A stretch of 64,000 nucleotides of DNA from Oscillospiraceae bacterium (GTDB lineage Bacteria > Bacillota > Clostridia > Oscillospirales > Oscillospiraceae), in NCBI GenBank assembly GCA_009777775.1, contig WRLE01000017.1, positions 5,622 to 69,621 of the forward strand. Reading direction: 5' to 3'. Below are positions 1-64,000 of the stretch, piece by piece; positions within the stretch are counted from its first letter, which is position 1, and the number at the start of each line of letters is the position of its first letter. The position numbers and the translations under genes were made by a program. Below the pieces are notes generated by a model. That model saw only the letters and a list, made by a program, of their open reading frames with translations. It was not told the origin of the DNA and searched no databases.

Positions 1-506
1 CTTCTTTGAATCCTTTGATGAAGGTCGGTCGTCAAATAGAAGAAACCTTGAAGATGCATACTAATACTCCCCCAACGCGCCGACGAGAGTTGGCTTTGGA
101 AGCAATGGAAAGCGTTGAGCTGCCTGATCCTAAGTTGACATATGAAAAATACCCCCATCAGCTTTCCGGTGGACAAAGGCAACGAGCGATGATTGCTTCG
201 GCGATAATTGCCGACCCCAAACTGCTCATTGCCGATGAAGCCACAACCGCCCTTGATGTAACTTCACAAAGCCAAATAATCGACTTATTAGCTCGAATCA
301 ATGAAAGACATGGAGTTGCCATTTTGTTTATTTCCCATGATTTATCAGTCATTCGCCGCCTATGTAATCGTGTGGCAGTTATGCATGCTGGAAAAATCGT
401 TGAAGACTCATCCACTCAAGCTGTCTTTGAAAATCCCAAAGATGATTATACGAAGCGTCTAATTGCAGCAATCCCCACCAGGGACAAACGTCGGAGGCAA
501 ACATAA
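1..506 (+). CDS. Oligopeptide/dipeptide-type ABC transporter ATP-binding protein, 5'-truncated by the window edge
   Basis: ABC signature LSGGQRQR, Walker [14 protein letters not shown]-loop ISHD, and the C-terminal tail [15 protein letters not shown] typical of OppD/DppD. The stop overlaps the next start (TAATG). Confidence 0.85.
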
Positions 507-1273
507 TGGGAAAGATACAAATTGACAGTTTACATCCCAACAATGTGCTGGAGGTGAAAAACCTCAATGTGTGGTACAATAATAGTGGAATCTTTAATAG
601 TAACAGTCGATTAAAGTCAAAGATTCAGGTGCTTTATGACCTCAGCTTTTCCATTGCCCATGGTGAAATCCTTGGTTTGGTGGGTGAATCCGGCTGCGGA
701 AAATCCACACTGGCAAAGGCAATCTGCGGAATCATAAGAAACTATAAAGGTGAAATATTACACAGCGGTGGTATCCCCCAAATGATTTTCCAAGACCCTC
801 TTGGCTCCTTAAACCCAGCGAAATCCATAGGTTGGATAGTTGAAGAACCTTTGCGTCTAAAAGGCGAGCTTGATGCTTCATCGAGAAAACGACGAGTTGA
901 TGAAATGCTGGAGCGAGTTGGTTTAGGTAGCCAATTTGCAGGGAGAAAACCCCATGAGCTTTCCGGAGGACAGCGGCAGCGGGTGAGCATCGCCACCAGT
1001 TTAATATGCCATCCCCGCCTTATACTTGCAGACGAACCAGTATCCTCCTTGGATGTGACCATACAGTCTCAAATACTGGATTTGTTAATGGAACTGGGGA
1101 AGGAATTTCAATTGAGTTACCTTTTCATATCCCATGATATTAACGTAATCTACCAGATATGCGATAGAATGATGGTAATGCAAAAAGGTGAAATAATCGA
1201 AGAAGGTGATGTGGCGGAGCTCTTTGACAATCCATCCAAGGAATATACAAAACGTTTGCTGTACAAGGAATAA
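506..1273 (+). CDS. Oligopeptide/dipeptide-type ABC transporter ATP-binding protein (OppF/DppF-like)
   Basis: Walker [10 protein letters not shown], signature LSGGQRQR, Walker [14 protein letters not shown]-loop ISHD, C-terminal [11 protein letters not shown]. Translationally coupled to the upstream ATPase. Confidence 0.85.
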
Positions 1274-1287
1274 TAGGAGCAAAATTC

Positions 1288-2055
1288 ATGATACTAGCCA
1301 TTGATGTGGGAAACACCAATATAACCATTGGCTGCGTCCACGAAGGAAGCATAGCCCTTGTTTTTGCAATATCCACAAATATTGCAAAAACTGCAGAAGA
1401 ATACGCCATGGATATTAAGAGCATTCTAGATTTTCATAAGATAAAGCCCGATGAAATTGAAGGTGCTATTATTTCCTGTGTTGTACCTCCTCTATCTAAT
1501 TCTATAAGATCATCACTACGCATGTTGTCAAACATCGAAGCTCTCATCGTGGGAGCTGGCGTAAAAACTGGTATGAATATATTGATAGACGACCCAGCGC
1601 AACTAGGAGGCGATATGGTTGCTGCTGCTGTTGGTGCCCTTGCTACACATACTCCTCCAATAATAGTGGTTGATATGGGTACAGCAATAAAAATGTGTGT
1701 GCTCGACAAAAACGGAAGCTTCATCGGTGGTGCAATTATGCCAGGTTTATCCCTCTCCATGAACGCATTGTCCACTGGAACATCCCAGCTACCCCATGTG
1801 ACCATCGAAGCTCCGGGAAAGCTTATTTCCAAAAATACCATCGATTGTATGAAAAGCGGAGCAGTTTTCGGAACAGCCTCCATGATAGATGGCATGATTA
1901 GCCGCTTTGAAAATGAGCTGGATAATGATGCCATTTCCATCATCACAGGCGGGCATGCCGAGCTTGTAAAAAATCATTGTTTAAGAGAAATAAAATATGA
2001 CCCCCATTTGATTTTGCGGGGTTTGGAAAAAATATACGAAAGAAACAGAGCATAG
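1288..2055 (+). CDS. coaX: Type III pantothenate kinase
   Basis: N-terminal ILAIDVGNTNITIG (ASKHA phosphate-1 motif), internal VVDMGTAI, and a 255-aa length typical of CoaX. Confidence 0.85.
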   Translation: MILAIDVGNTNITIGCVHEGSIALVFAISTNIAKTAEEYAMDIKSILDFHKIKPDEIEGAIISCVVPPLSNSIRSSLRMLSNIEALIVGAGVKTGMNILIDDPAQLGGDMVAAAVGALATHTPPIIVVDMGTAIKMCVLDKNGSFIGGAIMPGLSLSMNALSTGTSQLPHVTIEAPGKLISKNTIDCMKSGAVFGTASMIDGMISRFENELDNDAISIITGGHAELVKNHCLREIKYDPHLILRGLEKIYERNRA

Positions 2056-2062
2056 AAAAATC

Positions 2063-3211
2063 ATGAAAAAGAAATCCCTTACAGTCATATTTGTCCTGTG
2101 CTTGATAATCGTCCTTTTGCCCATTAAAACAAAAGCTGCTATATCTCCTCACTTCATTGCTGTAAACGATACATTATTGCCTTTTCGTGATGATGTAATG
2201 CCTTATATAAACGGTGAGCAGATACTTGTTTCCCATGAAATTTTTTCCAATGTGGGTGTATGGTCAGTTTCAGCTGGGGATTTTGAGGAAGTTCGCCTCT
2301 ATGTTGGAGCGCGGCAAGTGGACTTTTATCCAGAGTCTGGTCTTACACAAAATCAATTTGGCAATGAATTATCCTGGCCTGCTGCCCAAGTCATTGGCGG
2401 CAAGTTCTATGTACCCCTCCATCAAGTCTGTGAATATTTCGGCTTGGAATATCAGCTAATCGAAATCGGGCGTACCGTCATCCCAGACAAACAAATTTGG
2501 ATAATCAGGATAATATCCAGTGCCAGATTGTCAAGTACTGAATTTGTCAATAGATACAGAACAGATATTTTATCAGCATATGACGAGTATTATGCTCCAC
2601 CCACACCGATTCAAACGGAAATATCGATTATGGAACCAACACCAAGCTATAGCGATGTGTCTGTGTATCTAAGCTTTCACGATATTTCCTCCCCATATAT
2701 AAGCGAAATTGTTGATTTGTTGGAAAACTCAAATCCAGCAAATTACACAGTATGTTTCTTTTTAAGTGCCAATGACATAAAAAATAACCCCGCCATGGTG
2801 CGAAAGCTTGATGGCATGGGTCATGTAATTGGTATTTGGCTCCAAGAGGGTACATATGAGGAATATTTAAATACCTCGGCTTTGCTATTTGAAGCAGCAA
2901 AGGTGAAAACTGTTTTAATTTCAGCAGATATAGCAGAAGCAGAAGCATCGGAAATGGCCCAAATGCATGGTTTGTCCTATTGGGGTGCTTCCATTCACAT
3001 CGGCGGTACTCCAGCAACTCCAAGCAGCCTAATAAACTGGACAGCAATTGCGGTAACCGATGCTCTACCCACCTTGAGTCCCGATGGGTTTTGCCTACGC
3101 TTTGCCTGCAACGAAAATGCAGCAGCCATGCTCCCCAGCGTTTTCAACCACCTATATACATATGAATACACGGTTCCAGCAATCACCGAAACAACAAATC
3201 CAATAAAATAG
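2063..3211 (+). CDS. Secreted hypothetical protein; C-terminal half may be polysaccharide-deacetylase (NodB)-like
   Basis: Signal peptide MKKKSLTVIFVLCLIIVLLPIKTKA. The C-terminal segment VCFFLSANDIKNNPAMVRKLDGMGHVIGIW only loosely recalls NodB-type deacetylases, so function is uncertain. Confidence 0.5.
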   Translation: MKKKSLTVIFVLCLIIVLLPIKTKAAISPHFIAVNDTLLPFRDDVMPYINGEQILVSHEIFSNVGVWSVSAGDFEEVRLYVGARQVDFYPESGLTQNQFGNELSWPAAQVIGGKFYVPLHQVCEYFGLEYQLIEIGRTVIPDKQIWIIRIISSARLSSTEFVNRYRTDILSAYDEYYAPPTPIQTEISIMEPTPSYSDVSVYLSFHDISSPYISEIVDLLENSNPANYTVCFFLSANDIKNNPAMVRKLDGMGHVIGIWLQEGTYEEYLNTSALLFEAAKVKTVLISADIAEAEASEMAQMHGLSYWGASIHIGGTPATPSSLINWTAIAVTDALPTLSPDGFCLRFACNENAAAMLPSVFNHLYTYEYTVPAITETTNPIK

Positions 3212-3225
3212 CTTTCGTTTATGAC

Positions 3226-3633
3226 CTAGATTCGTTCAAAAGTCGCTTCATTTCCGTTGAAGGACAGCCTTATATCGAAGTATTTCAACACATTCATCCC
3301 CACAACCGCAACAGCATAACTATCTTGCGGAAAATCGTGTCCTTGAATGATAACATCGGAAAAGACAACATTGCCCATTCTGATTTTGTGAACCATCACT
3401 TCGGATACGTTTTCCATACCACTTGCCGTCGCTGCTTTTCTCTTGGCAGAGGCGGTATCGTTTTCATATCCCAGAGCATTGAGCAAGTCCTTACATACCG
3501 TAGTGACGCTGGCACCGGTATCAAGGATGGCAAGGGTGTTTCGATAAACTGATTTGTTGCGATCCCAGAGATAAAAATCTATCATGGGCACTCCATTGTG
3601 CATATGCAGCTTAACAATATTGCTATTACTCAT
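3226..3633 (-). CDS. Retropepsin-like (clan AA) aspartic protease, single domain, no signal peptide
   Basis: Active-site motif AILDTGASVTTV (D-T-G-A), a 135-aa single lobe implying a homodimer, and a late GMNVL flap/dimer-like segment. Its start overlaps the stop of the upstream small ORF (TAATG). Confidence 0.7.
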   Translation of the reverse strand: MSNSNIVKLHMHNGVPMIDFYLWDRNKSVYRNTLAILDTGASVTTVCKDLLNALGYENDTASAKRKAATASGMENVSEVMVHKIRMGNVVFSDVIIQGHDFPQDSYAVAVVGMNVLKYFDIRLSFNGNEATFERI

Positions 3634-3857
3634 TACAGAATGCTCACTCCTTCCGGTATTTTTCCGATATAGCGAAATGACGTGGATAAGGCATATTCCT
3701 CGTACTCTTCGAATCTGCTGACAATGTTATTTCTATCCACATCGCTGAGAATTACCCTGCCATTGATAATAGTACCATTTTCATCTTCTTCACAATCAAT
3801 CATCAGTACCCATTTACCGCTATATTCTTCAGTAATGCGTTCCATACTTTCTATCAT
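3633..3857 (-). CDS. Small acidic protein (74 aa) translationally coupled to the retropepsin-like protease
   Basis: The ORF is very rich in D/E (CEEDENG, EEYEEY). The GKWVLMID...G.VIL pattern recalls small DUF5678-like proteins. Overlaps the downstream protease gene by 1 nt. Confidence 0.55.
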   Translation of the reverse strand: MIESMERITEEYSGKWVLMIDCEEDENGTIINGRVILSDVDRNNIVSRFEEYEEYALSTSFRYIGKIPEGVSIL

Positions 3858-4094
3858 TTTTCTCCCCCTCGTTTCGCTGCATCGCTGGGCAAAAGCAAGG
3901 TCGAATTATCCATCGTAAAGAAATACGACACAGCATTAATAGCCAAATTATCTATTTTGAATATATAAAATTCGTAGCCAATTATCCATTTTTTCGCCAG
4001 CTATGGAACTATGTATGGAACACATTATCACAATGTAATCGTTTTTTCAATATATTATAACAATTTACGAAATAATTTTTATTTCTATTTTCAA

Positions 4095-4158
4095 TATGTA
4101 TAAACTTATGTGTAAAACCCTTGACAAACGTATAATTCTACTACTAATATAGGGTATA
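4095..4158. repeat. 64-bp direct repeat, copy A, carrying a sigma-A-type promoter (TTGACA 4121-4126, 18-nt spacer, TAATAT 4145-4150)
   Basis: Near-identical, about 4 mismatches by eye, to 6688-6751 (TATGTATAAACTTATGTGTAAAACCCTTGACAAAYGTATAA...CTAATATAGGGTATA). Confidence 0.8.
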
Positions 4159-4178
4159 ATTATTAAAGGATATATTAC

Positions 4179-4280
4179 ATGATAAAACTATCAAGCTTTA
4201 GTAAAAACAAATTCTTAGAACGCATAAAGGCTTTCAACAAGCTTCAAAAAATCCTATTTGCATCCTTGTAGTATATTTAA
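4179..4280 (+). pseudogene. Truncated, frameshifted 5' fragment of a paralog of the membrane-protein gene at 13197
   Basis: The DNA segment GAACGCATAAA.GC.TTCAACAAGCTTCAAAAAATCCTATTTGCATCCTTGTAGTATATTTA matches 13237-13300. One T is missing from the T-run, giving a premature TAG after 30 codons (MIKLSSFSKNKFLERIKAFNKLQKILFASL). Confidence 0.75.
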
Positions 4281-4294
4281 AAAGGTATACCAAT

Positions 4295-4321
4295 AAGGCA
4301 TCTTGTGACGCAAGATGCCTT
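4295..4321 (+). terminator. Hairpin terminator (11-bp perfect stem AAGGCATCTTG / CAAGATGCCTT, 5-nt loop) followed by ATCTTTTAT
   Basis: Perfect inverted repeat read directly. It lies between the pseudogene fragment and the 3' end of the methyltransferase gene. Confidence 0.65.
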
Positions 4322-4365
4322 ATCTTTTATAAATCTGGTTATAATGCTAATACTTATTTAACGCA

Positions 4366-5313
4366 TCAATATAGTTTAAGTTGCCCATTTCGCAATTGGT
4401 AATAATTGGAATTATACTGCTCTCTTCCTATCATTATATATTTATATAATATATTGGCAACATATTCAGCCATTTTTACTGGTACTGCATTTCCTATCAT
4501 TTGCTCAAGGTCAGTTTTATTGCCAAATAATATAAAATCCTTTGGGAAGGTCTGTATACGAGCACGTTCATTTGTTGTAAGCGGTCTTACTAAATTGAAA
4601 TCTTTAATAGCATCTCCCTTATGGAAATTATATGTCTTTGGTATTGGTCTATTAACACCTCTGATTGTTGGACTAGGCTCATCAATACTGAAAATCCCTC
4701 TTCTAGCATATGAACGAGGGTGTCTATAGAAATACTCAGTATCAAGCTCATCCCCCATATAATCACGTATGGTAGTGCTACAATCAGACAGATTATTTAT
4801 TATATCATCCTTGATAAAATCGTCATTTCCGAATAATTCACCAAATAAAAAGAATCGTTTACGCTTTTGAGGTACGCCACATCTTGAAGCATCAATAACA
4901 ACCTGCGTTAACCCATAATTGTTATTCCGAAAGAGGTTTACTGCTTGTTCTAAGGCAAATGAAGAAACTATCCTCTCCACATTTTCCATAACGAACCACT
5001 TTGGTTTTAACCCGCATACTATCTCTGCAAATTTAAATGTTAAACTTGCTCGCGCAATAGTTTCGATTCTTTTCCCAGCAGCAGAAAAATCCTGGCAAGG
5101 AGGACCTCCGATAATCAAATCAGCTTTATGTTTACTAAAAAAGTCATATTGCTTGTCAGACAAATCAAGCGTTATCGCTTTGTGCGTAAAATTCGTATTA
5201 TAAATGTCAATTGCGTTATCCCAATTGTCATATGCAGCCACTATATTGAACCCAGCATTTTGAAAACCGAGAGAAAGCCCACCGCAACCGCAAAATAAAT
5301 CTAGCACATTCAC
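4366..5313 (-). CDS. DNA (cytosine-5)-methyltransferase, type II R-M
   Basis: Motif I DLFCGCGGLSLGF, motif IV GGPPCQDFS, motif VI ENV, motif VIII QKRKRFFLFG, motif IX RPLTTNERARIQTFP, motif X GNAVPV. Confidence 0.95.
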   Translation of the reverse strand: MNVLDLFCGCGGLSLGFQNAGFNIVAAYDNWDNAIDIYNTNFTHKAITLDLSDKQYDFFSKHKADLIIGGPPCQDFSAAGKRIETIARASLTFKFAEIVCGLKPKWFVMENVERIVSSFALEQAVNLFRNNNYGLTQVVIDASRCGVPQKRKRFFLFGELFGNDDFIKDDIINNLSDCSTTIRDYMGDELDTEYFYRHPRSYARRGIFSIDEPSPTIRGVNRPIPKTYNFHKGDAIKDFNLVRPLTTNERARIQTFPKDFILFGNKTDLEQMIGNAVPVKMAEYVANILYKYIMIGREQYNSNYYQLRNGQLKLY

Positions 5314-5328
5314 TTTATGTCATCACTC

Positions 5329-6405
5329 CTAAAATAAATCTGGTGAATTAACTATAATTGCATCGAATCGTCTTTCTGGACTCAGCAGTTGCTGACCTCC
5401 GCCGAGTATTATATCTTTTATTTCCTCTTTTCTTATTCTTGGCTTTGTTAGTTCTTCACAATCCATATATTTATGTGTTTTATTACCTGCTGTTGCGAAT
5501 GCTTTGTCGTTTTTAGTATTATATGTTAATTCGCTGTAGATGCTTTTGCCATCGAAATGCCCATGCTTTGAATAATCTAAAAGCATCTTATACAACCAAA
5601 TGCAGCTCCTGATATGTCGTGTAATAGACTTAATATGCGTATTTTGTTCGGGTAAAAATAGATTAAGTATACCTATATTGCTCCATATAAATACATCCAG
5701 ACAATACTCTGACAGTTGAGAGCTATTTCCGATTGTTTTCCAAATTGGATTGAGTATTATTGGCGTTTGGTATTCATGTTTTTCATGTGCAATCTGACGT
5801 ATAGATGAGTTTATATCATGTATATATGGCAAAACCTCTCTTGCTTCAGACCAGTCTGCTATATCATCACATCCATTCCCTACTATTTTACCAATAGTTG
5901 TTGTATCACCACCAAAAAGCTCAATAAAGCTACAAGCTAGGTATATAATTGTGTCTGGCCTCACAACCAATTCAATACCATATTGATCTTCAGATAATTC
6001 GTATGTTGTGCTGTCAGGTAAGGCTGTAAGCTTTATTTCAAAAGTACTTACACAAGCGTCATTCGATAAATTAATAATAGTAATGTCATTTCTTGGCATT
6101 GGACCTACGACATATTTTTGATATGGTGTGTATGGTGTTTCGAATGCATAAAAAGTGTTTGTATCTAATGGTTCAATATTAAGAATTTCATCAAACCCTT
6201 TGTAACTAATATTACTGTTTAAATCACCATCAGCGGTGATGTAAATAGCTCTCATATTATTATGATACATATAGCATGAAAGAGATATAGGTAATGTCGC
6301 ATTAAATATGTTTTTACCCCAGGTGTCTTTGTCGGAAAAATTTCTGTTAGAATTATTTATACCAAACAATCTCGGATTATTTATTTCCATATCCAACCTA
6401 CCCAT
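5329..6405 (-). CDS. Putative type II restriction endonuclease, cognate of the m5C methyltransferase
   Basis: Lies 15 bp upstream of, and co-oriented with, the methyltransferase. PD-(D/E)XK-like signature ND...STFEIKLTALPD. The start was moved to the ATG at 6405 (MGRLDMEINN) because it has AAGGA 7 nt upstream and a good promoter at 6425-6453. The ORF track extends to 6567 without any RBS. Confidence 0.6.
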   Translation of the reverse strand: MGRLDMEINNPRLFGINNSNRNFSDKDTWGKNIFNATLPISLSCYMYHNNMRAIYITADGDLNSNISYKGFDEILNIEPLDTNTFYAFETPYTPYQKYVVGPMPRNDITIINLSNDACVSTFEIKLTALPDSTTYELSEDQYGIELVVRPDTIIYLACSFIELFGGDTTTIGKIVGNGCDDIADWSEAREVLPYIHDINSSIRQIAHEKHEYQTPIILNPIWKTIGNSSQLSEYCLDVFIWSNIGILNLFLPEQNTHIKSITRHIRSCIWLYKMLLDYSKHGHFDGKSIYSELTYNTKNDKAFATAGNKTHKYMDCEELTKPRIRKEEIKDIILGGGQQLLSPERRFDAIIVNSPDLF

Positions 6406-6424
6406 AGCATATTCCTTGCTGTCA

Positions 6425-6453
6425 AGTATACAGCAGTTTGCAGATATAAGCAA
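6425..6453 (-). promoter_or_regulatory. Predicted promoter of the restriction endonuclease gene (TTGCTT, 17-nt spacer, TATACT)
   Basis: On the minus strand: TTGCTT at 6453-6448, a 17-nt spacer, TATACT at 6430-6425, then a 19-nt leader containing AAGGA before the ATG at 6405. Confidence 0.5.
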
Positions 6454-6687
6454 GTGGAAATAGGTGGATATGTTGTTATTCTGTGATAATGTATTACAAG
6501 TCATGGGAGTGCTAGAATCTTTTGCATTGCCAGTCATTGCATATATAGTACGCACTAACAGTGTCATTTAAGAGTACCAGCGAAGAATCTCATTACACCG
6601 AACTGCCGATTATAGAGATTCTTCGGTCGCTGGCTCTCTCAGAAAGACACTTGATTGTTACCCGTGACCAGTAATGTCTATTTGCAT

Positions 6688-6751
6688 TATGTATAAACTT
6701 ATGTGTAAAACCCTTGACAAATGTATAAATCTACTGCTAATATAGGGTATA
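6688..6751. repeat. 64-bp direct repeat, copy B, carrying the same promoter (TTGACA 6714-6719); upstream of the RCC1/lipase genes
   Basis: Near-identical to 4095-4158. Confidence 0.8.
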
Positions 6752-6857
6752 TTCTAAGCAATCACAGATGCTATTGTTGCGAATACACCATTTTTACCAA
6801 TAAAATCTTTGAATCATAGCTAGCATGGGGTATAGATTAGGTATTGGGGGAATATGC

Positions 6858-9800
6858 ATGATAAATGCTGTTAAGAGGATTTTTGTTACCATTATTATCT
6901 TGTTGCTGTGCATCCAAACGATAATGGTTTCGGCAAGCTCTCCATATATAAAGAGAGACAAAGCAAGTACTGTATCGAATACGATGATTCGCCAACCCGA
7001 TAGGTCAAGAGCACAATCGGAGCAGTTATCAATGACAACAGATTTTAACTCTACTTACTTATTTGATGCCCACGAAATAATGAATACGCAATTTGTGACC
7101 CATGGCACTCCTGGTAGTGCGGGGTTATTTTTATTGGATAATATTTCTCAAGTATTTGATATATCTAGGAGCAATCTATACAGTTTTGCTAATAACAATA
7201 ACACAAACACGAGATTACTAACACAACCAGATACCGCATTTCCAAATGTGGGAGCAGACAGCAGAGGTTTCACATCGACCAATAGCAACCAGTATATCGA
7301 AGATGAGAATTGGCAACAGTTCCTTTCGTTAAATATTATTCAGACAAGTGCAGGAGAAGCTCACAGCCTTGCGCTAGCTAGTGATGGAAGCGTATGGGCT
7401 TGGGGTGAAAATGGGTATGGTCAGCTTGGTGATGGAACGACAATTAGCCGTGGCTACCCAATAAAAGTCGAAAGCCTTGTTGATATAAAAGCTATAGCAG
7501 CAGGTGCCAACCACAGCATGGCACTCAGAGAGGATGGTACAGTCTGGTCTTGGGGACTCAACCATTCAGGTCAATTGGAGACCAGATTAATGCGTAACAG
7601 CAGCACACCTGTCCAAACCATCGGGATGAGCGGAATAAGCTCGATTTCAGCTGGAGGTTACCACAGCCTAGCCATTAGCGATAATGGAGTAGTATGGGCT
7701 TGGGGGTACAATGCATATGGTCAGCTGGGTGATGGAACTGAAACCGATAGAATAACCCCTGTTCAAGTAGTTGGTCTAATGGAAGTTGAAGCAATTGCTG
7801 CAGGTGGATATCATAGCTTAGCCATCGATAAAGAAGGTTCAATCTGGAGCTGGGGGCGAAATAACCACGGTCAGCTGGGTGATGGTACCGATGCAGATAA
7901 CAGCACTCCAATAAAAATTAATGGTATTAACAAAGCCAATCTTGTAGTCGCAGGTATGTCTCATAGTATGGTGGTGTGCAATGAAAAGAGTTTATGGGCA
8001 TGGGGAGCAAACCAATATGGTCAGCTTGGAGATAGTACCGAAATAGATAAAATTACCCCTACTAAACTAGAGAGTATAAACAATATAGTAGCAATAGCAA
8101 CTGGCACTGCACATTCTATAGCTAGAACTGAGAACGGAGCAATTTACACATGGGGTTGTAATATATATGGACAACTTGGAGACAGCACGACAACGAACAG
8201 GAATGAACCAACCGAATTGACAGGTATTTATGGAGCAAATGCGCTGTCGGCAGGCTACAACCACAGCTTGGCTACCATTGACAACGGTTCGATATGGGCA
8301 TGGGGTGACAATGCATTTGGACAGCTTGGTATCGGAACAACTAAAGACGGATCAATACCTACACGAATAGTTGGATTGAACACAATAATAGCAGCTGTAG
8401 CAGGAAATTCCCACAGTCTTGCGCTCAAAGAAGACGGAAGTGTATGGGCATGGGGCGCAAATTACAGCGGGCAGCTAGGTATAACATCAGAAATAAATAG
8501 CACCAAACCTATAATGATTGAAGATTTAAGCGACATAATAGCTATTGCTGCTGGTAACAACCACAGCTTAGCACTAAGAAACGATGGTTCTGTATTTGCA
8601 TGGGGAGAGAACTGGTGTGGACAGCTTGGAAACGAAACTGTAGAAAACAGCAACAAACCAATTCTAGTGAAAAGCGTAAACAATGCTATAGCTATAGCCG
8701 CAGGTCGAAACTTCAGTATTGCGTTATTAACAGATGGAACACTCATGTATTGGGGGATTATAGGTGACTACGCAAACAACGAGTCGTCAACCTTGCTCAT
8801 CAAAGAACCCACTCTTATCGAAGGGTTTACTGACATAACAGCAATAACAACTGGAGATTACCATTTTCTAGCACTCAAAAAAGATGGAACAGTTTGGGCT
8901 ATGGGTAATAATTATTATGGGCAACTTGGTAACGAAACATATGAAAATTGTGATTTACCTGTTCAAGTATCTAACATTAATGATGCGATAATCATTGCAA
9001 CAGGTGGCTTCCATAACCTTGCTGTATGCGAAGATGGAAATATGTTTTCTTGGGGTGCAAACTGGCATGGTCAGCTTGGAAATGGGACAGCATCAAATCA
9101 AAACATAGCAAGACAGATACAAATACCTTCTGTTTCAATGATATCAGCGGGTGGAAGCTACAGCATCGCTGTTGATGACGAAGGAGCGATGTGGGCATGG
9201 GGCTCAAACTATCATGGTCAGCTTGGTAATAGCACCACTATAAGCAACAGCACTCCATCAACTGCAACAAAACTTAACGGAGTTGCATCTATAACAGCAG
9301 GTGCTAGTCACTGTCTTGCTGTATGCGAAAATGGTACAATCTGGGCATGGGGAGCGGACGATTATGGGCAGCTTGGTATTGAAAGATACATATCATCGCC
9401 CATCAGAGTCAGAGTCGACACTGATTCTATCATTCTTTTCGCTAAAAGCTCATACAAGATAAATATACCAAAGCTTGATGATGATGCAGTTAACATGAGT
9501 GCTTCGTATTATGAATACGAAAAGGAAGTGCTAGATGCTGCTTTTGAATACAGTCTCACCTCACTATATGAAGGTGTATCTGTTGATAAAAATACCGGAA
9601 ATGTCACGGTGTCACAAAACGCTGAACCAGGCATTGTGACTGTAGAAGCGTATTATAATGGATATTCTACAACAGTTGAGTTGATGCTAGAATATGCAAT
9701 TGATGCGATTCTTGAGTTGAACGCTGTTCGCGGGCGCGAGTATCATGTAGCACTGACGGCCAACGAGATTGAGACTAACATGACTGCAGTGTTCATAATT

Positions 9801-10052
9801 AAGTACGATCCAGAGTCCCTCTCTTTGATTAGCGCAGCGGATCAGGTAGACAGTATATCTATATCAAATGAACTAATACCAGGTACTGGTGTATCAATTA
9901 TTTCAACAGCTCATGGTAGGTTGGAACTAGCATTCAACAATGCAATCACACAGGAAGAAAGCTGGTCGGGATTGGTAACTATATTGAAGTTTTACGCCAA
10001 AGAAAGCGGCACAACTTCGGTAGGTGTCATTCAAAGGTATAAACAGAGCTAA
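6858..10052 (+). CDS. Secreted RCC1-repeat (beta-propeller) protein with a non-RCC1 C-terminal region
   Basis: More than 14 tandem repeats of the RCC1 signature ([12 protein letters not shown] ... AAGxxHSLAL ... DGSVWAWG). Signal/TM segment [19 protein letters not shown]. The start was set at ATG 6858, which has GGGGGA 6 nt upstream; the ORF track starts at 6825. Confidence 0.85.
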
Positions 10053-10147
10053 ATTCGAGTTTAGCAAGTGTAGAGAGTTTATAGTATCAGTATGCGACTA
10101 TATACTAAAAACCAAATGAAAGGTATAATATTGAAAGGTACGATAAT

Positions 10148-13090
10148 ATGAAAAGACAAATAGCATTGTTTATATCTATAGTATTAGTATTGAACTGTAT
10201 GACAGTATTTGGAGCTAGTGTTGAAAGCATAGAACAGAATAGTGTTTTGTTATCTGAATTAGAAACCATGGACGATATAGAAGTTACACAGATTATCGTT
10301 ATTGAGCCAGAGCTTCAAGAAGACGAAAATGACATAATTGATATTGTATCATATAATGATTTACCTCTTGTTCCAGATGAGGACTTGAATTGGGATGAGC
10401 CTCTAACAACAGCAGAAGAAACCAACCATACCTCTAGCATTGATGAAAATGAGTTCACAGATATTATGGAATCTAGTGACGGATTCATAGCGATAGTACC
10501 TTCTATTGATGAACCTGTCGTTGCGGGCGTAAGGGGATTAGTAACCAGTACATCAGTTGCATTGTATGGTACAGTCGTAAGCACAGGCGGACAGCTAATC
10601 ACAGAGCGAGGTTTTTGGATTAGAGAAGAATCCGAAATTGAAACGAAACAATACCTTGTTTCACAATTTGGTGAATTTCGAGTCACGATTACCAACTTGG
10701 AACCTGAAACAACATATGTTGCTCGCGCAATTGTCAGGTATGCTGGATTGCCATCAGGCGCAATACAGAGTCCACCAATTACATTTACAACACTCTCTAT
10801 AGAGGATGATTTTCCAACGCCACCTGAAAACTTTGAAGCAGTTGCCACATACGATGGGATGGTCGTATTTACTTGGGAGCCACCTCTTTATAGCGGTAGA
10901 GAAGAAATTATCCGCTATGCTATATCTGATGGATATAGAGTCAGATATGTTGCTAGCGATAAAACTTCAGAAATAACACCAAACCTAAGGCTTGGTGTGG
11001 AGTACAATTTTAGCATTTGTGCAGAATATGCCTCAGGACCAGGACCAGCTGCTTATGCTACCGTGACGCCTAAGCATGTAGCCATTGTGGTTGTACCTGG
11101 TATTATGGGTACGAGGCTGGAAGATGGAGATGAAAAAAGAGTTTGGGAGCCTGGTTTTATGGATAGTCATGGACTTTATGCTTTTTCTGAATATATGAAA
11201 TGTAATGAAAATGGTGAGCCAAACTTAGACGAAGTCACTCCTCGCTTTGATGGAGTAGGTACGAAAGAAATTTATAAAGATATTATGGGGAGACTAATTA
11301 TAGCTTTTGAAGGGCAGGCAACCGTACGATTTTTTGCATATGATTGGAGGTTAAGCGTACATAAGAGTGCCCTTGAGCTTCAAAGGTTTTTAACTCCCTA
11401 CTCAGAAGTCGTATTGGTTGCACACAGCATGGGTGGTTTGGTAACATCTGCATATCTAAATATCAGTGAAACAAACCAAGATAAAATCAAGCACCTCATA
11501 ACAATAGCAACACCTTTTTGGGGATCTCCTAAAATGATGCATGTAATGGAAACAGGTGAAATTTTTGGTAATGTATTATATGACCCCTTTTTGAGAGGTT
11601 CCATTTTAGCATTAGCTAACAATTATCCTGCTATTTACCAATTAGCAGTTACTGCACCTCTAAATGACATAAATAATCTACACTACCTAGTTAAAGTTAG
11701 TGGAAATGAGTATACTTACACTGAAACTTTAAATCTCTTAAGATCAAGACCATGGGCACTATCAGCAGATGATAGCGTAAAAACGATTTTTGAAGAAGGT
11801 ATTTCACTACATGAGTCATTACTAGAGAATAATGTCCACATCGTTGATCGTTTTGGCAGGATAACCTACATAGTAGGTTATGGTCAATCAACAATTCGTT
11901 CATTAATATATGGTCCTGATGAAGAAGGCCATACGGAATTTAAGATTCAAGAACCAGATCCTACAAACGATGGCGATGGAACTGTATTAGTATATAGTGC
12001 AAGCAATAGTTTGGTAGAAAGAGATAATGTTAGTTTAGAATCATTCCCATACGATCATATAAAGCTTGTACAAGAAAAGGATGTAATTGATAAAATAATT
12101 AATATAATTACTAGTGTTTTAACCCCATCGTCTGATTTGTTATCAATGGTCTTTGAAAGAACTGCCTCTCCCAATATCAATGCTAGAGGGTGGCTTATCA
12201 CCGATGTTGAGCCACGATACGAAAACATAGCTGATGGAAAATGTATAAATGCAACAATAGAAGGCTTTCATAATTTTGCTATTATTGATCTGTCAACGAA
12301 TCAAATCCTTGAAGTGATAGGTACAAACATATACAGAAGCACAGAAGAAGACGGAGAACTACTTGGTATCGCTTGGTTACTCAACATTGATACCAATCGT
12401 TACTACATATTGTTAGATAATGGAGAGTACAGAATTGAGTTATCAAATCCACTCAATCCAAGTATACCTTCATCAATGAAAGCGACAATACAATTTATAG
12501 ATCATGGATACCATAGAAAGATAGAAAGATTCCAAAGCGATGAAAGCACACAAATTCATACGCTTATTTTAGGTACTCATAATACTATGAACATTGATGT
12601 ATTATCAACAACAAACCAGGCAATGATGCCTACAAGCATTGTTTCCGATGCAGAGCTTAGAGAAATGAATACAGATAAGCCAAAAGACTTTATGACTACT
12701 GATACATTATCATCTGTAAATGGTAGGTTTCTCGTTACAGTACAAAATGCATCTGTAATATCGATGTTCGGTAGCAATATTGGCTTGTCTACGACAAGTA
12801 ATGCAAACCTTGGTCTAGTCCAGCGTTTTACACCAGATATAATGCAAAGACCATACCAAATGTTTATCTCTCCTCCAGAATGGGGCTGTGGAATCTCAAC
12901 ATATGGCGATGGCATGATATACATATTGAGAAATGCAGATTACATATTTAGTTTCATTTCTGCTAATGGAAATGCAGATATACTAGTACAAAGAATATTT
13001 GTTCATGATAACATCGTTGTTGCCGAAGACTATCCGTTCCAACTTGTACAATTTGGAAATAATTATTTACTCACTTTCAAAGGTGAGTAG
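10148..13090 (+). CDS. Secreted Fn3-domain protein with an LCAT/PGAP1-like alpha/beta-hydrolase (lipase/acyltransferase) domain
   Basis: Signal peptide MKRQIALFISIVLVLNCMTVFGA. Fn3-like segments (PPENFEAVATYDGMVVFTWEPP). LCAT-family hallmarks VVVPGIMGTRLE and FAYDWRLS, plus the nucleophile elbow VLVAHSMGGL. Confidence 0.8.
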   Translation: MKRQIALFISIVLVLNCMTVFGASVESIEQNSVLLSELETMDDIEVTQIIVIEPELQEDENDIIDIVSYNDLPLVPDEDLNWDEPLTTAEETNHTSSIDENEFTDIMESSDGFIAIVPSIDEPVVAGVRGLVTSTSVALYGTVVSTGGQLITERGFWIREESEIETKQYLVSQFGEFRVTITNLEPETTYVARAIVRYAGLPSGAIQSPPITFTTLSIEDDFPTPPENFEAVATYDGMVVFTWEPPLYSGREEIIRYAISDGYRVRYVASDKTSEITPNLRLGVEYNFSICAEYASGPGPAAYATVTPKHVAIVVVPGIMGTRLEDGDEKRVWEPGFMDSHGLYAFSEYMKCNENGEPNLDEVTPRFDGVGTKEIYKDIMGRLIIAFEGQATVRFFAYDWRLSVHKSALELQRFLTPYSEVVLVAHSMGGLVTSAYLNISETNQDKIKHLITIATPFWGSPKMMHVMETGEIFGNVLYDPFLRGSILALANNYPAIYQLAVTAPLNDINNLHYLVKVSGNEYTYTETLNLLRSRPWALSADDSVKTIFEEGISLHESLLENNVHIVDRFGRITYIVGYGQSTIRSLIYGPDEEGHTEFKIQEPDPTNDGDGTVLVYSASNSLVERDNVSLESFPYDHIKLVQEKDVIDKIINIITSVLTPSSDLLSMVFERTASPNINARGWLITDVEPRYENIADGKCINATIEGFHNFAIIDLSTNQILEVIGTNIYRSTEEDGELLGIAWLLNIDTNRYYILLDNGEYRIELSNPLNPSIPSSMKATIQFIDHGYHRKIERFQSDESTQIHTLILGTHNTMNIDVLSTTNQAMMPTSIVSDAELREMNTDKPKDFMTTDTLSSVNGRFLVTVQNASVISMFGSNIGLSTTSNANLGLVQRFTPDIMQRPYQMFISPPEWGCGISTYGDGMIYILRNADYIFSFISANGNADILVQRIFVHDNIVVAEDYPFQLVQFGNNYLLTFKGE

Positions 13091-13196
13091 AGCAAAATAT
13101 AGCTAATGTACAACAAAACGAAATGCTATTGTGCATACTATTTTGCATAGTAATTATAGTTAATACTAGTTGTATTATAAAATATAAGGTTACAAA

Positions 13197-13988
13197 ATGT
13201 CACAGTTACTAAAAATCCATAAAAACAAACTTTATGAACGCATAAACGCATTCAACAAGCTTCAAAAAATCCTATTTTGCATCCTTGTAGTATATTTAGC
13301 ACTATTCGTCTTTTTCTATTTCGTTTATTTTCTTCCACCTAAAATAGAACACTGGCGGATTTCTAAGTTACCATCTCACGATTTGACGCTGTTTGTCGAT
13401 GTGAAAGGAGAATTTATAGGTATATCTCATTCTTTACTAAATACTGCTGAATCATATGATGGTATTGAATTATATACTGCTGGAGATATAATCCGGTTTT
13501 TTAACAATGATACTTTCGTTGCAAGAAAAATAAATTACTTTTATGATAATAAAAATGGTTTATTTATGACTTTGTATAAAGGAAGTAACTATACTGGTGT
13601 AGAGGGAAGTGGATTATTCAGCCTCAATGAATATATGCCATACAGTTTGTATTTTGAGAATACATATGCACCATTTCTACGATGCATTAAGTTAGGTCCA
13701 CTATTCTCTATTGGTGCTGAATTATCCCCAAACCAAATTGGGTCAACTAGATCCATATCTGGAGCAAGATATGGATTTATGCATAATGCAACAGATCTCG
13801 AAAAAGTTTCGATACTATCAGCAGCTATTCAGATAGCATTCGCCTATTTGGTATATATCATACCAATAATAATTTGTATTTTTTGGCGCAAATATTCTTT
13901 TAGTCTATTAGTATTCTTCGCTTATCTATATGTCAGTTATCTTAATTTTGTGTATATGTTTACTTTCTATTTCCCATGGGGTCCCTAA
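13197..13988 (+). CDS. Hypothetical membrane protein (one N-terminal TM, two C-terminal TMs)
   Basis: Hydrophobic segments ILFCILVVYLALFVFFYFVYFL and the C-terminal AIQIAFAYLVYIIPIIICIFW / LLVFFAYLYVSYLNFVYMF. Its 5' end is duplicated at 4179-4280. Confidence 0.6.
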   Translation: MSQLLKIHKNKLYERINAFNKLQKILFCILVVYLALFVFFYFVYFLPPKIEHWRISKLPSHDLTLFVDVKGEFIGISHSLLNTAESYDGIELYTAGDIIRFFNNDTFVARKINYFYDNKNGLFMTLYKGSNYTGVEGSGLFSLNEYMPYSLYFENTYAPFLRCIKLGPLFSIGAELSPNQIGSTRSISGARYGFMHNATDLEKVSILSAAIQIAFAYLVYIIPIIICIFWRKYSFSLLVFFAYLYVSYLNFVYMFTFYFPWGP

Positions 13989-14116
13989 TCATAGGATTCA
14001 TTGCTATAATACACTAATATATCTTCATTGATTTTAACCTGTCAGCTATTTGTCGAGCTAATAAGCTATTGATAAAGACTGCTAATAATATTATCTATTT
14101 CAGGAGGATAGACAAT

Positions 14117-15991
14117 ATGCGAAATAAAAAAACATGCTATAAAAGCATTGCTATTATCCTAGCAACAACCATACTTCTCAGCACAATTCCAGCATCCGCA
14201 TCAGCTCAAAATGAACCAGTAGACAACTACGACCCTGTAACAGGTTGGTTTATTTTATACAACCCTAATGGGAATCTACTTACCAAATTAAATTCTCTAC
14301 TATTAAATAACTTTGGGAGCAGTGCTATATCTGATTCCAACAACTCTCATGCAAGGCCGTATGGCTATACATATGAGGAAGTCAAGAAGCTTAAAATTAT
14401 TGGCACGATGACCGAAGACGACTTTGGTAGCGCAGCAAATGGAATGAGGTATGCATCTAACGGCATAGTACCATGTATCAGCCGCATGGGAAGCCTCATT
14501 GAGCTAGATTTGAGTAGAGCTGTTATCCCAGACAATACAATACCGGATTTTGCTTTTACAGCATTTATCAGCCTAGAAATAATCAGGCTACCTGTTGGCA
14601 TTATTATCCCATCATCGAATGTGTTTAAAGCTTGCTCATCACTTAAAACATTGGTTTGCGGTGACTTCCCAATTGTCGATGATGCTTTAGACTTATCTAA
14701 TAGCGGAAATGTGATAATCTCACTAGCGACCCAAATCGAGGAAGAAGTGACCTCTGGTTTTGATATAAATTTTGGAAGCCACACAGGACTTCACAATATA
14801 ACAAGTATAATATTTCCAGATATTCCTATAGGTATCACAATTGGCGACGGTATAAATCCTGCCAATATCGAAAATGGTTTTGGTTTTGTAAAAGAGTTGA
14901 TTTTTTTAGGTAATGTGAATGCAATATCCGCTGGATCTAGCAGCGGTTCTGGAGCGTTTAATGAAATGGTCAGCTTGGAAAAGGTCGTATTCTTCCAAGA
15001 AGAAGCACCGTATATCGGTGGGAATAGCTTTTCTACTATAAGCGAAACAATATTTACAGCAGTTGCATATGTGCCAGATCCAAAAATGGGTGGTTACGAG
15101 CTTGATGAATTCACTAGCCGTTTTTCACAAGTGCTACCACTTTCGGAATACTATACACCAGCAAATAAAAACAAGTTGCAGTCGTTATTAGCAGAAGCGA
15201 TATTATTGGACGAAAGCAAATTTACACAGGAGAGTTGGGCAGAACTTGCTGACCAATTAAGAAACGCTGTCGTATATTTCGATCATAAGCTGTCTACACA
15301 AGCACAAATAGATGATGTTGTTTTCACTTTACAGAGCGCAATGAATCTACTAGAACATATACCTATTGCTCCCAATTCTGACAAACCTGATAGAGAGTCT
15401 ACCGAATATGAGGATGATTACTACGATTATTACGAATACTTAGACGATTGGGATACTCCCCTGTCCTCTGCTTGGAGAAATCCATTTATTGATGTTGGAA
15501 ATGACGCATGGTATTTCGATTTTATAAAATATGTTCACATGAATCGATTAATGACAGGAGTTAGTTCAAATAGATTCGCACCTAGCAGTTATTTAACAAC
15601 TGCCATGCTTGTGACAATACTTGCCCGCCATGCTGGTATAGATACTTATAGTGGCTCTACATGGTACGAAAGAGGTATAGCATGGGGTATCGATAACGAA
15701 ATAACAGATGGCACAAATATGGTTGGAAATGTAACTCGCCAGCGGTTTGTAACGATTCTCTACCGTTATGCTGCTATGCTCGATTGCGATGTGTCAGTCA
15801 AGGTTGATTTATCGAAATATAATGATGTTGATGATATAGCAAGTTGGGCCTTCGATGCAATGTCATGGGCAGTTGCGGTTGGATTGGTAAACGGAAGAAC
15901 AGACGCAACGATAGCACCTCTCGGATATGCCACCCGCGCTGAAACTGCAACACTCTTACAACGTTTTGCAGTCCTAGTCGAAACGCAATGA
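14117..15991 (+). CDS. Cell-surface protein: BspA-type leucine-rich repeats, FIVAR-like helical domain, C-terminal SLH domains
   Basis: AGGAGG at 14102-14107 sits before ATG 14117; the ORF track start at 14069 is a TTG. Signal peptide MRNKKTCYKSIAIILATTILLSTIPASASA. C-terminal SLH repeats (FIDVGNDAWYFDFIKYVHMNRLMTGVSSNRFAP; YNDVDDIASWAFDAMSWAVAVGLVNGR). Confidence 0.8.
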   Translation: MRNKKTCYKSIAIILATTILLSTIPASASAQNEPVDNYDPVTGWFILYNPNGNLLTKLNSLLLNNFGSSAISDSNNSHARPYGYTYEEVKKLKIIGTMTEDDFGSAANGMRYASNGIVPCISRMGSLIELDLSRAVIPDNTIPDFAFTAFISLEIIRLPVGIIIPSSNVFKACSSLKTLVCGDFPIVDDALDLSNSGNVIISLATQIEEEVTSGFDINFGSHTGLHNITSIIFPDIPIGITIGDGINPANIENGFGFVKELIFLGNVNAISAGSSSGSGAFNEMVSLEKVVFFQEEAPYIGGNSFSTISETIFTAVAYVPDPKMGGYELDEFTSRFSQVLPLSEYYTPANKNKLQSLLAEAILLDESKFTQESWAELADQLRNAVVYFDHKLSTQAQIDDVVFTLQSAMNLLEHIPIAPNSDKPDRESTEYEDDYYDYYEYLDDWDTPLSSAWRNPFIDVGNDAWYFDFIKYVHMNRLMTGVSSNRFAPSSYLTTAMLVTILARHAGIDTYSGSTWYERGIAWGIDNEITDGTNMVGNVTRQRFVTILYRYAAMLDCDVSVKVDLSKYNDVDDIASWAFDAMSWAVAVGLVNGRTDATIAPLGYATRAETATLLQRFAVLVETQ

Positions 15992-16170
15992 GTCTCCTTG
16001 ATTGATTTGATATGCTCAATGATGAAAGTCGATTGGGATGTAAGTGCTGGCTTGCGGCGCGTCAGGGATGCCGCGCCCTACGAATATGTGGCAGGGGTGT
16101 TGCGCCTTATGAATATCATTTCATAATGATGCACTTACGATGTATGTTATTTTACACAATATAGTTTAAA

Positions 16171-16206
16171 ATAGGCTGTCGAACCTTTCTTGGGGCGACA
16201 GCCTAT
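16171..16206. terminator. Bidirectional rho-independent terminator between convergent surface-protein genes
   Basis: 11-bp stem ATAGGCTGTCG / CGACAGCCTAT with a 14-nt loop, flanked by TTTAAA on the left and TTTTTATTTATTT on the right. Confidence 0.7.
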
Positions 16207-16227
16207 TTTTATTTATTTATTATCTTT

Positions 16228-19200
16228 TTATCTTGGTACTGTTACCCTAAAGCTTGTTGCTTTGCCGTCTACCCTTACTGTTATTGTGGCGGTGCCGGCT
16301 CGGAGGGCTGTTATTAAGCCTGTTTCGGAAACTGTGGCTACATTTCTGGAGCTGGTGGTATATGTGGCGGTGGTGGATGTGGCGTATGCTGGCTCAACAG
16401 TGGGGTAAAGCTGATATGTTTGTCCTATAGGTAGAGTGACACTTGCTTCCGGTAGACTGATTGAAGTGACGGGAATCCTTACCACTACTGTGTATGTGGC
16501 TGTATGACCACCGCTGACGCTGGTGGCAGTTATCACCGCTGTTCCAGCACCGACGGCATGGACTCTGCCATCTGGTTCTACCCTTGCTACAGTCTCATCG
16601 CTTGACCTCCAGGTCGCACCTGTTATAGACGGAGCAGCAGGTCTGTATTTCAGAGTCAAGTTCCTTGAGCTACCTAAAATCATGGGAGACTCAGCTTGGC
16701 TGATGCTAATGGATGTTAGAGGAGCAGAGTCAACTCTTACGGTGACATTTGATTGGGCTTTAATTGTACCATCAGCATTGCTCACAGTTATTTTCACAGT
16801 ACCCGCTTTGATGCCGGTTACAATTCCGCCAGAAACAACGGCTATATCGGTATTTGCGCTTGTCCAAACTAAGCCGCTTTGGTCGGCGTTATATGGGGTA
16901 ACATAGGGTAGCAGAGTTAGAGTCCCACCAACAGCAACTCTGGAATTGGGACGTATTGCTATTGCAGTTAATGGTGGTTTTGGCGGCGGTACCGTTGTAT
17001 CAGCGGGTGCAATTGAAGCCGCACCCATACCTGGTGCCACAGTCCCTGGGGTCGCTCCGATACCTACACCAGCTCCTGTACCAGCATCTGTTCCTGTACC
17101 AACACCAGTACCGGTATCAGTACCTGTTCCCGGTGTCACTCCGATACCAGCTCCAGCAGCTCCCCCAGATTCGCCGCCAGCACCAGCACCATCGCTACCC
17201 GCTGTTGTGCTATCATCAGCTGCTTCTCCAGAGTCTTCCAAGGAAAAGCCCACAATGGGAGCAGATCCAGGCGAAATAGGCAAGCCTCCTCCACCAATTG
17301 GCATACCTCCACCAATAATAGGTGCTGATGTTGACAAGGCAAAGTCAACTCTCAACATGGCACCATTGACACTATCGGTTATCAATACAAATGTGGGCAA
17401 TATGAGTGGTACTGAAACAAAGGTTACCGTAGTACCGCTTATGGAAAATGCCGATGCATCACCAATAACTGTATAACTGGCAGTTGTCAAATTTATGCCC
17501 GCTGACGAAGCTGCACTGACAATATCGGCATTAAGTGCGAGATTCACACCAGGAGGACCAAGGGAAATGGGTACTAATGGCAAATTCGACGGTGGATCCG
17601 CAATGACCGTAAATGTGTATTTGGCGGGATTTAATGGGTCAGTAAAGGGTATGGAATGGGTGTAATATGGACCACCGGCTGCCGGGTCTAGCTTATTAAC
17701 AAAGCCTTCGTTGGTGGTATATTTCATCTCAGCATCAAAAGTTATCGCATAGGGAAGAGCTCCCGGTGTTGGCATTTCATTATATAGCCTGCCAAAGACA
17801 ATGGAGGTAAGTCCCCTATTGGCAGCTACCACGCGGTCGGCGCCGTTAATCAATGTCCATGCGGCAAACTTCAAAGGTTGGAGCAAAGTACCTGTACTAA
17901 GTTCAATATCAACACCATCCGTATCTGCGTATGTGAAATCGCCGATGACTTCATATGTGATAGCTGGTCTATTGGCAGCACCCAAATCCACTCCAGGATG
18001 GAAACTCATATATTGGGTATACACTATAGTCGATGCTGGGCGAATCATGGGATTGATTTGCGGTGCCCTTGGTTGTATCCATACAAAGAGTTCATTACTG
18101 CCACTGGAGTCTGCAGTCTTCGCCACCAATGGAACATTATCTGGATTCCAGTCATTATCATTTGTCGCTGTGGAGGATTTTTCCCTTGTGAGGTCTCTAC
18201 CATTCACATCACAAATCACTTGGACTCCCATCATTACGCTGGCGGGGTCTAGGGCACTCCATGCCAGCCACATACCGGATGCGCTTCTCAACCTGAATCC
18301 TGACAGATTCTCATCAATTAATGGATTAAAAGTATAGTGAGCAATATTTTCCGGGTCATTAAATGCTGGGCTATAGAGGGGATTCCCGATTGGTAGGGAT
18401 GCTCGAAGTACAAACAAAGGTATATTTCCTCGGGCAAACCATTTACCATCATCTTGTCCAGGTACCATTTCCCAGCCATCGGGCAGGTTTGCAACAGTGG
18501 GAACTACCACAACTCTAGCCAAGCCCATGGCAGTTGCCGACAGGACTTTGCTGGAAGTATTATATGCTAAAAGTGTATTAGCAGAAGTATAGGAACGTGT
18601 ACGAAGGGGGTCAGTCCAATACATGAGCCAAGCCATTGCACGGTCTTCCTGACCAGGTTCATATGCACGAATATTTCTGGTGGTGCCATTAATCATTTCC
18701 AGCATACGCCCATAATCCGGCGGGTCCTTCATGGCTTCTGTGCTGGTATCGAGATAAAATTCCATTCCAGACACCCCTCGGGGTGCAGATATGATATATT
18801 TATCTTCAGCGGCTCTGGGACCGAACTCGCTGGTGAATATCGATATGGTAGACCGCCCTATTCCATTTGTAACTATGAGTGGGTCAACACCAGGAGCAAC
18901 TTCCAGTCGCTGATGAGCCGTTGCACCGCCATCAATGGAGAAGAGGATGATGGGGTTGGAACTTTCCCAAATGAATTTATCAGGCAAATCATAATCATCG
19001 CTGAGGGGCTGTACGGAAACCAAATTACCATAGGGTATGCCCGTTCTAGTCCTATCCTGCACAACCGCTTGGGTAACCACTAGCTCATAGCTAATTTGCT
19101 CCCTCACCACCAAGGTGACATAGGCATAGGACAAGACAGTATTAGTATTTCTATCGAAAAGCTCAACTCTAATTAGATTATTATATGTTCCCGATGGAGC

Positions 19201-22200
19201 AGTGGGTTTCACCGTTATTATTCCCGTGGTACTCACAGAAGCTATATCTGCAGCAACAAAGGCATCATCGGGATAGCCCACCACCGCCCAGCGTAGGAGT
19301 CTATGGGTACCCAAGGGAGATGCTGTGATGACTCTCACCTGCCCGGGTTTTGTTGATGAACCCGCTTGGAGCGATATTCTTTCCGGGTCGACGAAAATAT
19401 CGTATTCATTTTCAAAGACCCAAATATTTGTGGAGTCAGAAAGTCCGTTCCCTCTGGAGGAGACTGTGACAATAGCGGGTCTAGTACTTTTGCTATCGCC
19501 AGCAGTGACCACGCCTGCGCTGCTGACAGCGGCAATGGTATCGTTGGAGCTGTTCCAGAGCAAATCCGTGGCATTGGCTGGAACAAGATTTAGATATTGA
19601 TCAGTATCCCACAGATTAAGTACATCGCCCACATACATGGTGATGTCCTTTTGTCTAAAGGACAAAGCAGTTGCCACAATGGGAGCTCTCACATTCACAG
19701 TTATAGTGGCTGATTTCCCACTTGCTCTATGGAGAGTTGTCAAAGTATCATTACCTTGGCGAAGAGCCGTAAAGGTTGAAACACCAGCCGCAAAGACATG
19801 GGAGGAAATGGGAGAACCAGGATTGTTCCTCCAACTATGCTCCAGGTCTAAGAAAGAAGTCTCGGCAGCACTGAGGATACGATTTTGTCCTGTGGATGTT
19901 TTGATTGTGACTTCCAAAGTTGCGCTAAAGGGAGGCGCACCAACGGAAAAGTTCGCTGGAGCTGCATTTGGTTTATATGCCAATGACACAATTTCCATTT
20001 GATTGGGGTCGGAATCATCGGGCAAATTCGAGGGGTCGTTTAGATATCTTCTAATGGCATCTATAACTTCCTGTATTGAACGGTATTGGCGAAGCTTCCA
20101 TAAATGCTCTGCCATATCGTTCTTTTGTTTGTCGGAATATCTATTATATGGAGCGGCACCAGTCTGGAACTGCAATACAGCAGCATTGGCAGCCACTTCG
20201 ATTATTTTTCGCAGTGCAATATAATCGGCTGAATTATTGATTTGACCCAAGAGGGATGTCTCCGCCGCTAAACGAGTTTGCACCGCCTTGTCGAAGGCAG
20301 ACTTAACAGCAGCAGGATTTGCGAAAATTGTTTTCCTTGCTGCCAGTACCTGCTCCACCACATATTGCTTACCAGCATCGGATAGGGCAGAGTATTGACT
20401 TGTTCCCGATGTGTGCACTGTCAAATCCAAAGCAAATTGAGTATCTTCCAAAATACTTCTGGCTTCGTAAATAGTCACAGCTCGATTTATGGCATCAAGT
20501 CCCCTATTGGCATTGCTGGATAAGCCTAAAGGATTATCTGATGCTAGTATGCGCCTCACCGCCTCGGCTCCGGAATATGATAATGCACCACCATGAATGC
20601 TGTGCATAACCATATCATCGAATTCCTTTTGCAATGTGGCTGTTTGGGAACTATTCAAGGAAGCCAAATGCATCGTTGTGCTTAAAAAGTGGATATTTTC
20701 TGTTAAATGTCCGCCCCAATTGATGAAGAGTACCTCTTTAAGGACACCGGATTCCCTATTGGCTTCGCGGAAAACAGGAAGATATATCAGTAGTCCTTGT
20801 CTGCCATTGTAATAATCCAAGGTCCGAGGAGGCAGGGTGATGGGGCTACCGTCCACATAAGTGTATGTCACCGAAGCCATATTGGCGGCTTCTGGTGGTG
20901 CTGGAACGAAAAAGCCCACCCAATATGCCCAACGGTTGTTACGTTGGGTAAGGGGTACCCTGTTAGCAGCGGCTTGGGTCACATGGGCTTCAGAAGCAGT
21001 ACTTCCGGCAACCATTGTCAAATTAAGTGAAGATTGGTCAAAGGGCGTTCTGGTATCAGCACCAGATAATAACTCCACTTTGAGATTACTGGCTGCGCTT
21101 AAACGATCTATATTATTATTCGCCCATTGGGATTCTGCACTGGAAACAGATTCCCCAGCGACTGTGGCGATGATATTTAACCCCATGGTCAAAAACTCTG
21201 GAGATTGGGAAACAACTGCTCCAGAATTGTTAATTATGAGATTTCTAACGAATCCGCTTCCTGTAACAATCGCGCCTGGAGCTGACACTGTTAAATGTCC
21301 CACAGAAGTATTTGCAGCCAAATCCAGCCTAGCGCCCTGTCCAGCATTGTCGAATGTGGCATACATGGTATGTCCGGAGTTTAAATTCACCTGGGCACCG
21401 GGTCCGTCGATGCTCAACCTATCCAGTGAAACACCATTGAGATTCACTGTGGCATTTCTCATGGCATTTTCCAAAACAGTGATTTGGGCAACTCCACTAC
21501 CTGATACAGTGACATTGGAAACAGTTTCCAATATGGGAACAGTGGAATTGTCTGCCACAGCAACCCTGGTATCCGCTCCGAAGCTGGCGACATATATACC
21601 CTTGCTGACAGTGGTATTAGACAAAGTTATGCTATTAGGTCCCCCACCGCGAACAACGAGACTACCGTTAATTGTACTATTTGAAATGACAACATTTCCA
21701 TCGCCAACACCATCGCCGATGATGATGTCGCCATCGATAATTACATCCCTAAGCTCAGCACCAGGAGACTGAATGAGTAGTCCTCCTTGGAGATAGACAT
21801 TGCGAAGCCCTGTTTCGGGCATATACACATTAATGAATAAATTATCCAGAATTTTAATCGCTTCTGCTCGGGTGAGAAAGGCTCGAGGTCGAAAAGAGCC
21901 ATCTGGATATCCACCCATTATTCCCTTGTCCACAAAGGCAGATACATAGGTGATGGCATAGGGAGCAATGAAAACAGAATCTGAAAAACGCTCTAAGCTC
22001 CATTCCGATACAGAACTCATACCCAAAGCGCGGGCTGCCAAAGTGGCGGCATCTTGGCGAAGCAGGGTGTTGTCTGGACGCATGGTGTTGTCTGGATAGC
22101 CATTGGCGATACCCATTTGATTTGCTATGGCAGCAACATCATATTGCCAGGTGTTGGGAATTAAATCTGTGAAAGCACTGATGTCCGCTTTCGCCGTTGC

Positions 22201-22458
22201 GCCCAGAGAGGAGATTATCAATGAGAAAAATTCGCCTCTTGTAATATATCTATCAGGACGAAATTGATTCGAGGGAAATATCTCCGGGTCGATGAATCCA
22301 AGGTTGTACCAGCGGTTTATCACCGCCGCCGCCCAATGCCCGCCAATATCCGTATACCGAACCGTAGCTCCCATTGCGCTCTGCTGTCCCAGGGGAAGAA
22401 CTCCCAACAAGATAACAAACACAAGGATTGTCGATAGCGTCTTTCTTAATCTCTTCAT
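16228..22458 (-). CDS. Giant (2076 aa) SLH-anchored surface protein with a beta-helix-like region, a Gly/Thr/Ala linker and C-terminal Big_2 domains
   Basis: GGGAGG RBS. Signal peptide MKRLRKTLSTILVFVILLGVLPLGQQSAMG. N-terminal SLH repeats (YTDIGGHWAAAVINRWYNLGFI; FTDLIPNTWQYDVAAIANQMGIANGY; FSDSVFIAPYAITYVSAFVDKGIMGGY). Parallel beta-helix-like VIIDGDIIIGDGVGDGNVVISNSTINGSLVV. Three to four C-terminal Big_2 units (LVWTSANTDIAVVSGGIVTGIKAGTVKITV). Confidence 0.9.
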   Translation of the reverse strand: MKRLRKTLSTILVFVILLGVLPLGQQSAMGATVRYTDIGGHWAAAVINRWYNLGFIDPEIFPSNQFRPDRYITRGEFFSLIISSLGATAKADISAFTDLIPNTWQYDVAAIANQMGIANGYPDNTMRPDNTLLRQDAATLAARALGMSSVSEWSLERFSDSVFIAPYAITYVSAFVDKGIMGGYPDGSFRPRAFLTRAEAIKILDNLFINVYMPETGLRNVYLQGGLLIQSPGAELRDVIIDGDIIIGDGVGDGNVVISNSTINGSLVVRGGGPNSITLSNTTVSKGIYVASFGADTRVAVADNSTVPILETVSNVTVSGSGVAQITVLENAMRNATVNLNGVSLDRLSIDGPGAQVNLNSGHTMYATFDNAGQGARLDLAANTSVGHLTVSAPGAIVTGSGFVRNLIINNSGAVVSQSPEFLTMGLNIIATVAGESVSSAESQWANNNIDRLSAASNLKVELLSGADTRTPFDQSSLNLTMVAGSTASEAHVTQAAANRVPLTQRNNRWAYWVGFFVPAPPEAANMASVTYTYVDGSPITLPPRTLDYYNGRQGLLIYLPVFREANRESGVLKEVLFINWGGHLTENIHFLSTTMHLASLNSSQTATLQKEFDDMVMHSIHGGALSYSGAEAVRRILASDNPLGLSSNANRGLDAINRAVTIYEARSILEDTQFALDLTVHTSGTSQYSALSDAGKQYVVEQVLAARKTIFANPAAVKSAFDKAVQTRLAAETSLLGQINNSADYIALRKIIEVAANAAVLQFQTGAAPYNRYSDKQKNDMAEHLWKLRQYRSIQEVIDAIRRYLNDPSNLPDDSDPNQMEIVSLAYKPNAAPANFSVGAPPFSATLEVTIKTSTGQNRILSAAETSFLDLEHSWRNNPGSPISSHVFAAGVSTFTALRQGNDTLTTLHRASGKSATITVNVRAPIVATALSFRQKDITMYVGDVLNLWDTDQYLNLVPANATDLLWNSSNDTIAAVSSAGVVTAGDSKSTRPAIVTVSSRGNGLSDSTNIWVFENEYDIFVDPERISLQAGSSTKPGQVRVITASPLGTHRLLRWAVVGYPDDAFVAADIASVSTTGIITVKPTAPSGTYNNLIRVELFDRNTNTVLSYAYVTLVVREQISYELVVTQAVVQDRTRTGIPYGNLVSVQPLSDDYDLPDKFIWESSNPIILFSIDGGATAHQRLEVAPGVDPLIVTNGIGRSTISIFTSEFGPRAAEDKYIISAPRGVSGMEFYLDTSTEAMKDPPDYGRMLEMINGTTRNIRAYEPGQEDRAMAWLMYWTDPLRTRSYTSANTLLAYNTSSKVLSATAMGLARVVVVPTVANLPDGWEMVPGQDDGKWFARGNIPLFVLRASLPIGNPLYSPAFNDPENIAHYTFNPLIDENLSGFRLRSASGMWLAWSALDPASVMMGVQVICDVNGRDLTREKSSTATNDNDWNPDNVPLVAKTADSSGSNELFVWIQPRAPQINPMIRPASTIVYTQYMSFHPGVDLGAANRPAITYEVIGDFTYADTDGVDIELSTGTLLQPLKFAAWTLINGADRVVAANRGLTSIVFGRLYNEMPTPGALPYAITFDAEMKYTTNEGFVNKLDPAAGGPYYTHSIPFTDPLNPAKYTFTVIADPPSNLPLVPISLGPPGVNLALNADIVSAASSAGINLTTASYTVIGDASAFSISGTTVTFVSVPLILPTFVLITDSVNGAMLRVDFALSTSAPIIGGGMPIGGGGLPISPGSAPIVGFSLEDSGEAADDSTTAGSDGAGAGGESGGAAGAGIGVTPGTGTDTGTGVGTGTDAGTGAGVGIGATPGTVAPGMGAASIAPADTTVPPPKPPLTAIAIRPNSRVAVGGTLTLLPYVTPYNADQSGLVWTSANTDIAVVSGGIVTGIKAGTVKITVSNADGTIKAQSNVTVRVDSAPLTSISISQAESPMILGSSRNLTLKYRPAAPSITGATWRSSDETVARVEPDGRVHAVGAGTAVITATSVSGGHTATYTVVVRIPVTSISLPEASVTLPIGQTYQLYPTVEPAYATSTTATYTTSSRNVATVSETGLITALRAGTATITVRVDGKATSFRVTVPR

Positions 22459-22780
22459 TAATTAACCTCCCAAAAGCGACTCCAAGTCGCACAGTTGCCT
22501 ATTTTAAAGAAATATCATCTAGCTACTTTCGTCATAACGAGGGCTAGCAAAGCAATCTAGTCAGTTCAAATACCGAAAAGCTCATCAAAGCAATTATTGC
22601 TCCCATTGCATTAATGCAGCAGGTTATTTTTCCGATAATCTATATAAATGTTGTTTTTCATCAAATGGGTGAAAACATCAATCTGACAAAAGAGCATACA
22701 TTATTTTTATCGCTATTATAAACAATAGACTTTAGGACAATTAGGACTCTCAATGAAGTTGATACATTTGGAGGATTCCC

Positions 22781-25700
22781 ATGATTAAAAGGAAAAAAAT
22801 TACCAGCATTGCATTGACCATTATAATGATAATTACCCTATGCCTGAGCTTCACTGGCAAAGAAAGCTTTGATAAAGCAAGGGCAGCAGCCGATTACAGC
22901 TTTCGCTCCTTTGGAACAAATCTCCAGTGGAGGCTATCCATGGACGGATATTTGGAAATCACCCTGGTGGATAGTAGCCAATCCTCCGAATGGCCCAGCA
23001 ATTGGGGAAGCGGAAATATAAACGCTCCCTGGTATCCCTTTAGGGATGGAATAAAAATCGTAGCCATTGGCGAAGGTATAAACAAAATCGGCGACTATGC
23101 CTTTAACGCTTGCACAAGTCTGGCAATAGTCAACCAATTTAATGGTCCTGGTAAAGCCGGCATCACACATATAGGAAATTATGCCTTCAACGGCTGTGTC
23201 AGCTTAACTGATTTGGAAATATGGGGAGATACCAGCGTGATTTACATTGGCGATTATGCCTTCAATAATTGCGTCAGTCTCAGTCATATAAATACTGAAG
23301 ATACATTCCACATTGGCAACTACGCATTCAATGGTTGTTTAAACATAGCAAGCCTTAAACTCCCAGCAGTGGCAAATATTGGAAATTACGCATTTAACGG
23401 CTGTGTGAACCTTAATAGAATCGACCTTCCCGGCAGAATGGAAAGTATAGGAGAAGGTGTTTTTTCCGGTTGTAGGAGCCTGGAAACCATCAATGTTTCC
23501 GATTTGGGCGATGGTTATCTTTATCTTGATGTGATTCGTGAAGACCCCAGCGAATTCGGGGTCTTGTTCTGTGTATACTACAATCTATCTTCTGGTGAAT
23601 GGGAAGCCAGAATAATCAAAGCCGAAGTATGGGATACCGGAGTTTTGCGAAGCTACAATATCTTAGAGAGACCTGAAATCGATTTTAGCCGTTATCCTCC
23701 CAATTATGTACAAGAAAAGGTGAACTTTCCGTTGAAACGCATCGATGTGGAAGCCTTTGCCTATCAAAGCAACTTTACAAAAGTAACAGTCCCTGCAACA
23801 GTGGACTACATAGGGCTTAACGCCTTTTCCTGGAGCAACAATTTAAAAGAAGCACATTTTTTCGGTCATGCGCCGATTATCCCCCAAGTTCCCAATGTAA
23901 ATAACAATGCTCGGATTTTTGAGAGCGTTGATAGGGAGTTTGTCATTTATTTTGATTTTTATCCCAATGTTAGCTCCACAGGCTGGCCTCTACCGCCATC
24001 AACAAATTGGCGGGGTTATAAAGCAATCGCAAATAATGTCTATGTTTTGATTGCTCCCTCCACCCCTGACAACCCTTACACACCAGTGGTTACAACCTTG
24101 TCAAAGGGTAGCACAATACAGCTTCGAGCCACAGTCTATCCCCAAAACGCCAGTCAGGAAGTCATATGGAGCAGTAAAGACCCTGATATAGCCACCGTTT
24201 CCAGCACTGGAGTTGTCCACGGCATTAGCGAAGGCGAAACGATAATCACAGTGACAACGGCAGATGGCAGCAGGTTCGCATCTCGCCGAGTCCATGTTAT
24301 AGACCGCATCATTCCCATTACTGCAGTAGCACTAAATAAAAGCCGCATGACCTTGATATTGGAAACGGAAGGTGGAGTGGACTCTGGACTTCCCTTTGAT
24401 ACCTTGACAGCCATTGTCCATCCCAACAATACCGCTCCAGCTCCAACATTAATATGGAAAAGTAGCAACACCAGCATTGCATACGTGGACATCATCGACC
24501 CCTTGGAGCCACATAACGCCATCATCGTTGGCGTATCCCCTGGAACAGCAACGATTACGGTCACAGCAAAAACGGAGTTTGGAGAAATTACAAGCACAGA
24601 AACCACAGTTATCGTCACAGCAAACCCCTACGACCCCTCTGTTTTTGTACCCGTGACAAGCATAGCCTTAGACCCTGCTGTTCCCTCGCTCCCAATGGGC
24701 GGAACAATCAACCTATCTGAACTAGCCACCGTGCTACCCCAGAACGCCACCAACAAGGAAATTACAGGCTGGCGTATACTGGAAGATCTTTCCACAATCA
24801 GCGGTGCCGTTATTACCATGACTGGCGAATTGAGCGTGCCTGCCATCGAAATGGGAATGGTGGTTGTGGAAGCAACCATACTAAAAGGCAGATCCGATGC
24901 CCAGTGGGGTTATGGTGCTGATATAGCCGATGCCGATTACACACAATTTTTCACCATCAGCGTGGTTAGCTTTGAACCGGTAATCGCCATTCAAAACATC
25001 CCACAAACCGCCCATGCAGGTGTTCCTCTACTCCTTACTGGTACAGTTGTCCCCCAGGATAGACCGATTCATTGGTCCATAAGCGAAGACGATAGCGGCG
25101 AAACAGCGGCATATATCGACCCTGTTAGCGGAATGTTAGTAGCCCAGCGCACAGGCTTTTTACGAATGGTAGCCACCGTATATAACGGAAAATGGGTAGA
25201 CAGTCTCACGGGCGGAACCCTTGAAACATATAGAACAATCTTTACCATACGAGTACTGCCCTATGACCCCAAAGTACTCACCATTAGAGCAAATCCCGGT
25301 GGGAGAATCAGCATAGCAAATAGTCAATCACCCACAGCATCAATTGTGGTTGACAAATCCGTGGAAGAAACCTTGGAAATCAGAGCCCACCCGGATCCGG
25401 GCTATATATTCGCTGGTTGGAGCTCCACAAATGGTGGCGAAATCAAAGATGCCAGCAATCCAACTACCATGTTCACAATGCCCATGACCGCCACCACAGT
25501 AACAGCATTTTTCACATATACAGGAGTCTCCAGTGGCTCATCCAGCGGAGCGGTGGTTATACCAACACCAAGCCATTACTTCACATATGGAAATAGATAC
25601 CAGCAAGGCTCGGATGTGGATTTTTCCCATATAACGAGGAGAGATTTTCAACTCTTCAGCCATGTGAGCCTTGATGAAAGAACACTAGTAAAAGATGGGC

Positions 25701-26419
25701 ATTATACAGTGGAACGCATAGGAGCCTACACAATGGTCACCCTTGTAAACGGCTATTTAGACTCACTGGGAAGCGGCTCATATACACTAAATGTCTATTT
25801 TAGCGATTTGGTAACAATAAGTGCCACTTTCACCATTGAGGCATCCAGTAGCACAGCAATTCCCCAATCCCCCATTGGAGCGCAAATGTTTGACGATGTG
25901 CGCGTGGGAGACTGGTTCTATATGGAAGTTTCATATGTCGCCGAACGGGGCTGGGTCACCTCCAATGCATCAGACCCCAGGCTATTTAGGCCTAACTCCT
26001 CAGCTACCCAAGGTGAAGCCATCGATGCCCTCTACCGCCTCTCCGGAAGACCAGGAATGATATCCTCAGATGGTCGAGGACTCAGCGGACGCAGCGCGGC
26101 ACTTGAATGGGCTCGGCAAAATGGCATCGTCCCCGTGGGAGGGGTAATAAATGCAGACAGCCTCATAACAAGGCAAGACATGGCACAGCTTCTCTCTCGC
26201 CTGGTGAGCGCAAACAATATGAAATATCCCATAACAAGGGCACAACCAAATTTCGTCGATGAATGGTCAATAGACCAAGCAGTCCGCAGTGCGGTTATCA
26301 ACCTATATAGAGCAGGGATTATAGATGGAAGAACAGTAAACACCTTCGTCCCCCAAGGCAACCTAAGCCGCGCCGAACTATCAGTAATCCTCTACCGCTT
26401 CACAAACGTAATGGAGTAA
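22781..26419 (+). CDS. Large (1212 aa) surface protein: BspA-type LRRs, Big_2 domains, InlB-B-repeat, C-terminal SLH domains
   Basis: GGAGGA RBS. Signal peptide. Repeated IGNYAFNGC / IGDYAFNxC LRR units. Big_2 (VIWSSKDPDIATVSSTGVVHGISEGETIITV). B-repeat (GYIFAGWSSTNGGEI...TVTAFF). SLH (FDDVRVGDWFYMEVSYVAERGW; FVDEWSIDQAVRSAVINLYRAGIIDGR). Confidence 0.9.
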   Translation: MIKRKKITSIALTIIMIITLCLSFTGKESFDKARAAADYSFRSFGTNLQWRLSMDGYLEITLVDSSQSSEWPSNWGSGNINAPWYPFRDGIKIVAIGEGINKIGDYAFNACTSLAIVNQFNGPGKAGITHIGNYAFNGCVSLTDLEIWGDTSVIYIGDYAFNNCVSLSHINTEDTFHIGNYAFNGCLNIASLKLPAVANIGNYAFNGCVNLNRIDLPGRMESIGEGVFSGCRSLETINVSDLGDGYLYLDVIREDPSEFGVLFCVYYNLSSGEWEARIIKAEVWDTGVLRSYNILERPEIDFSRYPPNYVQEKVNFPLKRIDVEAFAYQSNFTKVTVPATVDYIGLNAFSWSNNLKEAHFFGHAPIIPQVPNVNNNARIFESVDREFVIYFDFYPNVSSTGWPLPPSTNWRGYKAIANNVYVLIAPSTPDNPYTPVVTTLSKGSTIQLRATVYPQNASQEVIWSSKDPDIATVSSTGVVHGISEGETIITVTTADGSRFASRRVHVIDRIIPITAVALNKSRMTLILETEGGVDSGLPFDTLTAIVHPNNTAPAPTLIWKSSNTSIAYVDIIDPLEPHNAIIVGVSPGTATITVTAKTEFGEITSTETTVIVTANPYDPSVFVPVTSIALDPAVPSLPMGGTINLSELATVLPQNATNKEITGWRILEDLSTISGAVITMTGELSVPAIEMGMVVVEATILKGRSDAQWGYGADIADADYTQFFTISVVSFEPVIAIQNIPQTAHAGVPLLLTGTVVPQDRPIHWSISEDDSGETAAYIDPVSGMLVAQRTGFLRMVATVYNGKWVDSLTGGTLETYRTIFTIRVLPYDPKVLTIRANPGGRISIANSQSPTASIVVDKSVEETLEIRAHPDPGYIFAGWSSTNGGEIKDASNPTTMFTMPMTATTVTAFFTYTGVSSGSSSGAVVIPTPSHYFTYGNRYQQGSDVDFSHITRRDFQLFSHVSLDERTLVKDGHYTVERIGAYTMVTLVNGYLDSLGSGSYTLNVYFSDLVTISATFTIEASSSTAIPQSPIGAQMFDDVRVGDWFYMEVSYVAERGWVTSNASDPRLFRPNSSATQGEAIDALYRLSGRPGMISSDGRGLSGRSAALEWARQNGIVPVGGVINADSLITRQDMAQLLSRLVSANNMKYPITRAQPNFVDEWSIDQAVRSAVINLYRAGIIDGRTVNTFVPQGNLSRAELSVILYRFTNVME

Positions 26420-26430
26420 AAAGATGTGGT

Positions 26431-26580
26431 ACTCCTGACTCCTGACACGCACCATAAACCCAAGAATACCAACTCCTAACTCCTAACTCCTAACTCCTAA
26501 CTCCTAACTCCTCACTCCTAACTCCTAACTCCTAATTCCAACTCCTAACTCCTCACTCCTCATTCCTAATTCCAAATCCC
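26431..26580. repeat. Tandem heptamer array: 2 x ACTCCTG, then about 16 units of AACTCCT (ten perfect, plus CACTCCT, CATTCCT, AATTCC variants)
   Basis: Read directly. The array ends 4 nt before the GGAGGA SD (26585-26590) of the 26599 ORF. The unit is the reverse complement of AGGAGTT. Confidence 0.95.
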
Positions 26581-26598
26581 TACTGGAGGACATATAGA

Positions 26599-29500
26599 AT
26601 GACCAGAACAAGCATATATAAAAAAATACTAGCAACACTTCTCTTGCTATGCGCAACTATAATGCTATTTTTACCCATTGGAAATAAAACGGAGGCATCA
26701 GCTTCCCCAGGCTTTACCAATTGGATAGACATAGCGGACACCAGTTGGTACGACGTACCCAATGCCAGTGTACCAATAGGACCCGAGAATCTAACTGGTT
26801 CTGTTTCTGTAGTTCATCAGTATTATATAAACTCCGCAGAGCAACTAGCAGGTCTAGCTAGATTGGTGAACAATGGCACAGCAACCTTCGAGGGAAAGAT
26901 AATATACCTCACATCGAATATATATCTAGCGGACAAACAATGGACTCCCATAGGAACAGTAGCTAGACCTTTTTTGGGAACATTCTCCGGTATGTATGAT
27001 GACAAAGTTTATGCCATATACGATTTGCGCATCGATCCATCAGCAACCCAAAACATTCACATTGGACTCTTTGGGGTTGTTGGTAGACCCGATGCACCTT
27101 CTATGCCAAATAGATATGATCACCCAGCCATCGTGGAGCATGTCAGGCTAGTAGACCCATTTGTATATGTCACCACAGGACCCCCAACAGTACCAACTTA
27201 CTCCGTGGGAGGAGTCGTCGGTAGAAACTACGGAAGTATATTATATAGCTCCGTCATAGCTCGCAGGACCATGCAGGAAGTATCTGGTCAAAACAGTCGC
27301 GGCGTTGGCGGTATTTGCGGCGAAAACTACGGTATTATTCAAGAATGTTATAACGAAGGTCAAGTAACAGGTTTTGATGGCAACAGCCTCAGCGGAGCTG
27401 GCGGAATCGTCGGAGACAATAGATACGGCGGTGTTGTGGAAAACTGCTACAATACAGGAACCATCAACTCCACCAGGAAAAGCGTGGGTGGCATCGTTGG
27501 ATATAACTATGAAGGTGGATTAATAAATCGTGTATATAATATAGGTGAAATCACCATCAGCGGTGTTGATACAGGCTTTGGTGGCATATGCGGAACCAAC
27601 GATGGAAAAATCGATTATGCAGCATATTGGTATGGCGATAAAGACCAGCGTCTTGGTGGGCAACCTATTGACGAGGGTAGCACCTCCATGAGGAAGCAAG
27701 GTGTGGGCGGCGGCATTGGCACATACAACGGAGTCAATCGCATCAACGGCACCGCTATCAATAACCTCAGCAGCTATCCAGGCTTTATATTCACCCCCAC
27801 AGCTCCTGATACTTGGAGTTTTGTGACTAGTCCAGGTCCAGACGATTATCCCATGTTGGTAAATGTACCCGAAATCCCAGATACAACAATCAACACAATT
27901 AACATCTACCTGACCCCACCACGAACAAGCGAACCACCAAGCATTGCTGTGACTAGCAACACAAAGGGAATTGAGGTTGTGGATGTAAATTGGCTCGGTG
28001 TTGTTGGTAATTCATTTGCTGCTACAAATTATACAGTGGAAGTTACGATTAATGCAAAAAGTTTATTTGTATTCAATACAGCTCTCACATCATCTACTGT
28101 TTATATAAATGGAGCTTCAGCAACAGTTGTAAGTAATACTGCCGATACTGTCGTATTATCAAGATCATATGTAACTGGTTCAGGCGATTTAGCTATTCCC
28201 CAAAACCGTCAACCTGCAAACAGAACTCTAATGGAAAACACTGGAACAATCATATCTGTTGAGCATTCTACAACATCGTTGCATGATGTTTATTACCAAT
28301 GGTACAGAAATGATGACGGAATCCCTATTCCTATCGGTGGACCAATACTAAACAACTATTCGCTTCCGATTACAGCAGCAAGTCTACCCTTAAGCGGAAG
28401 TCCATATATTTATTATTGCGAAATAAGTCAATTAGCACCAAATGAAATTATCCAATCTCGTGAAGTTATAATCACCGTATTACCATATCAAGTTTCCGGG
28501 CAGTTCCTTGACCCCTGGGATAGAAACTTCAGCTTTGCCACCTATGCAAGCAATCCTTGGGCTTGGGATTTCAGCTCTGCCACATATGGCTATGAAGCGC
28601 AAAGACCCCGCAACATCAGGGCATCTAACACCACTAGAACCATAGTACCGACACTTACATACGTCATCACAGGCGATGACCAAATGTTCGAGCGTCCAGT
28701 ACCTCCCTCTCTCTGGGGCATTCCTAGAGGTGGCAACACAAGCTTCACCATCGCTCCAGCTCTTGGGCTACCCGTGGGTAGATACTTCGCAACGGTAACC
28801 CTGGTGGAAATTAGCAAAAGCATCAACCTTAGCTTTGAAGTCTTGCCAAAAATCCAGGACACACCAAAAATTCAAATAGACTATATCGAAGAAAAACTAA
28901 TTGGCTTTAATCCAGACGAGACATATACCATCAGCATTAGCGGTGTTCCCATAGTTGGATTTGCTAATTTTACTGGCATATCAGAAATCGACCTTTTTGA
29001 CTTGATAGGAGCCTGGACAACAGACATTGACTTGGAAATTGTCATGAAGGGCGAAACCGTCATATTTCCTGCCATTGCTAATATATGGGATAGCGCAGCT
29101 CAGCTCTTGACTATTCCCAAGAGACCAGCCCCACCAACAGGCTTAACGGGAATCATGCCCGATAGAATAGCAGGTAAAGACGGAAAAATCCTAGGAACAA
29201 CGGATCAAATGGAATATAGCCTCGACCCTCCAGGAGCTGATACTTGGATTGCCTGTACAAATGTTGAAACATTAAACGTTATTCCCGATGATAATTACCA
29301 TGTTCGATATAGAGCAAATCCAGACCCAGATGGAAACTTTAGAAGTCTGTCAGCAACACCTTTGTTAAAAGTTCCACAACGCCCAGGACCCTTGGAAGCC
29401 ACTCCATCCTCGCTTATTAATTACGAAAAAGAAACCCTATACAACCTCGTTCCCACAGCGGAATACATGATAAATGGCGAAGCGGTGGTGTTTAATGCTG

Positions 29501-32500
29501 ATGGCGAAGTAGACATTAAAGAAGCATGGTTCGATACTACCATTGAGCTAATCAAAGTCGGCACAGGAAATTGGCAGACAACAGGAGACAGCCATCCCCA
29601 AATGGTATGGATAAAAGCCAGACAAGCAACTCCACTGGCAACGGATGTTATAGGCGTTCCCCCCGCCACCATTGCAGGCACCATTGGCGAAATCACTGGA
29701 ATGGAAGCGGGTATGGAATTTAAATCAAAGGACGAAGATCTGGAAGTCATCATAGACGGCGGCAGTCCCATATTAGCCGATGATTGGATGGATTATATCG
29801 ACCCATCAATGGTGGAAGGAGAAATCGGACCTTATCTGGTGAGAAGAAAAGCCAGCAACACTCTATCAATTTTCGCCAGCCTCCCATTGGAGGTGGCAAT
29901 CCCAAGACAGGACGGCTCTCCAGAACCCACTCCCCTCGCCATGATTGATTTCATCAATGAAAGGCTAATAAACCTGGATTTCGGCGCAGCATATAGGATT
30001 AACTATGCTTCTCAATCCCTAATTGCATCAGGTGTTGCAGGAAGTGGCTGGTTAGCCATCAACGAAGCATGGATGGGAACACAAATCAGCATAATCAAAA
30101 GGGGCGACGGAAGCACATCCATAGACAGTGACTCACAATTCCTTCGCATACCAGCAAGACCAGCAGCACCAAACATTACAGCGGAAGCCCCCAGTGTATA
30201 TGCAGGATTGGGTCAGCTTTTATCAACGGATACCACAATGGAATACAAACTATCCAGCGGTCCCGATGTATGGACTGTCTGCCAATTCCCTGAAACGGAC
30301 TTACTACCTGGCGATTACGAAGTGCGGATAAGGGCTGTGGGTGGAATCAACGGAAACTTCAAGAGTAATCCCACCCTCATCACAATACCCGAGTGGACGG
30401 CAGACCCAGAACCCACCCCTGAAGTCATAATCGATTATATAGAAGAAAAACTCACAAACTTTGAAGATACTGCCAGTTACACCATAAAAATAAACGATGT
30501 GGAGCAACTAGTGGGCGGCAGTACTGTATTTACCAATCTTACAGAGCTTGTCATCGACCCAACGTGGATGGATGAAATAATACATATCATCAGAAAAGGT
30601 GACGGTGTTCTCACCCGAGACAGCGACCCACAGATTCTCTCTCTGGAAAGACCGGAAGCACCAACTAACCTGGTGGGTGTACCACCAACTTCAGCAGGAA
30701 TGAGTGCGAGAATCAGCGGAACAACAGGAGCGATGGAATATAGAGCATATGTTGACCCCCAACCAAGCCCACCGATACCATGGGTAACATGCTCCAACCA
30801 AACAACCTTTGTGGGACCTCCAGGAACCTATGAAGTCCGAATCCGTGCTGTTGCAGGACCAAATGGAAACTTTGCAGGAAAATCCGCCCATGTCACCGTC
30901 ACAGACATCACCGTACCCCCAGAGAGCATCACCTTTGAAGCAGTACAAGTGGGCGGAGCCTCAGGAGTGGCTGATAGCACAGGTATAGAAATTACATTTA
31001 ATAGATCCATAACGGGCTTAGGACTCACAGCCGACGACATTGTTATAGTGAACGACACAGGTGCTGTGGTGAAAGGAAGCCTCTCAGGCTCCGGAAGAGT
31101 CTATACAATTGCCCTATCCAATGTGGTGGCAGAAGGCGATGTCCATGTGAGTATTAAAAACCTCGGAGCCTTCACAGTCACAGGACTGCCCTCCAATCCC
31201 GTTCATGTAAGGGTTTATAAAAACACCAGTGGCATGAGCATAGTGGTGGGCGCCCAAAACGGACTACTGAGAACAGGCATCGCTGGCTCCGTTAGATATA
31301 CTGTAACAACCACAGGAATACCAGTGGGTAGCGCCATTAGCCTCATGAATTTGAACTCTGTCACAGGTATCACCATGGACACAGCGGTGACGGTGGGCAA
31401 CACAACCTATATAACTATACGAACCACAGCGACCACTCCCCCAGGAACCCATCCCCTACGCTTGAGTATATATGGAATAAGATCAAATGTATTTCATTTG
31501 GTGATTGACCCCAGCCAAGGTGTAACACCTCCTTTGACCACATATACAGTGACAGTAACCGGTAGCGCAGCCACTAGTACCGGAGCTGGAATATATTCCC
31601 CAGGAGAAGCAGTCTCAATATCTGCTGGTATACGAGATGGATACAGCTTCAGCGGCTGGACAGCCTCTGGTGGAGTAGCAGGAGGGCTGGAGTTTGAAGA
31701 CCCCAACAGCCCCACCACAATATTCCTCATGCCCAATGGCAATGTCACAGTTACAGCGAATTGGGGTGTTGCCATAACAGACCATGTCATATACACCGCT
31801 GAGCAAATAGGCGGTGTGAGCGGCAACCTCAACAGCACAGCCATACGCCTTGTCTTTGACCGACCAGTGACAGGTTTAACTGCCAGTCATATAAATATCA
31901 CAAATGGAAGCGGATCGGCCACAAAGGGAACTCTCTCAGGCTCTGGAAATACATACACCCTTGCCCTTACAAACGTAACGACGCAAGGTACAGTGAGCAT
32001 CTCCATAGCCAATTTCGGCAGCTATGCGGTGAGTAATAATCCGCAGATAGTGCAAGTATTCAGAGATGCCAGCGGTAGAAGAATCCAGGTGGGAGCACAA
32101 AATGGTTATCTGGAAGAAGGAACATTCGGCTATGTCACATACACAGTGACAACGGAAAACATTGCAAACGGTTCCTTTATTCAACTAAATAACTTAGACA
32201 ATCACCCCGGAATCACCTTAGACTCAGCATACACAACTGGAAACAGCACCATTATAACCATCAGGACAACCAATGGGACTCTTCGTGGACAGCATCCCCT
32301 CTCCCTGACCATTAACGGCTTGACATCAAATAATTTTGAACTCACCGTGGGAAGACCAGGAAGCAGCGGAACTGCCTCCACATATACAGTTTCCATCAGC
32401 GGAAGTTATGCATCAGGAACAGGAAGCGGACGGTATTCCCCAGGCTCACTGGTGACAGTCCAAGCGGGAACACGAGCAAATTACAGCTTTAACGGCTGGA

Positions 32501-34002
32501 CCTCATCAAGCTCAGTCAGCTTTGCCGACCAGTATAATCCCAGTGGAGTCTTTGTGATGCCCAGCTTTGATGTTAGCCTCACTGTGAATTGGCAAGCCAC
32601 ATCCCAGGAAGTTACATTCACAGCAAACGAAATTGGAGGAAGCAGCGGAAACACCAATAGCACAGGAATACGCCTTAACTTCAGCCAATGGGTAACAGGA
32701 CTGACAGCAGGACATATCACAATAACCAATTCCAGGGGAGCCGTGGTGAAAGGCGAGCTAACAGGCTCAGGTAACACATATACCATTGCCCTATCAAATG
32801 TAACCGCCGAAGGGACAGTAAACGTGAGCATCGCCAACTTCGGCATATACGAAGTAACAAACACAGCCAGGCAGGTAACAGTCTATTGGAACAATACCAA
32901 TAGAAGACTAACGATGGGCAGCCAAAATGGAACATTGGCTTCTGGAACATGGGGAGAAGCCACTTTCAACGCAACAACGACGAACATCCCCACAGGAAGC
33001 ACCATAAGCCTTGACAATATCAACTATGTCTCGGGCATAACCCTCAATACGACACAAACCAGCGGGAACAGCACCAGCGTTGCCATATCAATATCAAGCT
33101 CCACACCAATAGGAGCTCACCCCCTGAGACTCATCATAGGAGATGTATCCTCTGATGTATTCTACCTAGCAGTGGGGAGCCAAAGTCAAAGCACTACTGG
33201 CACATACACATTGACAATTAGTGGAAGTTACGCCGCCCAAACGGGAGCAGGACGTTACTCCCCAGGTCAGATTGTCACAGTCCACGCTGGAAGCCGTAGT
33301 AATTATACTTTCTCAGGCTGGACAAGCAGCAGCGGTGTTTCTCTGGCAAATCGCAATAACGCAACGACAACATTCGTAATGCCCAGCCATAATGTGACAA
33401 TCACAGCCACTTGGAATATATCAGGCTCCACAGGCGGTGTTGGCGGCGGTACTGGAAGCGGTGTTGGCAGCGGCTCAGCATATGGCAGCAGCCCTTGGGC
33501 AACATCCATGATAGAACTGGCAATAGCCACAGGTCTAGTACCCACACAACTGAGAAGTAATTACACAGCGGACATCACCCGAGCCGAATTCAGCGCACTC
33601 GTGGTAACCTTATATGAAACCCTCAATGCTCGAGAAATAACGGAGCGAGCAGAGTTTAGCGATACCTCAGATGTCTATGTGCAGAAAGCAGCAGCCATGG
33701 GCTTTGTAAACGGAGTGGGAGGAAACAGATTCAACCCTGATGGACTTCTCACCAGAGAAGAAGCAGCGGTAATCATAGTCCGCCTAGCCACAGAACTGGG
33801 TTGGGATCTACCCCAGCGAGATATGCTCTTTGCAGACCATAGCCAAATCTCCATCTGGGCACTCACCGCAGTGGGTCAAGTCCACGCAGCCGGCATCATG
33901 AGCGGCGTAGCCGAAAACACCTTCGCCCCAAAATCCCAAGTAACCCGCGAACAAAGCATAGTCCTGATATTCAGAATGTACGACGGAAGAAGGTCGTACT
34001 GA
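26599..34002 (+). CDS. Giant (2467 aa) surface protein: GLUG-motif region, repeated two-domain modules, three InlB-B-repeat-containing modules, C-terminal SLH domains
   Basis: Signal peptide. GLUG-type motifs (GGICGENYGIIQECYNEGQVTG, GGIVGDNRYGGVVENCYNTGTIN, GGIVGYNYEGGLINRVYNIGEI). Four modules starting IDYIEEKL / INYEKETL / IDFINERL. Three roughly 280-aa modules, each ending in a B-repeat (YSFSGWTASGG...VTVTANW). SLH repeats at the C-terminus (FSDTSDVYVQKAAAMGFVNGVGGNRFNP). Confidence 0.9.
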   Translation: MTRTSIYKKILATLLLLCATIMLFLPIGNKTEASASPGFTNWIDIADTSWYDVPNASVPIGPENLTGSVSVVHQYYINSAEQLAGLARLVNNGTATFEGKIIYLTSNIYLADKQWTPIGTVARPFLGTFSGMYDDKVYAIYDLRIDPSATQNIHIGLFGVVGRPDAPSMPNRYDHPAIVEHVRLVDPFVYVTTGPPTVPTYSVGGVVGRNYGSILYSSVIARRTMQEVSGQNSRGVGGICGENYGIIQECYNEGQVTGFDGNSLSGAGGIVGDNRYGGVVENCYNTGTINSTRKSVGGIVGYNYEGGLINRVYNIGEITISGVDTGFGGICGTNDGKIDYAAYWYGDKDQRLGGQPIDEGSTSMRKQGVGGGIGTYNGVNRINGTAINNLSSYPGFIFTPTAPDTWSFVTSPGPDDYPMLVNVPEIPDTTINTINIYLTPPRTSEPPSIAVTSNTKGIEVVDVNWLGVVGNSFAATNYTVEVTINAKSLFVFNTALTSSTVYINGASATVVSNTADTVVLSRSYVTGSGDLAIPQNRQPANRTLMENTGTIISVEHSTTSLHDVYYQWYRNDDGIPIPIGGPILNNYSLPITAASLPLSGSPYIYYCEISQLAPNEIIQSREVIITVLPYQVSGQFLDPWDRNFSFATYASNPWAWDFSSATYGYEAQRPRNIRASNTTRTIVPTLTYVITGDDQMFERPVPPSLWGIPRGGNTSFTIAPALGLPVGRYFATVTLVEISKSINLSFEVLPKIQDTPKIQIDYIEEKLIGFNPDETYTISISGVPIVGFANFTGISEIDLFDLIGAWTTDIDLEIVMKGETVIFPAIANIWDSAAQLLTIPKRPAPPTGLTGIMPDRIAGKDGKILGTTDQMEYSLDPPGADTWIACTNVETLNVIPDDNYHVRYRANPDPDGNFRSLSATPLLKVPQRPGPLEATPSSLINYEKETLYNLVPTAEYMINGEAVVFNADGEVDIKEAWFDTTIELIKVGTGNWQTTGDSHPQMVWIKARQATPLATDVIGVPPATIAGTIGEITGMEAGMEFKSKDEDLEVIIDGGSPILADDWMDYIDPSMVEGEIGPYLVRRKASNTLSIFASLPLEVAIPRQDGSPEPTPLAMIDFINERLINLDFGAAYRINYASQSLIASGVAGSGWLAINEAWMGTQISIIKRGDGSTSIDSDSQFLRIPARPAAPNITAEAPSVYAGLGQLLSTDTTMEYKLSSGPDVWTVCQFPETDLLPGDYEVRIRAVGGINGNFKSNPTLITIPEWTADPEPTPEVIIDYIEEKLTNFEDTASYTIKINDVEQLVGGSTVFTNLTELVIDPTWMDEIIHIIRKGDGVLTRDSDPQILSLERPEAPTNLVGVPPTSAGMSARISGTTGAMEYRAYVDPQPSPPIPWVTCSNQTTFVGPPGTYEVRIRAVAGPNGNFAGKSAHVTVTDITVPPESITFEAVQVGGASGVADSTGIEITFNRSITGLGLTADDIVIVNDTGAVVKGSLSGSGRVYTIALSNVVAEGDVHVSIKNLGAFTVTGLPSNPVHVRVYKNTSGMSIVVGAQNGLLRTGIAGSVRYTVTTTGIPVGSAISLMNLNSVTGITMDTAVTVGNTTYITIRTTATTPPGTHPLRLSIYGIRSNVFHLVIDPSQGVTPPLTTYTVTVTGSAATSTGAGIYSPGEAVSISAGIRDGYSFSGWTASGGVAGGLEFEDPNSPTTIFLMPNGNVTVTANWGVAITDHVIYTAEQIGGVSGNLNSTAIRLVFDRPVTGLTASHINITNGSGSATKGTLSGSGNTYTLALTNVTTQGTVSISIANFGSYAVSNNPQIVQVFRDASGRRIQVGAQNGYLEEGTFGYVTYTVTTENIANGSFIQLNNLDNHPGITLDSAYTTGNSTIITIRTTNGTLRGQHPLSLTINGLTSNNFELTVGRPGSSGTASTYTVSISGSYASGTGSGRYSPGSLVTVQAGTRANYSFNGWTSSSSVSFADQYNPSGVFVMPSFDVSLTVNWQATSQEVTFTANEIGGSSGNTNSTGIRLNFSQWVTGLTAGHITITNSRGAVVKGELTGSGNTYTIALSNVTAEGTVNVSIANFGIYEVTNTARQVTVYWNNTNRRLTMGSQNGTLASGTWGEATFNATTTNIPTGSTISLDNINYVSGITLNTTQTSGNSTSVAISISSSTPIGAHPLRLIIGDVSSDVFYLAVGSQSQSTTGTYTLTISGSYAAQTGAGRYSPGQIVTVHAGSRSNYTFSGWTSSSGVSLANRNNATTTFVMPSHNVTITATWNISGSTGGVGGGTGSGVGSGSAYGSSPWATSMIELAIATGLVPTQLRSNYTADITRAEFSALVVTLYETLNAREITERAEFSDTSDVYVQKAAAMGFVNGVGGNRFNPDGLLTREEAAVIIVRLATELGWDLPQRDMLFADHSQISIWALTAVGQVHAAGIMSGVAENTFAPKSQVTREQSIVLIFRMYDGRRSY

Positions 34003-34005
34003 ATT

Positions 34006-34033
34006 AGGAGTGAGGAGTTAGGAGTGAGGAGTT
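34006..34033. repeat. Four tandem heptamers AGGAGTG AGGAGTT AGGAGTG AGGAGTT, starting 3 nt after the stop codon
   Basis: Exact reverse complement of units in the 26471-26580 array; 27 of 28 nt are complementary to 26506-26533. Confidence 0.95.
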
Positions 34034-34047
34034 AGAAACTAAATATC

Positions 34048-34077
34048 ATTAATTCCCCTCCTTTGAGGGGAATTAAT
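34048..34077 (+). terminator. Hairpin terminator (13-bp perfect stem ATTAATTCCCCTC / GAGGGGAATTAAT, loop CTTT)
   Basis: Read directly, downstream of the 26599-34002 gene. The T-tract after the stem is weak (CCATTTATCTT). Confidence 0.6.
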
Positions 34078-34086
34078 CCATTTATC

Positions 34087-34115
34087 TTGACGAAATAATG
34101 TAAACAACGTATACT
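34087..34115 (+). promoter_or_regulatory. Predicted sigma-A promoter of the glycan operon (TTGACG, 17-nt spacer, TATACT)
   Basis: TTGACG at 34087-34092, a 17-nt spacer, TATACT at 34110-34115; about 40 nt upstream of the GAGGA RBS and ATG 34154. Confidence 0.55.
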
Positions 34116-34153
34116 CTTTTTACATAACTCGCAGTCGAAAAGAGGAATCACCC

Positions 34154-35494
34154 ATGATACGAAAAATGGGCGACATATTGCTGTTTTTCGCAAAAACCCT
34201 ACTATTTTGTATAGTCCTGAGCATCTATTTCATCGGACAAATTATCTTTTACGAACATACGCTTTTCTATTATTGGGGCAACTATATAATTATTATTTTA
34301 TATGCTGCATACCTATACTTTCTATGCAGGATCTATCAAGCATTCATGATTGGAAGCTTAAACCCAACGGAAATAATCCTATCATGGATACTCTGCCTTG
34401 CAGTGACCAACACCCTCCAATACCTGATACTCAGCCTGGTGCAAAGTAGCCTTTTGTCAATTTTCGGTTTTCTCGCAGTGCTCACAGCGCAAATAATCAT
34501 CCTCATACCATTGACGCTGCTAATAGACAAGCTATACTACCACCTCAACCCTGTGCAAAAAGCCATCATAATATACGGAGATGGAGAAAAAGCTAATATT
34601 TTTCAGAAAATTGTGGAAAGAAACCATAAAAAGTTTGAAATATCCAATGTTATATCCCAAGACGAAGCAATAGAAACAATAAAAAGCATCATAGAAAGCT
34701 CCGACTGCGTGATATTTATGGAGATAAATGAAAAAAGCAGAAGTATCCTAATGGAGCATTGCTTTTTACACAATAAAAGATCATACATCATGCCAGCATT
34801 TTCCGATATCATGATAAATACAGCGGAAATAGCATGGATATCAGACATCCCGCTATATCTGCCAAAAAGCTCCGAACCAGACATGGGAACGAGATTCATG
34901 AAACGCTGCATGGACATTTTTATATCCCTCTTTGCCATTGTGCTACTGAGCCCAATCATGCTCATCACATGGCTACTCATCGTTCTTTATGACAGACAAA
35001 AGGGCATCTATAAGCAAGTTCGGGTAACCAAAGGTGGAAAACTCTTCACTTTATACAAATTTCGCTCCATGCGCACAGATGCAGAAGACGATGGCATCCC
35101 CAGGCTCACCACAAAGGACGATGACAGAATCACCCCCATAGGCAGATTCATACGCAAAACAAGAATAGACGAACTCCCCCAGCTTTTCAACGTCTTAGCG
35201 GGAAGCATGTCCCTGGTTGGTCCCCGCCCCGAACGACCGGAAATCGCAAAACAATACGAGGAAATTTACCCCAACTTTTCCCTGAGAACAAAGGTGAAAG
35301 CAGGCTTAACAGGCTTTGCTCAAATCCACGGCAGATACAACACAGCCCCCGATGAAAAGCTGCTCATGGACATAATGTATATAGAACGATTCACAATTTG
35401 GCAAGACTGCAGACTGATATTACAAACCTTAAAAGTCCTATTCAAACCCTCCAGCACAGAAGGCGTTGACAAAGACAAGGAAACGGCGTTGTGA
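34154..35494 (+). CDS. Polyprenyl-phosphate hexose-1-phosphate transferase (WbaP/WsaP/CpsE family initiating enzyme)
   Basis: N-terminal multi-TM block, a central soluble domain, and a C-terminal bacterial sugar transferase domain (KRCMDIFISLFAIVLLSPIMLI, YKFRSMR, DELPQLFNVLAGSMSLVGPRPERP, GLTGFAQI). Confidence 0.9.
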   Translation: MIRKMGDILLFFAKTLLFCIVLSIYFIGQIIFYEHTLFYYWGNYIIIILYAAYLYFLCRIYQAFMIGSLNPTEIILSWILCLAVTNTLQYLILSLVQSSLLSIFGFLAVLTAQIIILIPLTLLIDKLYYHLNPVQKAIIIYGDGEKANIFQKIVERNHKKFEISNVISQDEAIETIKSIIESSDCVIFMEINEKSRSILMEHCFLHNKRSYIMPAFSDIMINTAEIAWISDIPLYLPKSSEPDMGTRFMKRCMDIFISLFAIVLLSPIMLITWLLIVLYDRQKGIYKQVRVTKGGKLFTLYKFRSMRTDAEDDGIPRLTTKDDDRITPIGRFIRKTRIDELPQLFNVLAGSMSLVGPRPERPEIAKQYEEIYPNFSLRTKVKAGLTGFAQIHGRYNTAPDEKLLMDIMYIERFTIWQDCRLILQTLKVLFKPSSTEGVDKDKETAL

Positions 35495-35497
35495 ATT

Positions 35498-35525
35498 AGG
35501 AATGAGGAGTTAGGAGTTAGGAATG
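35498..35525. repeat. Four tandem heptamers AGGAATG AGGAGTT AGGAGTT AGGAATG; stacked SD sequences, with the last ATG being the start codon of the next gene
   Basis: Read directly. It begins 3 nt after the TGA stop of the WbaP-like gene, in the same TGAATT context as at 34000. Confidence 0.9.
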
Positions 35526-37124
35526 GCGAAAAGAACAACTACTGACCTTTCTGAGCGTAGAATGGTTGCGATGTACTCCCAGGTGGATAAATGGCAAAAC
35601 AGATTAGCAGCAACGCTAGTCTTTATGATATTTTGCCTCCAACCCCTCTACCTAAACAGCGACCGTTATTTTCGTCTAACCTGGCATAAATTCGTATTTT
35701 TCATCGTTTATATGATAATTGTCCTCATCGCCGTTGCTGTCATATGGCTGAGTAGAATTTTCAACAAACCAAGACTAGTCATTAGAGAAAAACCAAACCT
35801 AGCAGAATGGGCTATACTTGCCTTTGGGCTACTAGCCATAATATCCGCCATCATATCACCATATAAAAAAATGATAGACATAAGAGGTCTACCAGTGGAT
35901 TGGAAAATCGGACTAAACGAACGATATGACGGCATTGTTACCCAACTTATGTATATAGCCATATTTTTCATCGTCGGACGCTGGTATAAACCCAGTGAAA
36001 AACAATTCATCTTCTTTGGTATAGCAGCAATTATAGTCGCCGGAATCGGAATCCTACAATTTTATGGAATGGACTTTCTAAAACTCTGGCCCAATCACAT
36101 CCCCGAATACCATAAAGAAAACTACTATGACTTGGTATTTCGCTCCACGCTGGGAAACACAAATATCGTATCCACATATGTCTGCGCCGCAGTAATATTA
36201 TGCGGATTTTTATATATAAAATCGAACAGTAATTGGAAATACCTCTGGCTAGCAGCCAGTAGCCTGAACTTCTGGCTCATGGACTTGGCAGATGCCGATT
36301 CTGGGCGAGTGGGTGTACTGGCAGCTATGATATTCATGATACCATATATCATCGAAAGCACAAAAACCATGGGAAAAACCCTTACCCTGGCAGCCTCGTG
36401 GATAAGCCTGTACTCCCTCCAGAAGCTTCTCTTTGACGTGAATATAATACACATTAAGACAGTAAACAGTCTACTCCCCTTTGCCATTGCGATTGTGGTA
36501 ATGGCAGCAGCGGGGATTCTCCTTGACATAAAGGGTAAAGAGCGAGATAAAGACGCTGCTCCCAGATGGAAAATCGGACTTGCACTAATTGTGCTGATAA
36601 TATTAGCAGGACTAGGTGGGGCAGAAATTCTAGGTCGCCGCCCAGCGGATGACCCTAACCCAGGCGGCATCATATACGAAGTACGAGAAATCCTCCACGG
36701 TAATATTAAAGATGAATTTGGCACAAACCGTATATTCGTATGGCGACAGGCAATGTCCATATATTCACAAAACCCAATATTTGGATCAGGACCCGACACC
36801 TTCCTCTTCGTCTTCCCCATCGAAGCACAGTGGACATACGACGAACCCTATGACAAAGCACACAACGAATACCTCCAACTGCTCATATGCCAAGGCATAC
36901 TCGGTTTACTGAGCTATTTATTCTTCATTATCACCGTAGCAATCAAAGCGATACCCAAAGCATTCAAAAACCCACTTTTAACAGTCGTTCTAGCAGCATT
37001 CATAGGCTATCTCACCCAAGGATTCTTCAACATAAGTCTACCCATAACTAGCCAGCTCCTATGGGTCTTCGCAGGAATGCTAGTTAATAAAAATGTATGG
37101 GCTTCCGATTCAATAAGTGAATGA
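35523..37124 (+). CDS. O-antigen ligase / Wzy_C family polytopic membrane protein (candidate WaaL- or WsaB-like glycan transferase)
   Basis: About 12 predicted TM segments and a large loop carrying RIFVWRQA...GSGPDTF...AHNEYLQLL, characteristic of the Wzy_C/O-antigen ligase family. Confidence 0.8.
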   Translation: MAKRTTTDLSERRMVAMYSQVDKWQNRLAATLVFMIFCLQPLYLNSDRYFRLTWHKFVFFIVYMIIVLIAVAVIWLSRIFNKPRLVIREKPNLAEWAILAFGLLAIISAIISPYKKMIDIRGLPVDWKIGLNERYDGIVTQLMYIAIFFIVGRWYKPSEKQFIFFGIAAIIVAGIGILQFYGMDFLKLWPNHIPEYHKENYYDLVFRSTLGNTNIVSTYVCAAVILCGFLYIKSNSNWKYLWLAASSLNFWLMDLADADSGRVGVLAAMIFMIPYIIESTKTMGKTLTLAASWISLYSLQKLLFDVNIIHIKTVNSLLPFAIAIVVMAAAGILLDIKGKERDKDAAPRWKIGLALIVLIILAGLGGAEILGRRPADDPNPGGIIYEVREILHGNIKDEFGTNRIFVWRQAMSIYSQNPIFGSGPDTFLFVFPIEAQWTYDEPYDKAHNEYLQLLICQGILGLLSYLFFIITVAIKAIPKAFKNPLLTVVLAAFIGYLTQGFFNISLPITSQLLWVFAGMLVNKNVWASDSISE

Positions 37125-37249
37125 CATTCGTGGTGTCCAGCAACGGACAACTAATGTACAAATAACTAATTTTATATCTATCCTTGCTTTTCAACATAAT
37201 TCTCATTATACTATTAGTAATACACAGCAGTAAAAGTAATACAGGGGAT

Positions 37250-38296
37250 ATGAAAATGAACGAAGCAGCGAGCAACAACAGCAGCTACCTCATTAGCATA
37301 ATAATACCCGTATACAATTCTGAGAGTTTCCTTTCCTCCCGATTGGAGCAGCTGCTGAAAAATAACTTGGAAAACATACAAATAATCATCATTAACGATG
37401 GCAGCACAGATAAATCTTTGGAAATATGCAAACAATATTTCGACAAAAACCCCCATGCCATCATCATAAACCAAGAAAACCAAGGACTATCCGCCGCTCG
37501 CAACACAGGAATCGATACAGCCAGCGGACAATATATAGTCTTTCTCGACAGCGATGACATACTAATCACTAAAGGATTCGATGAAATCCGAAAACACCTG
37601 GAAAATGATAAACCAGACGTATTAATGGGAAAATACGTCATAATGCAGGAAAAGGGTAGACGAATCTTACCAAAATACACATTCCCGAAAATCAAAAGCG
37701 CCGACGAAGCCAGACTAGCCATCTACTCCCGCATCCACGATAGCGTGTGGTATGTCTGGCGATATATATCAAGACGCGAATTTCTCTTGGAAAATGAACT
37801 ATACTTCGTGCGCGGAATCGTCTGCGAAGATATGGAATGGACTCCAAGACTACTAACAGCCGCGAAAACTATTACCTTTGTCGATGAACCCTTTTACGGC
37901 TACTATTACAAAAGGGTGGGAAGCGTTACCCAAACAGCTGCTGTACGTAGACTCAGAGATGTAAATGCGCTGGTGGCAGCGGATGTGGACGCATATATCG
38001 ATGAATTTCATGGAAAAGCTTTAATAAATCGTTTAATAAAAGAATCATTCTTCAGCATCAGCAGATATTGCCTCTGCGGGCCAGACAACAGAAAAGCCCT
38101 ACTACCAGTCATCAACGAGGCAATTAGGACTTATAGATATTCATCATCGATTATTATAAGATTCTTTGCATTTATACGAAACTTTCTACCACTATTTATC
38201 TGTTCGGTATTGCTAACGATAGTAAGGCTAGTATTAGGCACAATAAACCGCCTACTAGGACCCCTCTCGGTGAAACACCGCGCATGGGAGTATTAA
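37250..38296 (+). CDS. Family 2 glycosyltransferase
   Basis: ISIIIPVYNSESFL, NDGSTD, RNTGIDTASGQYIVFLDSDD (the DxD motif). The start was set at ATG 37250 (MKMNEAAS); the ORF track starts at TTG 37184. Confidence 0.85.
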   Translation: MKMNEAASNNSSYLISIIIPVYNSESFLSSRLEQLLKNNLENIQIIIINDGSTDKSLEICKQYFDKNPHAIIINQENQGLSAARNTGIDTASGQYIVFLDSDDILITKGFDEIRKHLENDKPDVLMGKYVIMQEKGRRILPKYTFPKIKSADEARLAIYSRIHDSVWYVWRYISRREFLLENELYFVRGIVCEDMEWTPRLLTAAKTITFVDEPFYGYYYKRVGSVTQTAAVRRLRDVNALVAADVDAYIDEFHGKALINRLIKESFFSISRYCLCGPDNRKALLPVINEAIRTYRYSSSIIIRFFAFIRNFLPLFICSVLLTIVRLVLGTINRLLGPLSVKHRAWEY

Positions 38297-38298
38297 TT

Positions 38299-38452
38299 AT
38301 AGCTCGCTGAAACGCAGCCTAAAACACCTTTCACAGCGAGGTATAATACTATATTTTTCCGATAAACCCTTGTATTACTTACAAATATCATGTACAATAA
38401 CATTATATCTCGCTGAATAAATACAACTAGCAGCTTTCGCAGCGAGCTATAA
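38299..38452. repeat. Two imperfect palindromic elements built on ATAGCTCGCTGAAA and its complement
   Basis: TATAGCTCGCTGAAA (38298-38312) pairs with TTTCACAGCGAGGTATA (38329-38345). TATATCTCGCTGAATAAA (38404-38420) pairs with CTTTCGCAGCGAGCTATAA (38434-38452). The 14-mer recurs at 39915-39928. Confidence 0.7.
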
Positions 38453-38476
38453 TTAAACAACAAAGGGTTGAAAAAA

Positions 38477-39910
38477 ATGGAAATAATCGGTAGAGAACGA
38501 GAGCGGGAAATATTGCGACGATGCGAAAACTCGGACAAACCTGAGTTTGTAGCCATATACGGACGACGCAGAGTTGGGAAGACCTATCTTGTTGTAGAGC
38601 ATTTTCATAATAAGTTTACATTTTCCGTTACAGGAGTTTCTGATGGAAAAACAAAGGATCAGCTTCGCGTGTTTCACAGCGCGCTAAAAAAACACTTCCA
38701 ATCTGACATTCCAGAGCCAAAAAACTGGTTTGACGCATTCATCTTGTTGGAAGAGCAACTCGAAAAAGACATTACCCTTGCTCGAAAAGTATTGTTCATT
38801 GACGAAATGCCATGGCTCGATACACCAAAATCGAATTTTTTACCCGCTTTAGAACACTTCTGGAACTCCTATGCATCTAGGAGAAAAGATATCCTCCTTA
38901 TTGTTTGCGGATCAGCCGCTTCATGGATAATAAAGAATTTGATGAACAGTTACGGAGGTCTACATAATAGGTTAACAGAAAATATAGTTGTTGAACCATA
39001 TTATTTATACGAATGCGAAGCATTCTATAGAAGCCGCGGAATCGCTATGACTAGGCACCAAATGGCTGAGGCTTATATGATACTTGGAGGTATTCCATTC
39101 TATATGGATGCAATGAATAAAATGTATGGGCTAAACCAAAATATAGATATGCTTTTATTTGAAAACAACGCAAAATTAGAAAACGAATTCAACCGCTTAT
39201 ATAATTCCCTATTCCGTCACGCAGATAACCATATAAGCATTGCTAAAACGCTCGCAAAAAATAACACAGGAATGACTCGAAAGGAATTATCCCAAGCCAG
39301 TGGAGTTTCTGACGGTGGCGGCTTGACCAAAGTGTTAGAGGAAATGGTTGCATGCGGTCTGATTGGTCGGAGTTTTGACATTTCGAAAAAGAGAAATGGC
39401 GATTACTACAAACTAGTCGATTTCTATACCCTATTCTATTTTAAATACATAGAAACGCAAAAGGGAAATGACCCACGATTCTGGACCAATTATTTATCGT
39501 ACCCAGCACATAGGACTTGGTGCGGTTACGCATTCGAAAGGCTTTCTATTGCTCACAGCCAACAAATCAAACAAAAACTAGGAATATCAGGGGTATTATC
39601 TGAAACATATGTTTTTAGGAGCATCGGACAAAGAGGAGTCTCCAGTGGAGCACAAATTGATTTGGTTATTGACCGTAAGGATGATGTAATAAATCTTTGT
39701 GAGTGCAAATTTACAGTCCAACCATACGAACTTACTGAAAAAGACCTCGCTGATTTCGAGCGAAAAAAGACAGTTTTTCTACAAGAAACCGCAACAAAAA
39801 AAGCAATCCACCTAACAATGATCACATCAAGCGGACTCGTCCACAATGCATATAGAAACGAAATTCAATCAGAAATTACATTAGACGATTTATTCCAGCC
39901 TTTGTTGTAA
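38477..39910 (+). CDS. AAA-type ATPase (Arch_ATPase/ATPase_2 plus DUF234-like C-terminus)
   Basis: EIIGREREREILRRCENSDKPEFVAIYGRRRVGKTYLV (Walker A), Walker B LFIDEMPWL, and a winged-helix-like, nuclease-like C-terminal part (IDLVIDRKDDVINLCECKF). ATG 38477 was preferred over TTG 38468. Confidence 0.75.
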   Translation: MEIIGREREREILRRCENSDKPEFVAIYGRRRVGKTYLVVEHFHNKFTFSVTGVSDGKTKDQLRVFHSALKKHFQSDIPEPKNWFDAFILLEEQLEKDITLARKVLFIDEMPWLDTPKSNFLPALEHFWNSYASRRKDILLIVCGSAASWIIKNLMNSYGGLHNRLTENIVVEPYYLYECEAFYRSRGIAMTRHQMAEAYMILGGIPFYMDAMNKMYGLNQNIDMLLFENNAKLENEFNRLYNSLFRHADNHISIAKTLAKNNTGMTRKELSQASGVSDGGGLTKVLEEMVACGLIGRSFDISKKRNGDYYKLVDFYTLFYFKYIETQKGNDPRFWTNYLSYPAHRTWCGYAFERLSIAHSQQIKQKLGISGVLSETYVFRSIGQRGVSSGAQIDLVIDRKDDVINLCECKFTVQPYELTEKDLADFERKKTVFLQETATKKAIHLTMITSSGLVHNAYRNEIQSEITLDDLFQPLL

Positions 39911-39914
39911 GCTC

Positions 39915-39928
39915 ATAGCTCGCTGAAA
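39915..39928. repeat. Third copy of ATAGCTCGCTGAAA, a direct repeat of 38299-38312
   Basis: Exact 14-mer read directly. Together with 38299-38312 it flanks the ATPase gene. Confidence 0.8.
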
Positions 39929-39929
39929 T

Positions 39930-40136
39930 ATGACTAAGTACACTTTCACAAAGACATCAGTTTTTTCACAGCTCAATAACCTAACTGATATTACAATGAT
40001 AGAAGAATATGCTGACATTTGTGGAATACCTGTAGATAGTCTTGAAGAAGGGAAGCTCGAGATTATGCTGGATATACTGCGAGGGTTTTTCGCTTCTATC
40101 CCCTATGAGCTCCACCTCAATGCGGAGGCTTCCTAA
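39930..40136 (+). pseudogene. Internal fragment of an AAA-ATPase_like/PDDEXK_9-type gene
   Basis: FTKTSVFSQLNNLTDITMIEEYADICGIPVDSLEE and FFASIPYELH resemble the middle of the PF09820-type ATPases common in gut anaerobes. It is only 68 aa and has no ATPase N-terminus. Confidence 0.5.
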
Positions 40137-40179
40137 GCAGAGACGAAATTGAAATGGTTGTTGAATAATTAGGTATAAA

Positions 40180-40719
40180 ATGGATAAATTATCATATAGT
40201 GACTACTATTCATGGGACGATGGTAAACGCTGGGAACTAATTGACGGTATCCCATATGCCATGGCACCAGGACCATCACAAGAACATCAATCAATATCAA
40301 TGGGCATAAGTAATCAGCTATATAATTTTTTAAAAGGCAAAACCTACAAAGTCTTCTCGGCACCTTTCGATGTCCGTCTAAACCACGATTCCGAAGATGA
40401 CACCGTTGTCCAACCTGATATAATAGTAGTATGCGACGAAACCAAACTTGATGGAAAAAGCTGTAACGGTGCCCCTGACATGGTGGTGGAAATTTTATCA
40501 CCAACAAGCGAAAGGAACGACCGAGTAGTAAAGTTTCATCTCTACCTACGCTACGGAGTAAATGAATATTGGATAGTAGACCCGGTAGAAAAGACAGTAC
40601 AGACCCATATACTCGAAAACGGAAGATACATTATAAACGTATACACCGAAACTGACGAAATACAGGTACATACTCTAGAAGGACTGACGATAAAGCTAGC
40701 AGAGGTGTTTGTAGGATAA
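40180..40719 (+). CDS. Uma2 family (DUF820) PD-(D/E)XK endonuclease
   Basis: WELIDGIPYAMAPGPSQEHQ, VVQPDIIVVCD, APDMVVEILSPTS, VNEYWIVDP: the canonical Uma2 pattern. Confidence 0.85.
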   Translation: MDKLSYSDYYSWDDGKRWELIDGIPYAMAPGPSQEHQSISMGISNQLYNFLKGKTYKVFSAPFDVRLNHDSEDDTVVQPDIIVVCDETKLDGKSCNGAPDMVVEILSPTSERNDRVVKFHLYLRYGVNEYWIVDPVEKTVQTHILENGRYIINVYTETDEIQVHTLEGLTIKLAEVFVG

Positions 40720-40745
40720 TTCAGAATAAAGGAATTAGCAGCAAC

Positions 40746-41558
40746 ATGATTAAGTTTTCTCTTCTCATATGTGTTTACGAAAAAGAAAACCCCCAGCATT
40801 TCGCACAATGCATTGAAAGCATACTTAATCAGACAGTCTTACCTGATGAACTTATCATCGTCAAAGACGGTCCATTAACGAATGAATTGGATAAGATAAT
40901 ACTTAACTTGAACTTTCAACATGATTTAAGTATAATATCACTACCAGAAAACATGACCTTAGGTCCGGCGCGAGCAGAAGGTATAAAACAAGCAAAACAT
41001 GAGTGGATAGCGATAATGGATAGTGATGATATTTCTCGTAGCGATAGACTTGAAAAACAAATAAAAATGATTAATGAAAACCCTGAGCTTGGCTTAATGG
41101 GAGGACAAATTTCCGAGTTTACCAACCAGAAATCAAATAAAGTGTATTCACGAACAGTACCCACATCTCACAATGATATAGTAAAATATGCTAAAAAACG
41201 AAACCCATTTAATCATATGACAGTCATGTTAAAACGTGACCTTGTTATATCTGCTGGTAATTATAGGTATTTTCCCTTGTTTGAAGACTACGATTTATGG
41301 ATACGCATGATAAAAAATGGTGTTATATGCGCAAATCATCCAGATATATTAGTTGATGCTCGAACCAATAACAAGACATATGGACGAAGACGAGGTGTAT
41401 CATATATAAATTCTGAGTGGCGAATGCAATCTCAACTCAAAAAGATTGGTTTTTTAAACAATTTAGAATTCGTTCGAAACTTAATATTACGCATTCCTAT
41501 TAGACTACTTCCATCACGAATAGTAGGTTTCATTTACAAAAAAACGCTCAGAAGATAA
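40746..41558 (+). CDS. Family 2 glycosyltransferase
   Basis: FSLLICVYEKENPQHFAQCIESILNQT, IIVKDGPLT, IAIMDSDDIS (the DxD motif). Confidence 0.85.
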   Translation: MIKFSLLICVYEKENPQHFAQCIESILNQTVLPDELIIVKDGPLTNELDKIILNLNFQHDLSIISLPENMTLGPARAEGIKQAKHEWIAIMDSDDISRSDRLEKQIKMINENPELGLMGGQISEFTNQKSNKVYSRTVPTSHNDIVKYAKKRNPFNHMTVMLKRDLVISAGNYRYFPLFEDYDLWIRMIKNGVICANHPDILVDARTNNKTYGRRRGVSYINSEWRMQSQLKKIGFLNNLEFVRNLILRIPIRLLPSRIVGFIYKKTLRR

Positions 41559-41607
41559 AGAATAGTCATTTATTATACAAGAAAAACAACTTGAGGATTT
41601 AAACAAC

Positions 41608-42588
41608 GTGCAATTAACAAAAAAACGATTAGCCATATTTACAATGTTGATGACTGTCATTTATTTTGTTCCACTAATAAACCTACCCGATAGCATTGTA
41701 GGTACAAGAGGTGAGAACTTAATGCTTTTTGTGCCAAAAGTGTTTTTTTTGAGTCTCACCGCTGCGATAAGTACAGGAATACTTCTTGTTTTAATCCTTA
41801 AAAGAAATTATGTAAAAGAACAAATTTCAACTTTTCTAAGATACAGGCATTTACTTAAACTCCTAGTGAAGCGTGACTTCATTATGCGTTATCGAAAGAG
41901 TGTATTAGGTATTTTATGGTCATTATTAAACCCATTGTTAACAATGCTCGTAATAACAATGGTTTTCTCATTTATTTTTAAAAACCAAGTCGATAATTTT
42001 CCAGTTTACTTATTGTCAGGACAAATCATATTTGGATTTTTTAGCGAATCTACTACTCAATCTATGCAGTCAATTCTATCGAGCGAAAGTATAATTAGAA
42101 AAATATATGTTCCAAAGTATATATTTCCCATGGCGAAGGTGTTCTCATCGCTACTAAATTTACTATTTTCATTTCTTGCTTTTTTACTGGTTTTTATAAT
42201 TACTGGAGCTAATTTTTCGTGGACAATGCTATTATTACCAATCCCAATTATATACACCTTTGTGTTTTCACTTGGGATTTCAATGCTCTTAAGTTCCATG
42301 GCGGTTTTTTTCCGCGACCTAACATACTTGTACAGTGTTTTTATTACATTACTAACTTATTTGACCCCTCTATTCTATCCTGTATCGATTCTACCAGAGA
42401 AAGTTGTACCTGTAATTGGCTTTAACCCAATGTATCATTATGTCGATTATGCTCGAAGTGTTGCTTTATATAGTACTGTTCCCGATTTGTGGTCTAATAT
42501 TGTTTGTTTAGGATTTGCACTTGCTGCACTTTGTATAGGAACTTTTGTCTTCATGAACCAGCAGGAAAAATACATACTATATATGTAA
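41608..42588 (+). CDS. wzm: ABC-2 type polysaccharide/teichoic-acid exporter permease (Wzm/TagG)
   Basis: YRHLLKLLVKRDFIMRYRKSVLGILWSLLNPLL followed by six TM segments. GTG start with a roughly 60-aa N-terminal extension carrying an extra TM; the true start is uncertain. Confidence 0.8.
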   Translation: MQLTKKRLAIFTMLMTVIYFVPLINLPDSIVGTRGENLMLFVPKVFFLSLTAAISTGILLVLILKRNYVKEQISTFLRYRHLLKLLVKRDFIMRYRKSVLGILWSLLNPLLTMLVITMVFSFIFKNQVDNFPVYLLSGQIIFGFFSESTTQSMQSILSSESIIRKIYVPKYIFPMAKVFSSLLNLLFSFLAFLLVFIITGANFSWTMLLLPIPIIYTFVFSLGISMLLSSMAVFFRDLTYLYSVFITLLTYLTPLFYPVSILPEKVVPVIGFNPMYHYVDYARSVALYSTVPDLWSNIVCLGFALAALCIGTFVFMNQQEKYILYM

Positions 42589-42605
42589 AAACGAGGATAA
42601 CAAAA

Positions 42606-43343
42606 ATGAATGTAGAATCTGCTATTGAAGTGAATGATGTATCAATGATGTTTCACCTTAGTAAAGATAGAATCGTTGGACTAAAAGAATACATAATAAA
42701 GGCAGTAAAGCGTCAACTTTTTTATGAAGAATTTTGGGCATTAAGAAATATAAGCTTTGATGTTAAAAAAGGTGAGGTTTTTGGCATCATGGGACTAAAC
42801 GGTGCTGGTAAATCTACATTATTAAGAATAATTGCTGGAGTATTTAAACCTACAAAGGGGTATGTAGTTATAAATGGTGCAATTTCTCCTCTTCTTGAAC
42901 TTGGTGCTGGTTTTAGCCCAGAATTTTCTGCACGTGATAACATATACATGAATGGCGCAATGTATGGACACTCTCCGAAATTTATGGATAAACTTTATAA
43001 CGAAATTATCGAATTTGCTGAACTAAAAGACTTCGAAAATGTTGCATTAAAAAATTTTTCAACAGGAATGAGTGCTAGACTAGGCTTTTCAATTGCAACA
43101 AGTGTACAACCTGACATTCTCATAGTAGATGAGGTCTTAGGGGTTGGAGACTATTTGTTTCGGAAAAAGTGCGAAGACCGCATCAACGCCATGATATCGA
43201 ATGGAGCAACTGTACTCATAGTTTCGCACAGTATTAGCACTATTAAGGAAATGTGCACACGTGCTATCCTCTTAGAAAAGGGAGAAGTTAAATGTCTAGG
43301 TAATGTTGATGAGGTATGTGAAGTATATGGTGATAATCTGTAG
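42606..43343 (+). CDS. wzt: Polysaccharide/teichoic-acid ABC exporter ATP-binding protein (Wzt/TagH), short form without a C-terminal carbohydrate-binding domain
   Basis: GAGGA RBS before ATG 42606. Walker A GLNGAGKSTLL, signature FSTGMSARLGFS, Walker B ILIVDEVLGVGD, H-loop VSHS. The ORF-track N-terminal extension overlaps wzm and was rejected. Confidence 0.9.
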   Translation: MNVESAIEVNDVSMMFHLSKDRIVGLKEYIIKAVKRQLFYEEFWALRNISFDVKKGEVFGIMGLNGAGKSTLLRIIAGVFKPTKGYVVINGAISPLLELGAGFSPEFSARDNIYMNGAMYGHSPKFMDKLYNEIIEFAELKDFENVALKNFSTGMSARLGFSIATSVQPDILIVDEVLGVGDYLFRKKCEDRINAMISNGATVLIVSHSISTIKEMCTRAILLEKGEVKCLGNVDEVCEVYGDNL

Positions 43344-43415
43344 ATAAGAAATACTAAAAATACCATTAATATTAATATAATATACATTATTATTTGTATT
43401 TAGGCTCGCAAACTC

Positions 43416-43444
43416 TTGCCTTTGTCAAAAAAAACAATTATAAT
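43416..43444 (+). promoter_or_regulatory. Possible promoter for the heptose genes (TTGCCT, 17-nt spacer containing A8, TATAAT)
   Basis: TTGCCT at 43416-43421, spacer 43422-43438 including AAAAAAAA (43427-43434), TATAAT at 43439-43444. Confidence 0.4.
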
Positions 43445-43484
43445 GTGATTTACCATTTATCATTTAATTTTTAAAGGTAACATT

Positions 43485-44129
43485 ATGAATAGTATTACAA
43501 TACTCGATGATCTAGTAAGTCGATATCCAATCCTTAATGATAATAAATCGGAAATACTTGTAGCAACAGAATGTATATACAATGCTTTCGCATCTGGTAA
43601 AAAAATATTGGTTGCTGGTAACGGTGGCAGCGCAGCTGACGCAGAACATATTGTTGGCGAACTGATGAAATCATTTGTTATCCGTAACAGGGTGGTAGAA
43701 CCTTCTATAGAAGCAATGCTGTTAGAAAAGTATGGAGATGATGGGTCTGAACTCGCAAAAAAGCTTGAAGGAGCATTACCAGCAATCCCATTAACTGGAT
43801 TTATTGGATTAGCAACTGCATTTGCCAATGATGTTGACCCACAGGTTTCATTTGCTCAGCAAGTATATGGCTTGGGTCATGAAGGAGACATTTTTTTAGC
43901 TATATCAACATCGGGTAATTCTAGAAACCTAATAAATGCATTAATGGTTGCCGATGCAAAAGGATTAGTAACTATCGGATTAACGGGTCGTAACGGAGGA
44001 ATGTTTAATAATTATTGTCATTACCTTATACATGCTCCGGAGGATGAAACCTATAAAATTCAGGAACTACACTTACCGATATATCACACCATTTGTTTAA
44101 TGCTAGAGTTTGAATTTTTTGGAGGATAA
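43485..44129 (+). CDS. gmhA: D-sedoheptulose-7-phosphate isomerase (SIS domain)
   Basis: ILVAGNGGSAADAEHIVGELMKSF, LAISTSGNSRNLINAL, and a length of about 200 aa. Confidence 0.85.
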   Translation: MNSITILDDLVSRYPILNDNKSEILVATECIYNAFASGKKILVAGNGGSAADAEHIVGELMKSFVIRNRVVEPSIEAMLLEKYGDDGSELAKKLEGALPAIPLTGFIGLATAFANDVDPQVSFAQQVYGLGHEGDIFLAISTSGNSRNLINALMVADAKGLVTIGLTGRNGGMFNNYCHYLIHAPEDETYKIQELHLPIYHTICLMLEFEFFGG

Positions 44130-44132
44130 TAA

Positions 44133-45563
44133 ATGACTGCACTCGATAATCTTAATAATGTCACAGTTCTTGTAGCTGGTGATTTTATGTTAGATAAATA
44201 CTATTATGGTGATATTACACGATTGTCACCAGAAGCACCTGTACCGGTTGTTAATGTGCAAGGTGAGCGGTGTGTACCTGGTGGAGCCGCAAATGTAGTA
44301 AACAACCTGTGTAGACTTGGTTGTAAAGTAAAATCATTCGGCATAATTGGCGATGATACAGAAGGAAAGATACTGAGCAATCTTCTTAATGATGCTCATA
44401 CTGATACGAATTTTCTTTTACATGATGAATCATATAAAACTATTATCAAAACAAGAATAGTTGGAAATAACAATCATCAAATTGCGCGACTTGATTTTAA
44501 TGAAAATTATCCTTTCCCAGCTACTTCTAAATTACTGGAGAGCCTTGATGCAGCTCTCGAAAATTGTAATATTGCTATTTTATCCGATTATGATAAAGGT
44601 TTTTGTAACGAAGAAACAACAAAAACACTCATTAGTGCATGTAAGAAGTATAATATACCGCTCATAATTGATCCTAAAGGAAAAAATTGGAACAAATACA
44701 ATGGTGCATCATGGATTGCTCCTAATTTCAGCGAATTTTCTGAAATGATTGGAAAATCAATAAAAAATACTGATGAAGATATAAGCGATAATATAGCCAT
44801 TATTAGTTCATCATTCACAATCGAGAATGTACTAGTAACTCGTTCAGAACAAGGAATGACACTTTATAACGGAGAAAAAATATACCATATTCGATCAATA
44901 GCTCGTGAGGTATTTGATGTATCTGGTGCTGGTGATACAGTAGTTGCAGTTTTAGCTGCGCTTTTAGGAGCTGGAGTAGACAAACAAAATGCTGTCGAGA
45001 TTGCTAACACTGCAGCTGGTATTGCTGTAGGAAAAAGCGGAACTGCTACCGTTAGTAAAGGTGAATTGGCTGCAGAGTTACAAACAAATCGTAATGATAA
45101 AGCTTTATCAAAAATAATGAGTTGGGATATGTTATTTAGCCGTGTCGAACAGTGGAAAAGCGAAAATAAAACGATAGCTGTAGCGAATGGATGCTTTGAT
45201 ATTTTACATAGAGGTCACACTTCACTTATTAATGCTGCATCACAATGTGCTGATATCTTAATAATGGCTATTAATACAGACGAAACTGTACGTAAGCTTA
45301 AAGGCGATAGTAGACCTATAAACAGTGAGAATGACCGAGCGTATGTTTTAGCAGCATTAGAAAGTGTAGATGCTGTTGTCATATTTGGCGAAGATACTCC
45401 CGAGGAGTTACTAAGCCACATTTTACCTGATGTGCTTGTAAAAGGTGCAGAGTACACTCTTGAGCAAGTTCCAGGACGGCAGTACTCTAAACGAGTTGAG
45501 TTAGTAGAATATATTGATGGATATTCAACAACAGCAATCGTTAATAAATCAAAAAATGGATAA
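44133..45563 (+). CDS. hldE: Bifunctional D-beta-D-heptose 7-phosphate kinase / D-beta-D-heptose 1-phosphate adenylyltransferase
   Basis: Kinase domain VLVAGDFMLDKYYYGDITRLSPEAPVPVV and DVSGAGDTVVA. Cytidylyltransferase-like domain VANGCFDILHRGHTSLI ... RPINSENDRAYVLAALESVDAVVIF. Confidence 0.9.
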   Translation: MTALDNLNNVTVLVAGDFMLDKYYYGDITRLSPEAPVPVVNVQGERCVPGGAANVVNNLCRLGCKVKSFGIIGDDTEGKILSNLLNDAHTDTNFLLHDESYKTIIKTRIVGNNNHQIARLDFNENYPFPATSKLLESLDAALENCNIAILSDYDKGFCNEETTKTLISACKKYNIPLIIDPKGKNWNKYNGASWIAPNFSEFSEMIGKSIKNTDEDISDNIAIISSSFTIENVLVTRSEQGMTLYNGEKIYHIRSIAREVFDVSGAGDTVVAVLAALLGAGVDKQNAVEIANTAAGIAVGKSGTATVSKGELAAELQTNRNDKALSKIMSWDMLFSRVEQWKSENKTIAVANGCFDILHRGHTSLINAASQCADILIMAINTDETVRKLKGDSRPINSENDRAYVLAALESVDAVVIFGEDTPEELLSHILPDVLVKGAEYTLEQVPGRQYSKRVELVEYIDGYSTTAIVNKSKNG

Positions 45564-45573
45564 TTGAAATTAT

Positions 45574-46509
45574 ATGGATTTTTCGAAAATTGTTACCAAA
45601 TCTGCCTTCGGACGACAAAATCAAGTATATCTTAAAGACTTGATTCCGCTAGATACGAATATTGACTATTCACCAACTGATGAGTTTATTAAACTCATTG
45701 ATTGTATTCGTTATGCACGCAATAATAGCAAACCTGTAATTATGTTTATGGGTGCTCATGTTATTAAATGCGGTTTATCATTGTTTGTAATCGATTTAAT
45801 AAAACAAGGGTGGATTACACACCTTGCAGGGAATGGTGCTGTGAGCATACATGATTTTGAACTCGCTTTCCTTGGAGCAACATCTGAGGATGTCCCAATG
45901 GCAATTGATGATGGCTCATTTGGGATGTGGGAAGAAACCGGCGGGTGGATGAACGATGCAATTAAGATTGGAAAAGACGCTGGATATGGTAAAGCTGTTG
46001 CACAATATATAGAAAGTAATATTGAACGATTTCCTCATTTTTCAATGTCAATACTTCATACTGCATATAAGCTTGATATTCCAGTTACGATTCATGTCGC
46101 AATAGGTACAGATATAATTCATCAACACCCAAGTGCTGACTTTGGGTCCATTGGTATTGCAAGCGGCAATGATTTTTATATATTTTGCGAAAGTGTCTCC
46201 GATCTTGACGGTGGTGTATTTATGAACTTTGGTTCTGCCGTGACAGGACCTGAGGTTTTTCTCAAAGCTTTGTCAATAGTACGCAACCTTGGCTATGCAA
46301 AAGACAATATTACAACAGCAAATTTTGATTTAAAACCCTTAGGCGATTACAAGATAAATATTGGATATGAAGACCCGGATTATTACTATAGACCAAGAAA
46401 AAATATAGTAAATCGCCCCACACAAAATAGTGGTAAAGGGTGGCACTTTGAACTTGATCATATAATATCAATACCCTTATTACATCAGCTTTTAGTAGAA
46501 AGAGGATGA
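45574..46509 (+). CDS. Deoxyhypusine-synthase-like (DS family fold) protein of unknown function
   Basis: The block order VIMFMGAHVIKCGLSLFVIDLIKQGWITHLAGNGAVSIHDFE, ILHTAYKLDIPVTIHVAIGTDIIHQH, GVFMNFGSAVTGPEVF parallels the conserved DHS blocks. This is a manual recollection, not a search result. Confidence 0.4.
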   Translation: MDFSKIVTKSAFGRQNQVYLKDLIPLDTNIDYSPTDEFIKLIDCIRYARNNSKPVIMFMGAHVIKCGLSLFVIDLIKQGWITHLAGNGAVSIHDFELAFLGATSEDVPMAIDDGSFGMWEETGGWMNDAIKIGKDAGYGKAVAQYIESNIERFPHFSMSILHTAYKLDIPVTIHVAIGTDIIHQHPSADFGSIGIASGNDFYIFCESVSDLDGGVFMNFGSAVTGPEVFLKALSIVRNLGYAKDNITTANFDLKPLGDYKINIGYEDPDYYYRPRKNIVNRPTQNSGKGWHFELDHIISIPLLHQLLVERG

Positions 46510-46515
46510 TTTTAA

Positions 46516-47673
46516 TTGCTTCATAAATTTATCGTTTGGCTAAAAGCACGATTACCACATGGATTTAAGCAGAAACTGAAAAAGCTACTTGGTATAGGTT
46601 CAACTGCGCAGGAAGTAAGTCTGTTTGCTAGACTCGATATAGATTCATCAAAAATTAATATTGCGATTTATGCTGGCGGAGGTTTAGGTGACTTCATTGT
46701 ATATAAAGCGATAATTGATAGTTTATTAAATAACTACAATTGTATGATTTACCTATTCACTTTGAGTTATGAAAATGCAGTAACCATTCTTGGAAATACA
46801 ATCGGATTAGAAGTTCATTACTCAGTTATGACTCAAAATAACGAGCAGTTTGACCTCGTATTAGATATGGATCATTTTATAAATGTACGAGATTTTAATA
46901 TGAGCAGACTAAAAAATAAATCACTAAAATTATACGATGATGTAAATAGAATTATTGCATATAATAGAGCTAACATCCCCTCTACTGATAATATACTAGC
47001 ACAAAGAAATGTGATAATTTTTCGTGCAAAATACTTAGGGTTAAATAGATGGACTCAATTATCATGTGGCGGCGTGTTCGATATGACCTCTATGCGCAGC
47101 GGAATCACAATAGATGAATGTAGCAGCATTATAGATTCATATAGTTTAAAAAATAACTCATATATAACAATAAGTCGTGGTGCCGATGTTGATATGGGTG
47201 GTATGCGCCAAACAAAGATATGGCCATTGCATCGGTATGTTGAATTTGTAAGTTTATTCAAAGCAAAATATACAACAATTAAAATTGTACAGCTTGCGCT
47301 TAAAGATGAGCCAGAAATACCTGGTACAGACATAGTTATCCGTGATGCAAGCTTTGAGGACGTGAAGGTAATTTTATCTAACTCCCAAGCTCATATATCA
47401 AATGAAGGTGGATTGGTTCACACAGCCACACAACTAGGAACACGATGTATAGTTCCTTTCGGACCGACCCCAGCTCATTATTACGGATATCCTGAAAATA
47501 TAAATATTGTGTCGCCTGTTTGTAAAGGGTGTATGGAAACAACCGATGACTGGTTTCAACGTTGCCCTAGAGGTTATGAATCAGCTGAATGTATGGAAGC
47601 AATAACTGGATATATGATATTAGAAAAATTAGCAAATCATATATTAATTCTAAATGCGGATTATAACTTATGA
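46516..47673 (+). CDS. GT9-like (heptosyltransferase-family) glycosyltransferase, paralog 1
   Basis: INIAIYAGGGLGDFIV (N-terminal GD motif), KIWPLHRYVEFVSLF, ISNEGGLVHTATQLGTRCIVPFGPT. TTG start, with no in-frame ATG nearby. Four-Cys C-terminal motif CKGC...WFQRC...C. Confidence 0.65.
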   Translation: MLHKFIVWLKARLPHGFKQKLKKLLGIGSTAQEVSLFARLDIDSSKINIAIYAGGGLGDFIVYKAIIDSLLNNYNCMIYLFTLSYENAVTILGNTIGLEVHYSVMTQNNEQFDLVLDMDHFINVRDFNMSRLKNKSLKLYDDVNRIIAYNRANIPSTDNILAQRNVIIFRAKYLGLNRWTQLSCGGVFDMTSMRSGITIDECSSIIDSYSLKNNSYITISRGADVDMGGMRQTKIWPLHRYVEFVSLFKAKYTTIKIVQLALKDEPEIPGTDIVIRDASFEDVKVILSNSQAHISNEGGLVHTATQLGTRCIVPFGPTPAHYYGYPENINIVSPVCKGCMETTDDWFQRCPRGYESAECMEAITGYMILEKLANHILILNADYNL

Positions 47674-47716
47674 AATATTTAACACAATTATATTATTTCT
47701 TCAATGGAGATACTAT

Positions 47717-49474
47717 ATGAGTATTCAGCAATCGAGTGTTATTAACAAAAATAAACTAAGTAACCAACATAAATCTCGCTCATTTGTAATAAAAAGCATT
47801 TTAAATCGATATAGCTCTATATTTAGCTACATTATTATATTATTATGCGTTTTATTGAAATTCCCAAATATCATAAGTGTGCCATATCTATGGGCTGAAG
47901 ATGCACGAATATTTATGCAGCGTGCAATCGATTATGGTTATAAATCGATTTTTATGGTATATGCTGGATACTACCATTTTTTTACACAATTTTTTACATA
48001 TTTATGGGTACAAGTTTGTTCATTTTTAGGTACATTCGTTCCACTTCCTTATTTTATGCAGTACACAGCTCATATCACAAATTCATTGTTTCTATTTTTT
48101 TTTGTAACATCACGCTTTGACTGGTTAATAGCAAATAAGTATAATCGATTATTATGTATTACATTAACTATTCTTTTACTCCCACAAAACACAAGTGAAG
48201 TTTGGGGGTCAATTACACAGTTTCAATGGTGGGCAACCTTTTTTGTGTTTTTATCTGGTCTTGATATTTTACATGATAAAGAAAAACTGCTTCCAGAGTA
48301 TAAGTATTTTTTAATACTACTAATAATATCTTTTAGTTCACCATGTGTTGTTTTCGTATTAGGAATAATTGTTTTAAAAATCCTACTATACATAATACAT
48401 AATAACAACTATATTAGTATACAAAGAATTTCAAAGCATGATTGTATAAAACTATTACTAATAATTATTGCATTTATTATCCAAATAAATAGTATATTCA
48501 GAACAAGAACACCTAGTTTAAATGCTGGTACCTTAAATAGAAAATTGGAACTTGCAATTGAAGGATATTTTCGTTTTTGTGGGTTACTATTTCAACCCTG
48601 GAGGGTTTACCCATTTGTTTTTCGTGGTATATTTAGCGGTTTAGTTCTATCAGTAGTCTTTGGTGTGATTATTTGGGAAATTAATATATTTTGTACGAAG
48701 GAATTTCGTTTGGTATCGTTGTATGGGCTAATATTTAGTCTATCATTTTGGCTCTTATGCTGTGTAAGTTTTAGAGATATAGACTGGTTTGATATGTATA
48801 TACGGGGTCAAGGTGGCGGTAGATACGGATTTAATATACATATAACACTCATTTTCGTGTCACTCATCCGAGTATTAGGTTTCTTATATAGAATATCAAA
48901 AACTCAAAAAATATGTGCCTTATGTTGTCTTATATATTTCTTTTTATTATCATTTGGTGGAGTAGGCCTTATGAGTAATGAGGAAGTTGGTAAAACAGAA
49001 TACTGGATAAAATATTCAAATTTATTCACATCAATAGGTAATGAACTTATGTTTACACCTACACCTCTCGGTTTTGTTAGAATACCAATATCATTTGAGA
49101 AAATACAACTAAATAAAGGCAACATTGATGTTGTGATTATTTCAAACGAAATTACCCAGCAATTTATTAACAATTCATTTATTTATAGGAACGCTCTCAT
49201 TGACCAAGATACATTAAGAATATCTGGTTGGTTTTATAGTGTTGATTACGAAATTTATTTAGAAAAAGTTTTAGTAAAAGTAGAAAACACATATTATCCA
49301 TGTGATACATTTCTATATGATGAAAATAATATGACAAAAAAAACAGGTTTCTACGTTGATATTCCATGTTCATCTTTTAAAAATAGTAGCGTTTTATTAA
49401 CTTTTTATGGACTAGATAATAATAACAGCGAGTATTTCGAAAAAACAGTTATTTTCCCATATGTTGAATCATGA
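47717..49474 (+). CDS. Polytopic membrane protein (at least 10 TM) with a C-terminal extracytoplasmic domain; candidate GT-C-type glycosyltransferase
   Basis: GGAG RBS before ATG 47717. An acidic first-loop motif YLWAEDARIF after TM1, many TM segments, and a soluble beta-rich C-terminus of about 170 aa. No recognisable family by eye. Confidence 0.45.
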   Translation: MSIQQSSVINKNKLSNQHKSRSFVIKSILNRYSSIFSYIIILLCVLLKFPNIISVPYLWAEDARIFMQRAIDYGYKSIFMVYAGYYHFFTQFFTYLWVQVCSFLGTFVPLPYFMQYTAHITNSLFLFFFVTSRFDWLIANKYNRLLCITLTILLLPQNTSEVWGSITQFQWWATFFVFLSGLDILHDKEKLLPEYKYFLILLIISFSSPCVVFVLGIIVLKILLYIIHNNNYISIQRISKHDCIKLLLIIIAFIIQINSIFRTRTPSLNAGTLNRKLELAIEGYFRFCGLLFQPWRVYPFVFRGIFSGLVLSVVFGVIIWEINIFCTKEFRLVSLYGLIFSLSFWLLCCVSFRDIDWFDMYIRGQGGGRYGFNIHITLIFVSLIRVLGFLYRISKTQKICALCCLIYFFLLSFGGVGLMSNEEVGKTEYWIKYSNLFTSIGNELMFTPTPLGFVRIPISFEKIQLNKGNIDVVIISNEITQQFINNSFIYRNALIDQDTLRISGWFYSVDYEIYLEKVLVKVENTYYPCDTFLYDENNMTKKTGFYVDIPCSSFKNSSVLLTFYGLDNNNSEYFEKTVIFPYVES

Positions 49475-49489
49475 TAATGTAGGTATTTT

Positions 49490-50359
49490 ATGCGGTTAGT
49501 TTCTCAACTAGTAAAATTGATACGCCCTAAGCAATGGATTAAGAACAGCTATGTTTTTGCTGCACTAGTGTTTTCGGGCAGTTTATTCAATCTCTCCATG
49601 TTTATGATGTGTTGTTTTGGGTTTACAATATTTTGTATTTCATCAAGTTGTGTATACATCGTTAATGATGCAATAGATGCTAGCAGCGACCGTGCACATC
49701 CACAGAAAATGAATCGTCCTTTAGCAAGTGGTGCTGTTAGTATTACTCAAGCAATGCTGCTATTATTGACATTGTTAATATTATTATTACTCAGCTTTGT
49801 ATATGTTAACATACATTTCAGAGTAGTTATATCTATCTACTTACTAATAAATTTACTATATTCTTTTTGGCTAAAAAATGAACCTATAATCGACATCATA
49901 TGCATTTCATTAGGCTTTGTTTTGCGTGCAATTTCTGGAGCTGTTATTATTAACGTAACAATATCACCATGGTTACTAATTTGTACATTTTTATTATCAT
50001 TATATTTAGCGATTAACAAAAGAACTTGCGAAATAAAAAATATTGCGATAGAAGCAGCATATAAACGGAAGGTATTAGAATTTTATACAATCGACATGCT
50101 CAGTAGTATGTCATCGGTTGTTTTATCTGCGACTATTACAGCATATTGTATTTATATAATAACTACAGAATTAATGGCTAATATGCTAATTACAATACCT
50201 TTTGTTGTCTATGGGTTATTTCGATATCAACATATAGCTAATTCAACTGAATATGCTGAGTCACCAGAGACAGCTATCCTAAAAGATAAACCTTTACTAA
50301 TATGTGTACTAATCTGGGGATTAGCATGTGTTTCATTCATGTATATTAATTTTACATAG
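49490..50359 (+). CDS. UbiA-superfamily polyprenyl-phosphate phosphoribosyltransferase (DPPR-synthase-like)
   Basis: LIRPKQWIKNSYVFAALVF, the Asp-rich motif YIVNDAIDASSDRAHPQKMNRPLASG, and eight to nine TM segments. The pattern resembles the Rv3806c subfamily. Confidence 0.75.
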   Translation: MRLVSQLVKLIRPKQWIKNSYVFAALVFSGSLFNLSMFMMCCFGFTIFCISSSCVYIVNDAIDASSDRAHPQKMNRPLASGAVSITQAMLLLLTLLILLLLSFVYVNIHFRVVISIYLLINLLYSFWLKNEPIIDIICISLGFVLRAISGAVIINVTISPWLLICTFLLSLYLAINKRTCEIKNIAIEAAYKRKVLEFYTIDMLSSMSSVVLSATITAYCIYIITTELMANMLITIPFVVYGLFRYQHIANSTEYAESPETAILKDKPLLICVLIWGLACVSFMYINFT

Positions 50360-50406
50360 TTTGAATAGATAAAAGCAGAGCATTGGTATTAGGAGAAGCG
50401 ATATAT

Positions 50407-51453
50407 ATGGCTAAGTATTTTATAACTGGCGGTGCGGGTTTTTTAGGAATTAACCTAACTCGGCATCTTCTACAATTAGGTCACACTATTGTCTCTTATG
50501 ATTTTGATGAATCATATAATTATCCCGAAAAAGAAGATATTAGAGTAAAAGTAATAACTGGTGATATAAGAAACATTGGTTTACTCAAAGAATCTATGTT
50601 GACTTGCGATATTGTTGTACATTGTGCTGCTGCATTACCTTTATATAGTAAAAATGATATATTTACTACAGATATCAATGGCACAAAAAATGTCTTGCAA
50701 TCTGCTCTTGAAATTGGGATTGAGAGAGTTATTCAAATATCATCAACTGCTGTATATGGGATACCCGATCACCATCCAATATATGAAACTGATCAATTAA
50801 CAGGTGTTGGACCTTATGGTATAGCTAAAATTGAAGCTGAAAGAGTTTGTGAAGAGTATCGCACAAATGGATTGTGTGTACCAATAATTCGTCCAAAAAG
50901 TTTTATCGGGCCAGAACGATTGGGGGTGTTCGCTCTATTTTACGATTGGGCGAAAGATGGTAGAGGATTTCCAATGATTGGTAAAGGTAATAACCGATAT
51001 CAATTCCTCGATGTTTATGATTTATGTGAGGCAATTTATCTATGTGCTACTCTTGAAAAAAGCATCGTTAACGATACGTTTAACATAGGAGCGGAAGAAT
51101 TTACTACGATGCGCGAAGACTATCAAGCGGTGCTTGATTATGCTGGATACGGGAAAAAAATTAGGACTTTTCCTGCTGCTCCAATGATATGGACTTTGCG
51201 TTTTTTAGAGCTGCTCCATTTGTCTCCATTATACAAATGGGTTTATGAAACTGCTGCAACAGATTCGTTTGTATCAATAGACAAAGCCAAAGAAAAACTA
51301 GGGTTTGAGCCTATATACTCAAATAAAGAAGCTCTACTACGAAATTATGACTGGTATATTAATAATTTGGAGACAATTAGTAACGTATCAGGAGTTACTC
51401 ATCGTGTTCCATGGAAGCAAGGAATCCTTGGGTTGGTAAAGAAATTCTTTTAA
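50407..51453 (+). CDS. NAD-dependent epimerase/dehydratase (extended SDR)
   Basis: FITGGAGFLGINL (GxxGxxG), catalytic YGIAK (YxxxK). The start was set at ATG 50407. Confidence 0.85.
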   Translation: MAKYFITGGAGFLGINLTRHLLQLGHTIVSYDFDESYNYPEKEDIRVKVITGDIRNIGLLKESMLTCDIVVHCAAALPLYSKNDIFTTDINGTKNVLQSALEIGIERVIQISSTAVYGIPDHHPIYETDQLTGVGPYGIAKIEAERVCEEYRTNGLCVPIIRPKSFIGPERLGVFALFYDWAKDGRGFPMIGKGNNRYQFLDVYDLCEAIYLCATLEKSIVNDTFNIGAEEFTTMREDYQAVLDYAGYGKKIRTFPAAPMIWTLRFLELLHLSPLYKWVYETAATDSFVSIDKAKEKLGFEPIYSNKEALLRNYDWYINNLETISNVSGVTHRVPWKQGILGLVKKFF

Positions 51454-51526
51454 CAGACAATATTATATTATGCATATAATATAGAGTCATACCTTAGTAG
51501 CTAACTACACTTCAGAGATGTGATTT

Positions 51527-52087
51527 ATGAATGTCTACGATTTTGATGGAACAATATATGATGGAGACAGCACAAAAGACTTCTTTATCTTTTGCGTGAG
51601 AAGGTACCCCAAAATTTGTATTATACTTCCGAAATTTTTTTACTATTTTATTCAGTACATAATCGGTAATTGCGATAAAGAAAGATTAAAAGAATCATTT
51701 TTTGGATTTTTGCGATTGTTACCAAATACGCAAGACGAAGTGATGCTATTTTGGGAAAAACACGAAATAAAGATTCAAAAATGGTATCTTTCGCAGAAAC
51801 GGAGTAACGATGTTATTATTTCTGCTTCACCTGGATTTTTACTACAACCAATCTGCGAAAAATTAGGTATTTCTTGCATTGCATCAGTAGTAAACCCTGA
51901 TAATGGGTTATATACTGGTTTAAACTGTTATGGTAATGAAAAAGTGAGACGTTTTCGAGAAATATATATTGATGCATCAATTAATTGTTTTTATACGGAT
52001 TCATTATCTGATATACCAATGGTTGAGATAGCACAATCTGCTTATATTGTGAAAAATGGTAATGTAACAAAATATGACATATTTTGA
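51527..52087 (+). CDS. HAD-superfamily hydrolase/phosphatase
   Basis: Motif I VYDFDGTIYDGDS (DxDxT), motif II ISASP, motif IV-like YTDSLSD. Confidence 0.7.
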   Translation: MNVYDFDGTIYDGDSTKDFFIFCVRRYPKICIILPKFFYYFIQYIIGNCDKERLKESFFGFLRLLPNTQDEVMLFWEKHEIKIQKWYLSQKRSNDVIISASPGFLLQPICEKLGISCIASVVNPDNGLYTGLNCYGNEKVRRFREIYIDASINCFYTDSLSDIPMVEIAQSAYIVKNGNVTKYDIF

Positions 52088-52233
52088 TAATAATTCAATA
52101 TAAAAACCATATAACGATTAGTTAATAAAAATTCGAAATACCAGATTGTATTAAATCATTGATATGCTAACAAAATGGTATTGTTTTAATATATAAATAT
52201 GCATTATAAAATTGTTTCATCAAAGGGAGTTTT

Positions 52234-53250
52234 ATGAATATATTTTCAAAAATTATAAATAGACTAACTAATAATAAACGCTTCTCAATTCTGGAAAATG
52301 ACCGCACAGAACTATTTAGCAGAATCGATGAAATGATGATTCGAATTGATAATATTGAAAACAAAGCTAATACATCATTAAATTCAAATATTACAAAATA
52401 CAATGATTCATACTTGGAATTTGAGTATTTAAATGAACTACTTAGAGTAGCAAAAATGTTGTATGAAACAAGAGAAGACCCCAATACTATATATGCATCA
52501 CCTCCGGAGTATACAAAAGATACTGGGCTGTTGCTTGACGAAAATGTATTTCGTAATTTTAGTCATGCACATGGTTTTTCATTAATATCTTTTTCACAAC
52601 GTAGTCAAGATAAAATTGTTGAAGCATTACTCTTCGAGGCTGGCATTACAAAACCTAGCTACCTCGATATTGGTGCTAATACTCCAGTAGAAATGTCAAA
52701 TACAGCTTTGTTTTACCGAAAGGGGTGTAGTGGTGTTGTTGTAGATGCTAATGAGTCTCTTCGGCAAAGATGGACTGAGTTGCGACCTAACGATATATTT
52801 GTTAATGCTGCTGTTTCAACAATTAGTGGTGAAAAGATACCGTTTTACATGCTGGACATGTACTCACCGCGTAACTCTGTTGATTTTGAAACTATAAATG
52901 CTTTTATAGAAGAATCAAAGAAAACTGAAAATCCTTGGGAAATTATGAAAACAATTGAAGTAACAACCATTACAATAAATGAAATCGTCGATATATATTG
53001 TAATGGGATATTTCCTGACTATTTATCTATAGACATAGAAGGAATGGATTTACATGTTCTTCAAAATGCTGATTTCACCTTATCGGCTCCAAAAGTAATA
53101 AGTATTGAAGACCAATCAACCGAATTGTATCATACACTAAAAGAAAAAGGTTTTTTTCCAATAGTATCTGTTGGAGATACAATCGCTGTTCACAGTAGTT
53201 TAGCACCGATAGTGCGTCCATGGATAGATATCGAAGAATCTAAACTATGA
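52234..53250 (+). CDS. FkbM-family methyltransferase with a 45-aa N-terminal helical module
   Basis: YLDIGANTPVEMSNTALFYRKGCSGVVVDANE (SAM motif I) and LSIDIEGMDLHVL. The N-terminus is homologous to that of the 53313 gene. Confidence 0.75.
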   Translation: MNIFSKIINRLTNNKRFSILENDRTELFSRIDEMMIRIDNIENKANTSLNSNITKYNDSYLEFEYLNELLRVAKMLYETREDPNTIYASPPEYTKDTGLLLDENVFRNFSHAHGFSLISFSQRSQDKIVEALLFEAGITKPSYLDIGANTPVEMSNTALFYRKGCSGVVVDANESLRQRWTELRPNDIFVNAAVSTISGEKIPFYMLDMYSPRNSVDFETINAFIEESKKTENPWEIMKTIEVTTITINEIVDIYCNGIFPDYLSIDIEGMDLHVLQNADFTLSAPKVISIEDQSTELYHTLKEKGFFPIVSVGDTIAVHSSLAPIVRPWIDIEESKL

Positions 53251-53312
53251 TGCTTACATAGATGATGTAATGGACAAGTTCTATTTAGAGCATCTCATCA
53301 AAGGAGTATTAT

Positions 53313-54590
53313 ATGAATATACTTAAAAAAATTAAAAATAGATTGATAGATAACCAACGCTTTACAATACTTGAAAAAGATCGATCAGAGTTATTCAATC
53401 GAATTGATGAAATCTGGACTCGTCTAGAAGATATAGATAAAAAAACAATTAATAATTCATCATCATTTAATATAGGGAATTCTAGCGCAACGAATGAACC
53501 TAATAACCCTCTCAATCAAAATAAATTGAACATTGCGTTTTTAATACGTGGTGGTTTAGGTGATATTGTAATGCTGGCAAACTATATCTATATGTTTCGT
53601 AAAAAATTCTCTGATGACATAATAAATATTGATATTTTTTCTGATGATCACAGATTCGAATCAACACGAACCGTTTTTAATGGTGTTCAATCTAGCTTTA
53701 TTAATAATCTTTATGCTAGAAACAAAGATGCAGCTAAATTGAATTATTATGATTTATTTATCGATATAGCACGATATCCTGATATAAAGAAGCGCGATTT
53801 ATCAAGAATATCAGAAATGGTTCCTGAGTTAATTGAATATATATTTTTATGTGAACGTTTTCGTGCAGAATACTCACGTTTTTTTACTCACCAAGGACCT
53901 ACAGATGGTCAATCCGCAATGGTCAGCATCATTAAAGGAGCTAAACGATACCAACAAGCTGATATTTATGGATTCCTTGGTATGTCCGAAAAATATGAAC
54001 ATAGTATTCATATTGCAGAAAATGAGAATGCTTACTTACAACAGCTTGGTTTATATAATCGAAACTTCATTACAATTAATCGAGGAAACGATAGTGCGTA
54101 TGCTAAAAACAGTACCAAAATCTGGCCTCTCTCATATTACGGTATTTTAATACGTTTATTAAAAAAGAGATTTCCCAACATTATCTTGGTACAAATTGGT
54201 GCAGACAGCACAGTATTTCCAATTTTACCAGGTGCTGATATGCATCTTGTTTCTCAGACTAGTCTCGAACAAGTAAAGGTATTGCTAAAACATGCAACTT
54301 TACATATTGATGGCGAAGGCGGTTTAGTACATATGAGACATGCTTTGAATGGCGGTAAATCAATCGTACTATTTGGTCCAACATCTGCTGAGTTTTTTGG
54401 TTATTCTGAGAATGAAAATATTGTTGGAAAAGGGTGCGATGTCTGGTGCGAATGGGCATTTAGTAATTGGCAAGATCGTTGTTTACGAGGAAAATCCTCT
54501 GCTTTTTCGCATTGTATGGCATCAATTATTCCTGAAAAAGTTTTAATGCATATAGAAAATGTGTTAACAAATAATCAGGAGGAGCAATAA
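53313..54590 (+). CDS. GT9-like glycosyltransferase, paralog 2, with the same N-terminal helical module
   Basis: LNIAFLIRGGLGDIVM, KIWPLSYYGILIRLL, HIDGEGGLVHMRHALNGGKSIVLFGPT, and the Cys motif CDVWC...WQDRC...C. Confidence 0.65.
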   Translation: MNILKKIKNRLIDNQRFTILEKDRSELFNRIDEIWTRLEDIDKKTINNSSSFNIGNSSATNEPNNPLNQNKLNIAFLIRGGLGDIVMLANYIYMFRKKFSDDIINIDIFSDDHRFESTRTVFNGVQSSFINNLYARNKDAAKLNYYDLFIDIARYPDIKKRDLSRISEMVPELIEYIFLCERFRAEYSRFFTHQGPTDGQSAMVSIIKGAKRYQQADIYGFLGMSEKYEHSIHIAENENAYLQQLGLYNRNFITINRGNDSAYAKNSTKIWPLSYYGILIRLLKKRFPNIILVQIGADSTVFPILPGADMHLVSQTSLEQVKVLLKHATLHIDGEGGLVHMRHALNGGKSIVLFGPTSAEFFGYSENENIVGKGCDVWCEWAFSNWQDRCLRGKSSAFSHCMASIIPEKVLMHIENVLTNNQEEQ

Positions 54591-54593
54591 TAT

Positions 54594-56156
54594 ATGAGTA
54601 ATAGTAAAATAACTGTAGCATTTAGATTAAATGGTGGTATAGGTACTTATTTAGTCGAATTAAACTTCATCAAGTTCTTTTATGATGCTTTTCCTGATGT
54701 AATTATTTCGGTATTTGGTTCTACTTCAGAAGCAGTTAATGCTGGACTTATGAACTCCCAATACTTTATCGCAAAATATCATGTTCGTAGTATGTTTCGC
54801 GAGTATGGCTATGATTTAATAATTGACTTAAACTGGTTTCCAAAAGTTATATATGTAAATATGCCAAAAATTCAAACTCAAGTACCCGGACTTCCTGAAA
54901 TAATAAAACAATGGGTAGCTTTTGAGACTGATCCTGCAACAAACAATTTTATTCGAAATGACTCGATTTTTGATTATAACATATATACATATGCTATAGC
55001 AAACAAAAAAAACAGGCTAAATGTAATGGATATTAATGAAGCTTTAGGTATAGAAAGTCAATTTCGCTATACCTTGTATCCACTCAGAGACGAACTTGAT
55101 GTACTTAATAAATTTGGCTTAAGTGAGCTTAATTACATAACTTTACAACAAGGAGTTAATGCTGACTCAAATTCAAAACAATCTCCTAAACAATGGCCAA
55201 TTCATAATTTCAATGTACTTTGTCGTTTACTTAAACATGAATATCCCGATATTATTTTAGTGCAACTCGGAGAGTTAGCTAATAACGAACCAATCGAAGG
55301 TGTTGATATGAATTATTTAGGAGACACAGACTTTGAGGAACTTAAAATACTTTTGAAAAACGCATTTTTACATATAGACGGTGAGTGCGGTATGATGCAT
55401 ATGCGTAAAGCTATGTTAGCTGGTCCTTCGGTAGTATTGTATGGTCAAACTCCTATAGAAATTTATAGCTATGATGATAATTTGAATATCTATACTAATG
55501 TTTGCATGGGATGTAGTAAGTTATTTAGCGGATGGAAAAGACGTTGTCTTTTGAAAGAGCCAATTTGTATGACTTCAATAACACCCGAAATGGTACTTAA
55601 TGTTATTAGAAATCATATTGAAAATGAAACTAAATACAAAACAATCAAACTCACAAAACTTCAGGAGCTTTTATCCGATTCAACTATTAAGCTTGATCCC
55701 GAATGGGTTGAATTGTGGTTAAAGGAACGAATTATTTACGATTATTGGGTAGAAAAAATAAAGCTAAAGGATTTATTAGCTACAAACTTGACAGAGAATG
55801 GTTATGTACCTATTCCGCTTGAAGAAACAGCAGCATTCAAATACATAAGTGGAAATCATCAACAATACATTGAATACATAAAATTGAACGATATTTATAA
55901 TCCTGGCCACGAGCGTACATTGGAAAAAATTGATAATTTAATTGAGCAACTGAACACACACGGATATAACCAAAATCAATTTATAGTAATTGATGGAAAC
56001 AATATTATATTTGATGGCTCGCATCGCGCAAGTTGGTTGATGTATATGTATGGCGGTGATTATGAAGTAGAAACGATTAAGATATATCTTGATGAGAATA
56101 CTGGCTCTGTTCTATACTCACAATTAATTGAAGAAATTTCAGAATTGAACGAGTAA
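54594..56156 (+). CDS. GT9-like glycosyltransferase, paralog 3, fused to a C-terminal ParB/Srx-like domain
   Basis: ITVAFRLNGGIGTYLV, KQWPIHNFNVLCRLL, HIDGECGMMHMRKAMLAGPSVVLYGQT, and the Cys motif CMGC...WKRRC...C. The C-terminal 140 aa ends in IEQLNTHGYNQNQFIVIDGNNIIFDGSHRASWL (the DGxHR motif of the ParB/sulfiredoxin fold). Confidence 0.6.
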   Translation: MSNSKITVAFRLNGGIGTYLVELNFIKFFYDAFPDVIISVFGSTSEAVNAGLMNSQYFIAKYHVRSMFREYGYDLIIDLNWFPKVIYVNMPKIQTQVPGLPEIIKQWVAFETDPATNNFIRNDSIFDYNIYTYAIANKKNRLNVMDINEALGIESQFRYTLYPLRDELDVLNKFGLSELNYITLQQGVNADSNSKQSPKQWPIHNFNVLCRLLKHEYPDIILVQLGELANNEPIEGVDMNYLGDTDFEELKILLKNAFLHIDGECGMMHMRKAMLAGPSVVLYGQTPIEIYSYDDNLNIYTNVCMGCSKLFSGWKRRCLLKEPICMTSITPEMVLNVIRNHIENETKYKTIKLTKLQELLSDSTIKLDPEWVELWLKERIIYDYWVEKIKLKDLLATNLTENGYVPIPLEETAAFKYISGNHQQYIEYIKLNDIYNPGHERTLEKIDNLIEQLNTHGYNQNQFIVIDGNNIIFDGSHRASWLMYMYGGDYEVETIKIYLDENTGSVLYSQLIEEISELNE

Positions 56157-56261
56157 TAGGTTTTATAAACATTAATATAGTAAGCTTTATCATCAGGCAT
56201 TAACAAAAATCTCATTTGTTAATCGTTTTTGAAATATATTTATAAACCAAGGAGGTGTATG

Positions 56262-57302
56262 ATGGAACAATTATGGAAAAATATACATAACCTATATTCA
56301 AAAAATAAAAGTATTGTTATTCCAACAAACAATGAGGAGTCAATGATTGCTATTGAGTCATTGACAGACTACCATAAGTCACGCGGGCTTGACTATATTG
56401 CTTCTCGTCTTGATTTTTTATTGATAGCTCAAGCAATTACTCTTTACTATTCGAAACATGATCGTTATCAAACTCTTGATTCTGAAGCAAAGTACATAGT
56501 TGATTATCTTGATACTGATGAGTTTTACCATCATATAATGCGGTATAGAGTTTATCCATTAGATTCACAGATGATCTCGTTTACAAAACAATTTTATAAT
56601 AATATATATCCTCATACTGGATACCCTCAAATTGACAATATCGAAGAATCATTAAGTATTGATAATGGGTTCATTTACGCGAATCCTAATAATCATAAAG
56701 TTTATCTCAAAGGCAATTTCGATGAAGCTCGTGTTTATTGGAGAGCACTAATGACTGAACAAATACCAAACCATCCTCATTGTTATCTAAATGAATCAAA
56801 CTTCAACATAAATAATGGAGAAATAATTGCAGACATAGGCGCAGCAGAAGGTTACTTTAGCATAGCTCATATAAATAAAATAAAACATGCATACATATTT
56901 GAATGCGATGATTCCTGGTTTAATTTACTAAAAAAGACATATGCTCCATTTAAAGATAAAGTAACTCTAATAAAAGGTTATGTTGGAGATGGAAACGGAA
57001 ACATCTCTCTTGATGAATATTTTAAAGATAAAGATAAACCTACATTTTACAAACTTGATGTTGAAGGAGCTGAAGGTTCTGTGTTGCGATGCATGAGTAC
57101 GCTTTTGCATGATCCCTCATTACCAATGCGATTAGCAATATGCACATACCATCGCCAAGAAGATGCTCCATACTTTGAATGGTTACTAGGTGACACTTTT
57201 CATAAACATTACTCAAATTCATATTTTTGGCATATGCCTGACCCTATGCCTCCATTTCTGCGCCGAGGTGTAATGCGTGCAACAAAAATGCTAAATAAAT
57301 AA
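56262..57302 (+). CDS. FkbM-family methyltransferase
   Basis: GGAGG RBS before ATG 56262. IADIGAAEGYFS (SAM motif I) and YKLDVEGAEGSVL. Confidence 0.75.
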   Translation: MEQLWKNIHNLYSKNKSIVIPTNNEESMIAIESLTDYHKSRGLDYIASRLDFLLIAQAITLYYSKHDRYQTLDSEAKYIVDYLDTDEFYHHIMRYRVYPLDSQMISFTKQFYNNIYPHTGYPQIDNIEESLSIDNGFIYANPNNHKVYLKGNFDEARVYWRALMTEQIPNHPHCYLNESNFNINNGEIIADIGAAEGYFSIAHINKIKHAYIFECDDSWFNLLKKTYAPFKDKVTLIKGYVGDGNGNISLDEYFKDKDKPTFYKLDVEGAEGSVLRCMSTLLHDPSLPMRLAICTYHRQEDAPYFEWLLGDTFHKHYSNSYFWHMPDPMPPFLRRGVMRATKMLNK

Positions 57303-57322
57303 AACTAAAAGGTAAATAACTG

Positions 57323-57796
57323 ATGAATAATCGAGCGATTTTTTTAGATAGAGATGATACCATAATCGTAGATCGTGGATATTTAAGCAATCCTAATGAT
57401 ATTGAATTTTTACCCGGTGTTGTTTCTGCTCTTAAAACATTTCAAGACACAGGTTATTTGTTGATTATGGTGAGTAACCAATCAGGTATTGGAAGAGGAT
57501 ATTTTACTATAGATGAATATAACGCTGTTCATGCTCGTTTCATGGAGTTACTTAAAGATAATGATATTAGTTTCACCGCATATTATTATTGTCCTCATGC
57601 TCCGGATGATAACTGCGAATGTAGAAAACCAAAAGCATTTTGGGCATACAAAGCCGCTGAAGAATATAACATTGATTTGAACGAGAGTTACATGATTGGT
57701 GATAAAGATAGCGATATAGAATTTGGCAATAATTTTGGTGCAAAACAATCTTTTAAAAGCGTTACTGAGTGTGTTCAATATTTTGAAAGAGCATAA
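57323..57796 (+). CDS. gmhB: D-glycero-D-manno-heptose 1,7-bisphosphate phosphatase (HAD-IIIA)
   Basis: AIFLDRDDTII (DxDxT), VSNQSGIGRGYF, the Zn-binding loop YYCPHAPDDNCECRKPK, and IGDKDSDIE. Confidence 0.85.
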   Translation: MNNRAIFLDRDDTIIVDRGYLSNPNDIEFLPGVVSALKTFQDTGYLLIMVSNQSGIGRGYFTIDEYNAVHARFMELLKDNDISFTAYYYCPHAPDDNCECRKPKAFWAYKAAEEYNIDLNESYMIGDKDSDIEFGNNFGAKQSFKSVTECVQYFERA

Positions 57797-57864
57797 TAAG
57801 GATAATAATATTTCGAAATATTATTTGATCAAATATTTAATAAACCGGTTAAAAGGAGACTTAC

Positions 57865-58491
57865 ATGAGTAATGTTAATAATTTACTAGATACAATTTCA
57901 TCTAGCTTAAAATTAATATCTGTTGCTATATCACCAATCGAATTTTTATCTACGATAAAAGACAGCATTGATTATATATCAAATATATCAAATGCTCTAT
58001 TGATTGACAAAATTAAACGCTTTCTCGATCATCAAGATGATGATTTTGATGAAAAATTGAAATTATCTACTCAATTCCAAACTGACGCATTAAACTACAA
58101 GAATAAGGCAAAATTGTTAGTAAACACGATTAATTCTTTTCATAACTATAAAAATATCGATATTTATGCAAATTTAACAAGAGCATGGTTAAATAATAAT
58201 ATTGATGAAAATCTATTTCATAGGCTTTCTTTTATCCTGTCAAATCTTTTTTATGAGGATATTAATTATTTACACAATAACATTGACAAAGAAATAGAAA
58301 TAACTGCTGAAAACTATATTATTGAAGTTAACAATCTATACCAAAATAATTTACTTCGTATAAAAAACAAGTTCACATGGGGTGCTTCAGGAGGTAATGA
58401 AATATTTGTATCAACAGATTTAGGAAGAGACTTGGTAAGTTTTGGGTTAGAGTATGATAAAATGAATATTAACGAAAATTCAATAATTTAA
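57865..58491 (+). CDS. Hypothetical protein (208 aa), very AT-rich gene
   Basis: AGGAG RBS. No recognisable motif; predicted helical, N/I/K-rich. Confidence 0.45.
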   Translation: MSNVNNLLDTISSSLKLISVAISPIEFLSTIKDSIDYISNISNALLIDKIKRFLDHQDDDFDEKLKLSTQFQTDALNYKNKAKLLVNTINSFHNYKNIDIYANLTRAWLNNNIDENLFHRLSFILSNLFYEDINYLHNNIDKEIEITAENYIIEVNNLYQNNLLRIKNKFTWGASGGNEIFVSTDLGRDLVSFGLEYDKMNINENSII

Positions 58492-58671
58492 TTCTATAAT
58501 AGTATATTAAGTTAAAATAATTAAAAGAGCAATCTTGATAGCTTAACCAAAATTAGCTCAACAAGTAAAGTTGATTATAGTGGCGAAATTGAATTACCGC
58601 ACTATGAAAACATAACACAAAATGATTTATTTAAGTTTGTTTATGAGTCCGTAACAATATGTATAGCTCTA

Positions 58672-58983
58672 GTGATAGAAATTGAATATTTATCATCTCT
58701 AAATGAATACCAAACTAAATATTTCAACGGAACACCTTTTACTATTGAATACTCAGAAAATAACAGAAATGCTACTGTACTACTAACAATTGATAGAATC
58801 CTTGACAAAGATGCTGTAGAATCATTTGATACTAAGTTCAGAAGCTATGATAACCCCAACTATGTAGTGGGACTTATTGATATATTAAAGAAGTCGATAT
58901 TGTTGACAGGAGCGAATCAAAATATGAATAATAGTAAACAATTATCTGAATCAGAAATTATTAAAAAAAGAAACAACAGATAA
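58672..58983 (+). CDS. Hypothetical protein (103 aa), possibly 5'-truncated
   Basis: GTG start. The in-frame, protein-like reading continues upstream to 58525 with no start codon, which suggests a decayed longer gene. Confidence 0.35.
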   Translation: MIEIEYLSSLNEYQTKYFNGTPFTIEYSENNRNATVLLTIDRILDKDAVESFDTKFRSYDNPNYVVGLIDILKKSILLTGANQNMNNSKQLSESEIIKKRNNR

Positions 58984-59036
58984 CAAAAAAGCTTAATGCT
59001 GCAAATAATATATTATTATGGAGCAAAGGTGTTCTG

Positions 59037-59515
59037 TTGCAAGGAAATCGAATAATGAATAACCATGATAACGAAATATTTATATGTGAATCATATTTCT
59101 TTATGTGTGCACTAAAAATGCTAATCGATAACCTTGAAATATTAAGAAAAGAGAGCGTTTTTAAGGAATTCTTAAGTATTATTGACAAAGAAATAGGGGT
59201 TCAACACATAAAAGATATGCGAAATATTAATACGCATATTAATGATTATTACGACACAACAAACGAAAAAAAAGAAATGAACGATTCATGCACGATCTAT
59301 GTCAGAATCAAAATATATAAATATCTGCAAATTCGAATGTTAGATTTGAAAATACTACAATATTTGGTAATAAAATGAATGACGATTTATATCTTGGTGG
59401 ACGAATTGAATTAAAGAAAACAATAAATCTCATTGAAAACTTGATGCCACAAATTAATACTGCAGTATTCAAATATAACGAAAATAACAAATTGGATATA
59501 GAGAATAATGTATAA
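59037..59515 (+). pseudogene. Frame-disrupted HEPN-like gene
   Basis: HIKDMRNINTHIND carries the Rx4H / RN...H HEPN motif. The reading frame breaks: 59037-59378 is followed by a protein-like continuation in another frame (ISANSNVRFENTTIFGNKMNDDLYLGGRIELKK..., to 59515). An A8 run lies at 59263-59270. Confidence 0.35.
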
Positions 59516-59905
59516 TCTTGTTTTAAACTTTAATTATGGTCGGCGTGAAAACCCTCAACCTAATGAAAATACTAAACATAATGTCCATTATATGATATAT
59601 AATAACCATGTATCTGCTCAAAAATAAAAAATTTTGTGAACTGTGCGAGTGTACATGAAATAAAACCACTATCAAATGACCGTTAGAGATCTTACTCCAT
59701 TATAAGCTAGAATCTCAATGCTGGAAACTGATGAGTCATGATATCGCTGATTTAATGTTGGTCTCGCGCAGATTGTATTAAGAGAGCTTGGGTAACTGTT
59801 GGAATGCTTTAATACAAATTAGCGAAGGAACTTCACATAAAGTATTATTGAAGAGTATCCTTGCTTAATTCCTTCTGATATTACTTAAGCTCTTCAATAT
59901 GTTTC

Positions 59906-60091
59906 ATGGGTTATATACAAAGAAAGCAAGTCATCTCCAACGGTACGACTACACTCTTCGTGTCCCATTCTATGGAGCAAACCAGACAATTATGCAACAA
60001 AATCCTATGGTTAGAACGAGGCAAACAAATGGCCTTCGGCGAAACGCAGGAGGTCTGCGATATGTATGAGCGATTTATAGCGGAGAGGTAG
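59906..60091 (+). pseudogene. 3' remnant of a second Wzt/TagH ABC ATPase gene
   Basis: ISNGTTTLFVSHSMEQTRQLCNKILWLERGKQMAFGETQEVCDMY aligns residue by residue with the C-terminus of the intact Wzt (ISNGATVLIVSHSISTIKEMCTRAILLEKGEVKCLGNVDEVCEVY). No Walker A or signature region lies upstream. Confidence 0.75.
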
Positions 60092-60339
60092 GCGGTTGGT
60101 GGTTGTATAACAATAGCATTATCTCAGTGTTCTACTGATACCAAACAATAAGCATATATTAATTAATAAATTGTCGAAAACCAAAAATCACTAAGTTTTC
60201 CTTTTTTTCATACGAAACAATTAATGAGTGTTGAATCTATATAATCGGAGAAGTGTTAACATTGTTTGACATCAAAGTCAAAATTGTTACTTCATACGAA
60301 TAGTGGTAATCAGCACAATTTATATCTGGGGTATGAAAA

Positions 60340-61119
60340 ATGAGTAGTCTAAAAGAAAAATCTACAATAAACCTAGAAGAAATAATAATAGCTACATGCA
60401 AACTTCCATATTGCAAAATAGATCGTGATGCGTTTCTCTCAAAGCAACTAAAAGGGAAGGTCAGTACTTCAAGGCTTGAAGCTGCTTTAAAGAACGGAAC
60501 TGTTAATGCTGATATTCCTATTCAAACGCTTCGTAAACTCGCCGATGGAGCTATAAAATTTGAACGAAACAAAGCTGCAGCAATTTCAACAGTAGCCGGA
60601 ATCCCTGGTGGTTTAACAATGATTGGCACTATTCCTGTTGATATGGCACAGTTTTATGCTCATATATTTCGTATAACACAAAAACTCGCATACATATATG
60701 GCTATTTGGAAATAGACCTCGATGATGCTACTGAAAGTATATTAATGATTTTTCTCGGTGTTATGTTTGGTGTAGGAGCTGCTACTGCTGCTCTTGCAAA
60801 ACTTGCTGCAGCTAATGCTGCTAAAATTGGAACTAGAATAGCTTCCAAACCATTGAGTAAATATGCTATTTATAATATAGCAAAGAAGGTTTTAGCATGG
60901 ATAGGTGTTAAAGTAACAAAAAACGGAGTTGGTAAAGTTGTCACTAAAGCTGTACCAGTAATCGGTGGCATCGTCTCTGGCGGTTTAACAATTGCCACAT
61001 TTACACCAATGGCTAACAAATTGAATAATGAGTTGTTGAAATTCGCCACTATGTCACCAGAGAGCCTTTCAAAAGCAGATGCTGCTGCTGATATAGTTTT
61101 GGCAGACTTTGATATATAA
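60340..61119 (+). CDS. EcsC-family-like protein
   Basis: VAGIPGGLTMIGTIPVDMAQFYAHIFRITQKLAYIYGY recalls the EcsC core. Gly/Ala-rich hydrophobic helices; about 260 aa. Confidence 0.45.
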   Translation: MSSLKEKSTINLEEIIIATCKLPYCKIDRDAFLSKQLKGKVSTSRLEAALKNGTVNADIPIQTLRKLADGAIKFERNKAAAISTVAGIPGGLTMIGTIPVDMAQFYAHIFRITQKLAYIYGYLEIDLDDATESILMIFLGVMFGVGAATAALAKLAAANAAKIGTRIASKPLSKYAIYNIAKKVLAWIGVKVTKNGVGKVVTKAVPVIGGIVSGGLTIATFTPMANKLNNELLKFATMSPESLSKADAAADIVLADFDI

Positions 61120-61253
61120 AACTTTGAAATTACTACACAAACATTTAAACAAGCAAAGCTCATGATTAAATAATTTCAATTATTCTAAAATTCACAATAT
61201 GACAAGTTATTATTACCACACTCACACTCAGCAAGCTTTATAGTAATTTTTGC

Positions 61254-61310
61254 TTACATAAATGTAAAAAGTACTGCTTTTTACATAAAATAATTGCGTT
61301 TATGTAAAAA
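61254..61310. promoter_or_regulatory. Cluster of TTACAT/ATGTAA boxes (operator-like)
   Basis: TTACATAAATGTAA (61254-61267, an inverted repeat), TTTTTACATAAAA (61278-61290) and its complement TTTATGTAAAAA (61299-61310), all within 100 bp upstream of ATG 61354. Confidence 0.4.
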
Positions 61311-61353
61311 TTTTGATAAACTGTGCTCACAAACTATTGATGGGAGAAAAACA

Positions 61354-61707
61354 ATGGATGTTTTTGTTGGTGCAGAATACATTATAGCCAATGCATTAAT
61401 AGCATTAAAAGCAAAAGGTATAGACCAGATTAAATTTAGTGAGCTCCATGACCTTGGTATTGAAATTCAAAAGATTTGCAATGAGAAGGCTGTAGATGCA
61501 GTTTTACTTTTATCAGGTAATAACGTAACATCAGCAATATATTCTTTTTCTGATTATTTTACATATATTGATGATGACATAGATCCAAGCATTCAATTGA
61601 ACTCTAGCAAAGACATTATTGATTTACAAAACCGGTTCATTGGTTATCTACCTGTGATTTTGTTAAAAATCATTTACGAAACTGCTAAAGCTTTTTATAA
61701 TGTTTAA
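61354..61707 (+). CDS. Hypothetical protein (117 aa)
   Basis: GGGAG RBS before ATG 61354; the ORF track starts at TTG 61294. No recognisable motif. Confidence 0.5.
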   Translation: MDVFVGAEYIIANALIALKAKGIDQIKFSELHDLGIEIQKICNEKAVDAVLLLSGNNVTSAIYSFSDYFTYIDDDIDPSIQLNSSKDIIDLQNRFIGYLPVILLKIIYETAKAFYNV

Positions 61708-61725
61708 ATAATTGTTATATCAAAA

Positions 61726-61757
61726 AAATTGCAGCTTATCGAATAAGCTGCAATTTT
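61726..61757 (+). terminator. Rho-independent terminator (14-bp perfect stem AAATTGCAGCTTAT / ATAAGCTGCAATTT, loop CGA, T-tail)
   Basis: Read directly, between the 117-aa ORF and the HD-domain gene. Confidence 0.8.
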
Positions 61758-61782
61758 CTAGTTTGAATTGGAGTGATATCAT

Positions 61783-63423
61783 TTGAAAAATATAAAAGAT
61801 CCAATATATGGATATATTCAAATAGACACTGAGTATGTTAAACTAATTGACACTGCTGCTTTTCAAAGGCTGCGTAATATCCGCCAGACTTCATACCAAG
61901 CACTGTACCCTAGTGCACTGCACAATCGTTTTGTACATTCTCTTGGGGTCTTTCATTTAGGGAAAAAAGCGATAGATTATTTTTATGAGAATATCAACAA
62001 TCTTCCTGATACACCTGAACAGAGCATACTAAATCAAATTAGGAATACATTCATCATTGCTTGTCTACTGCACGATGTAGGACATTCACCCTTTTCTCAT
62101 ACTGGAGAAAATTATTATTATGCATTAGGATCAGATTTAAAACAAATGCTGTGTGATGCAGTAGATAGCGATAGTTTTCTACAAGCTATTAATCCTGGAA
62201 TGCCAAAAATTGAAAACCCACACGAGGCGATGAGTGTGTTGATTGGTCTCGATATGTGCGATAATTTGGGTTTATACATTGATCGAGAGCTTTTCGCACG
62301 TTCGATACTCGGTCTAGAATATATAGATAATCCACAACACCTTGAAACGATAATCCGAAATGCAATTATCTCTATATTGAATGGAAAGTTGATCGATGTT
62401 GATAAACTTGATTATCTTACCCGAGACTCATATGTGATTGGCTTTAGTAGCATTGCTATTGACGTTGATAGGTTGTTATCTGGCTATACAATATGCTATG
62501 ATAATTTGAATGTATTACAAATAGCATATAAACGTGGTTCACACAGTGTAATTGAAAATGTCATATATGCTTCTGATCTTGAACGCAGATGGATACAGAA
62601 ACACCCAGTTGTACTATATGATAGTATGCTGACAGATTTTGCTATTAGATATTATAACAAAAGCATGAAAGATAAATATATTCCTAATAATGCAGCTATA
62701 CAATCAGTATTCATTAAAGCGGCTCTCACAGAAGCTGGTTTATCGAATGATAATATTCCTTTACGCCTACTTTCTGATGATGATATTGTTCATTTTATCA
62801 AAAATACAGAGGAACGCACACCAATCGCACAACAGTTTTTCGCTCGTAATGCTCGTCTGAAACCTATGTGGAAAACTGAAGCTGTATTTGATGATTATTG
62901 TAAACGGATATTTGGTAAGGAAATATTAGAAAAATTAGTAGATGATTTCAAGTCTGTACTCAATTTCCTAGAAAATCATACTGGTTTTTTTATCAACCAC
63001 AATGCTCTCAATGCTGCAAATAATGCTATATCAGAAGCAGAACAGCAGATGGACGAACAAATTAAAGCTAGTGCTAAATTATTTAAAAGAGTTAGATATA
63101 TCTGCGAAATTTTCATGAAGTTTTACGAAGATAAAAGTTTACCTGATTTTGAGTTCGCTTTAGTAGTTGCATCGAAATTCGAGTCGAATTATCGTAAAAT
63201 TATGTACAATCAGATTAATATCGAGTTAGAAAATAAAAGAGTCGTAAAACTGGATGAACTCATGTCAGTCACAGCACGCGAAGCTAGTTTTGATAAACAA
63301 ACTTCATTATTCTATGTATATACAACTAAAAATAATTACAAACAATATGAAAATCGAGAGCCAAGCTTAGGCGAAGAATTCATTAACTTTATTAGGATGA
63401 AATATGATCCTAACGCATTTTAA
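61783..63423 (+). CDS. SAMHD1-like HD-domain phosphohydrolase (putative dNTP triphosphohydrolase) with an uncharacterised C-terminal half
   Basis: IKDPIYGYIQID...LIDTAAFQRLRNIRQTS, LHNRFVHSLGVFHL, LLHDVGHSPFSH, DVDKLDYLTRDS: the H...HD...D metal site in the SAMHD1/EF1143-type arrangement. TTG start with GGAG 9 nt upstream. Confidence 0.8.
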   Translation: MKNIKDPIYGYIQIDTEYVKLIDTAAFQRLRNIRQTSYQALYPSALHNRFVHSLGVFHLGKKAIDYFYENINNLPDTPEQSILNQIRNTFIIACLLHDVGHSPFSHTGENYYYALGSDLKQMLCDAVDSDSFLQAINPGMPKIENPHEAMSVLIGLDMCDNLGLYIDRELFARSILGLEYIDNPQHLETIIRNAIISILNGKLIDVDKLDYLTRDSYVIGFSSIAIDVDRLLSGYTICYDNLNVLQIAYKRGSHSVIENVIYASDLERRWIQKHPVVLYDSMLTDFAIRYYNKSMKDKYIPNNAAIQSVFIKAALTEAGLSNDNIPLRLLSDDDIVHFIKNTEERTPIAQQFFARNARLKPMWKTEAVFDDYCKRIFGKEILEKLVDDFKSVLNFLENHTGFFINHNALNAANNAISEAEQQMDEQIKASAKLFKRVRYICEIFMKFYEDKSLPDFEFALVVASKFESNYRKIMYNQINIELENKRVVKLDELMSVTAREASFDKQTSLFYVYTTKNNYKQYENREPSLGEEFINFIRMKYDPNAF

Positions 63424-63518
63424 TTAATACATCATCCTATTCGCCAGCTGTCCTCCGACATGATGATGGGTATAGATCATGTCAATTGCATATCAAACAA
63501 CCACATGGAGGCGAAAAA

Positions 63519-63821
63519 ATGGAAAAATCCCTACGTACAAAAACCATCATTAGCACTATAATCTGCTTTGTCCCGATTCTACTTGGTGTATTGTTTTGGT
63601 CATCGCTTCCAAATGAAGTGGCAATCCATATTGGGTTGCGTGGTATCAGCAAAGGCTCAAAGCTGATTGGGCTTGTAATTATACCGACGGTGTTTTTAGC
63701 ATTCAATTTTATGTACTGCATTAAGCCTGACTGGTTCAATGCGCACTTCACAAAACATAGATTCTGGCTATTCCCTTTTATGAGCAACGCTTTTTACATT
63801 TTCATAATTTCGTTTTCATAG
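63519..63821 (+). CDS. Small membrane protein, DUF1648/SdpI-N-terminal-like, possibly truncated
   Basis: GGAGG RBS before ATG 63519. IICFVPILLGVLFWSSLPNEVAIHIG...G...SK pattern and two to three TM segments. Confidence 0.4.
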   Translation: MEKSLRTKTIISTIICFVPILLGVLFWSSLPNEVAIHIGLRGISKGSKLIGLVIIPTVFLAFNFMYCIKPDWFNAHFTKHRFWLFPFMSNAFYIFIISFS

Positions 63822-63904
63822 TGTTTGTTACTGGCTCTTTGTAAGTGCGTTAAAAGATGAAGGCATATATAATATGGTTTAACTGAATATTTTTCAAATA
63901 AAAA

Positions 63905-63947
63905 AGCATCGCTGGCTTTCGAGCTGGCGTTGCTGTTTATTTTTGTT
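63905..63947. terminator. Hairpin terminator (12-bp stem with one mismatch and two G-U pairs) followed by GTTTATTTTTGTT
   Basis: AGCATCGCTGGC / GCTGGCGTTGCT around the loop TTTCGA. A-rich on the left and T-rich on the right, so possibly bidirectional. Confidence 0.55.
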
Positions 63948-64000
63948 CGGTTTTGTGCATTTATTAATAGGTCATCTGTTACCAGGGAGTTGGCAGGCTG

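Follow-up and report, generated by a model that had tools for sequence, protein, structure and literature searches.

A candidate lipid-linked pentofuranose side-chain cassette in a heptose-based surface-glycan operon of an Oscillospiraceae bacterium

A four-gene cassette of recurrent composition

The window analysed here, a stretch of 64,000 nucleotides from an Oscillospiraceae bacterium, contains four closely spaced plus-strand genes (47717-52087) that encode a polytopic membrane protein, a UbiA-fold enzyme, an extended SDR and a HAD-IB phosphatase. Judged from their sequences, these genes probably form a lipid-linked pentofuranose side-chain cassette of the Citrobacter youngae O1/O2 type, placed within an ABC-transporter-dependent, heptose-based surface-glycan operon. 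The gaps between genes around the block measured 43, 15, 23, 73 and 146 nt; no prominent intergenic terminator was seen, and the terminator count equalled the expectation from shuffled sequence. The combination of UbiA enzyme, SDR, HAD phosphatase and membrane protein was found again in unrelated genomes, and the arrangement is therefore not due to chance. A sequence-only reading of this DNA had placed the four ORFs correctly. It had also recognised a Firmicute locus, which agrees with the SLH-domain proteins encoded by the flanking genes and with the closest named CoaX relatives, which come from Oscillospiraceae MAGs (62-65% identity).

The C. youngae O1/O2 system (Kelly et al., PNAS 2024) unites a PPPRS, a HAD phosphatase, a flippase and a GT-C, to which an SDR epimerase may be added. 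Its parts are ORF15 (PRP-PPPRS), ORF13 (SDR epimerase), ORF14 (flippase) and ORF12 (GT-C/GT136), and Gram-positive candidates for such a side-chain system have already been put forward (PMC11127046). The present locus would thus be a further example of a known system type and not a new principle. The analogous pentofuranose pathway proposed in the sequence-only reading keeps its logic of a donor pathway joined to a GT-C, but the analogy to mycobacteria is no longer new, since systems of this type were characterised in 2024.

Proposed donor synthesis: the UbiA-type enzyme and the HAD-IB phosphatase

The UbiA-fold protein (49490..50359, plus strand) is a polyprenyl-phosphate 5-phosphoribosyltransferase of the PPPRS/DPPRS type by NCBIfam assignment, PDB match and residue conservation. 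It carries YIVNDAIDASSDRAHPQKMNRPLASG, as had been noted earlier, and exceeded the cut-offs of two curated DPPRS (decaprenyl-phosphate phosphoribosyltransferase) equivalog models, NF008977 (248.1 bits, cut-off 234) and NF008978 (216.9 bits, cut-off 207). Its best PDB match was 8j8j (Rv3806c) at E=2.5e-34, with the next UbiA enzyme at 4e-5. Ten of the 11 PRPP/Mg-binding residues of Rv3806c, taken from the substrate-binding residues in PMC10994848, are identical in 49490 (R22, K28, N73, D77, D81, K87, R90, Y138, K143 and K208), and the sole substitution is Q135 to N. By the DPPRS models, the Rv3806c match and the residues kept, the protein falls among the DPPR synthases rather than the menaquinone or heme-O prenyltransferases.

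The HAD-IB phosphatase (51527..52087, plus strand) is a candidate polyprenyl-P-ribose-5-phosphate 5'-phosphatase, the PRP role. It matched PF12710 (1.8e-17) and TIGR01488 (47.4, cut-off 45), and residues 5-9 form the nucleophile motif DFDGT, in agreement with the DxDxT phosphatase described before. A HAD-IB protein adjoining DPPRS on a Lactococcus cremoris plasmid was 44% identical to it and a HAD::GtrA fusion in cassette L001 was 50% identical, while the PRP domain of a HAD-UbiA fusion gave a weak but colinear alignment. HAD-UbiA fusions are known as NF006088 and were also present at one of the compared loci (L087). For the earlier suggestion that a HAD enzyme stands in for the mycobacterial PAP2 phosphatase, C. 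youngae ORF15 offers a direct experimental precedent with its PRP domain, and a separate-gene HAD has been noted for one phage system (PMC11127046).

The extended SDR and the candidate pentoses

The third enzyme (50383..51453, plus strand) is an extended SDR with a GalE-like fold. Its PF01370 match (2e-38), its motifs and its cassette relatives make it a candidate polyprenyl-P-ribofuranose epimerase. GGAGFLG at residue 16 (TGxxGxxG) and YGIAK at residue 145 (YxxxK) account for the GxxGxxG and YxxxK signatures reported previously. Alignments of homologues begin at residue 9-11, and the true start is for this reason probably the ATG at 50407. Among Pfam models adh_short was not matched, and no NCBIfam model passed at its cut-off.

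Relatives at 64-75% identity were found in the genomes of at least 573 species. Compared with 50383, SDRs from the UbiA cassettes of unrelated taxa showed 69-75% identity, and those of cassettes L001 and L004 73-75%. Of 80 loci, 27 had a UbiA gene within 10 kb of the SDR relative, in most cases immediately upstream of it. The remaining 53 loci had no UbiA gene within that distance, and in many Chloroflexota the relative was solitary among housekeeping genes, so that the SDR substrate could be broader or different.

The sequence-only reading had one SDR replace DprE1/E2 in a pathway that adds ribofuranose or arabinofuranose. In its arabinofuranose version the SDR would perform 2'-epimerisation alone and produce polyprenyl-P-D-arabinofuranose, in a DprE1/E2-free counterpart of the mycobacterial DPA pathway, which we consider unlikely. 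With NAD tightly bound, a GalE-type SDR could in principle oxidise and re-reduce C2, and the window holds no epimerase candidate besides 50383. Extended cassettes elsewhere gain an FAD oxidoreductase together with a second SDR, showing that there is more than one route by which cassettes vary the pentose. Yet the proposal has no precedent: DprE1/E2 homologues accompanied every arabinofuranose-containing glycan that was examined, and ORF13, the one single SDR of such a cassette to have been characterised, gave xylofuranose, the C3 epimer (PMC11127046). The window SDR is also not DprE2-like, being an extended SDR with no adh_short match, and the window contains no FAD oxidase. These precedents make xylofuranose, a sugar absent from the sequence-only reading, at least as likely as arabinofuranose here. 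As a rough judgement, xylofuranose is the leading candidate at somewhat short of an even chance, another sugar or none follows, and arabinofuranose has about one chance in four. Plain ribofuranose is less likely, given an epimerase-type SDR in the cassette.

It is doubtful that the SDR works outside the donor pathway, for example on ADP-heptose or another main-chain nucleotide sugar, with the cassette adding plain ribofuranose. The heptose epimerase HldD is an extended SDR too and is absent from the locus, the SDR weakly matched the heptose-epimerase model TIGR02197 (9.4e-10), and cassettes that have no SDR do occur, as on the Lactococcus plasmid. The TIGR02197 match, however, scored 38 bits where the cut-off is 274.6, and SDR relatives at 64-75% identity directly adjoin UbiA at many loci devoid of heptose genes, an archaeon included. 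An SDR of the Rhizobium CCGE531 cassette, a PPPRS cassette cited by PMC11127046, likewise aligned with 50383 over its full length (33% identity, E=3e-57). We favour an epimerase role on the lipid-linked donor.

The GT-C-like membrane protein

The first gene (47717..49474, plus strand; alternative upstream ATG at 47654) encodes a 585-aa protein that fold model, motif and context mark as a candidate GT-C-like, polyprenyl-phosphate-sugar-dependent glycosyltransferase. GGAG lies 7-8 nt upstream of the ATG at 47717, in keeping with the start chosen earlier. The protein had no sequence match in Pfam, NCBIfam or PDB. AlphaFold models (AF2; pLDDT 85.5 and 86.3) predicted about 13 long, presumably transmembrane helices and, at the C-terminus (residues ~443-583), an Ig-like/CBM-like beta-sandwich. 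With WAEDARIF at residues 59-66, the predicted architecture fits the earlier description of at least 10 TM segments, this motif and a C-terminal domain. An exhaustive HMMER search gave 355 representatives of the family. Across 45 family sequences only E61 and D62 were invariant, a pair located in the first outer loop after TM1.

All high-probability Foldseek matches of the model, at TM 0.37-0.48, were GT-C structures, among them STT3, AglB, ALG6/12 and AftA. Foldseek statistics were weak (best E 3.9e-3, none below 1e-3, TM below 0.5), and the GT-C-like assignment made in the sequence-only reading is favoured by the agreement of predicted fold, invariant acidic motif and gene context. Members of the family were present in four further UbiA/SDR cassettes (L004, L032, L033 and L093). 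Another member filled the GtrC position beside GtrA and a GtrB-like GT2, and others were found at glycan loci of the ABC-transporter type that also hold small GtrB/ArnC-like GT2 genes.

The 585-aa protein could instead work as a polymerase or ligase, or as a transporter or flippase, with the pentose used by an enzyme elsewhere or on a wall polymer or S-layer protein; we regard this as improbable. In its favour are the weak Foldseek scores and the failure to find a sequence link to characterised GT-Cs. Comparisons with the putative GT-Cs of the Rhizobium and Lactococcus cassettes detected no sequence similarity, TfpW of Pseudomonas aeruginosa is unrelated in sequence to the extent that the tests reached, and the EpsG-type signature reported for GT136 was seen in no family member. 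A transport role is conceivable because no flippase gene (GtrA, SMR or MATE) is encoded in the window, and several roles are suggested for TfpW in a preprint (bioRxiv 10.1101/2020.04.19.049825). MFS transporters, on the other hand, matched the model at TM 0.12-0.18 with low probability, and WaaL, Wzy and SEDS structures were absent from the top 50 Foldseek matches. The invariance of the acidic pair just past TM1 and the relatives at the GtrC position also argue for a transferase.

There is very little probability that the UbiA/HAD/SDR trio makes a lipid-phospho-pentose as an end product, for instance the head group of a membrane lipid, and no glycosyl donor. Such a product would fit the top NCBIfam match of the SDR, the HpnA model associated with hopanoids, as well as the solitary SDRs of many Chloroflexota and the LPG_synthase_TM proteins of some cassettes. 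But that HpnA match falls far under its cut-off, a glycan operon surrounds the cassette, large polytopic, GT-C-like proteins adjoin UbiA+SDR at 22 of 27 loci, and the characterised relatives are all donor pathways (PMC11127046, PMC10994848).

The surrounding operon and the proposed pathway

Upstream on the plus strand are genes for an initiating phosphoglycosyl transferase (Bac_transf, PF02397, 8.9e-62) and a Wzy_C/O-antigen-ligase-like protein (PF04932, 8e-14) at 34154..37124, and for the ABC-2 permease and ATPase of a Wzm/Wzt-type glycan exporter (PF01061, PF00005) at 41608..43343. ADP-heptose synthesis is represented by GmhA (SIS domains) and bifunctional HldE (NF008454, 487 bits; TIGR02198, 357, cut-off 345) at 43485..45563, plus strand, and by a GmhB of the NF006506/TIGR00213 type at 57323-57796. 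A GT9-like gene (46516-47673, PF01075) directly precedes the cassette, and an FkbM-type methyltransferase gene and two GT9 (heptosyltransferase-family) genes (52234..56156, plus strand; PF05050, PF01075) directly follow it. By gene position, the basis for this assignment, an exported heptose-rich glycan is the candidate acceptor.

In the proposed pathway, 49490 would, as its homology strongly suggests, transfer ribose-5-phosphate from PRPP to polyprenyl phosphate, probably undecaprenyl phosphate, at the cytoplasmic face. Family, motif, adjacency and fusion precedent suggest that 51527 then strips the 5-phosphate to leave polyprenyl-P-ribofuranose, which 50383 with bound NAD would epimerise through a keto intermediate. 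By the sole experimental precedent the product would be xylofuranose, with arabinofuranose (the C2 epimer) the main alternative. The lipid-linked donor would then be flipped, a step for which no GtrA, SMR or MATE gene is found in the window, and the 585-aa enzyme would transfer the pentofuranose to the exported glycan outside the membrane, by means of E61-D62. The Ig-like domain at the C-terminus of this enzyme is a plausible acceptor-binding part. Experimental precedent exists for every step (PMC11127046).

Comparison with known systems

Like the C. youngae system, the window combines a UbiA-type PPPRS that would use PRPP, by homology, with a HAD-family 5'-phosphatase. Both cassettes include a GalE-like SDR, similar in fold and in its TGxxGxxG and YxxxK motifs, and a multi-TM GT-C or candidate GT-C with an acidic residue beside TM1 and a C-terminal beta-rich, CBM-like domain. 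Each lies in an ABC-transporter-dependent glycan locus with methyltransferase-type terminator candidates, and the ABC transporter, PGT and ADP-heptose genes of the window parallel the Citrobacter ABC-transporter pathway. The window differs in that its HAD is a separate gene, its GT-C candidate belongs to another, unclassified sequence family lacking the EpsG-type signature, its host is Gram-positive with SLH proteins and its main chain is heptose-based. It also lacks a flippase gene, whereas a flippase is among the components that define the published system (PMC11127046).

The mycobacterial decaprenyl-phospho-arabinofuranose pathway (Rv3806c, Rv3807c, DprE1/DprE2 and the Emb/Aft GT-Cs) begins with a clear homologue of 49490 whose substrate-binding residues are kept in the window, and it follows the same order of lipid-P-ribose-5-P formation, dephosphorylation, epimerisation and extracytoplasmic GT-C transfer. 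The mycobacterial phosphatase is PAP2 and not HAD, and the window has neither the FAD oxidase (DprE1) nor the classical SDR (DprE2). The carrier is decaprenyl in mycobacteria and probably undecaprenyl here, and the role is essential arabinan polymerisation there and probably side-chain decoration here.

P. aeruginosa group IV pilin D-Araf glycosylation (PPPRS, DprE1/E2 homologues and the GT-C TfpW) also joins a PPPRS-based, lipid-linked pentofuranose donor to a GT-C acting outside the cytoplasm of a non-actinobacterium. Unlike the window it uses DprE1/E2 homologues, and its acceptor is a protein, pilin. The GtrA/GtrB/GtrC O-antigen glucosylation and ArnC/ArnT systems share the logic of lipid-P-sugar synthase, flippase and GT-C. 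Their donor synthase is a GT2 using a nucleotide sugar, in contrast to the PRPP-dependent UbiA type of the window, and relatives of the 585-aa protein occur exactly at the GtrC position.

Organisation of the four-gene cassette

The cassette at 47717-52087 lies on the plus strand and consists of genes for a 585-aa membrane protein (ORF from 47654, with an ATG at 47717, to 49474), a UbiA-type protein (49490-50359), an extended SDR (50383-51453) and a HAD phosphatase (51527-52087). Gaps among these genes and their neighbours measure 43, 15, 23, 73 and 146 nt, and the ATG at 47717 is preceded by GGAG 7-8 nt to its 5' side. Terminator-like sites did not exceed their frequency in shuffled sequence, and the gaps between the four cassette genes had none. 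The cassette had been proposed in a sequence-only reading, and our analysis confirmed it. All of the peptide motifs on which that reading relied were present: UbiA contains YIVNDAIDASSD..., the SDR has GGAGFLG and YGIAK, the HAD protein has DFDGT, and WAEDARIF follows the first TM helix of the 585-aa protein.

The cassette is embedded in a long plus-strand glycan operon. Other members of the operon encode a Bac_transf initiating transferase, a Wzy_C/ligase-like protein, two GT2 proteins, an ABC-2 permease/ATPase pair, GmhA, a bifunctional HldE, GmhB, four GT9-family proteins and two FkbM-type methyltransferases; HldD was not found in the operon. Very large SLH/Big_2/LRR surface proteins are encoded upstream. 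The nearest named relatives of the housekeeping gene coaX are Oscillospiraceae MAGs (62-65% identity), indicating that the host is an uncultured Clostridia (Bacillota) organism.

Identity of the UbiA-type enzyme

UbiA scored above the cut-offs of two curated NCBIfam equivalog models for DPPRS, the UbiA-fold decaprenyl-phosphate phosphoribosyltransferase of the Rv3806c type: NF008977 (248.1 bits, cut-off 234) and NF008978 (216.9 bits, cut-off 207). Scores were at most 38 bits with the heme-O synthase, UbiA/4-hydroxybenzoate prenyltransferase and GGGP synthase models. Assignment to the DPPR-synthase subfamily, as proposed earlier, therefore held up in the HMM comparison; UbiA did not group with the menaquinone or heme-O prenyltransferases, and the model scores ruled out that identity. 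Among solved structures, M. tuberculosis Rv3806c (8j8j) was the closest match (E=2.5e-34), with the next UbiA enzyme at 4e-5. The residues of Rv3806c that bind Mg2+, ribose, pyrophosphate and the 5'-phosphate have been named from its structure (PMC10994848). In the HMMER alignment R22, K28, N73, D77, D81, K87, R90, Y138, K143 and K208 of Rv3806c were identical in UbiA, and one binding residue differed, Q135 being replaced by N121. Together the model scores and aligned residues show UbiA to be of DPPRS type by sequence.

Homologues of UbiA numbered 4196 at E<=1e-10, many of them from Clostridia and Anaerolineales, and NCBI already gives them the name DPPRS. A phage collection yielded one weak UbiA match, which carries no annotation.

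The HAD phosphatase and its linkage to phosphoribosyltransferase genes

The HAD protein matched the HAD-IB phosphatases (PF12710, 1.8e-17; TIGR01488, above cut-off) and carries the DxDxT nucleophile motif as DFDGT at residues 5-9, which places it in the HAD-IB family with its catalytic motif intact. The gene is physically linked to the phosphoribosyltransferase gene in the cassette, and orthologues also lie beside DPPRS genes elsewhere. The protein is 44% identical to a HAD-IB protein encoded directly after DPPRS on an EPS plasmid of Lactococcus cremoris, and 50% identical to a HAD domain fused with a GtrA-like membrane domain in L001, a comparison locus on an archaeal-looking contig. HAD-UbiA fusion proteins are also on record, in NF006088 and in a Rhizobium CCGE531 protein. 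With the HAD domain of the Rhizobium fusion the window HAD aligned colinearly but weakly (20% identity, pairwise E=6e-4), and it did not match the corresponding part of NF006088.

Fusion of HAD to a GtrA-like TM domain (L001, 8928-9926) and/or an extended cassette was also seen in comparison loci L004, L007, L008, L033 and L061. The Lactococcus plasmid, pF27D, has the order hypothetical 462-aa membrane protein, DPPRS, HAD-IB and GtrA at 6599-9718, without an SDR; from this dairy EPS plasmid one would predict that a food bacterium makes EPS bearing ribofuranose.

A conserved SDR that travels with the UbiA gene

The SDR matched PF01370 (2e-38) and is of the extended, GalE-like type, with GGAGFLG and YGIAK corresponding to the TGxxGxxG and YxxxK motifs. 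Its assignment to the extended-SDR family, with intact catalytic motifs, is well founded. It had no adh_short (PF00106) match, and no NCBIfam model scored above its cut-off; HldD identity was rejected, the score being 38 bits where the cut-off is 274.6. Alignments with homologues begin at residue 9-11, which makes the ATG at 50407 the probable real start.

When the SDR was used as a probe, relatives were found at no fewer than 573 loci in species-representative genomes. The best 80 of these at least 573 loci showed 64-75% identity and spanned Clostridia, Chloroflexota, Planctomycetota, Saccharibacteria and other CPR groups, Spirochaetes and Rubrobacter, as well as an isolate archaeon, Methanomicrobium mobile. 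Identity reached 73-75% with the SDRs of the UbiA cassettes in L001 and L004. Across distant phyla the SDR is far more conserved than its partner UbiA (~45-60%).

A DPPRS-type UbiA gene occurred within 10 kb of the SDR, mostly directly upstream, at 27 of the best 80 loci. In many Chloroflexota the SDR gene stands alone among housekeeping genes, showing that the link between SDR and UbiA is frequent and not obligatory. The gene set of the cassette recurs across taxa. One of the candidate loci listed in PMC11127046, on Rhizobium sp. CCGE531 pRCCGE531b, encodes an SDR that shares 33% identity with the window SDR (E=3e-57); its neighbours there are a second SDR, a HAD-UbiA fusion, SMR genes, a GMC oxidoreductase and a hypothetical membrane protein of 658 aa.

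No DprE1/DprE2 pair was found in the window: there was no FAD oxidase among the scanned ORFs, and the SDR is outside PF00106. An FAD amine-oxidase-type oxidoreductase was also present at nine of the SDR loci, several of which contained a second SDR and a GtrA gene. This oxidoreductase and the second extended SDR could be a non-homologous counterpart of DprE1/DprE2.

The 585-aa membrane protein as a candidate GT-C enzyme

The 585-aa protein had no sequence match in Pfam, NCBIfam or the PDB, and an indexed homologue search returned the query alone. Exhaustive HMMER searching at E<=1e-3 recovered 355 representatives. When 45 divergent homologues among them were aligned, the sole invariant columns were E61 and D62, which belong to the PYLWAED motif and directly follow TM1. 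A Pfam scan of these 45 members matched no family, with no Pfam GT family at E<=0.1, and the family profile found nothing in the PDB. N-terminally extended members carried no informative fusion domain.

AlphaFold2 models built with the family alignment were confident (full length, pLDDT 85.5 and pTM 0.87; residues 1-440, pLDDT 86.3 and pTM 0.88); they have about 13 long helices, and the C-terminus folds as a beta-sandwich. Since the N-terminus has six K/R and no acidic residue, the E61-D62 loop is predicted to lie outside. The C-terminal domain gave Foldseek matches to Ig-like sandwiches. An MFS-type transporter was rejected at TM-scores of only 0.12-0.18. In the PDB every Foldseek match of high probability and long alignment was a GT-C enzyme, namely STT3/AglB from yeast, mammals and archaea, ALG12, ALG6 and the mycobacterial AftA. 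For the membrane domain the TM-scores were 0.37-0.48 and the best E-values 3.9e-3 and 4.8e-3; with no match at E<1e-3, the fold evidence by itself is suggestive rather than conclusive.

Gene context adds weight to the GT-C reading that the fold comparison lacks. Family members occur in UbiA/SDR cassettes in the window and in comparison loci L004, L032, L033 and L093. In L004 the member is directly upstream of UbiA, split into two ORFs, and has the motif PYLWGEDA; two Deferribacteraceae MAGs have members mid-cassette with UbiA and SDR genes, and in L093 a member is beside the conserved SDR. One further member directly precedes the genes for a GtrA flippase and a 246-aa GtrB-like GT2, and so occupies the place that GtrC has in classic three-component systems. 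Further members were found in ABC-transporter glycan loci with small GT2 genes. At 22 of the 27 UbiA+SDR loci a large polytopic protein was encoded alongside, and these proteins fell into many unrelated sequence families. The 585-aa protein itself showed no similarity to the putative GT-Cs of L001, comparison locus L002, the Lactococcus plasmid or the Rhizobium cassette. The GT-C likeness suggested by the sequence-only reading is favoured by the fold matches, the invariant acidic pair and the gene context; sequence similarity is absent and the E-values are weak.

Comparison with the Citrobacter youngae pentofuranose system

In C. youngae O1/O2 an O antigen exported by an ABC transporter has been found experimentally to bear alpha-pentofuranose side chains (Kelly et al., PNAS 2024, PMC11127046). 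ORF15, a HAD-type phosphoribose phosphatase fused to a UbiA-type phosphoribosyltransferase, uses PRPP to make undecaprenyl-P-Ribf; ORF14 presumably acts as the flippase; and ORF12 is a GT-C with a catalytic Asp beside TM1 and a C-terminal CBM, which founded CAZy family GT136 (PMC11127046). In serotype O2 the GalE-like SDR ORF13, with TGxxGxxG and YxxxK motifs, converts the donor, and Xylf replaces Ribf (PMC11127046). In the same survey transporters vary, most GT-C genes are annotated as hypothetical, and glycans containing Araf are associated with DprE1/E2 homologues instead (PMC11127046).

The window cassette is best read as a member of this type of system. It differs from C. youngae in its standalone HAD, in its Gram-positive, SLH-protein and heptose context, and in a GT-C candidate from a different, unclassified family. 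ORF12 was reported with an EpsG-family CDD hit (PMC11127046), whereas none of the 45 members of the 585-aa family matched a Pfam GT family, so that membership of GT136 is unlikely. For ORF13 the nearest proxy was the Rhizobium CCGE531 SDR, to which the window SDR is 33% identical. The window also has no counterpart of the flippase gene, whether of MATE, SMR or GtrA type: no small multi-TM ORF was found on the coding strand anywhere in the window. A flippase gene was present in only 7 of the 27 related UbiA+SDR loci, and its absence is thus common among them. Literature searches for precedents in Gram-positive bacteria, S-layers or archaea, and for reports that the SDR is widely distributed, returned nothing beyond PMC11127046 and its commentary.

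By analogy, UbiA would load phosphoribose onto a polyprenyl-phosphate carrier and the HAD phosphatase would then remove the phosphate. The SDR would epimerise the lipid-linked donor, and the 585-aa protein, acting as the transferase, would pass the resulting pentofuranose to the heptose glycan as its putative acceptor. The mycobacterium-like pathway put forward previously stands in this outline; it was already established elsewhere, and the likely sugar and the absent flippase call for correction. The presence of an SDR makes plain Ribf unlikely as the product. The sole experimental precedent points, by analogy, to Xylf, and Araf is possible.

A bolder version is that the 348-aa SDR is a single-protein, cofactor-recycling polyprenyl-P-ribofuranose epimerase with D-Araf as its product, and that the 585-aa protein founds a PYLWAED family of GT-Cs; we consider this improbable. 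Envelope glycans containing Araf are usually regarded as an actinobacterial hallmark dependent on the drug target DprE1. If D-Araf were the product, such glycans would occur widely in bacteria and archaea alike and would owe their Araf to an unrelated enzyme, and the PYLWAED family would work with either GtrB-type or UbiA-type donor synthases.

On the preferred reading, as a C. youngae-type system, the locus would extend a pathway characterised in 2024 to uncultured gut-type Clostridia with SLH/S-layer proteins and a heptose glycan. The glycan is predicted to carry a furanose pentose. To our knowledge this sugar form is absent from mammals, which makes it potentially antigenic. The analysis also defines two families that lack a functional annotation. 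One is sparse and GT-C-like, has no Pfam model and keeps an invariant E-D pair; the other is a very highly conserved SDR family that travels with phosphoribosyltransferase genes across bacteria and archaea. If the pentose made by the SDR were known, specific glycans could be predicted from hundreds of genome annotations.

Other features of the window

The glycan locus (34000-64000) has 28-36% GC compared with 43-49% in the adjoining SLH/Big_2 genes (16000-34000), which fits a horizontally acquired locus or else a marked difference in composition. Narrower ranges of 30-35% for the locus and 45-49% for the SLH genes were also obtained. The four GT9 (heptosyltransferase-family) genes and those for GmhA, HldE and GmhB, without HldD, occupy 43485-47673 and 53313-57796 in this Gram-positive-type genome. 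The gene set points to a polymer assembled from ADP-D-glycero-D-manno-heptose and not to an LPS core. After HldE and before the first GT9 gene, 45574-46509 encodes a member of the GSU2086 family (NF052581, 370.6 bits, cut-off 250), which has no assigned function. The operon is interrupted between the two GT2 genes by an ATPase_2/AAA protein and a Uma2-family putative endonuclease (38468-40719).

An FkbM methyltransferase and the next GT9 protein share an almost identical stretch of about 42 aa at their N-termini, encoded at 52234-52370 and 53313-53450 (pairwise E=1e-13). The stretch has a coiled-coil-like look and may serve both proteins in docking or in setting chain length, in the manner of WbdD-type terminators. 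On the minus strand, at 4366-6567, a DNA cytosine-5 methyltransferase gene lies beside one for an unannotated 412-aa protein, and the two may form a restriction-modification pair.

Follow-up and report, generated by a model that had tools for sequence, protein, structure and literature searches.

Why should two unrelated sugar-polymer enzymes, encoded as neighbours in a gut Clostridia genome, begin with the same kind of peptide? In the window (the whole 64,000-nucleotide stretch of DNA analysed here), an FkbM methyltransferase (MT1) and a GT9 glycosyltransferase (GT9b) have homologous N-termini. An earlier note on this DNA had placed the two peptides at the starts of these genes with 26 of 44 positions identical; both peptides are present there, and an ungapped alignment of residues 1–44 gives the same count. 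In a BLASTP comparison of the full-length proteins, the N-termini alone align (E 1e-13), and their local-alignment z-score against shuffled sequences is 19.7. The catalytic parts are unrelated, as had also been noted, with Pfam matches to FkbM/Methyltransf_21 in one protein and to Glyco_transf_9 in the other. The genome contains exactly two copies of the module. Both tagged genes belong to a single cluster with wzm and wzt, all in the same orientation and within the window (Table 1). The cluster covers about 40.7–57.8 kb of the window, and its AT-rich composition, 30–35% GC against 41% for the genome, makes it look acquired.

Table 1. Features of the locus; positions are those of the window.
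Feature	Position	Strand	Description
Wzm	41608-42588	+	ABC exporter of the cluster; ABC2_membrane match
Wzt	42504-43343, likely ATG 42606	+	ABC exporter; ABC_tran and related ATPase domains
GT9a	46516..47673	+	Counterpart of the ~540-aa GT9-like protein encoded 3ʹ of the tagged modifier gene in related clusters
RBS-context string CATCAAAGGGAG	52218..52229	+	5ʹ of the MT1 gene; aligns with 53296-53306
MT1 gene (FkbM methyltransferase)	52234-53250	+	
MT1 N-cap, residues 1-14 (MNIFSKIINRLTNN)	52234..52275	+	Basic amphipathic helix
MT1 heptad unit, residues 16-44 (RFSILENDRTELFSRIDEMMIRIDNIENK)	52279..52365	+	Fits the 27-unit consensus; 49.3 bits against the unit profile
MT1 polar linker (ANTSLNSNITKYNDS) and helical region before the catalytic domain	52366..52665	+	
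MT1 FkbM methyltransferase domain, residues 145-299	52666..53130	+	PF05050, E 2.3e-15, 57.6 bits (cut-off 22.7)
RBS-context string CATCAAAGGAG	53296..53306	+	5ʹ of the GT9b gene
GT9b gene (GT9 glycosyltransferase)	53313-54590	+	
GT9b N-cap, residues 1-14 (MNILKKIKNRLIDN)	53313..53354	+	AlphaFold2 helix at residues 2-13, pLDDT ~66
GT9b heptad unit, residues 16-44 (RFTILEKDRSELFNRIDEIWTRLEDIDKK)	53358..53444	+	AlphaFold2 helix at residues 21-48, pLDDT 72-78; 44.2 bits against the unit profile
GT9b Asn/Ser-rich linker, residues 49-71	53457..53525	+	No secondary structure; pLDDT <50 at residues 49-61
GT9b GT-B catalytic domain (GT9, heptosyltransferase-like)	53526..54590	+	PF01075, 40.6 bits (cut-off 22); pLDDT >90
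GT9c	54594..56156	+	Conserved downstream partner of GT9b
MT2, second FkbM-like enzyme	56229..57302	+	Without cap and units

The similarity begins upstream of the coding sequence. A stretch of 11–12 bases is common to the two genes, and the RBS context, which had been described as conserved, is indeed present at both (CATCAAAGGGAG and CATCAAAGGAG). Since these upstream strings align, the duplicated DNA started 5ʹ of the start codon. The inclusion of the RBS, and the composition of the cluster, could be taken to mean that the common 5ʹ region arose neutrally, through recombination while the cassette was being assembled, or that it acts as nucleic acid, for instance in translation initiation, and has no role as a protein. 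However, synonymous sites are near saturation and yet the protein is conserved: dN/dS for the module lies between 0.09 (NG86) and 0.33 (LWL85). The DNA of the two modules is 71% identical, with different codons at 14 of the 26 conserved residues, and conservation is lowest at third codon positions (24/44; second positions, 38/44). Furthermore, the peptide motif recurs in genomes of very different DNA composition. This explanation is therefore already disfavoured, and we consider it highly improbable. On the codon evidence, the two copies of the tag are old and subject to purifying selection. Recent gene conversion in the window is ruled out by the near-saturated synonymous sites.

Two helices make up the tag, a basic amphipathic cap (residues 2–13) and a single 28-residue heptad unit; behind them comes a disordered linker rich in Asn and Ser. 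The MT1 cap fits the family pattern M-[SN]-W-[FL]-x-K-[IL]-x-x-[KR]-[IV]-T, and its hydrophobic moment of 0.62 is reached by 1.3% of shuffles; the GT9b cap is weakly amphipathic (0.50, reached by 15%). AlphaFold2 run without an alignment placed the MT1 cap helix at residues 3–13, in a model too poor to use (pLDDT 33.6). All a/d positions of the unit, whose consensus is R-h-x-x-L-E-x-D-R-x-E-L-F-x-R-h-D, are hydrophobic or Arg (F17, L20, R24, L27, I31, M34, I38 and I41 in MT1), and residues 21–44 carry a net negative charge. Conservation between MT1 and GT9b is concentrated in the core of the unit, with 12/16 identities at positions a, d, e and g against 4/12 at b, c and f (Fisher p 0.053). The hydrophobic moment of the unit is not significant against shuffles, being reached by 15.8% for MT1 and 6.1% for GT9b. 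The module helices are predicted with moderate pLDDT (54–78).

Similarity of the module to known coiled coils is slight. The HSBP1 family (PF06825) matches the stretch RIDE-x-x-x-R-I/L-D-x-I/L-E of the unit with an E-value of 0.0011 and 19.2 bits, under the cut-off of 28.6. The likeness to short trimeric coiled coils of the HSBP1 type (PDB 3ci9; E 0.41 in PDB) is weak and local, and the sub-threshold score makes it a hint of a short coiled coil rather than a sign of membership. A profile search of the PDB returned no significant solved relative (best E 0.17), and the region of MT1 between unit and catalytic domain (52366..52665) has no family match. Nonetheless, the steady a/d register, the predicted 28-residue helix and the weak coiled-coil family matches support the earlier description of the module as helical or coiled-coil.

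The tag of MT1 and GT9b, with its single unit, is the smallest version of a rare family in which a cap precedes one to seven tandem units, and for which there is no Pfam model. A profile search of 1.84 billion proteins gave 10 matches: MT1 itself, six others with tandem units behind a similar N-terminal cap, and three generic or low-complexity coiled-coil repeats. MT1 and GT9b score 44–49 bits against a 24-unit profile, and the window caps align with the family caps (z ~4.4 against that of cluster L011). The unit of MT1 is comparably close to units of other clusters (63%) and to that of GT9b (59%). At least five catalytic domain types carry the tag, which is N-terminal on pyruvyltransferases (PS_pyruv_trans), two FkbM types and TylF-type methyltransferases. 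Polar residues E6, D8, R9, E11, R15 and D17 of the unit are invariant. Relatives with 2–7 units have up to ~270 residues ahead of the catalytic domain, and their unit spacings (31–34 and 41 residues) are not divisible by seven; hence an unbroken coiled coil across multi-unit arrays is not assured.

All tagged cases examined lie in a heptose-glycan cluster with GmhA-HldE-GmhB, Wzm/Wzt and GT9 genes in gut Clostridia, and the units in each genome are confined to the tagged genes of these clusters. The window Wzm and Wzt share 45–53% identity with their counterparts in the related clusters L004, L006 and L007. In related clusters, the tagged gene is directly 5ʹ of the gene for a ~540-aa GT9-like protein, to which GT9a is 35–38% identical over ~330 residues, in agreement with synteny. 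The GT9b–GT9c gene pair is found again in L010 and L011. Sharing of the tag by neighbouring enzymes recurs in a second genome, a rabbit-gut MAG: in L007, a tagged pyruvyltransferase and a TylF methyltransferase are adjacent, their repeats are 83% identical over 163 nt, and 6/6 units are nearest to a unit of the partner gene. The two partners have 4 and 2 units, and this difference speaks against a heteromer of strictly matched lengths.

A word-indexed search with residues 1–46 of MT1 matched MT1 only, while one with residues 1–176 of P0005 recovered at least two further family members. Unit and module profiles found nothing beyond the window's own genome among 300 genomes of the family and 400 of the order; a weak match, G095/L002, is a MarR-type regulator and was rejected as a chance match. 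Pattern scans yielded 2 loci in GTDB species genomes, and two scans of JGI metagenomes yielded none.

How did GT9b acquire the tag? Because all 119 listed homologues of GT9b are without it, the tag must be a graft onto this enzyme. We excluded that the GT9b N-terminus is a diverged form of the orthologues' N-termini, since comparison with these gave z<2 in all cases except one (3.9). A duplication of DNA starting 5ʹ of the RBS probably brought the tag onto GT9b, displacing the usual N-terminus of the enzyme family. The proposal that the module is portable thus holds, given its cap and unit on four other catalytic domain types, the untagged GT9 homologues, and the second genome with an adjacent sharing pair.

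The N-termini of the GT9b homologues bear on function also. They fall into at least five further types, comparable in size, of which several are basic and aromatic-rich (e.g. MNKLKDYWRRWCLCYRENGLKYTVKKTF), which suggests that any membrane-seeking segment suffices. The tag could then be a peripheral membrane anchor only, one of many that are interchangeable, with no specific oligomerisation, enzyme pairing or role in chain length; the basic, amphipathic cap and the one-unit stalk would fit such an anchor. However, conservation of the tag runs through the acidic heptad helix, whose net negative charge is unlike a membrane binder, lipid binding leaves the invariant polar residues of the unit unexplained, and anchoring does not need tandem amplification to 7 units. 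We consider a simple anchor unlikely, if a serious contender.

What is the functional significance of a tag shared by a methyltransferase and a glycosyltransferase? MT1 scores slightly below the cut-off of TIGR01444 (35.5 against 37.7 bits), and its homologues in the 300 family genomes are remote, with 34% identity over the catalytic part. The AlphaFold2 model of GT9b (overall pLDDT 89.9) has WaaF 1psw, 3tov, WaaC and TibC as its top Foldseek matches; GT9b is predicted to be a heptosyltransferase-like GT9 enzyme with a GT-B fold. We infer, as the earlier note did, that the tag docks MT1 and GT9b onto one another or onto a partner they share. On balance, we favour the view that it is a membrane or complex anchor with a coiled-coil stalk, resembling WbdD with reversed polarity, and that it co-localises the two enzymes. 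Residues 1–44 would form a self-contained, selectively kept tag for localisation and assembly: cap helix 2–13 would most likely lie on the cytoplasmic face of the membrane or against a partner protein of the complex that assembles the glycan, heptad unit 17–44 would most likely form a short oligomeric coiled coil, and the disordered linker would tether the catalytic domain. Such a tag would bring GT9b and MT1 to a common position and height in the assembly machinery, perhaps within a single hetero-oligomer, and so allow them to act consecutively, a sugar being added and then methylated. In relatives with many units, the stalk may serve as a WbdD-like spacer in the order anchor, stalk, enzyme. 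The repeat family as a whole probably anchors and spaces glycan enzymes. Counting against an anchor with a stalk, the stalk in the window is a single unit, too short for measuring a polymer. The weak amphipathicity of the GT9b cap, the non-significant moment of the unit, the moderate pLDDT of the helices, the spacings in multi-unit arrays, the unequal unit numbers in L007, a Wzt with no carbohydrate-binding module, and the similar closeness of the MT1 unit to units of other clusters weigh on the same side.

To our knowledge, the characterised length-controlling stalks are Gram-negative, are C-terminal or central to the enzyme, and act with a cap-reading Wzt. In E. coli O8/O9a and Klebsiella O3/O5, chains are terminated by WbdD, a methyltransferase or kinase-methyltransferase borne on a coiled-coil molecular ruler (PMC3482155, PMC11231755), with an amphipathic anchor where the stalk meets the membrane (PMC11231755). 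The suggested resemblance to WbdD stands for the layout. In both systems, a coiled coil (a predicted one here) links a soluble enzyme of the capping type to an end that binds membrane or partner (a putative amphipathic one here), the gene lies in a wzm/wzt-dependent glycan cluster beside a candidate polymerase gene, and stalk length differs among relatives. The resemblance fails in two defining respects. The stalk of WbdD exceeds 100 residues, whereas that in the window is one 28-residue unit, ~4 nm long, and the window Wzt has no cap-binding module. In addition, the polarity is reversed, with the anchor N-terminal and the enzyme C-terminal, two different proteins bear the same tag, a glycosyltransferase among them, and no sequence similarity was found, the PDB profile search having given no significant match.

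Could MT1 and GT9b nonetheless be a true terminator of the WbdD type, in which MT1 methylates a terminal sugar that GT9b has added, and the coiled coil fixes the modal length of the chain? Coiled-coil proteins are a marker of chain-terminating ABC-dependent glycan systems (PMC11231755), and the locus combines anchor, stalk and capping-type enzymes with wzm/wzt; the exporter is present in the same cluster in the window and in all related loci, and unit number varies among relatives. However, a ruler would call for a coiled coil of roughly at least 100 residues, and MT1 and GT9b have a helix of ~28; the relatives with 2–7 units would reach that length. All characterised terminated systems have a carbohydrate-binding module (CBM) on Wzt (PMC11231755). 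The window Wzt (at most 279 aa) has no C-terminal CBM, its matches being limited to ATPase domains, and the Wzt proteins of L004, L006, L010, L011 and L018 (242–269 aa), the related clusters examined, have ABC-type ATPase as their only recorded domain. Moreover, methyl groups could equally decorate each repeat unit of the glycan. A terminator of this type is hence very doubtful. WbbB (Klebsiella O12/Raoultella terrigena) and the Klebsiella terminators ORF6(O7) and ORF7(O4) provide precedents for a coiled coil whose far end bears a glycosyltransferase and not only a methyltransferase, and for polymerase and terminator modules spread over one or several proteins (PMC11231755). These proteins have long central or C-terminal coiled coils, Kdo or methyl-phosphate caps and a CBM-bearing Wzt (PMC11231755), whereas the tag in the window is short, N-terminal and on two proteins, the transferase is GT9, and there is no CBM.

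A bolder extension of the anchor and stalk we favour is that LExDRxELF units are the quantised elements from which a glycan ruler of Gram-positives is built, one that functions with no cap-reading transporter, such that unit number sets the distance between enzyme and membrane, and cluster enzymes with the same tag assemble on one hetero-oligomeric stalk. We regard this as quite unlikely; if it is true, unit swaps and amplification would re-programme enzyme partnering and the length of surface glycans. The variation in unit number offers stalks of naturally graded length for approaching the ruler idea in Gram-positives. More generally, gut Clostridia have a distinct, sequence-defined N-terminal repeat family in what would be the structural role of coiled-coil stalks, in 1–7 copies, attached to five or more types of catalytic domain, with no cap-reading module. 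Two different enzymes of one cluster share the tag in two instances, and MT1 and GT9b are a concrete example of an address tag transferred between enzyme classes. The motif can be searched for, so that such enzymes can be found in poorly annotated gut genomes.

The cluster also encodes MT2. A possible cap remnant at its start (MEQLWKNIHNLYSKNK) was considered and dropped as too weak. Counterparts of MT2 in other clusters have a cap and 2–3 units, and residues 27–357 of MT2 align by BLASTP with residues 96–412 (L006) and 114–422 (L004) of the tagged enzymes.

The earlier note reported that the FkbM methyltransferase MT1 and the GT9 glycosyltransferase GT9b share an N-terminus, and this is confirmed in every detail. 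The quoted peptides are present at the ORF starts, 52234 and 53313, each of which has a strong ribosome-binding site. Residues 1–44 (the tag) are identical at 26/44 positions in an ungapped alignment. Full-length BLASTP aligned the N-terminal region alone (E 1e-13), and the local alignment score is 19.7 SD above the mean of shuffled sequences. The claimed conservation of ribosome-binding site context also holds, with CATCAAAGGGAG and CATCAAAGGAG upstream of MT1 and GT9b, respectively. Beyond residue 44 the proteins diverge completely, and their catalytic parts are unrelated, as had been proposed (Table).

Tagged genes and related features (window positions unless a locus, L, of another genome is named)
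Feature	Position	Details
MT1	52234–53250	tagged; FkbM domain at residues 145–299, PF05050, 57.6 bits
GT9b	53313–54590	tagged; GT9 domain, PF01075, 40.6 bits
Tagged polysaccharide pyruvyltransferase	L007:8105–9661	also proteins P0002, P0005, P0009
Tagged TylF-type O-methyltransferase	L007:9683–10822	also P0011
Tagged FkbM, second type	L006:9839–11086	also P0007, P0012
~540-aa GT9-like protein	L004:11291–12907; L006:11246–12868; L007:10806–12428; L016:6287–7894; L018:3918–5561	no Pfam match; always after tagged modifier gene
MT2 (FkbM-like)	56229–57302	no cap or units
Wzm with ~230-residue N-terminal extension	L004:4052–5512; L007:2127–3593; L018:284–1741	
(GA)n run, pyruvyltransferase start	L007:8105–8145	ATG, then (RE)n coding just before cap

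The tag DNA is 71% identical over 132 coding bases, with 32/44, 38/44 and 24/44 identities at first, second and third codon positions. Different codons are used at 14 of the 26 conserved residues; dN is ~0.2 and dS 0.6–2.4 (dN/dS 0.09–0.33). The duplication is old and maintained by selection on the peptide; a recent conversion tract and an RNA element are both rejected.

The proposed helical nature of the module is borne out by an AlphaFold2 model of GT9b (mean pLDDT 89.9), with helices at residues 2–13 and 21–48 (pLDDT 54–78) around a break at 14–20. Residues 49–71 are without structure (pLDDT <50 for 49–61), and a confident GT-B domain follows. The first helix, or cap (residues 1–14; MNIFSKIINRLTNN in MT1, MNILKKIKNRLIDN in GT9b), is basic and amphipathic; charges for residues 1–20 are +4/+5 and 0/-1. 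Its hydrophobic moment is 0.62 in MT1 and 0.50 in GT9b, values reached by 1.3% and 15% of shuffles, respectively. The second helix, or unit (residues 16–44), has a single heptad register from residue 17, with hydrophobic residues or Arg at a/d (F17, L20, R24, L27, I31, M/I34, I/L38, I41). Identity between MT1 and GT9b is 12/16 at a/d/e/g versus 4/12 at b/c/f (Fisher p 0.053). The first six unit residues, R-h-x-x-h-E, correspond to a published coiled-coil trimerisation motif.

A search of 1.84 billion representative proteins with a profile built from both modules gave 10 matches: MT1 itself, three generic or low-complexity coiled-coil repeats, and six relatives with tandem units after a similar cap (MSWFxKIIEKVTHR...). 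The family set of 11 full-length proteins, including two added by word search and three from loci, has 1, 1, 2, 2, 2, 2, 3, 4, 4, 5 and 7 units, spaced 21, 28, 31–34 or 41 residues apart, with the consensus R-h-[AST]-[VI]-L-E-x-D-R-[TDS]-E-L-F-x-R-h-D-x-L. The module is indeed portable, with five types of catalytic domain carrying it. It is covered by no entry of Pfam, NCBIfam or the PDB, the sole traces being weak matches to short coiled-coil families. The family is rare: outside the window's genome, profile searches found none among 300 genomes of the family and 400 of the order; one narrow pattern found 2 loci among 185,579 species genomes; and two pattern scans of JGI metagenomes found no tagged locus. 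Tagged loci with a named source come from a Caproicibacter MAG and a rabbit-gut Oscillospiraceae MAG (L007). In three genomes checked, no units occur outside the tagged cluster genes.

Every member with readable surroundings lies in a cluster with GmhA, HldE, GmhB, usually an HldD-like epimerase, Wzm/Wzt and several GT9-like genes. Identities of the window's Wzt to those of the other clusters (46–53%), of its GT9a to their ~540-aa GT9-like protein (35–38%), and of MT2 to the tagged FkbM of L004 and L006 (35–37%) indicate that these clusters are related. A tagged gene is directly upstream of the ~540-aa gene in L004, L006, L007, L016/L017 and L018. The ~540-aa protein may be the polymerase, and may also be what the tag docks to. 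MT2 is the counterpart of the tagged FkbM of L004, L006 and P0007 but is missing their first 95–115 residues; hence, the tag is on different enzymes in the window than in sister clusters.

In L007, adjoining pyruvyltransferase and TylF methyltransferase genes both encode a cap and units (4 and 2), and the repeat DNA of the two is 83% identical over 163 nt. Every one of the six units is closest to a unit of the partner gene; orthologous enzymes of other clusters are more distant. In the window, the unit nearest to GT9b's is that of MT1, whereas MT1's unit matches units of other clusters just as closely (59% to GT9b, 63% elsewhere). It is thus the cluster, not the enzyme type, that the tags track, a pattern consistent with either co-adaptation to a common assembly or frequent within-cluster recombination. 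The (GA)n tract of the L007 pyruvyltransferase could allow on/off switching by slippage.

How did GT9b acquire its tag? The unit is absent from all 119 listed homologues, of at least 150 (identity up to 54%). The closest relatives begin MNKLKDYWRRWCLCYRENGLKYTVKKTF..., further homologues have still other segments, and with one exception the similarity of these segments to the GT9b N-terminus is z<2. By contrast, the window tags are similar to a TylF methyltransferase with a coiled coil, encoded ahead of a GT9b orthologue in L011, in its cap region (z ~4.4), and the order tagged modifier, GT9b, GT9c is common to L011 and the window. In the simplest history, GT9b lost its native N-terminus when ~150 bases of a modifier-type gene, spanning the ribosome-binding site through codon 44, were copied onto it. 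Across this GT9 subfamily (P0014–P0132), the 25–125 residues before the GGxGD motif are highly variable, with at least five unrelated types (WRRW-type, DYYDDLRNRV...LIWWNFK, a short KERLIHIEDKV helix, a PF22674 domain, none) that look like exchangeable address tags. The structures nearest to the GT9b model are WaaF, a Veillonella GT9, WaaC and TibC. Among 106 aligned homologues, Cys375, Cys379 and Cys390 never vary and Cys401 hardly does, a four-cysteine motif that fits the match to TibC, an iron-containing heptosyltransferase.

A coiled-coil protein is a characteristic marker of chain-terminating ABC-dependent systems, the stalk of WbdD ends in an amphipathic anchor on the membrane side, and every characterised system has a cap-binding module on Wzt (Whitfield laboratory, PMC11231755). 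The tag family has the layout of known terminators (putative anchor, stalk, capping-type enzyme), but in reverse polarity, with the cap N-terminal; stalk length varies among members. This layout and variable length suggest that the tag is an anchor plus coiled-coil stalk, for which we infer oligomerisation, membrane binding and pairing. The suggested likeness to WbdD in a different arrangement stands for the layout. It does not extend to the stalk, one unit (~4 nm) in the window, or to Wzt, which has an ATPase domain only, with no cap-reading module, in the window and all related clusters examined; both make a real ruler role in the window doubtful. With a flexible linker after the stalk, the likely job would be to hold GT9b and MT1 at one place. 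Coiled-coil stalks on glycan enzymes are already known. The novel elements are a cap-plus-unit family defined by sequence and lying at the N-terminus; its spread over five domain types, among them a GT9 that appears to have given up its original N-terminus in exchange; its sharing, seen twice, between two enzymes of the same cluster; and its occurrence in clusters without a cap-reading Wzt.

The Wzm proteins of L004, L007 and L018 have an N-terminal extension (Table) of one membrane helix and then a non-helical domain; that of L006 does not, and the window's Wzm has one of ~70 residues. GC content across the window's glycan cluster (40000–64000) is 28–36% versus 41% for the genome, consistent with an acquired cassette.

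Follow-up and report, generated by a model that had tools for sequence, protein, structure and literature searches.

The window, which is the whole stretch of 64,000 nucleotides that was analysed, contains a polysaccharide locus with genes for ADP-heptose synthesis, GT9 glycosyltransferases, and an ABC exporter. One ORF of this locus encodes a GT9 glycosyltransferase fused to a C-terminal domain that probably has the fold of the ParB N-terminal domain and sulfiredoxin (Srx). The ORF begins with an ATG start codon and AGGAGG is located 8 nt 5' of that start. The features are listed below with their coordinates in the window.

41608..43343, + strand: Wzm/Wzt ABC exporter (PF01061, PF00005)
43485..45563, + strand: GmhA (SIS) and HldE (PfkB kinase and cytidylyltransferase-like), ADP-heptose synthesis
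53313..54590, + strand: GT9a, the partner GT9 paralogue, 425 aa (PF01075, E 2.4e-10)
54594..56156, + strand: whole ORF, predicted fusion of a GT9 glycosyltransferase and a ParB/Srx-like domain, 520 aa
54594..55631, + strand: predicted GT9 (GT-B) transferase domain, aa 1-346 (PF01075)
55632..55652, + strand: variable linker between the GT9 and ParB-like domains (alignment of the 11 closest fusions)
55653..56099, + strand: predicted ParB/Srx-fold domain, aa 354-502, envelope of the family model (family searches, AF2, Foldseek, PHROG, hhalign)
55836..55877, + strand: aromatic motif (F/Y)-x-Y-(I/L)-x-G-x4-Y-x2-Y, aa 415-428 (conservation in 211 sequences)
55920..55976, + strand: Box I-like helix and G-Y-(D/N) loop, aa 443-461 (model helix H97-110, hhalign)
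56013..56027, + strand: D-G-S-H-R, aa 474-478, putative counterpart of the Box II phosphate-binding P motif, GxxR (conservation, hhalign)
56229..57302, + strand: FkbM-like methyltransferase, 357 aa, downstream of the fusion (TIGR01444, E 9e-8; PF05050, weak)
57323..57796, + strand: GmhB-like HAD phosphatase, conserved in related loci

The related loci were gathered with an alignment that contains the 11 fusions closest to the one in the window. The context of GmhA-HldE-GmhB, GT9a, the GT9-ParB-like fusion, and Wzm-Wzt is kept in gut and rumen anaerobes. GT9a invariably sits immediately upstream of the fusion in the related loci (L004-L017, L025 from Pseudobutyrivibrio sp. 49, and others), and GmhA and HldE accompany the fusion in most of them. 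The locus in the window has two GT9 paralogues besides the fusion. Wzm/Wzt are also found in L006, L009, L011, and L012, and the Wzt in the window is a short form that lacks any additional C-terminal module. In L004 and L013 an orthologue of the methyltransferase follows the gene of the ParB-like domain, and this neighbour is not conserved across the Oscillospiraceae loci. Loose Pfam scans of the neighbours at 45574, 47654, and 57865 and of the N-terminus of the product at 56229 were empty. The G+C of the locus is low.

The same two-domain architecture is exhibited by orthologues that are 33-54% identical to the fusion protein and originate from more than 20 independent assemblies. The fusion partner was originally predicted to be a GT9 glycosyltransferase, and this is confirmed by the match of aa 194-309 to PF01075 (E 8.6e-7) with 29 bits against a gathering cut-off of 22. 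Judged from its sequence, aa 1-346 is a divergent GT9 transferase. It resembles WaaC, WaaF, and WaaQ (GT9) in its score above the PF01075 threshold and in the ADP-heptose genes of its locus. It differs from them in that the fusion is located in a Wzm/Wzt polysaccharide locus, bears the extra ParB-like domain, and has several homologues from Gram-positive Oscillospiraceae and Lachnospiraceae. The GT9 domain does not qualify as an equivalog of LPS core heptosyltransferase I, II, or III, with scores far below the NCBIfam cut-offs (25.1 bits for TIGR02195, cut-off 134.6; 21.6 bits for TIGR02193, cut-off 185.3).

Four cysteines (Cys304, Cys307, Cys318, and Cys325) cluster near the end of the GT9 domain. 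A protein heptosyltransferase of the BAHT/TibC type was considered for this four-Cys GT9 domain, and this reading is unsupported because TibC is absent from the matches of the PDB profile search. The linker that follows varies in length and contains indels (columns ~355-372 when the 11 closest fusions are aligned). The AF2 model of the full-length protein that was built from the single sequence has a pLDDT of only 32.

The string IEQLNTHGYNQNQFIVIDGNNIIFDGSHRASWLMYMYG, which was quoted in the original prediction of the ParB-like domain, is present at aa 450-487 (55941-56054 of the window) within the 520-aa ORF. The domain is located at the C-terminus as predicted, whereas its predicted start at 55746 is displaced by the family model, which begins further upstream at 55653. 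The last 18 residues of the protein form a tail without conservation. A search with the C-terminal 174 aa as query (1.84 billion searched) identified 345 representatives at E<=1e-3 and 82 at E<=1e-10. The word-indexed homologue search with the C-terminal region alone matched solely the query itself. The DGxHR motif is not a chance string because those 345 representatives were found and its residues are near-invariant. On these searches the ParB-like domain is a rare and uncatalogued family that has no Pfam or NCBIfam model.

The alignment of 211 family members exhibits high conservation of G475 (100%), R478 (100%), H477 (99%), D474 (97%), G487 (95%), and Y428 (91%). The aromatic motif that contains Y428 belongs to an insertion that follows the first strand and precedes the Box I-like helix, and in which the model has helices H67-72 and H76-89. 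Its other conserved positions in the same 211 sequences are Y417 (74%), L418 (84%), G420 (84%), and Y425 (77%). The Box I-like region is conserved at R/K445 (77%), L449 (85%), and G457 (68%).

The AF2 model of the ParB-like domain was built from a 66-sequence alignment and has a pLDDT of 91.1 and a pTM of 0.82. Its elements in domain numbering are E35-44, H97-110, E118-120, E125-128, H130-140, and E145-153, which give the core alpha/beta order of strand, helix, beta-hairpin, helix, and strand. Box II (GxxR) is found at the N-terminus of the post-hairpin helix as G475-S-H-R478. The helix of aa 443-456 and the G-Y-(D/N) loop are located where Box I (C motif) is expected and are a candidate for it, and the residues that contact the base in ParB are not recognisably conserved. 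Box III (ENxxR) is absent, as the sequences of most family members extend for only about 25 residues past Box II and the alignment does not reach the ENLQR of ParB. The 150-aa terminal domain has no HTH, C-terminal dimerisation domain, or ParA-binding peptide, and no HTH or ParB_C family was matched by Pfam.

Comparison of the model with known structures also points to ParB and Srx. The first 17 places in the PDB list of Foldseek are all taken by ParB/Srx proteins, including pNOB8 ParB-N (5k5d, E 2.4e-3, prob 1.00), Noc, ParB-CDP (6sdk), Srx (3cyi, 1xw4, and 6ky4, with TM on target of 0.40-0.52), and PadC, with no E-value at or below 1e-3 and query-normalised TM of 0.3-0.4. Foldseek against the viral models of BFVD gave five matches at E<=1e-3 (best 2e-4, prob 1.00), four of which are named ParB or ParB/Sulfiredoxin and one of which is unnamed. 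Family members match the ParB-like PHROGs phrog_620 (8.6e-6) and phrog_2159 (1.7e-5) as well as phrog_12305 and phrog_723. The link in sequence between the window's protein and ParB is transitive because the relatives, and not this protein itself, match the PHROGs. The hhalign comparison with 30 chromosomal ParB N-domains scored 19.35 (P 0.012), and 30 column-shuffled profiles scored at most 14.3. That alignment places DGxHR on the GERRxRA of ParB (Box II) and the Box I-like helix on the 'L.ELA.SI..HG' helix of ParB.

A Pfam ParB search, which had been suggested as a check along with the original prediction, did not recover the domain. Neither PF02195 nor the other models of the Pfam ParB clan matched the window's protein, and no ParB model was matched in Pfam and NCBIfam scans of the domain, the whole protein, and 46 stand-alone relatives. 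Single relatives gave weak Pfam matches (GmrSD_N, 0.011; DndB, 0.049; ddrB-ParB, 0.17). Nothing meaningful was obtained by phmmer and profile hmmsearch of PDB sequences. The originally predicted ParB N-terminal/Srx fold is supported by the AF2 model, Foldseek, PHROG, and hhalign.

The ParB-like domain occurs solely with glycan enzymes, either fused to them or beside GT9 as a separate gene. The 82 multidomain representatives include 29 with RgpF, 23 with GT9, three with GT2, one with GT8, one with WbsX, and two with methyltransferases. A SAM-motif regex search for locating the methyltransferase fusions gave no match. Split (non-fused) forms of the domain are found in L004, L013 (Selenomonas ruminantium), and L019. 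A stand-alone form of 244 aa adjoins GT9 in Nautilia profundicola and in one metagenome contig, and the loose Pfam scan of its N-terminal extension was empty. The tree of the domain tracks the partner with 57 label changes compared to 112-122 in shuffles, and the domain has diversified jointly with its partner.

Taken together, aa 354-502 probably represents a very divergent, uncatalogued family of the ParB/Srx (ParB-CTPase) fold that is specialised in glycan assembly, and we infer that it serves as a nucleotide- or phosphate-binding accessory module. The DGxHR of the domain would bind NTP, NDP, or another phosphate ligand. Together with the transferase to which it is fused, the domain would act in cis on the growing polymer that contains heptose, before export of this polymer by Wzm/Wzt. 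The original prediction proposed that the domain may phosphorylate or nucleotidylate the sugar or may act as an NTP-gated switch. By analogy to Srx, SerK, and SbnI, we tentatively prefer phosphotransfer to a sugar hydroxyl by a glycan kinase, where the invariant Asp may coordinate a metal or act as a base and the sugar may be held by the aromatic insertion. We consider a role in regulation or in binding alone almost equally likely. To our knowledge, nucleotidylation has no precedent on the ParB/Srx fold, and we know of no phosphorylated heptan from these organisms. Of the ParB-fold proteins that were purified in the 2025 survey, 17 of 28 showed no NTP binding in vitro (PMC12704722), which speaks against nucleotide binding.

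Srx is a phosphotransfer enzyme and its G-C-H-R binds the phosphates of ATP. The ParB-like domain is similar to Srx (PDB 1xw3/1xw4/3cyi and 6ky4) in its minimal fold of ~100-150 aa without HTH or Box III and in its G-x-H-R at the N-terminus of a helix (G-C-H-R in Srx, G-S-H-R in the fusion). It differs from Srx in its low identity (9-12%), in the added N-terminal helix, beta-hairpin, and tyrosine-rich insertion, and in its setting, which is bacterial glycan synthesis here and eukaryotic redox repair for Srx. The catalytic Cys of Srx is missing from the G-x-H-R motif of the family, being replaced at position 476 by Ser in the fusion protein and by Gln in 67% of the family (211 sequences). SerK, a free-serine kinase on the ParB/Srx fold, phosphorylates a hydroxyl (PMC5120207), and Srx and SbnI are cited as enzymes on this fold in PMC12704722. 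SerK and SbnI, which is likewise a free-serine kinase, are a precedent for hydroxyl phosphorylation of small substrates with ADP or ATP on this fold, but they are absent from the top 50 PDB matches and differ in substrate and domain composition.

The originally proposed comparison with WaaP/WaaY holds as an analogy of function only, as it does for WbdD of E. coli O9a. No homology to WaaP/WaaY was found, and no kinase family was matched in Pfam or NCBIfam. WbdD and WaaP/WaaY phosphorylate sugars of ABC-exported O-polysaccharide or core heptose, and they have protein-kinase-like folds that are not homologous to the ParB-like domain. WbdD has a methyltransferase alongside its kinase, and here too the fusion is flanked by methyltransferases. 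A terminal cap is read by an extra C-terminal Wzt module of a kind that the Wzt in the window lacks. A terminating kinase of the WbdD type was downgraded because of the lack of this cap-reading module and because the methyltransferase neighbour is not conserved.

The original prediction's other reading, an NTP-gated switch, is unlikely. CTP or ATP binding would then change how the domain oligomerises or associates with the membrane, as is the case for ParB, Noc, or PadC, and would toggle the attached polymerising transferase or couple the transferase to GT9a and the exporter. The best PDB matches are ParB, Noc, PadC, and pNOB8 ParB-N (5k5d, 6sdk, 7nfu, and 6ryk), to which the domain is similar in having the Box I-like helix and Box II in register and an invariant GxxR. 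Its flexible linker to GT9 and its co-diversification with the partner also agree with a switch, and most of the proteins with this fold that have been characterised function as nucleotide switches (PMC12704722). GxxR defines Box II and its arginine is needed for NTP binding (PMC12704722). However, the domain has no HTH or C-terminal dimerisation domain. It also differs from these ParB-type matches in that it has no ParA-binding peptide, PF02195 is blind to it, and its partner is a glycosyltransferase. Box III, from which ParB derives its residues for Mg2+ and hydrolysis, is absent here and is often missing in orphan ParB proteins (PMC12704722). This minimal architecture is nearer to Srx and the enzymes than to the clamps.

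Binding alone would also suffice if the GxxR pocket holds a phosphate-bearing ligand that is common to all partners, such as the pyrophosphate of an undecaprenyl-PP-linked acceptor or the NDP product. Such a non-catalytic module, which we consider improbable, would serve as a tether between the transferase and its lipid-linked substrate or would lift the inhibition by the product. The nucleotide sugars of the partners differ, with ADP-heptose for GT9, dTDP-rhamnose for RgpF, and UDP-sugars for GT2 and GT8, and therefore the element that the partners share is a phosphate or lipid moiety and not one base. The phosphate-binding motif alone is invariant, which also agrees with this reading. However, the near-invariant Asp and His beside the Arg resemble a catalytic or metal site, and a tether is harder to reconcile with the stand-alone forms and the fusions to methyltransferases. 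We know of no precedent for a tether use of the ParB/Srx fold.

It is very improbable that the domain is not a ParB/Srx homologue and that DGxHR arose convergently on an unrelated small alpha/beta domain of these transferases. The lack of a Pfam ParB match, the weak PDB Foldseek matches (E 2e-3 or weaker, TM on query about 0.35), and the hhalign P-value would agree with convergence, but four independent lines (PDB folds, BFVD folds, PHROG profiles, and the in-register hhalign) lead to one superfamily and DGxHR occupies the same structural place. The reading of the domain as a mobile-element remnant, either a ParB-like nuclease or a DNA-binding module, that was fused by accident and has no glycan role is contradicted by the recurrent architecture, which leaves it a negligible chance. 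The ParB-like domain was not found in 40 relatives and therefore the locus looks horizontally acquired, which together with its low G+C and the many orphan ParB proteins on mobile elements (PMC12704722) would suit a remnant. Against this, hundreds of representatives from several phyla combine the domain with glycan enzymes, and it has strictly conserved motifs, partner-specific clades, and no HTH.

It was recognised only recently that the ParB-CTPase fold serves as a versatile NTP module in roles other than chromosome segregation (PMC12704722). The 2025 survey of the fold reported no glycosyltransferase fusion or partner, and it could not see this family because it was seeded with PF02195 (PMC12704722). 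No characterised GT9-ParB fusion was found in our literature searches, in agreement with the original prediction. A family of a few hundred representatives whose phosphate-binding motif is invariant and whose partners come from five glycosyltransferase families would connect the ParB-CTPase fold to surface-glycan biosynthesis in gut and rumen anaerobes and point to a nucleotide-dependent step in glycan assembly. This is a candidate step (phosphorylation, gating, or substrate tethering) in ABC-transporter-dependent polysaccharide synthesis, a pathway whose decoration and chain-length control are understood in few model O-antigens. It is possible, if doubtful, that the family founds a class of carbohydrate kinases on the ParB/Srx fold, which would phosphorylate the growing polysaccharide with ATP, CTP, or, as in SerK, an NDP that is released by the transferase. 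Such a class would be a widespread nucleotide-dependent layer of polysaccharide assembly that Pfam-seeded surveys have missed. The family also provides a new domain model for proteins that are annotated merely as 'GT9' or 'hypothetical'. The canonical ParB of the same genome is located elsewhere (C9:62805-63083).

The fusion open reading frame (ORF) and the features located within it are listed below.

54594-56156, + strand: fusion ORF, 520 amino acids (aa), ATG start, AGGAGG upstream
55653-56099, + strand: C-terminal domain, aa 354-502, envelope of the family model
56013-56027, + strand: DGSHR motif, aa 474-478, located in the translated ORF

The N-terminal two thirds of the product contain a GT9 domain (PF01075, E 8.6e-7, 29 bits against the Pfam cut-off of 22). 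The fusion scores far under the cut-offs of the NCBIfam heptosyltransferase equivalogs. The last 174 residues match no model in Pfam or NCBIfam. The sequence string quoted in the original prediction is present at aa 450-487 (window positions 55941-56054). The domain predicted there is real, but by the family model it begins about 30 residues upstream of its proposed start at 55746. Beyond the family model, the fusion ends in an unconserved tail of 18 residues. This tail (DENTGSVLYSQLIEEISELNE, 56100-56153) is predicted with lower confidence to be a helix and is absent from all 10 of the closest homologues.

The C-terminal 174 aa were used as the phmmer query against 1.84 billion representative proteins, which identified 345 proteins at E<=1e-3, of which 82 reach E<=1e-10. 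Stand-alone forms among the matches have ~165-185 aa or ~244 aa, and GT9 fusions have ~505-520 aa; the others are longer multidomain proteins. In the word-indexed search, none of 43 stand-alone homologues has a precomputed Pfam domain, and PF01075 is the only such domain of the GT9-fusion homologues. Across the alignment of 211 members, conservation is complete at G475 and R478, followed by H477 (99%), D474 (97%), G487 (95%), and Y428 (91%). The Y-x-Y-L-x-G...Y-x-x-Y and R-F-x-x-L-I-x-S-L...G-Y-D segments of the family alignment are moderately conserved.

The AF2 model of the domain was constructed from a 66-sequence alignment (pLDDT 91.1, pTM 0.82). Foldseek ranks 1-17 of this model against the PDB are all ParB/Srx proteins. 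The best-ranked match is the pNOB8-like ParB-N 5k5d (E 2.4e-3, probability 1.00); the others include Noc, ParB-CDP 6sdk, M. xanthus ParB, PadC, and human and plant sulfiredoxin (TM on target 0.40-0.52). The first match to an unrelated fold is at rank 18, and such matches have probabilities <=0.06. Foldseek against BFVD gave five matches at E<=1e-3 (best 2e-4), four of which bear the name ParB or ParB/Sulfiredoxin, while the fifth has no name. Family members also match the ParB-like PHROG profiles phrog_620 (three members at 8.6e-6), phrog_2159 (1.7e-5), phrog_12305, and phrog_723, together with one ParB-type nuclease PHROG and one methyltransferase PHROG. The profile-profile alignment with 30 chromosomal ParB N-domains scored 19.35 (P 0.012), compared to 11.5 for the reversed profile and 8.2-14.3 for 30 column-shuffled profiles. 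It is in the expected register, where the pre-hairpin helix falls on the Box I helix, 'IVV' on 'IVV', and DGxHR on GERRxRA. The ParB search of Pfam that had been proposed recovered no ParB model, PF02195 being blind to the domain, and sequence-profile searches of the PDB with the domain gave no match. The structural, PHROG, and in-register alignment results uphold the original call of a ParB N-terminal/Srx fold, and on the model and the sequence comparisons the domain is very probably a true homologue of that fold.

In ParB, the P motif of Box II (GxxR) binds phosphate, and NTP binding depends on its arginine (PMC12704722). The counterpart of this motif in the fusion is G-S-H-R, and the glycine and arginine of GxxR are invariant in the family. 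Box III is absent because the Box II helix is followed by a strand and the family stops soon afterwards; such loss is common among orphan ParB proteins (PMC12704722). The domain has no HTH, dimerisation domain, or ParA peptide. It differs from Srx in that the catalytic cysteine is replaced by Ser in the fusion and mostly by Gln in the family. The family-specific parts in the alignment and the AF2 model are the N-terminal helix LLxDxR(F/I)xID and a beta-hairpin with two helices bearing the conserved tyrosines.

The domain is tied covalently or genetically to glycan-building enzymes. Among 82 multidomain representatives, the partners include RgpF (29), GT9 (23), GT2 (3), GT8 (1), WbsX (1), and SAM methyltransferases (2), and none of the 25 partner families listed is DNA-related. 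The fusion also occurs as two separate genes in three related loci. One of them (L004) shares the gene order of the window: GT9a (the GT9 paralogue directly upstream of the fusion), GT9, the gene for a domain protein of 185 aa, and an FkbM-like gene. Another, from Selenomonas ruminantium (L013, SVBX01000002.1, 7563-17776), has a split and a fused copy of the module on one contig; the third is L019. The split copy consists of GT9a, GT9, a 175-aa ParB-like gene, FkbM, and FkbM-like, and the fused copy of GT9a followed by a 639-aa GT9-ParB-like protein that has additional sequence at its C-terminus. In Nautilia profundicola and in one metagenome contig, the gene of the 244-aa stand-alone form immediately precedes a GT9 gene, within a four-gene module (71-aa, ~215-aa, 244-aa, GT9).

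L076 7136-9877: four-gene module of Nautilia profundicola CP001279.1
L080 2469-5231: four-gene module of the metagenome contig

Both modules are within Wzx/Wzy-type polysaccharide loci. The ~215-aa protein has a Pfam NTP_transf_5 match in the metagenome contig only, with none on record in Nautilia. The 244-aa protein consists of a ~90-aa N-terminal domain with the motif EDNIGExxHLHxD, for which the Pfam scan gave no family match, and the ParB-like domain. Another stand-alone form adjoins a methyltransferase, a flippase, and GT1. The FastTree tree of 203 domain sequences exhibits three main clades. Clade 1 (49 leaves) consists primarily of GT9 fusions (35), with 3 leaves scoring as both GT9 and RgpF and 10 stand-alone forms. 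Clade 2 (48 leaves) includes 35 RgpF fusions, and clade 3 (48 leaves) is the 244-aa clade. The partner labels require 57 changes on the tree compared to 112-122 with shuffled labels, which is descriptive only as kin share labels.

No publication on a ParB-like domain attached to a heptosyltransferase, RgpF, or an O-antigen glycosyltransferase was retrieved by full-text searching, in agreement with the earlier statement that no GT9-ParB fusion had been characterised. A 2025 survey in PNAS, which used PF02195 as its seed, covered fusions of the ParB-CTPase fold and reported HTH, HNH, methyltransferase, DUF, and CBS partners with no glycosyltransferase (PMC12704722); the available part of its supplementary text has no 'Glyco', PF01075, or PF05045. 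Within a known fold, the family thus represents a new and very divergent branch whose functional setting is also new.

The other features of the glycan locus are listed below by start position or range.

40746: GT2
41608-43343: Wzm/Wzt
43485: GmhA
44133: HldE
46516-47673: third GT9 paralogue, 385 aa, no Pfam match; resembles GT9 ORFs of related loci at <=62% identity (L004)
47654: 606-aa protein without family, Pfam scan empty
49490: UbiA-type prenyltransferase
50383: NAD-dependent epimerase/reductase
51527: HAD phosphatase
52234: FkbM methyltransferase
53313: GT9a
56229: FkbM-like protein
57323: GmhB-like phosphatase

The third paralogue at 46516 agrees with the original prediction of three GT9 paralogues with a common four-Cys motif (Cys304/307/318/325 in the fusion). 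GmhA-HldE-GmhB, GT9a, and GT9-ParB-like form a recurrent core, often with Wzm/Wzt, in MAGs and isolates of Oscillospiraceae, Lachnospiraceae, Pseudobutyrivibrio, Selenomonadaceae, and gut Alphaproteobacteria. Given the established roles of these families, the product of the locus is most likely a heptose-containing polymer that would be assembled at the cytoplasmic face before its export through an ABC transporter. The 606-aa protein, prenyltransferase, epimerase/reductase, and HAD phosphatase stand in succession (47654-52087). This row resembles the polyprenyl-phosphate pentose (DPA-like) donor pathway, in which case the locus would have a second sugar donor that is lipid-linked. The FkbM methyltransferase and GT9a have a near-identical N-terminal helix of ~42 residues, at 52234-52360 and 53313-53440 respectively (BLASTP E 1e-13; MNI(F/L)xKIxNRLxxNxRFxILExDRxELFxRIDE), that the fusion protein does not have. 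This helix may serve both enzymes as a common docking or coiled-coil segment through which they assemble. In the glycan region, two GT2 genes flank an AAA ATPase (PF01637-like, 480 aa) together with a Uma2 endonuclease (38468-40719), and the heptose locus of Pseudobutyrivibrio sp. 49 has an AAA ATPase that is 39% identical to that of the window (L025 4936-6375).

The domain may bind a nucleotide or other phosphate ligand and would act in cis. Phosphotransfer to the glycan is tentatively favoured as its function, because the minimal architecture without Box III and HTH is that of Srx, SerK, and SbnI, the enzymes of the fold, because the Asp and His beside the Arg are almost invariant, because the aromatic insertion could accommodate a sugar, and because methyltransferases are frequent partners or neighbours. 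However, the short Wzt argues against phosphotransfer, as does the lack of conservation of the methyltransferase neighbour. An NTP-gated switch is an unlikely but credible alternative, and a non-catalytic module that binds phosphate, NDP, or Und-PP is rather improbable. Non-homology to ParB/Srx and an accidental mobile-element remnant are both much less likely than the switch or the binding module; the former is very improbable, and the latter can hardly be expected.

The glycan locus (40000-60000) has 28-36% G+C compared to 43-49% elsewhere in the window (giant-ORF region, 16000-34000). A search of 40 relatives, including 18 of the same genus, did not recover the ParB-like domain. Among 401 genomes sampled across the phylum it was identified in only 3, and two of these three matches are weak. 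The locus looks horizontally acquired, and its low occurrence is typical of an exchanged surface-glycan locus. Three very large ORFs lie upstream of the glycan locus at 16228-34002 (2076 aa on the - strand, 1212 aa and 2467 aa on the + strand), and these could be surface proteins.
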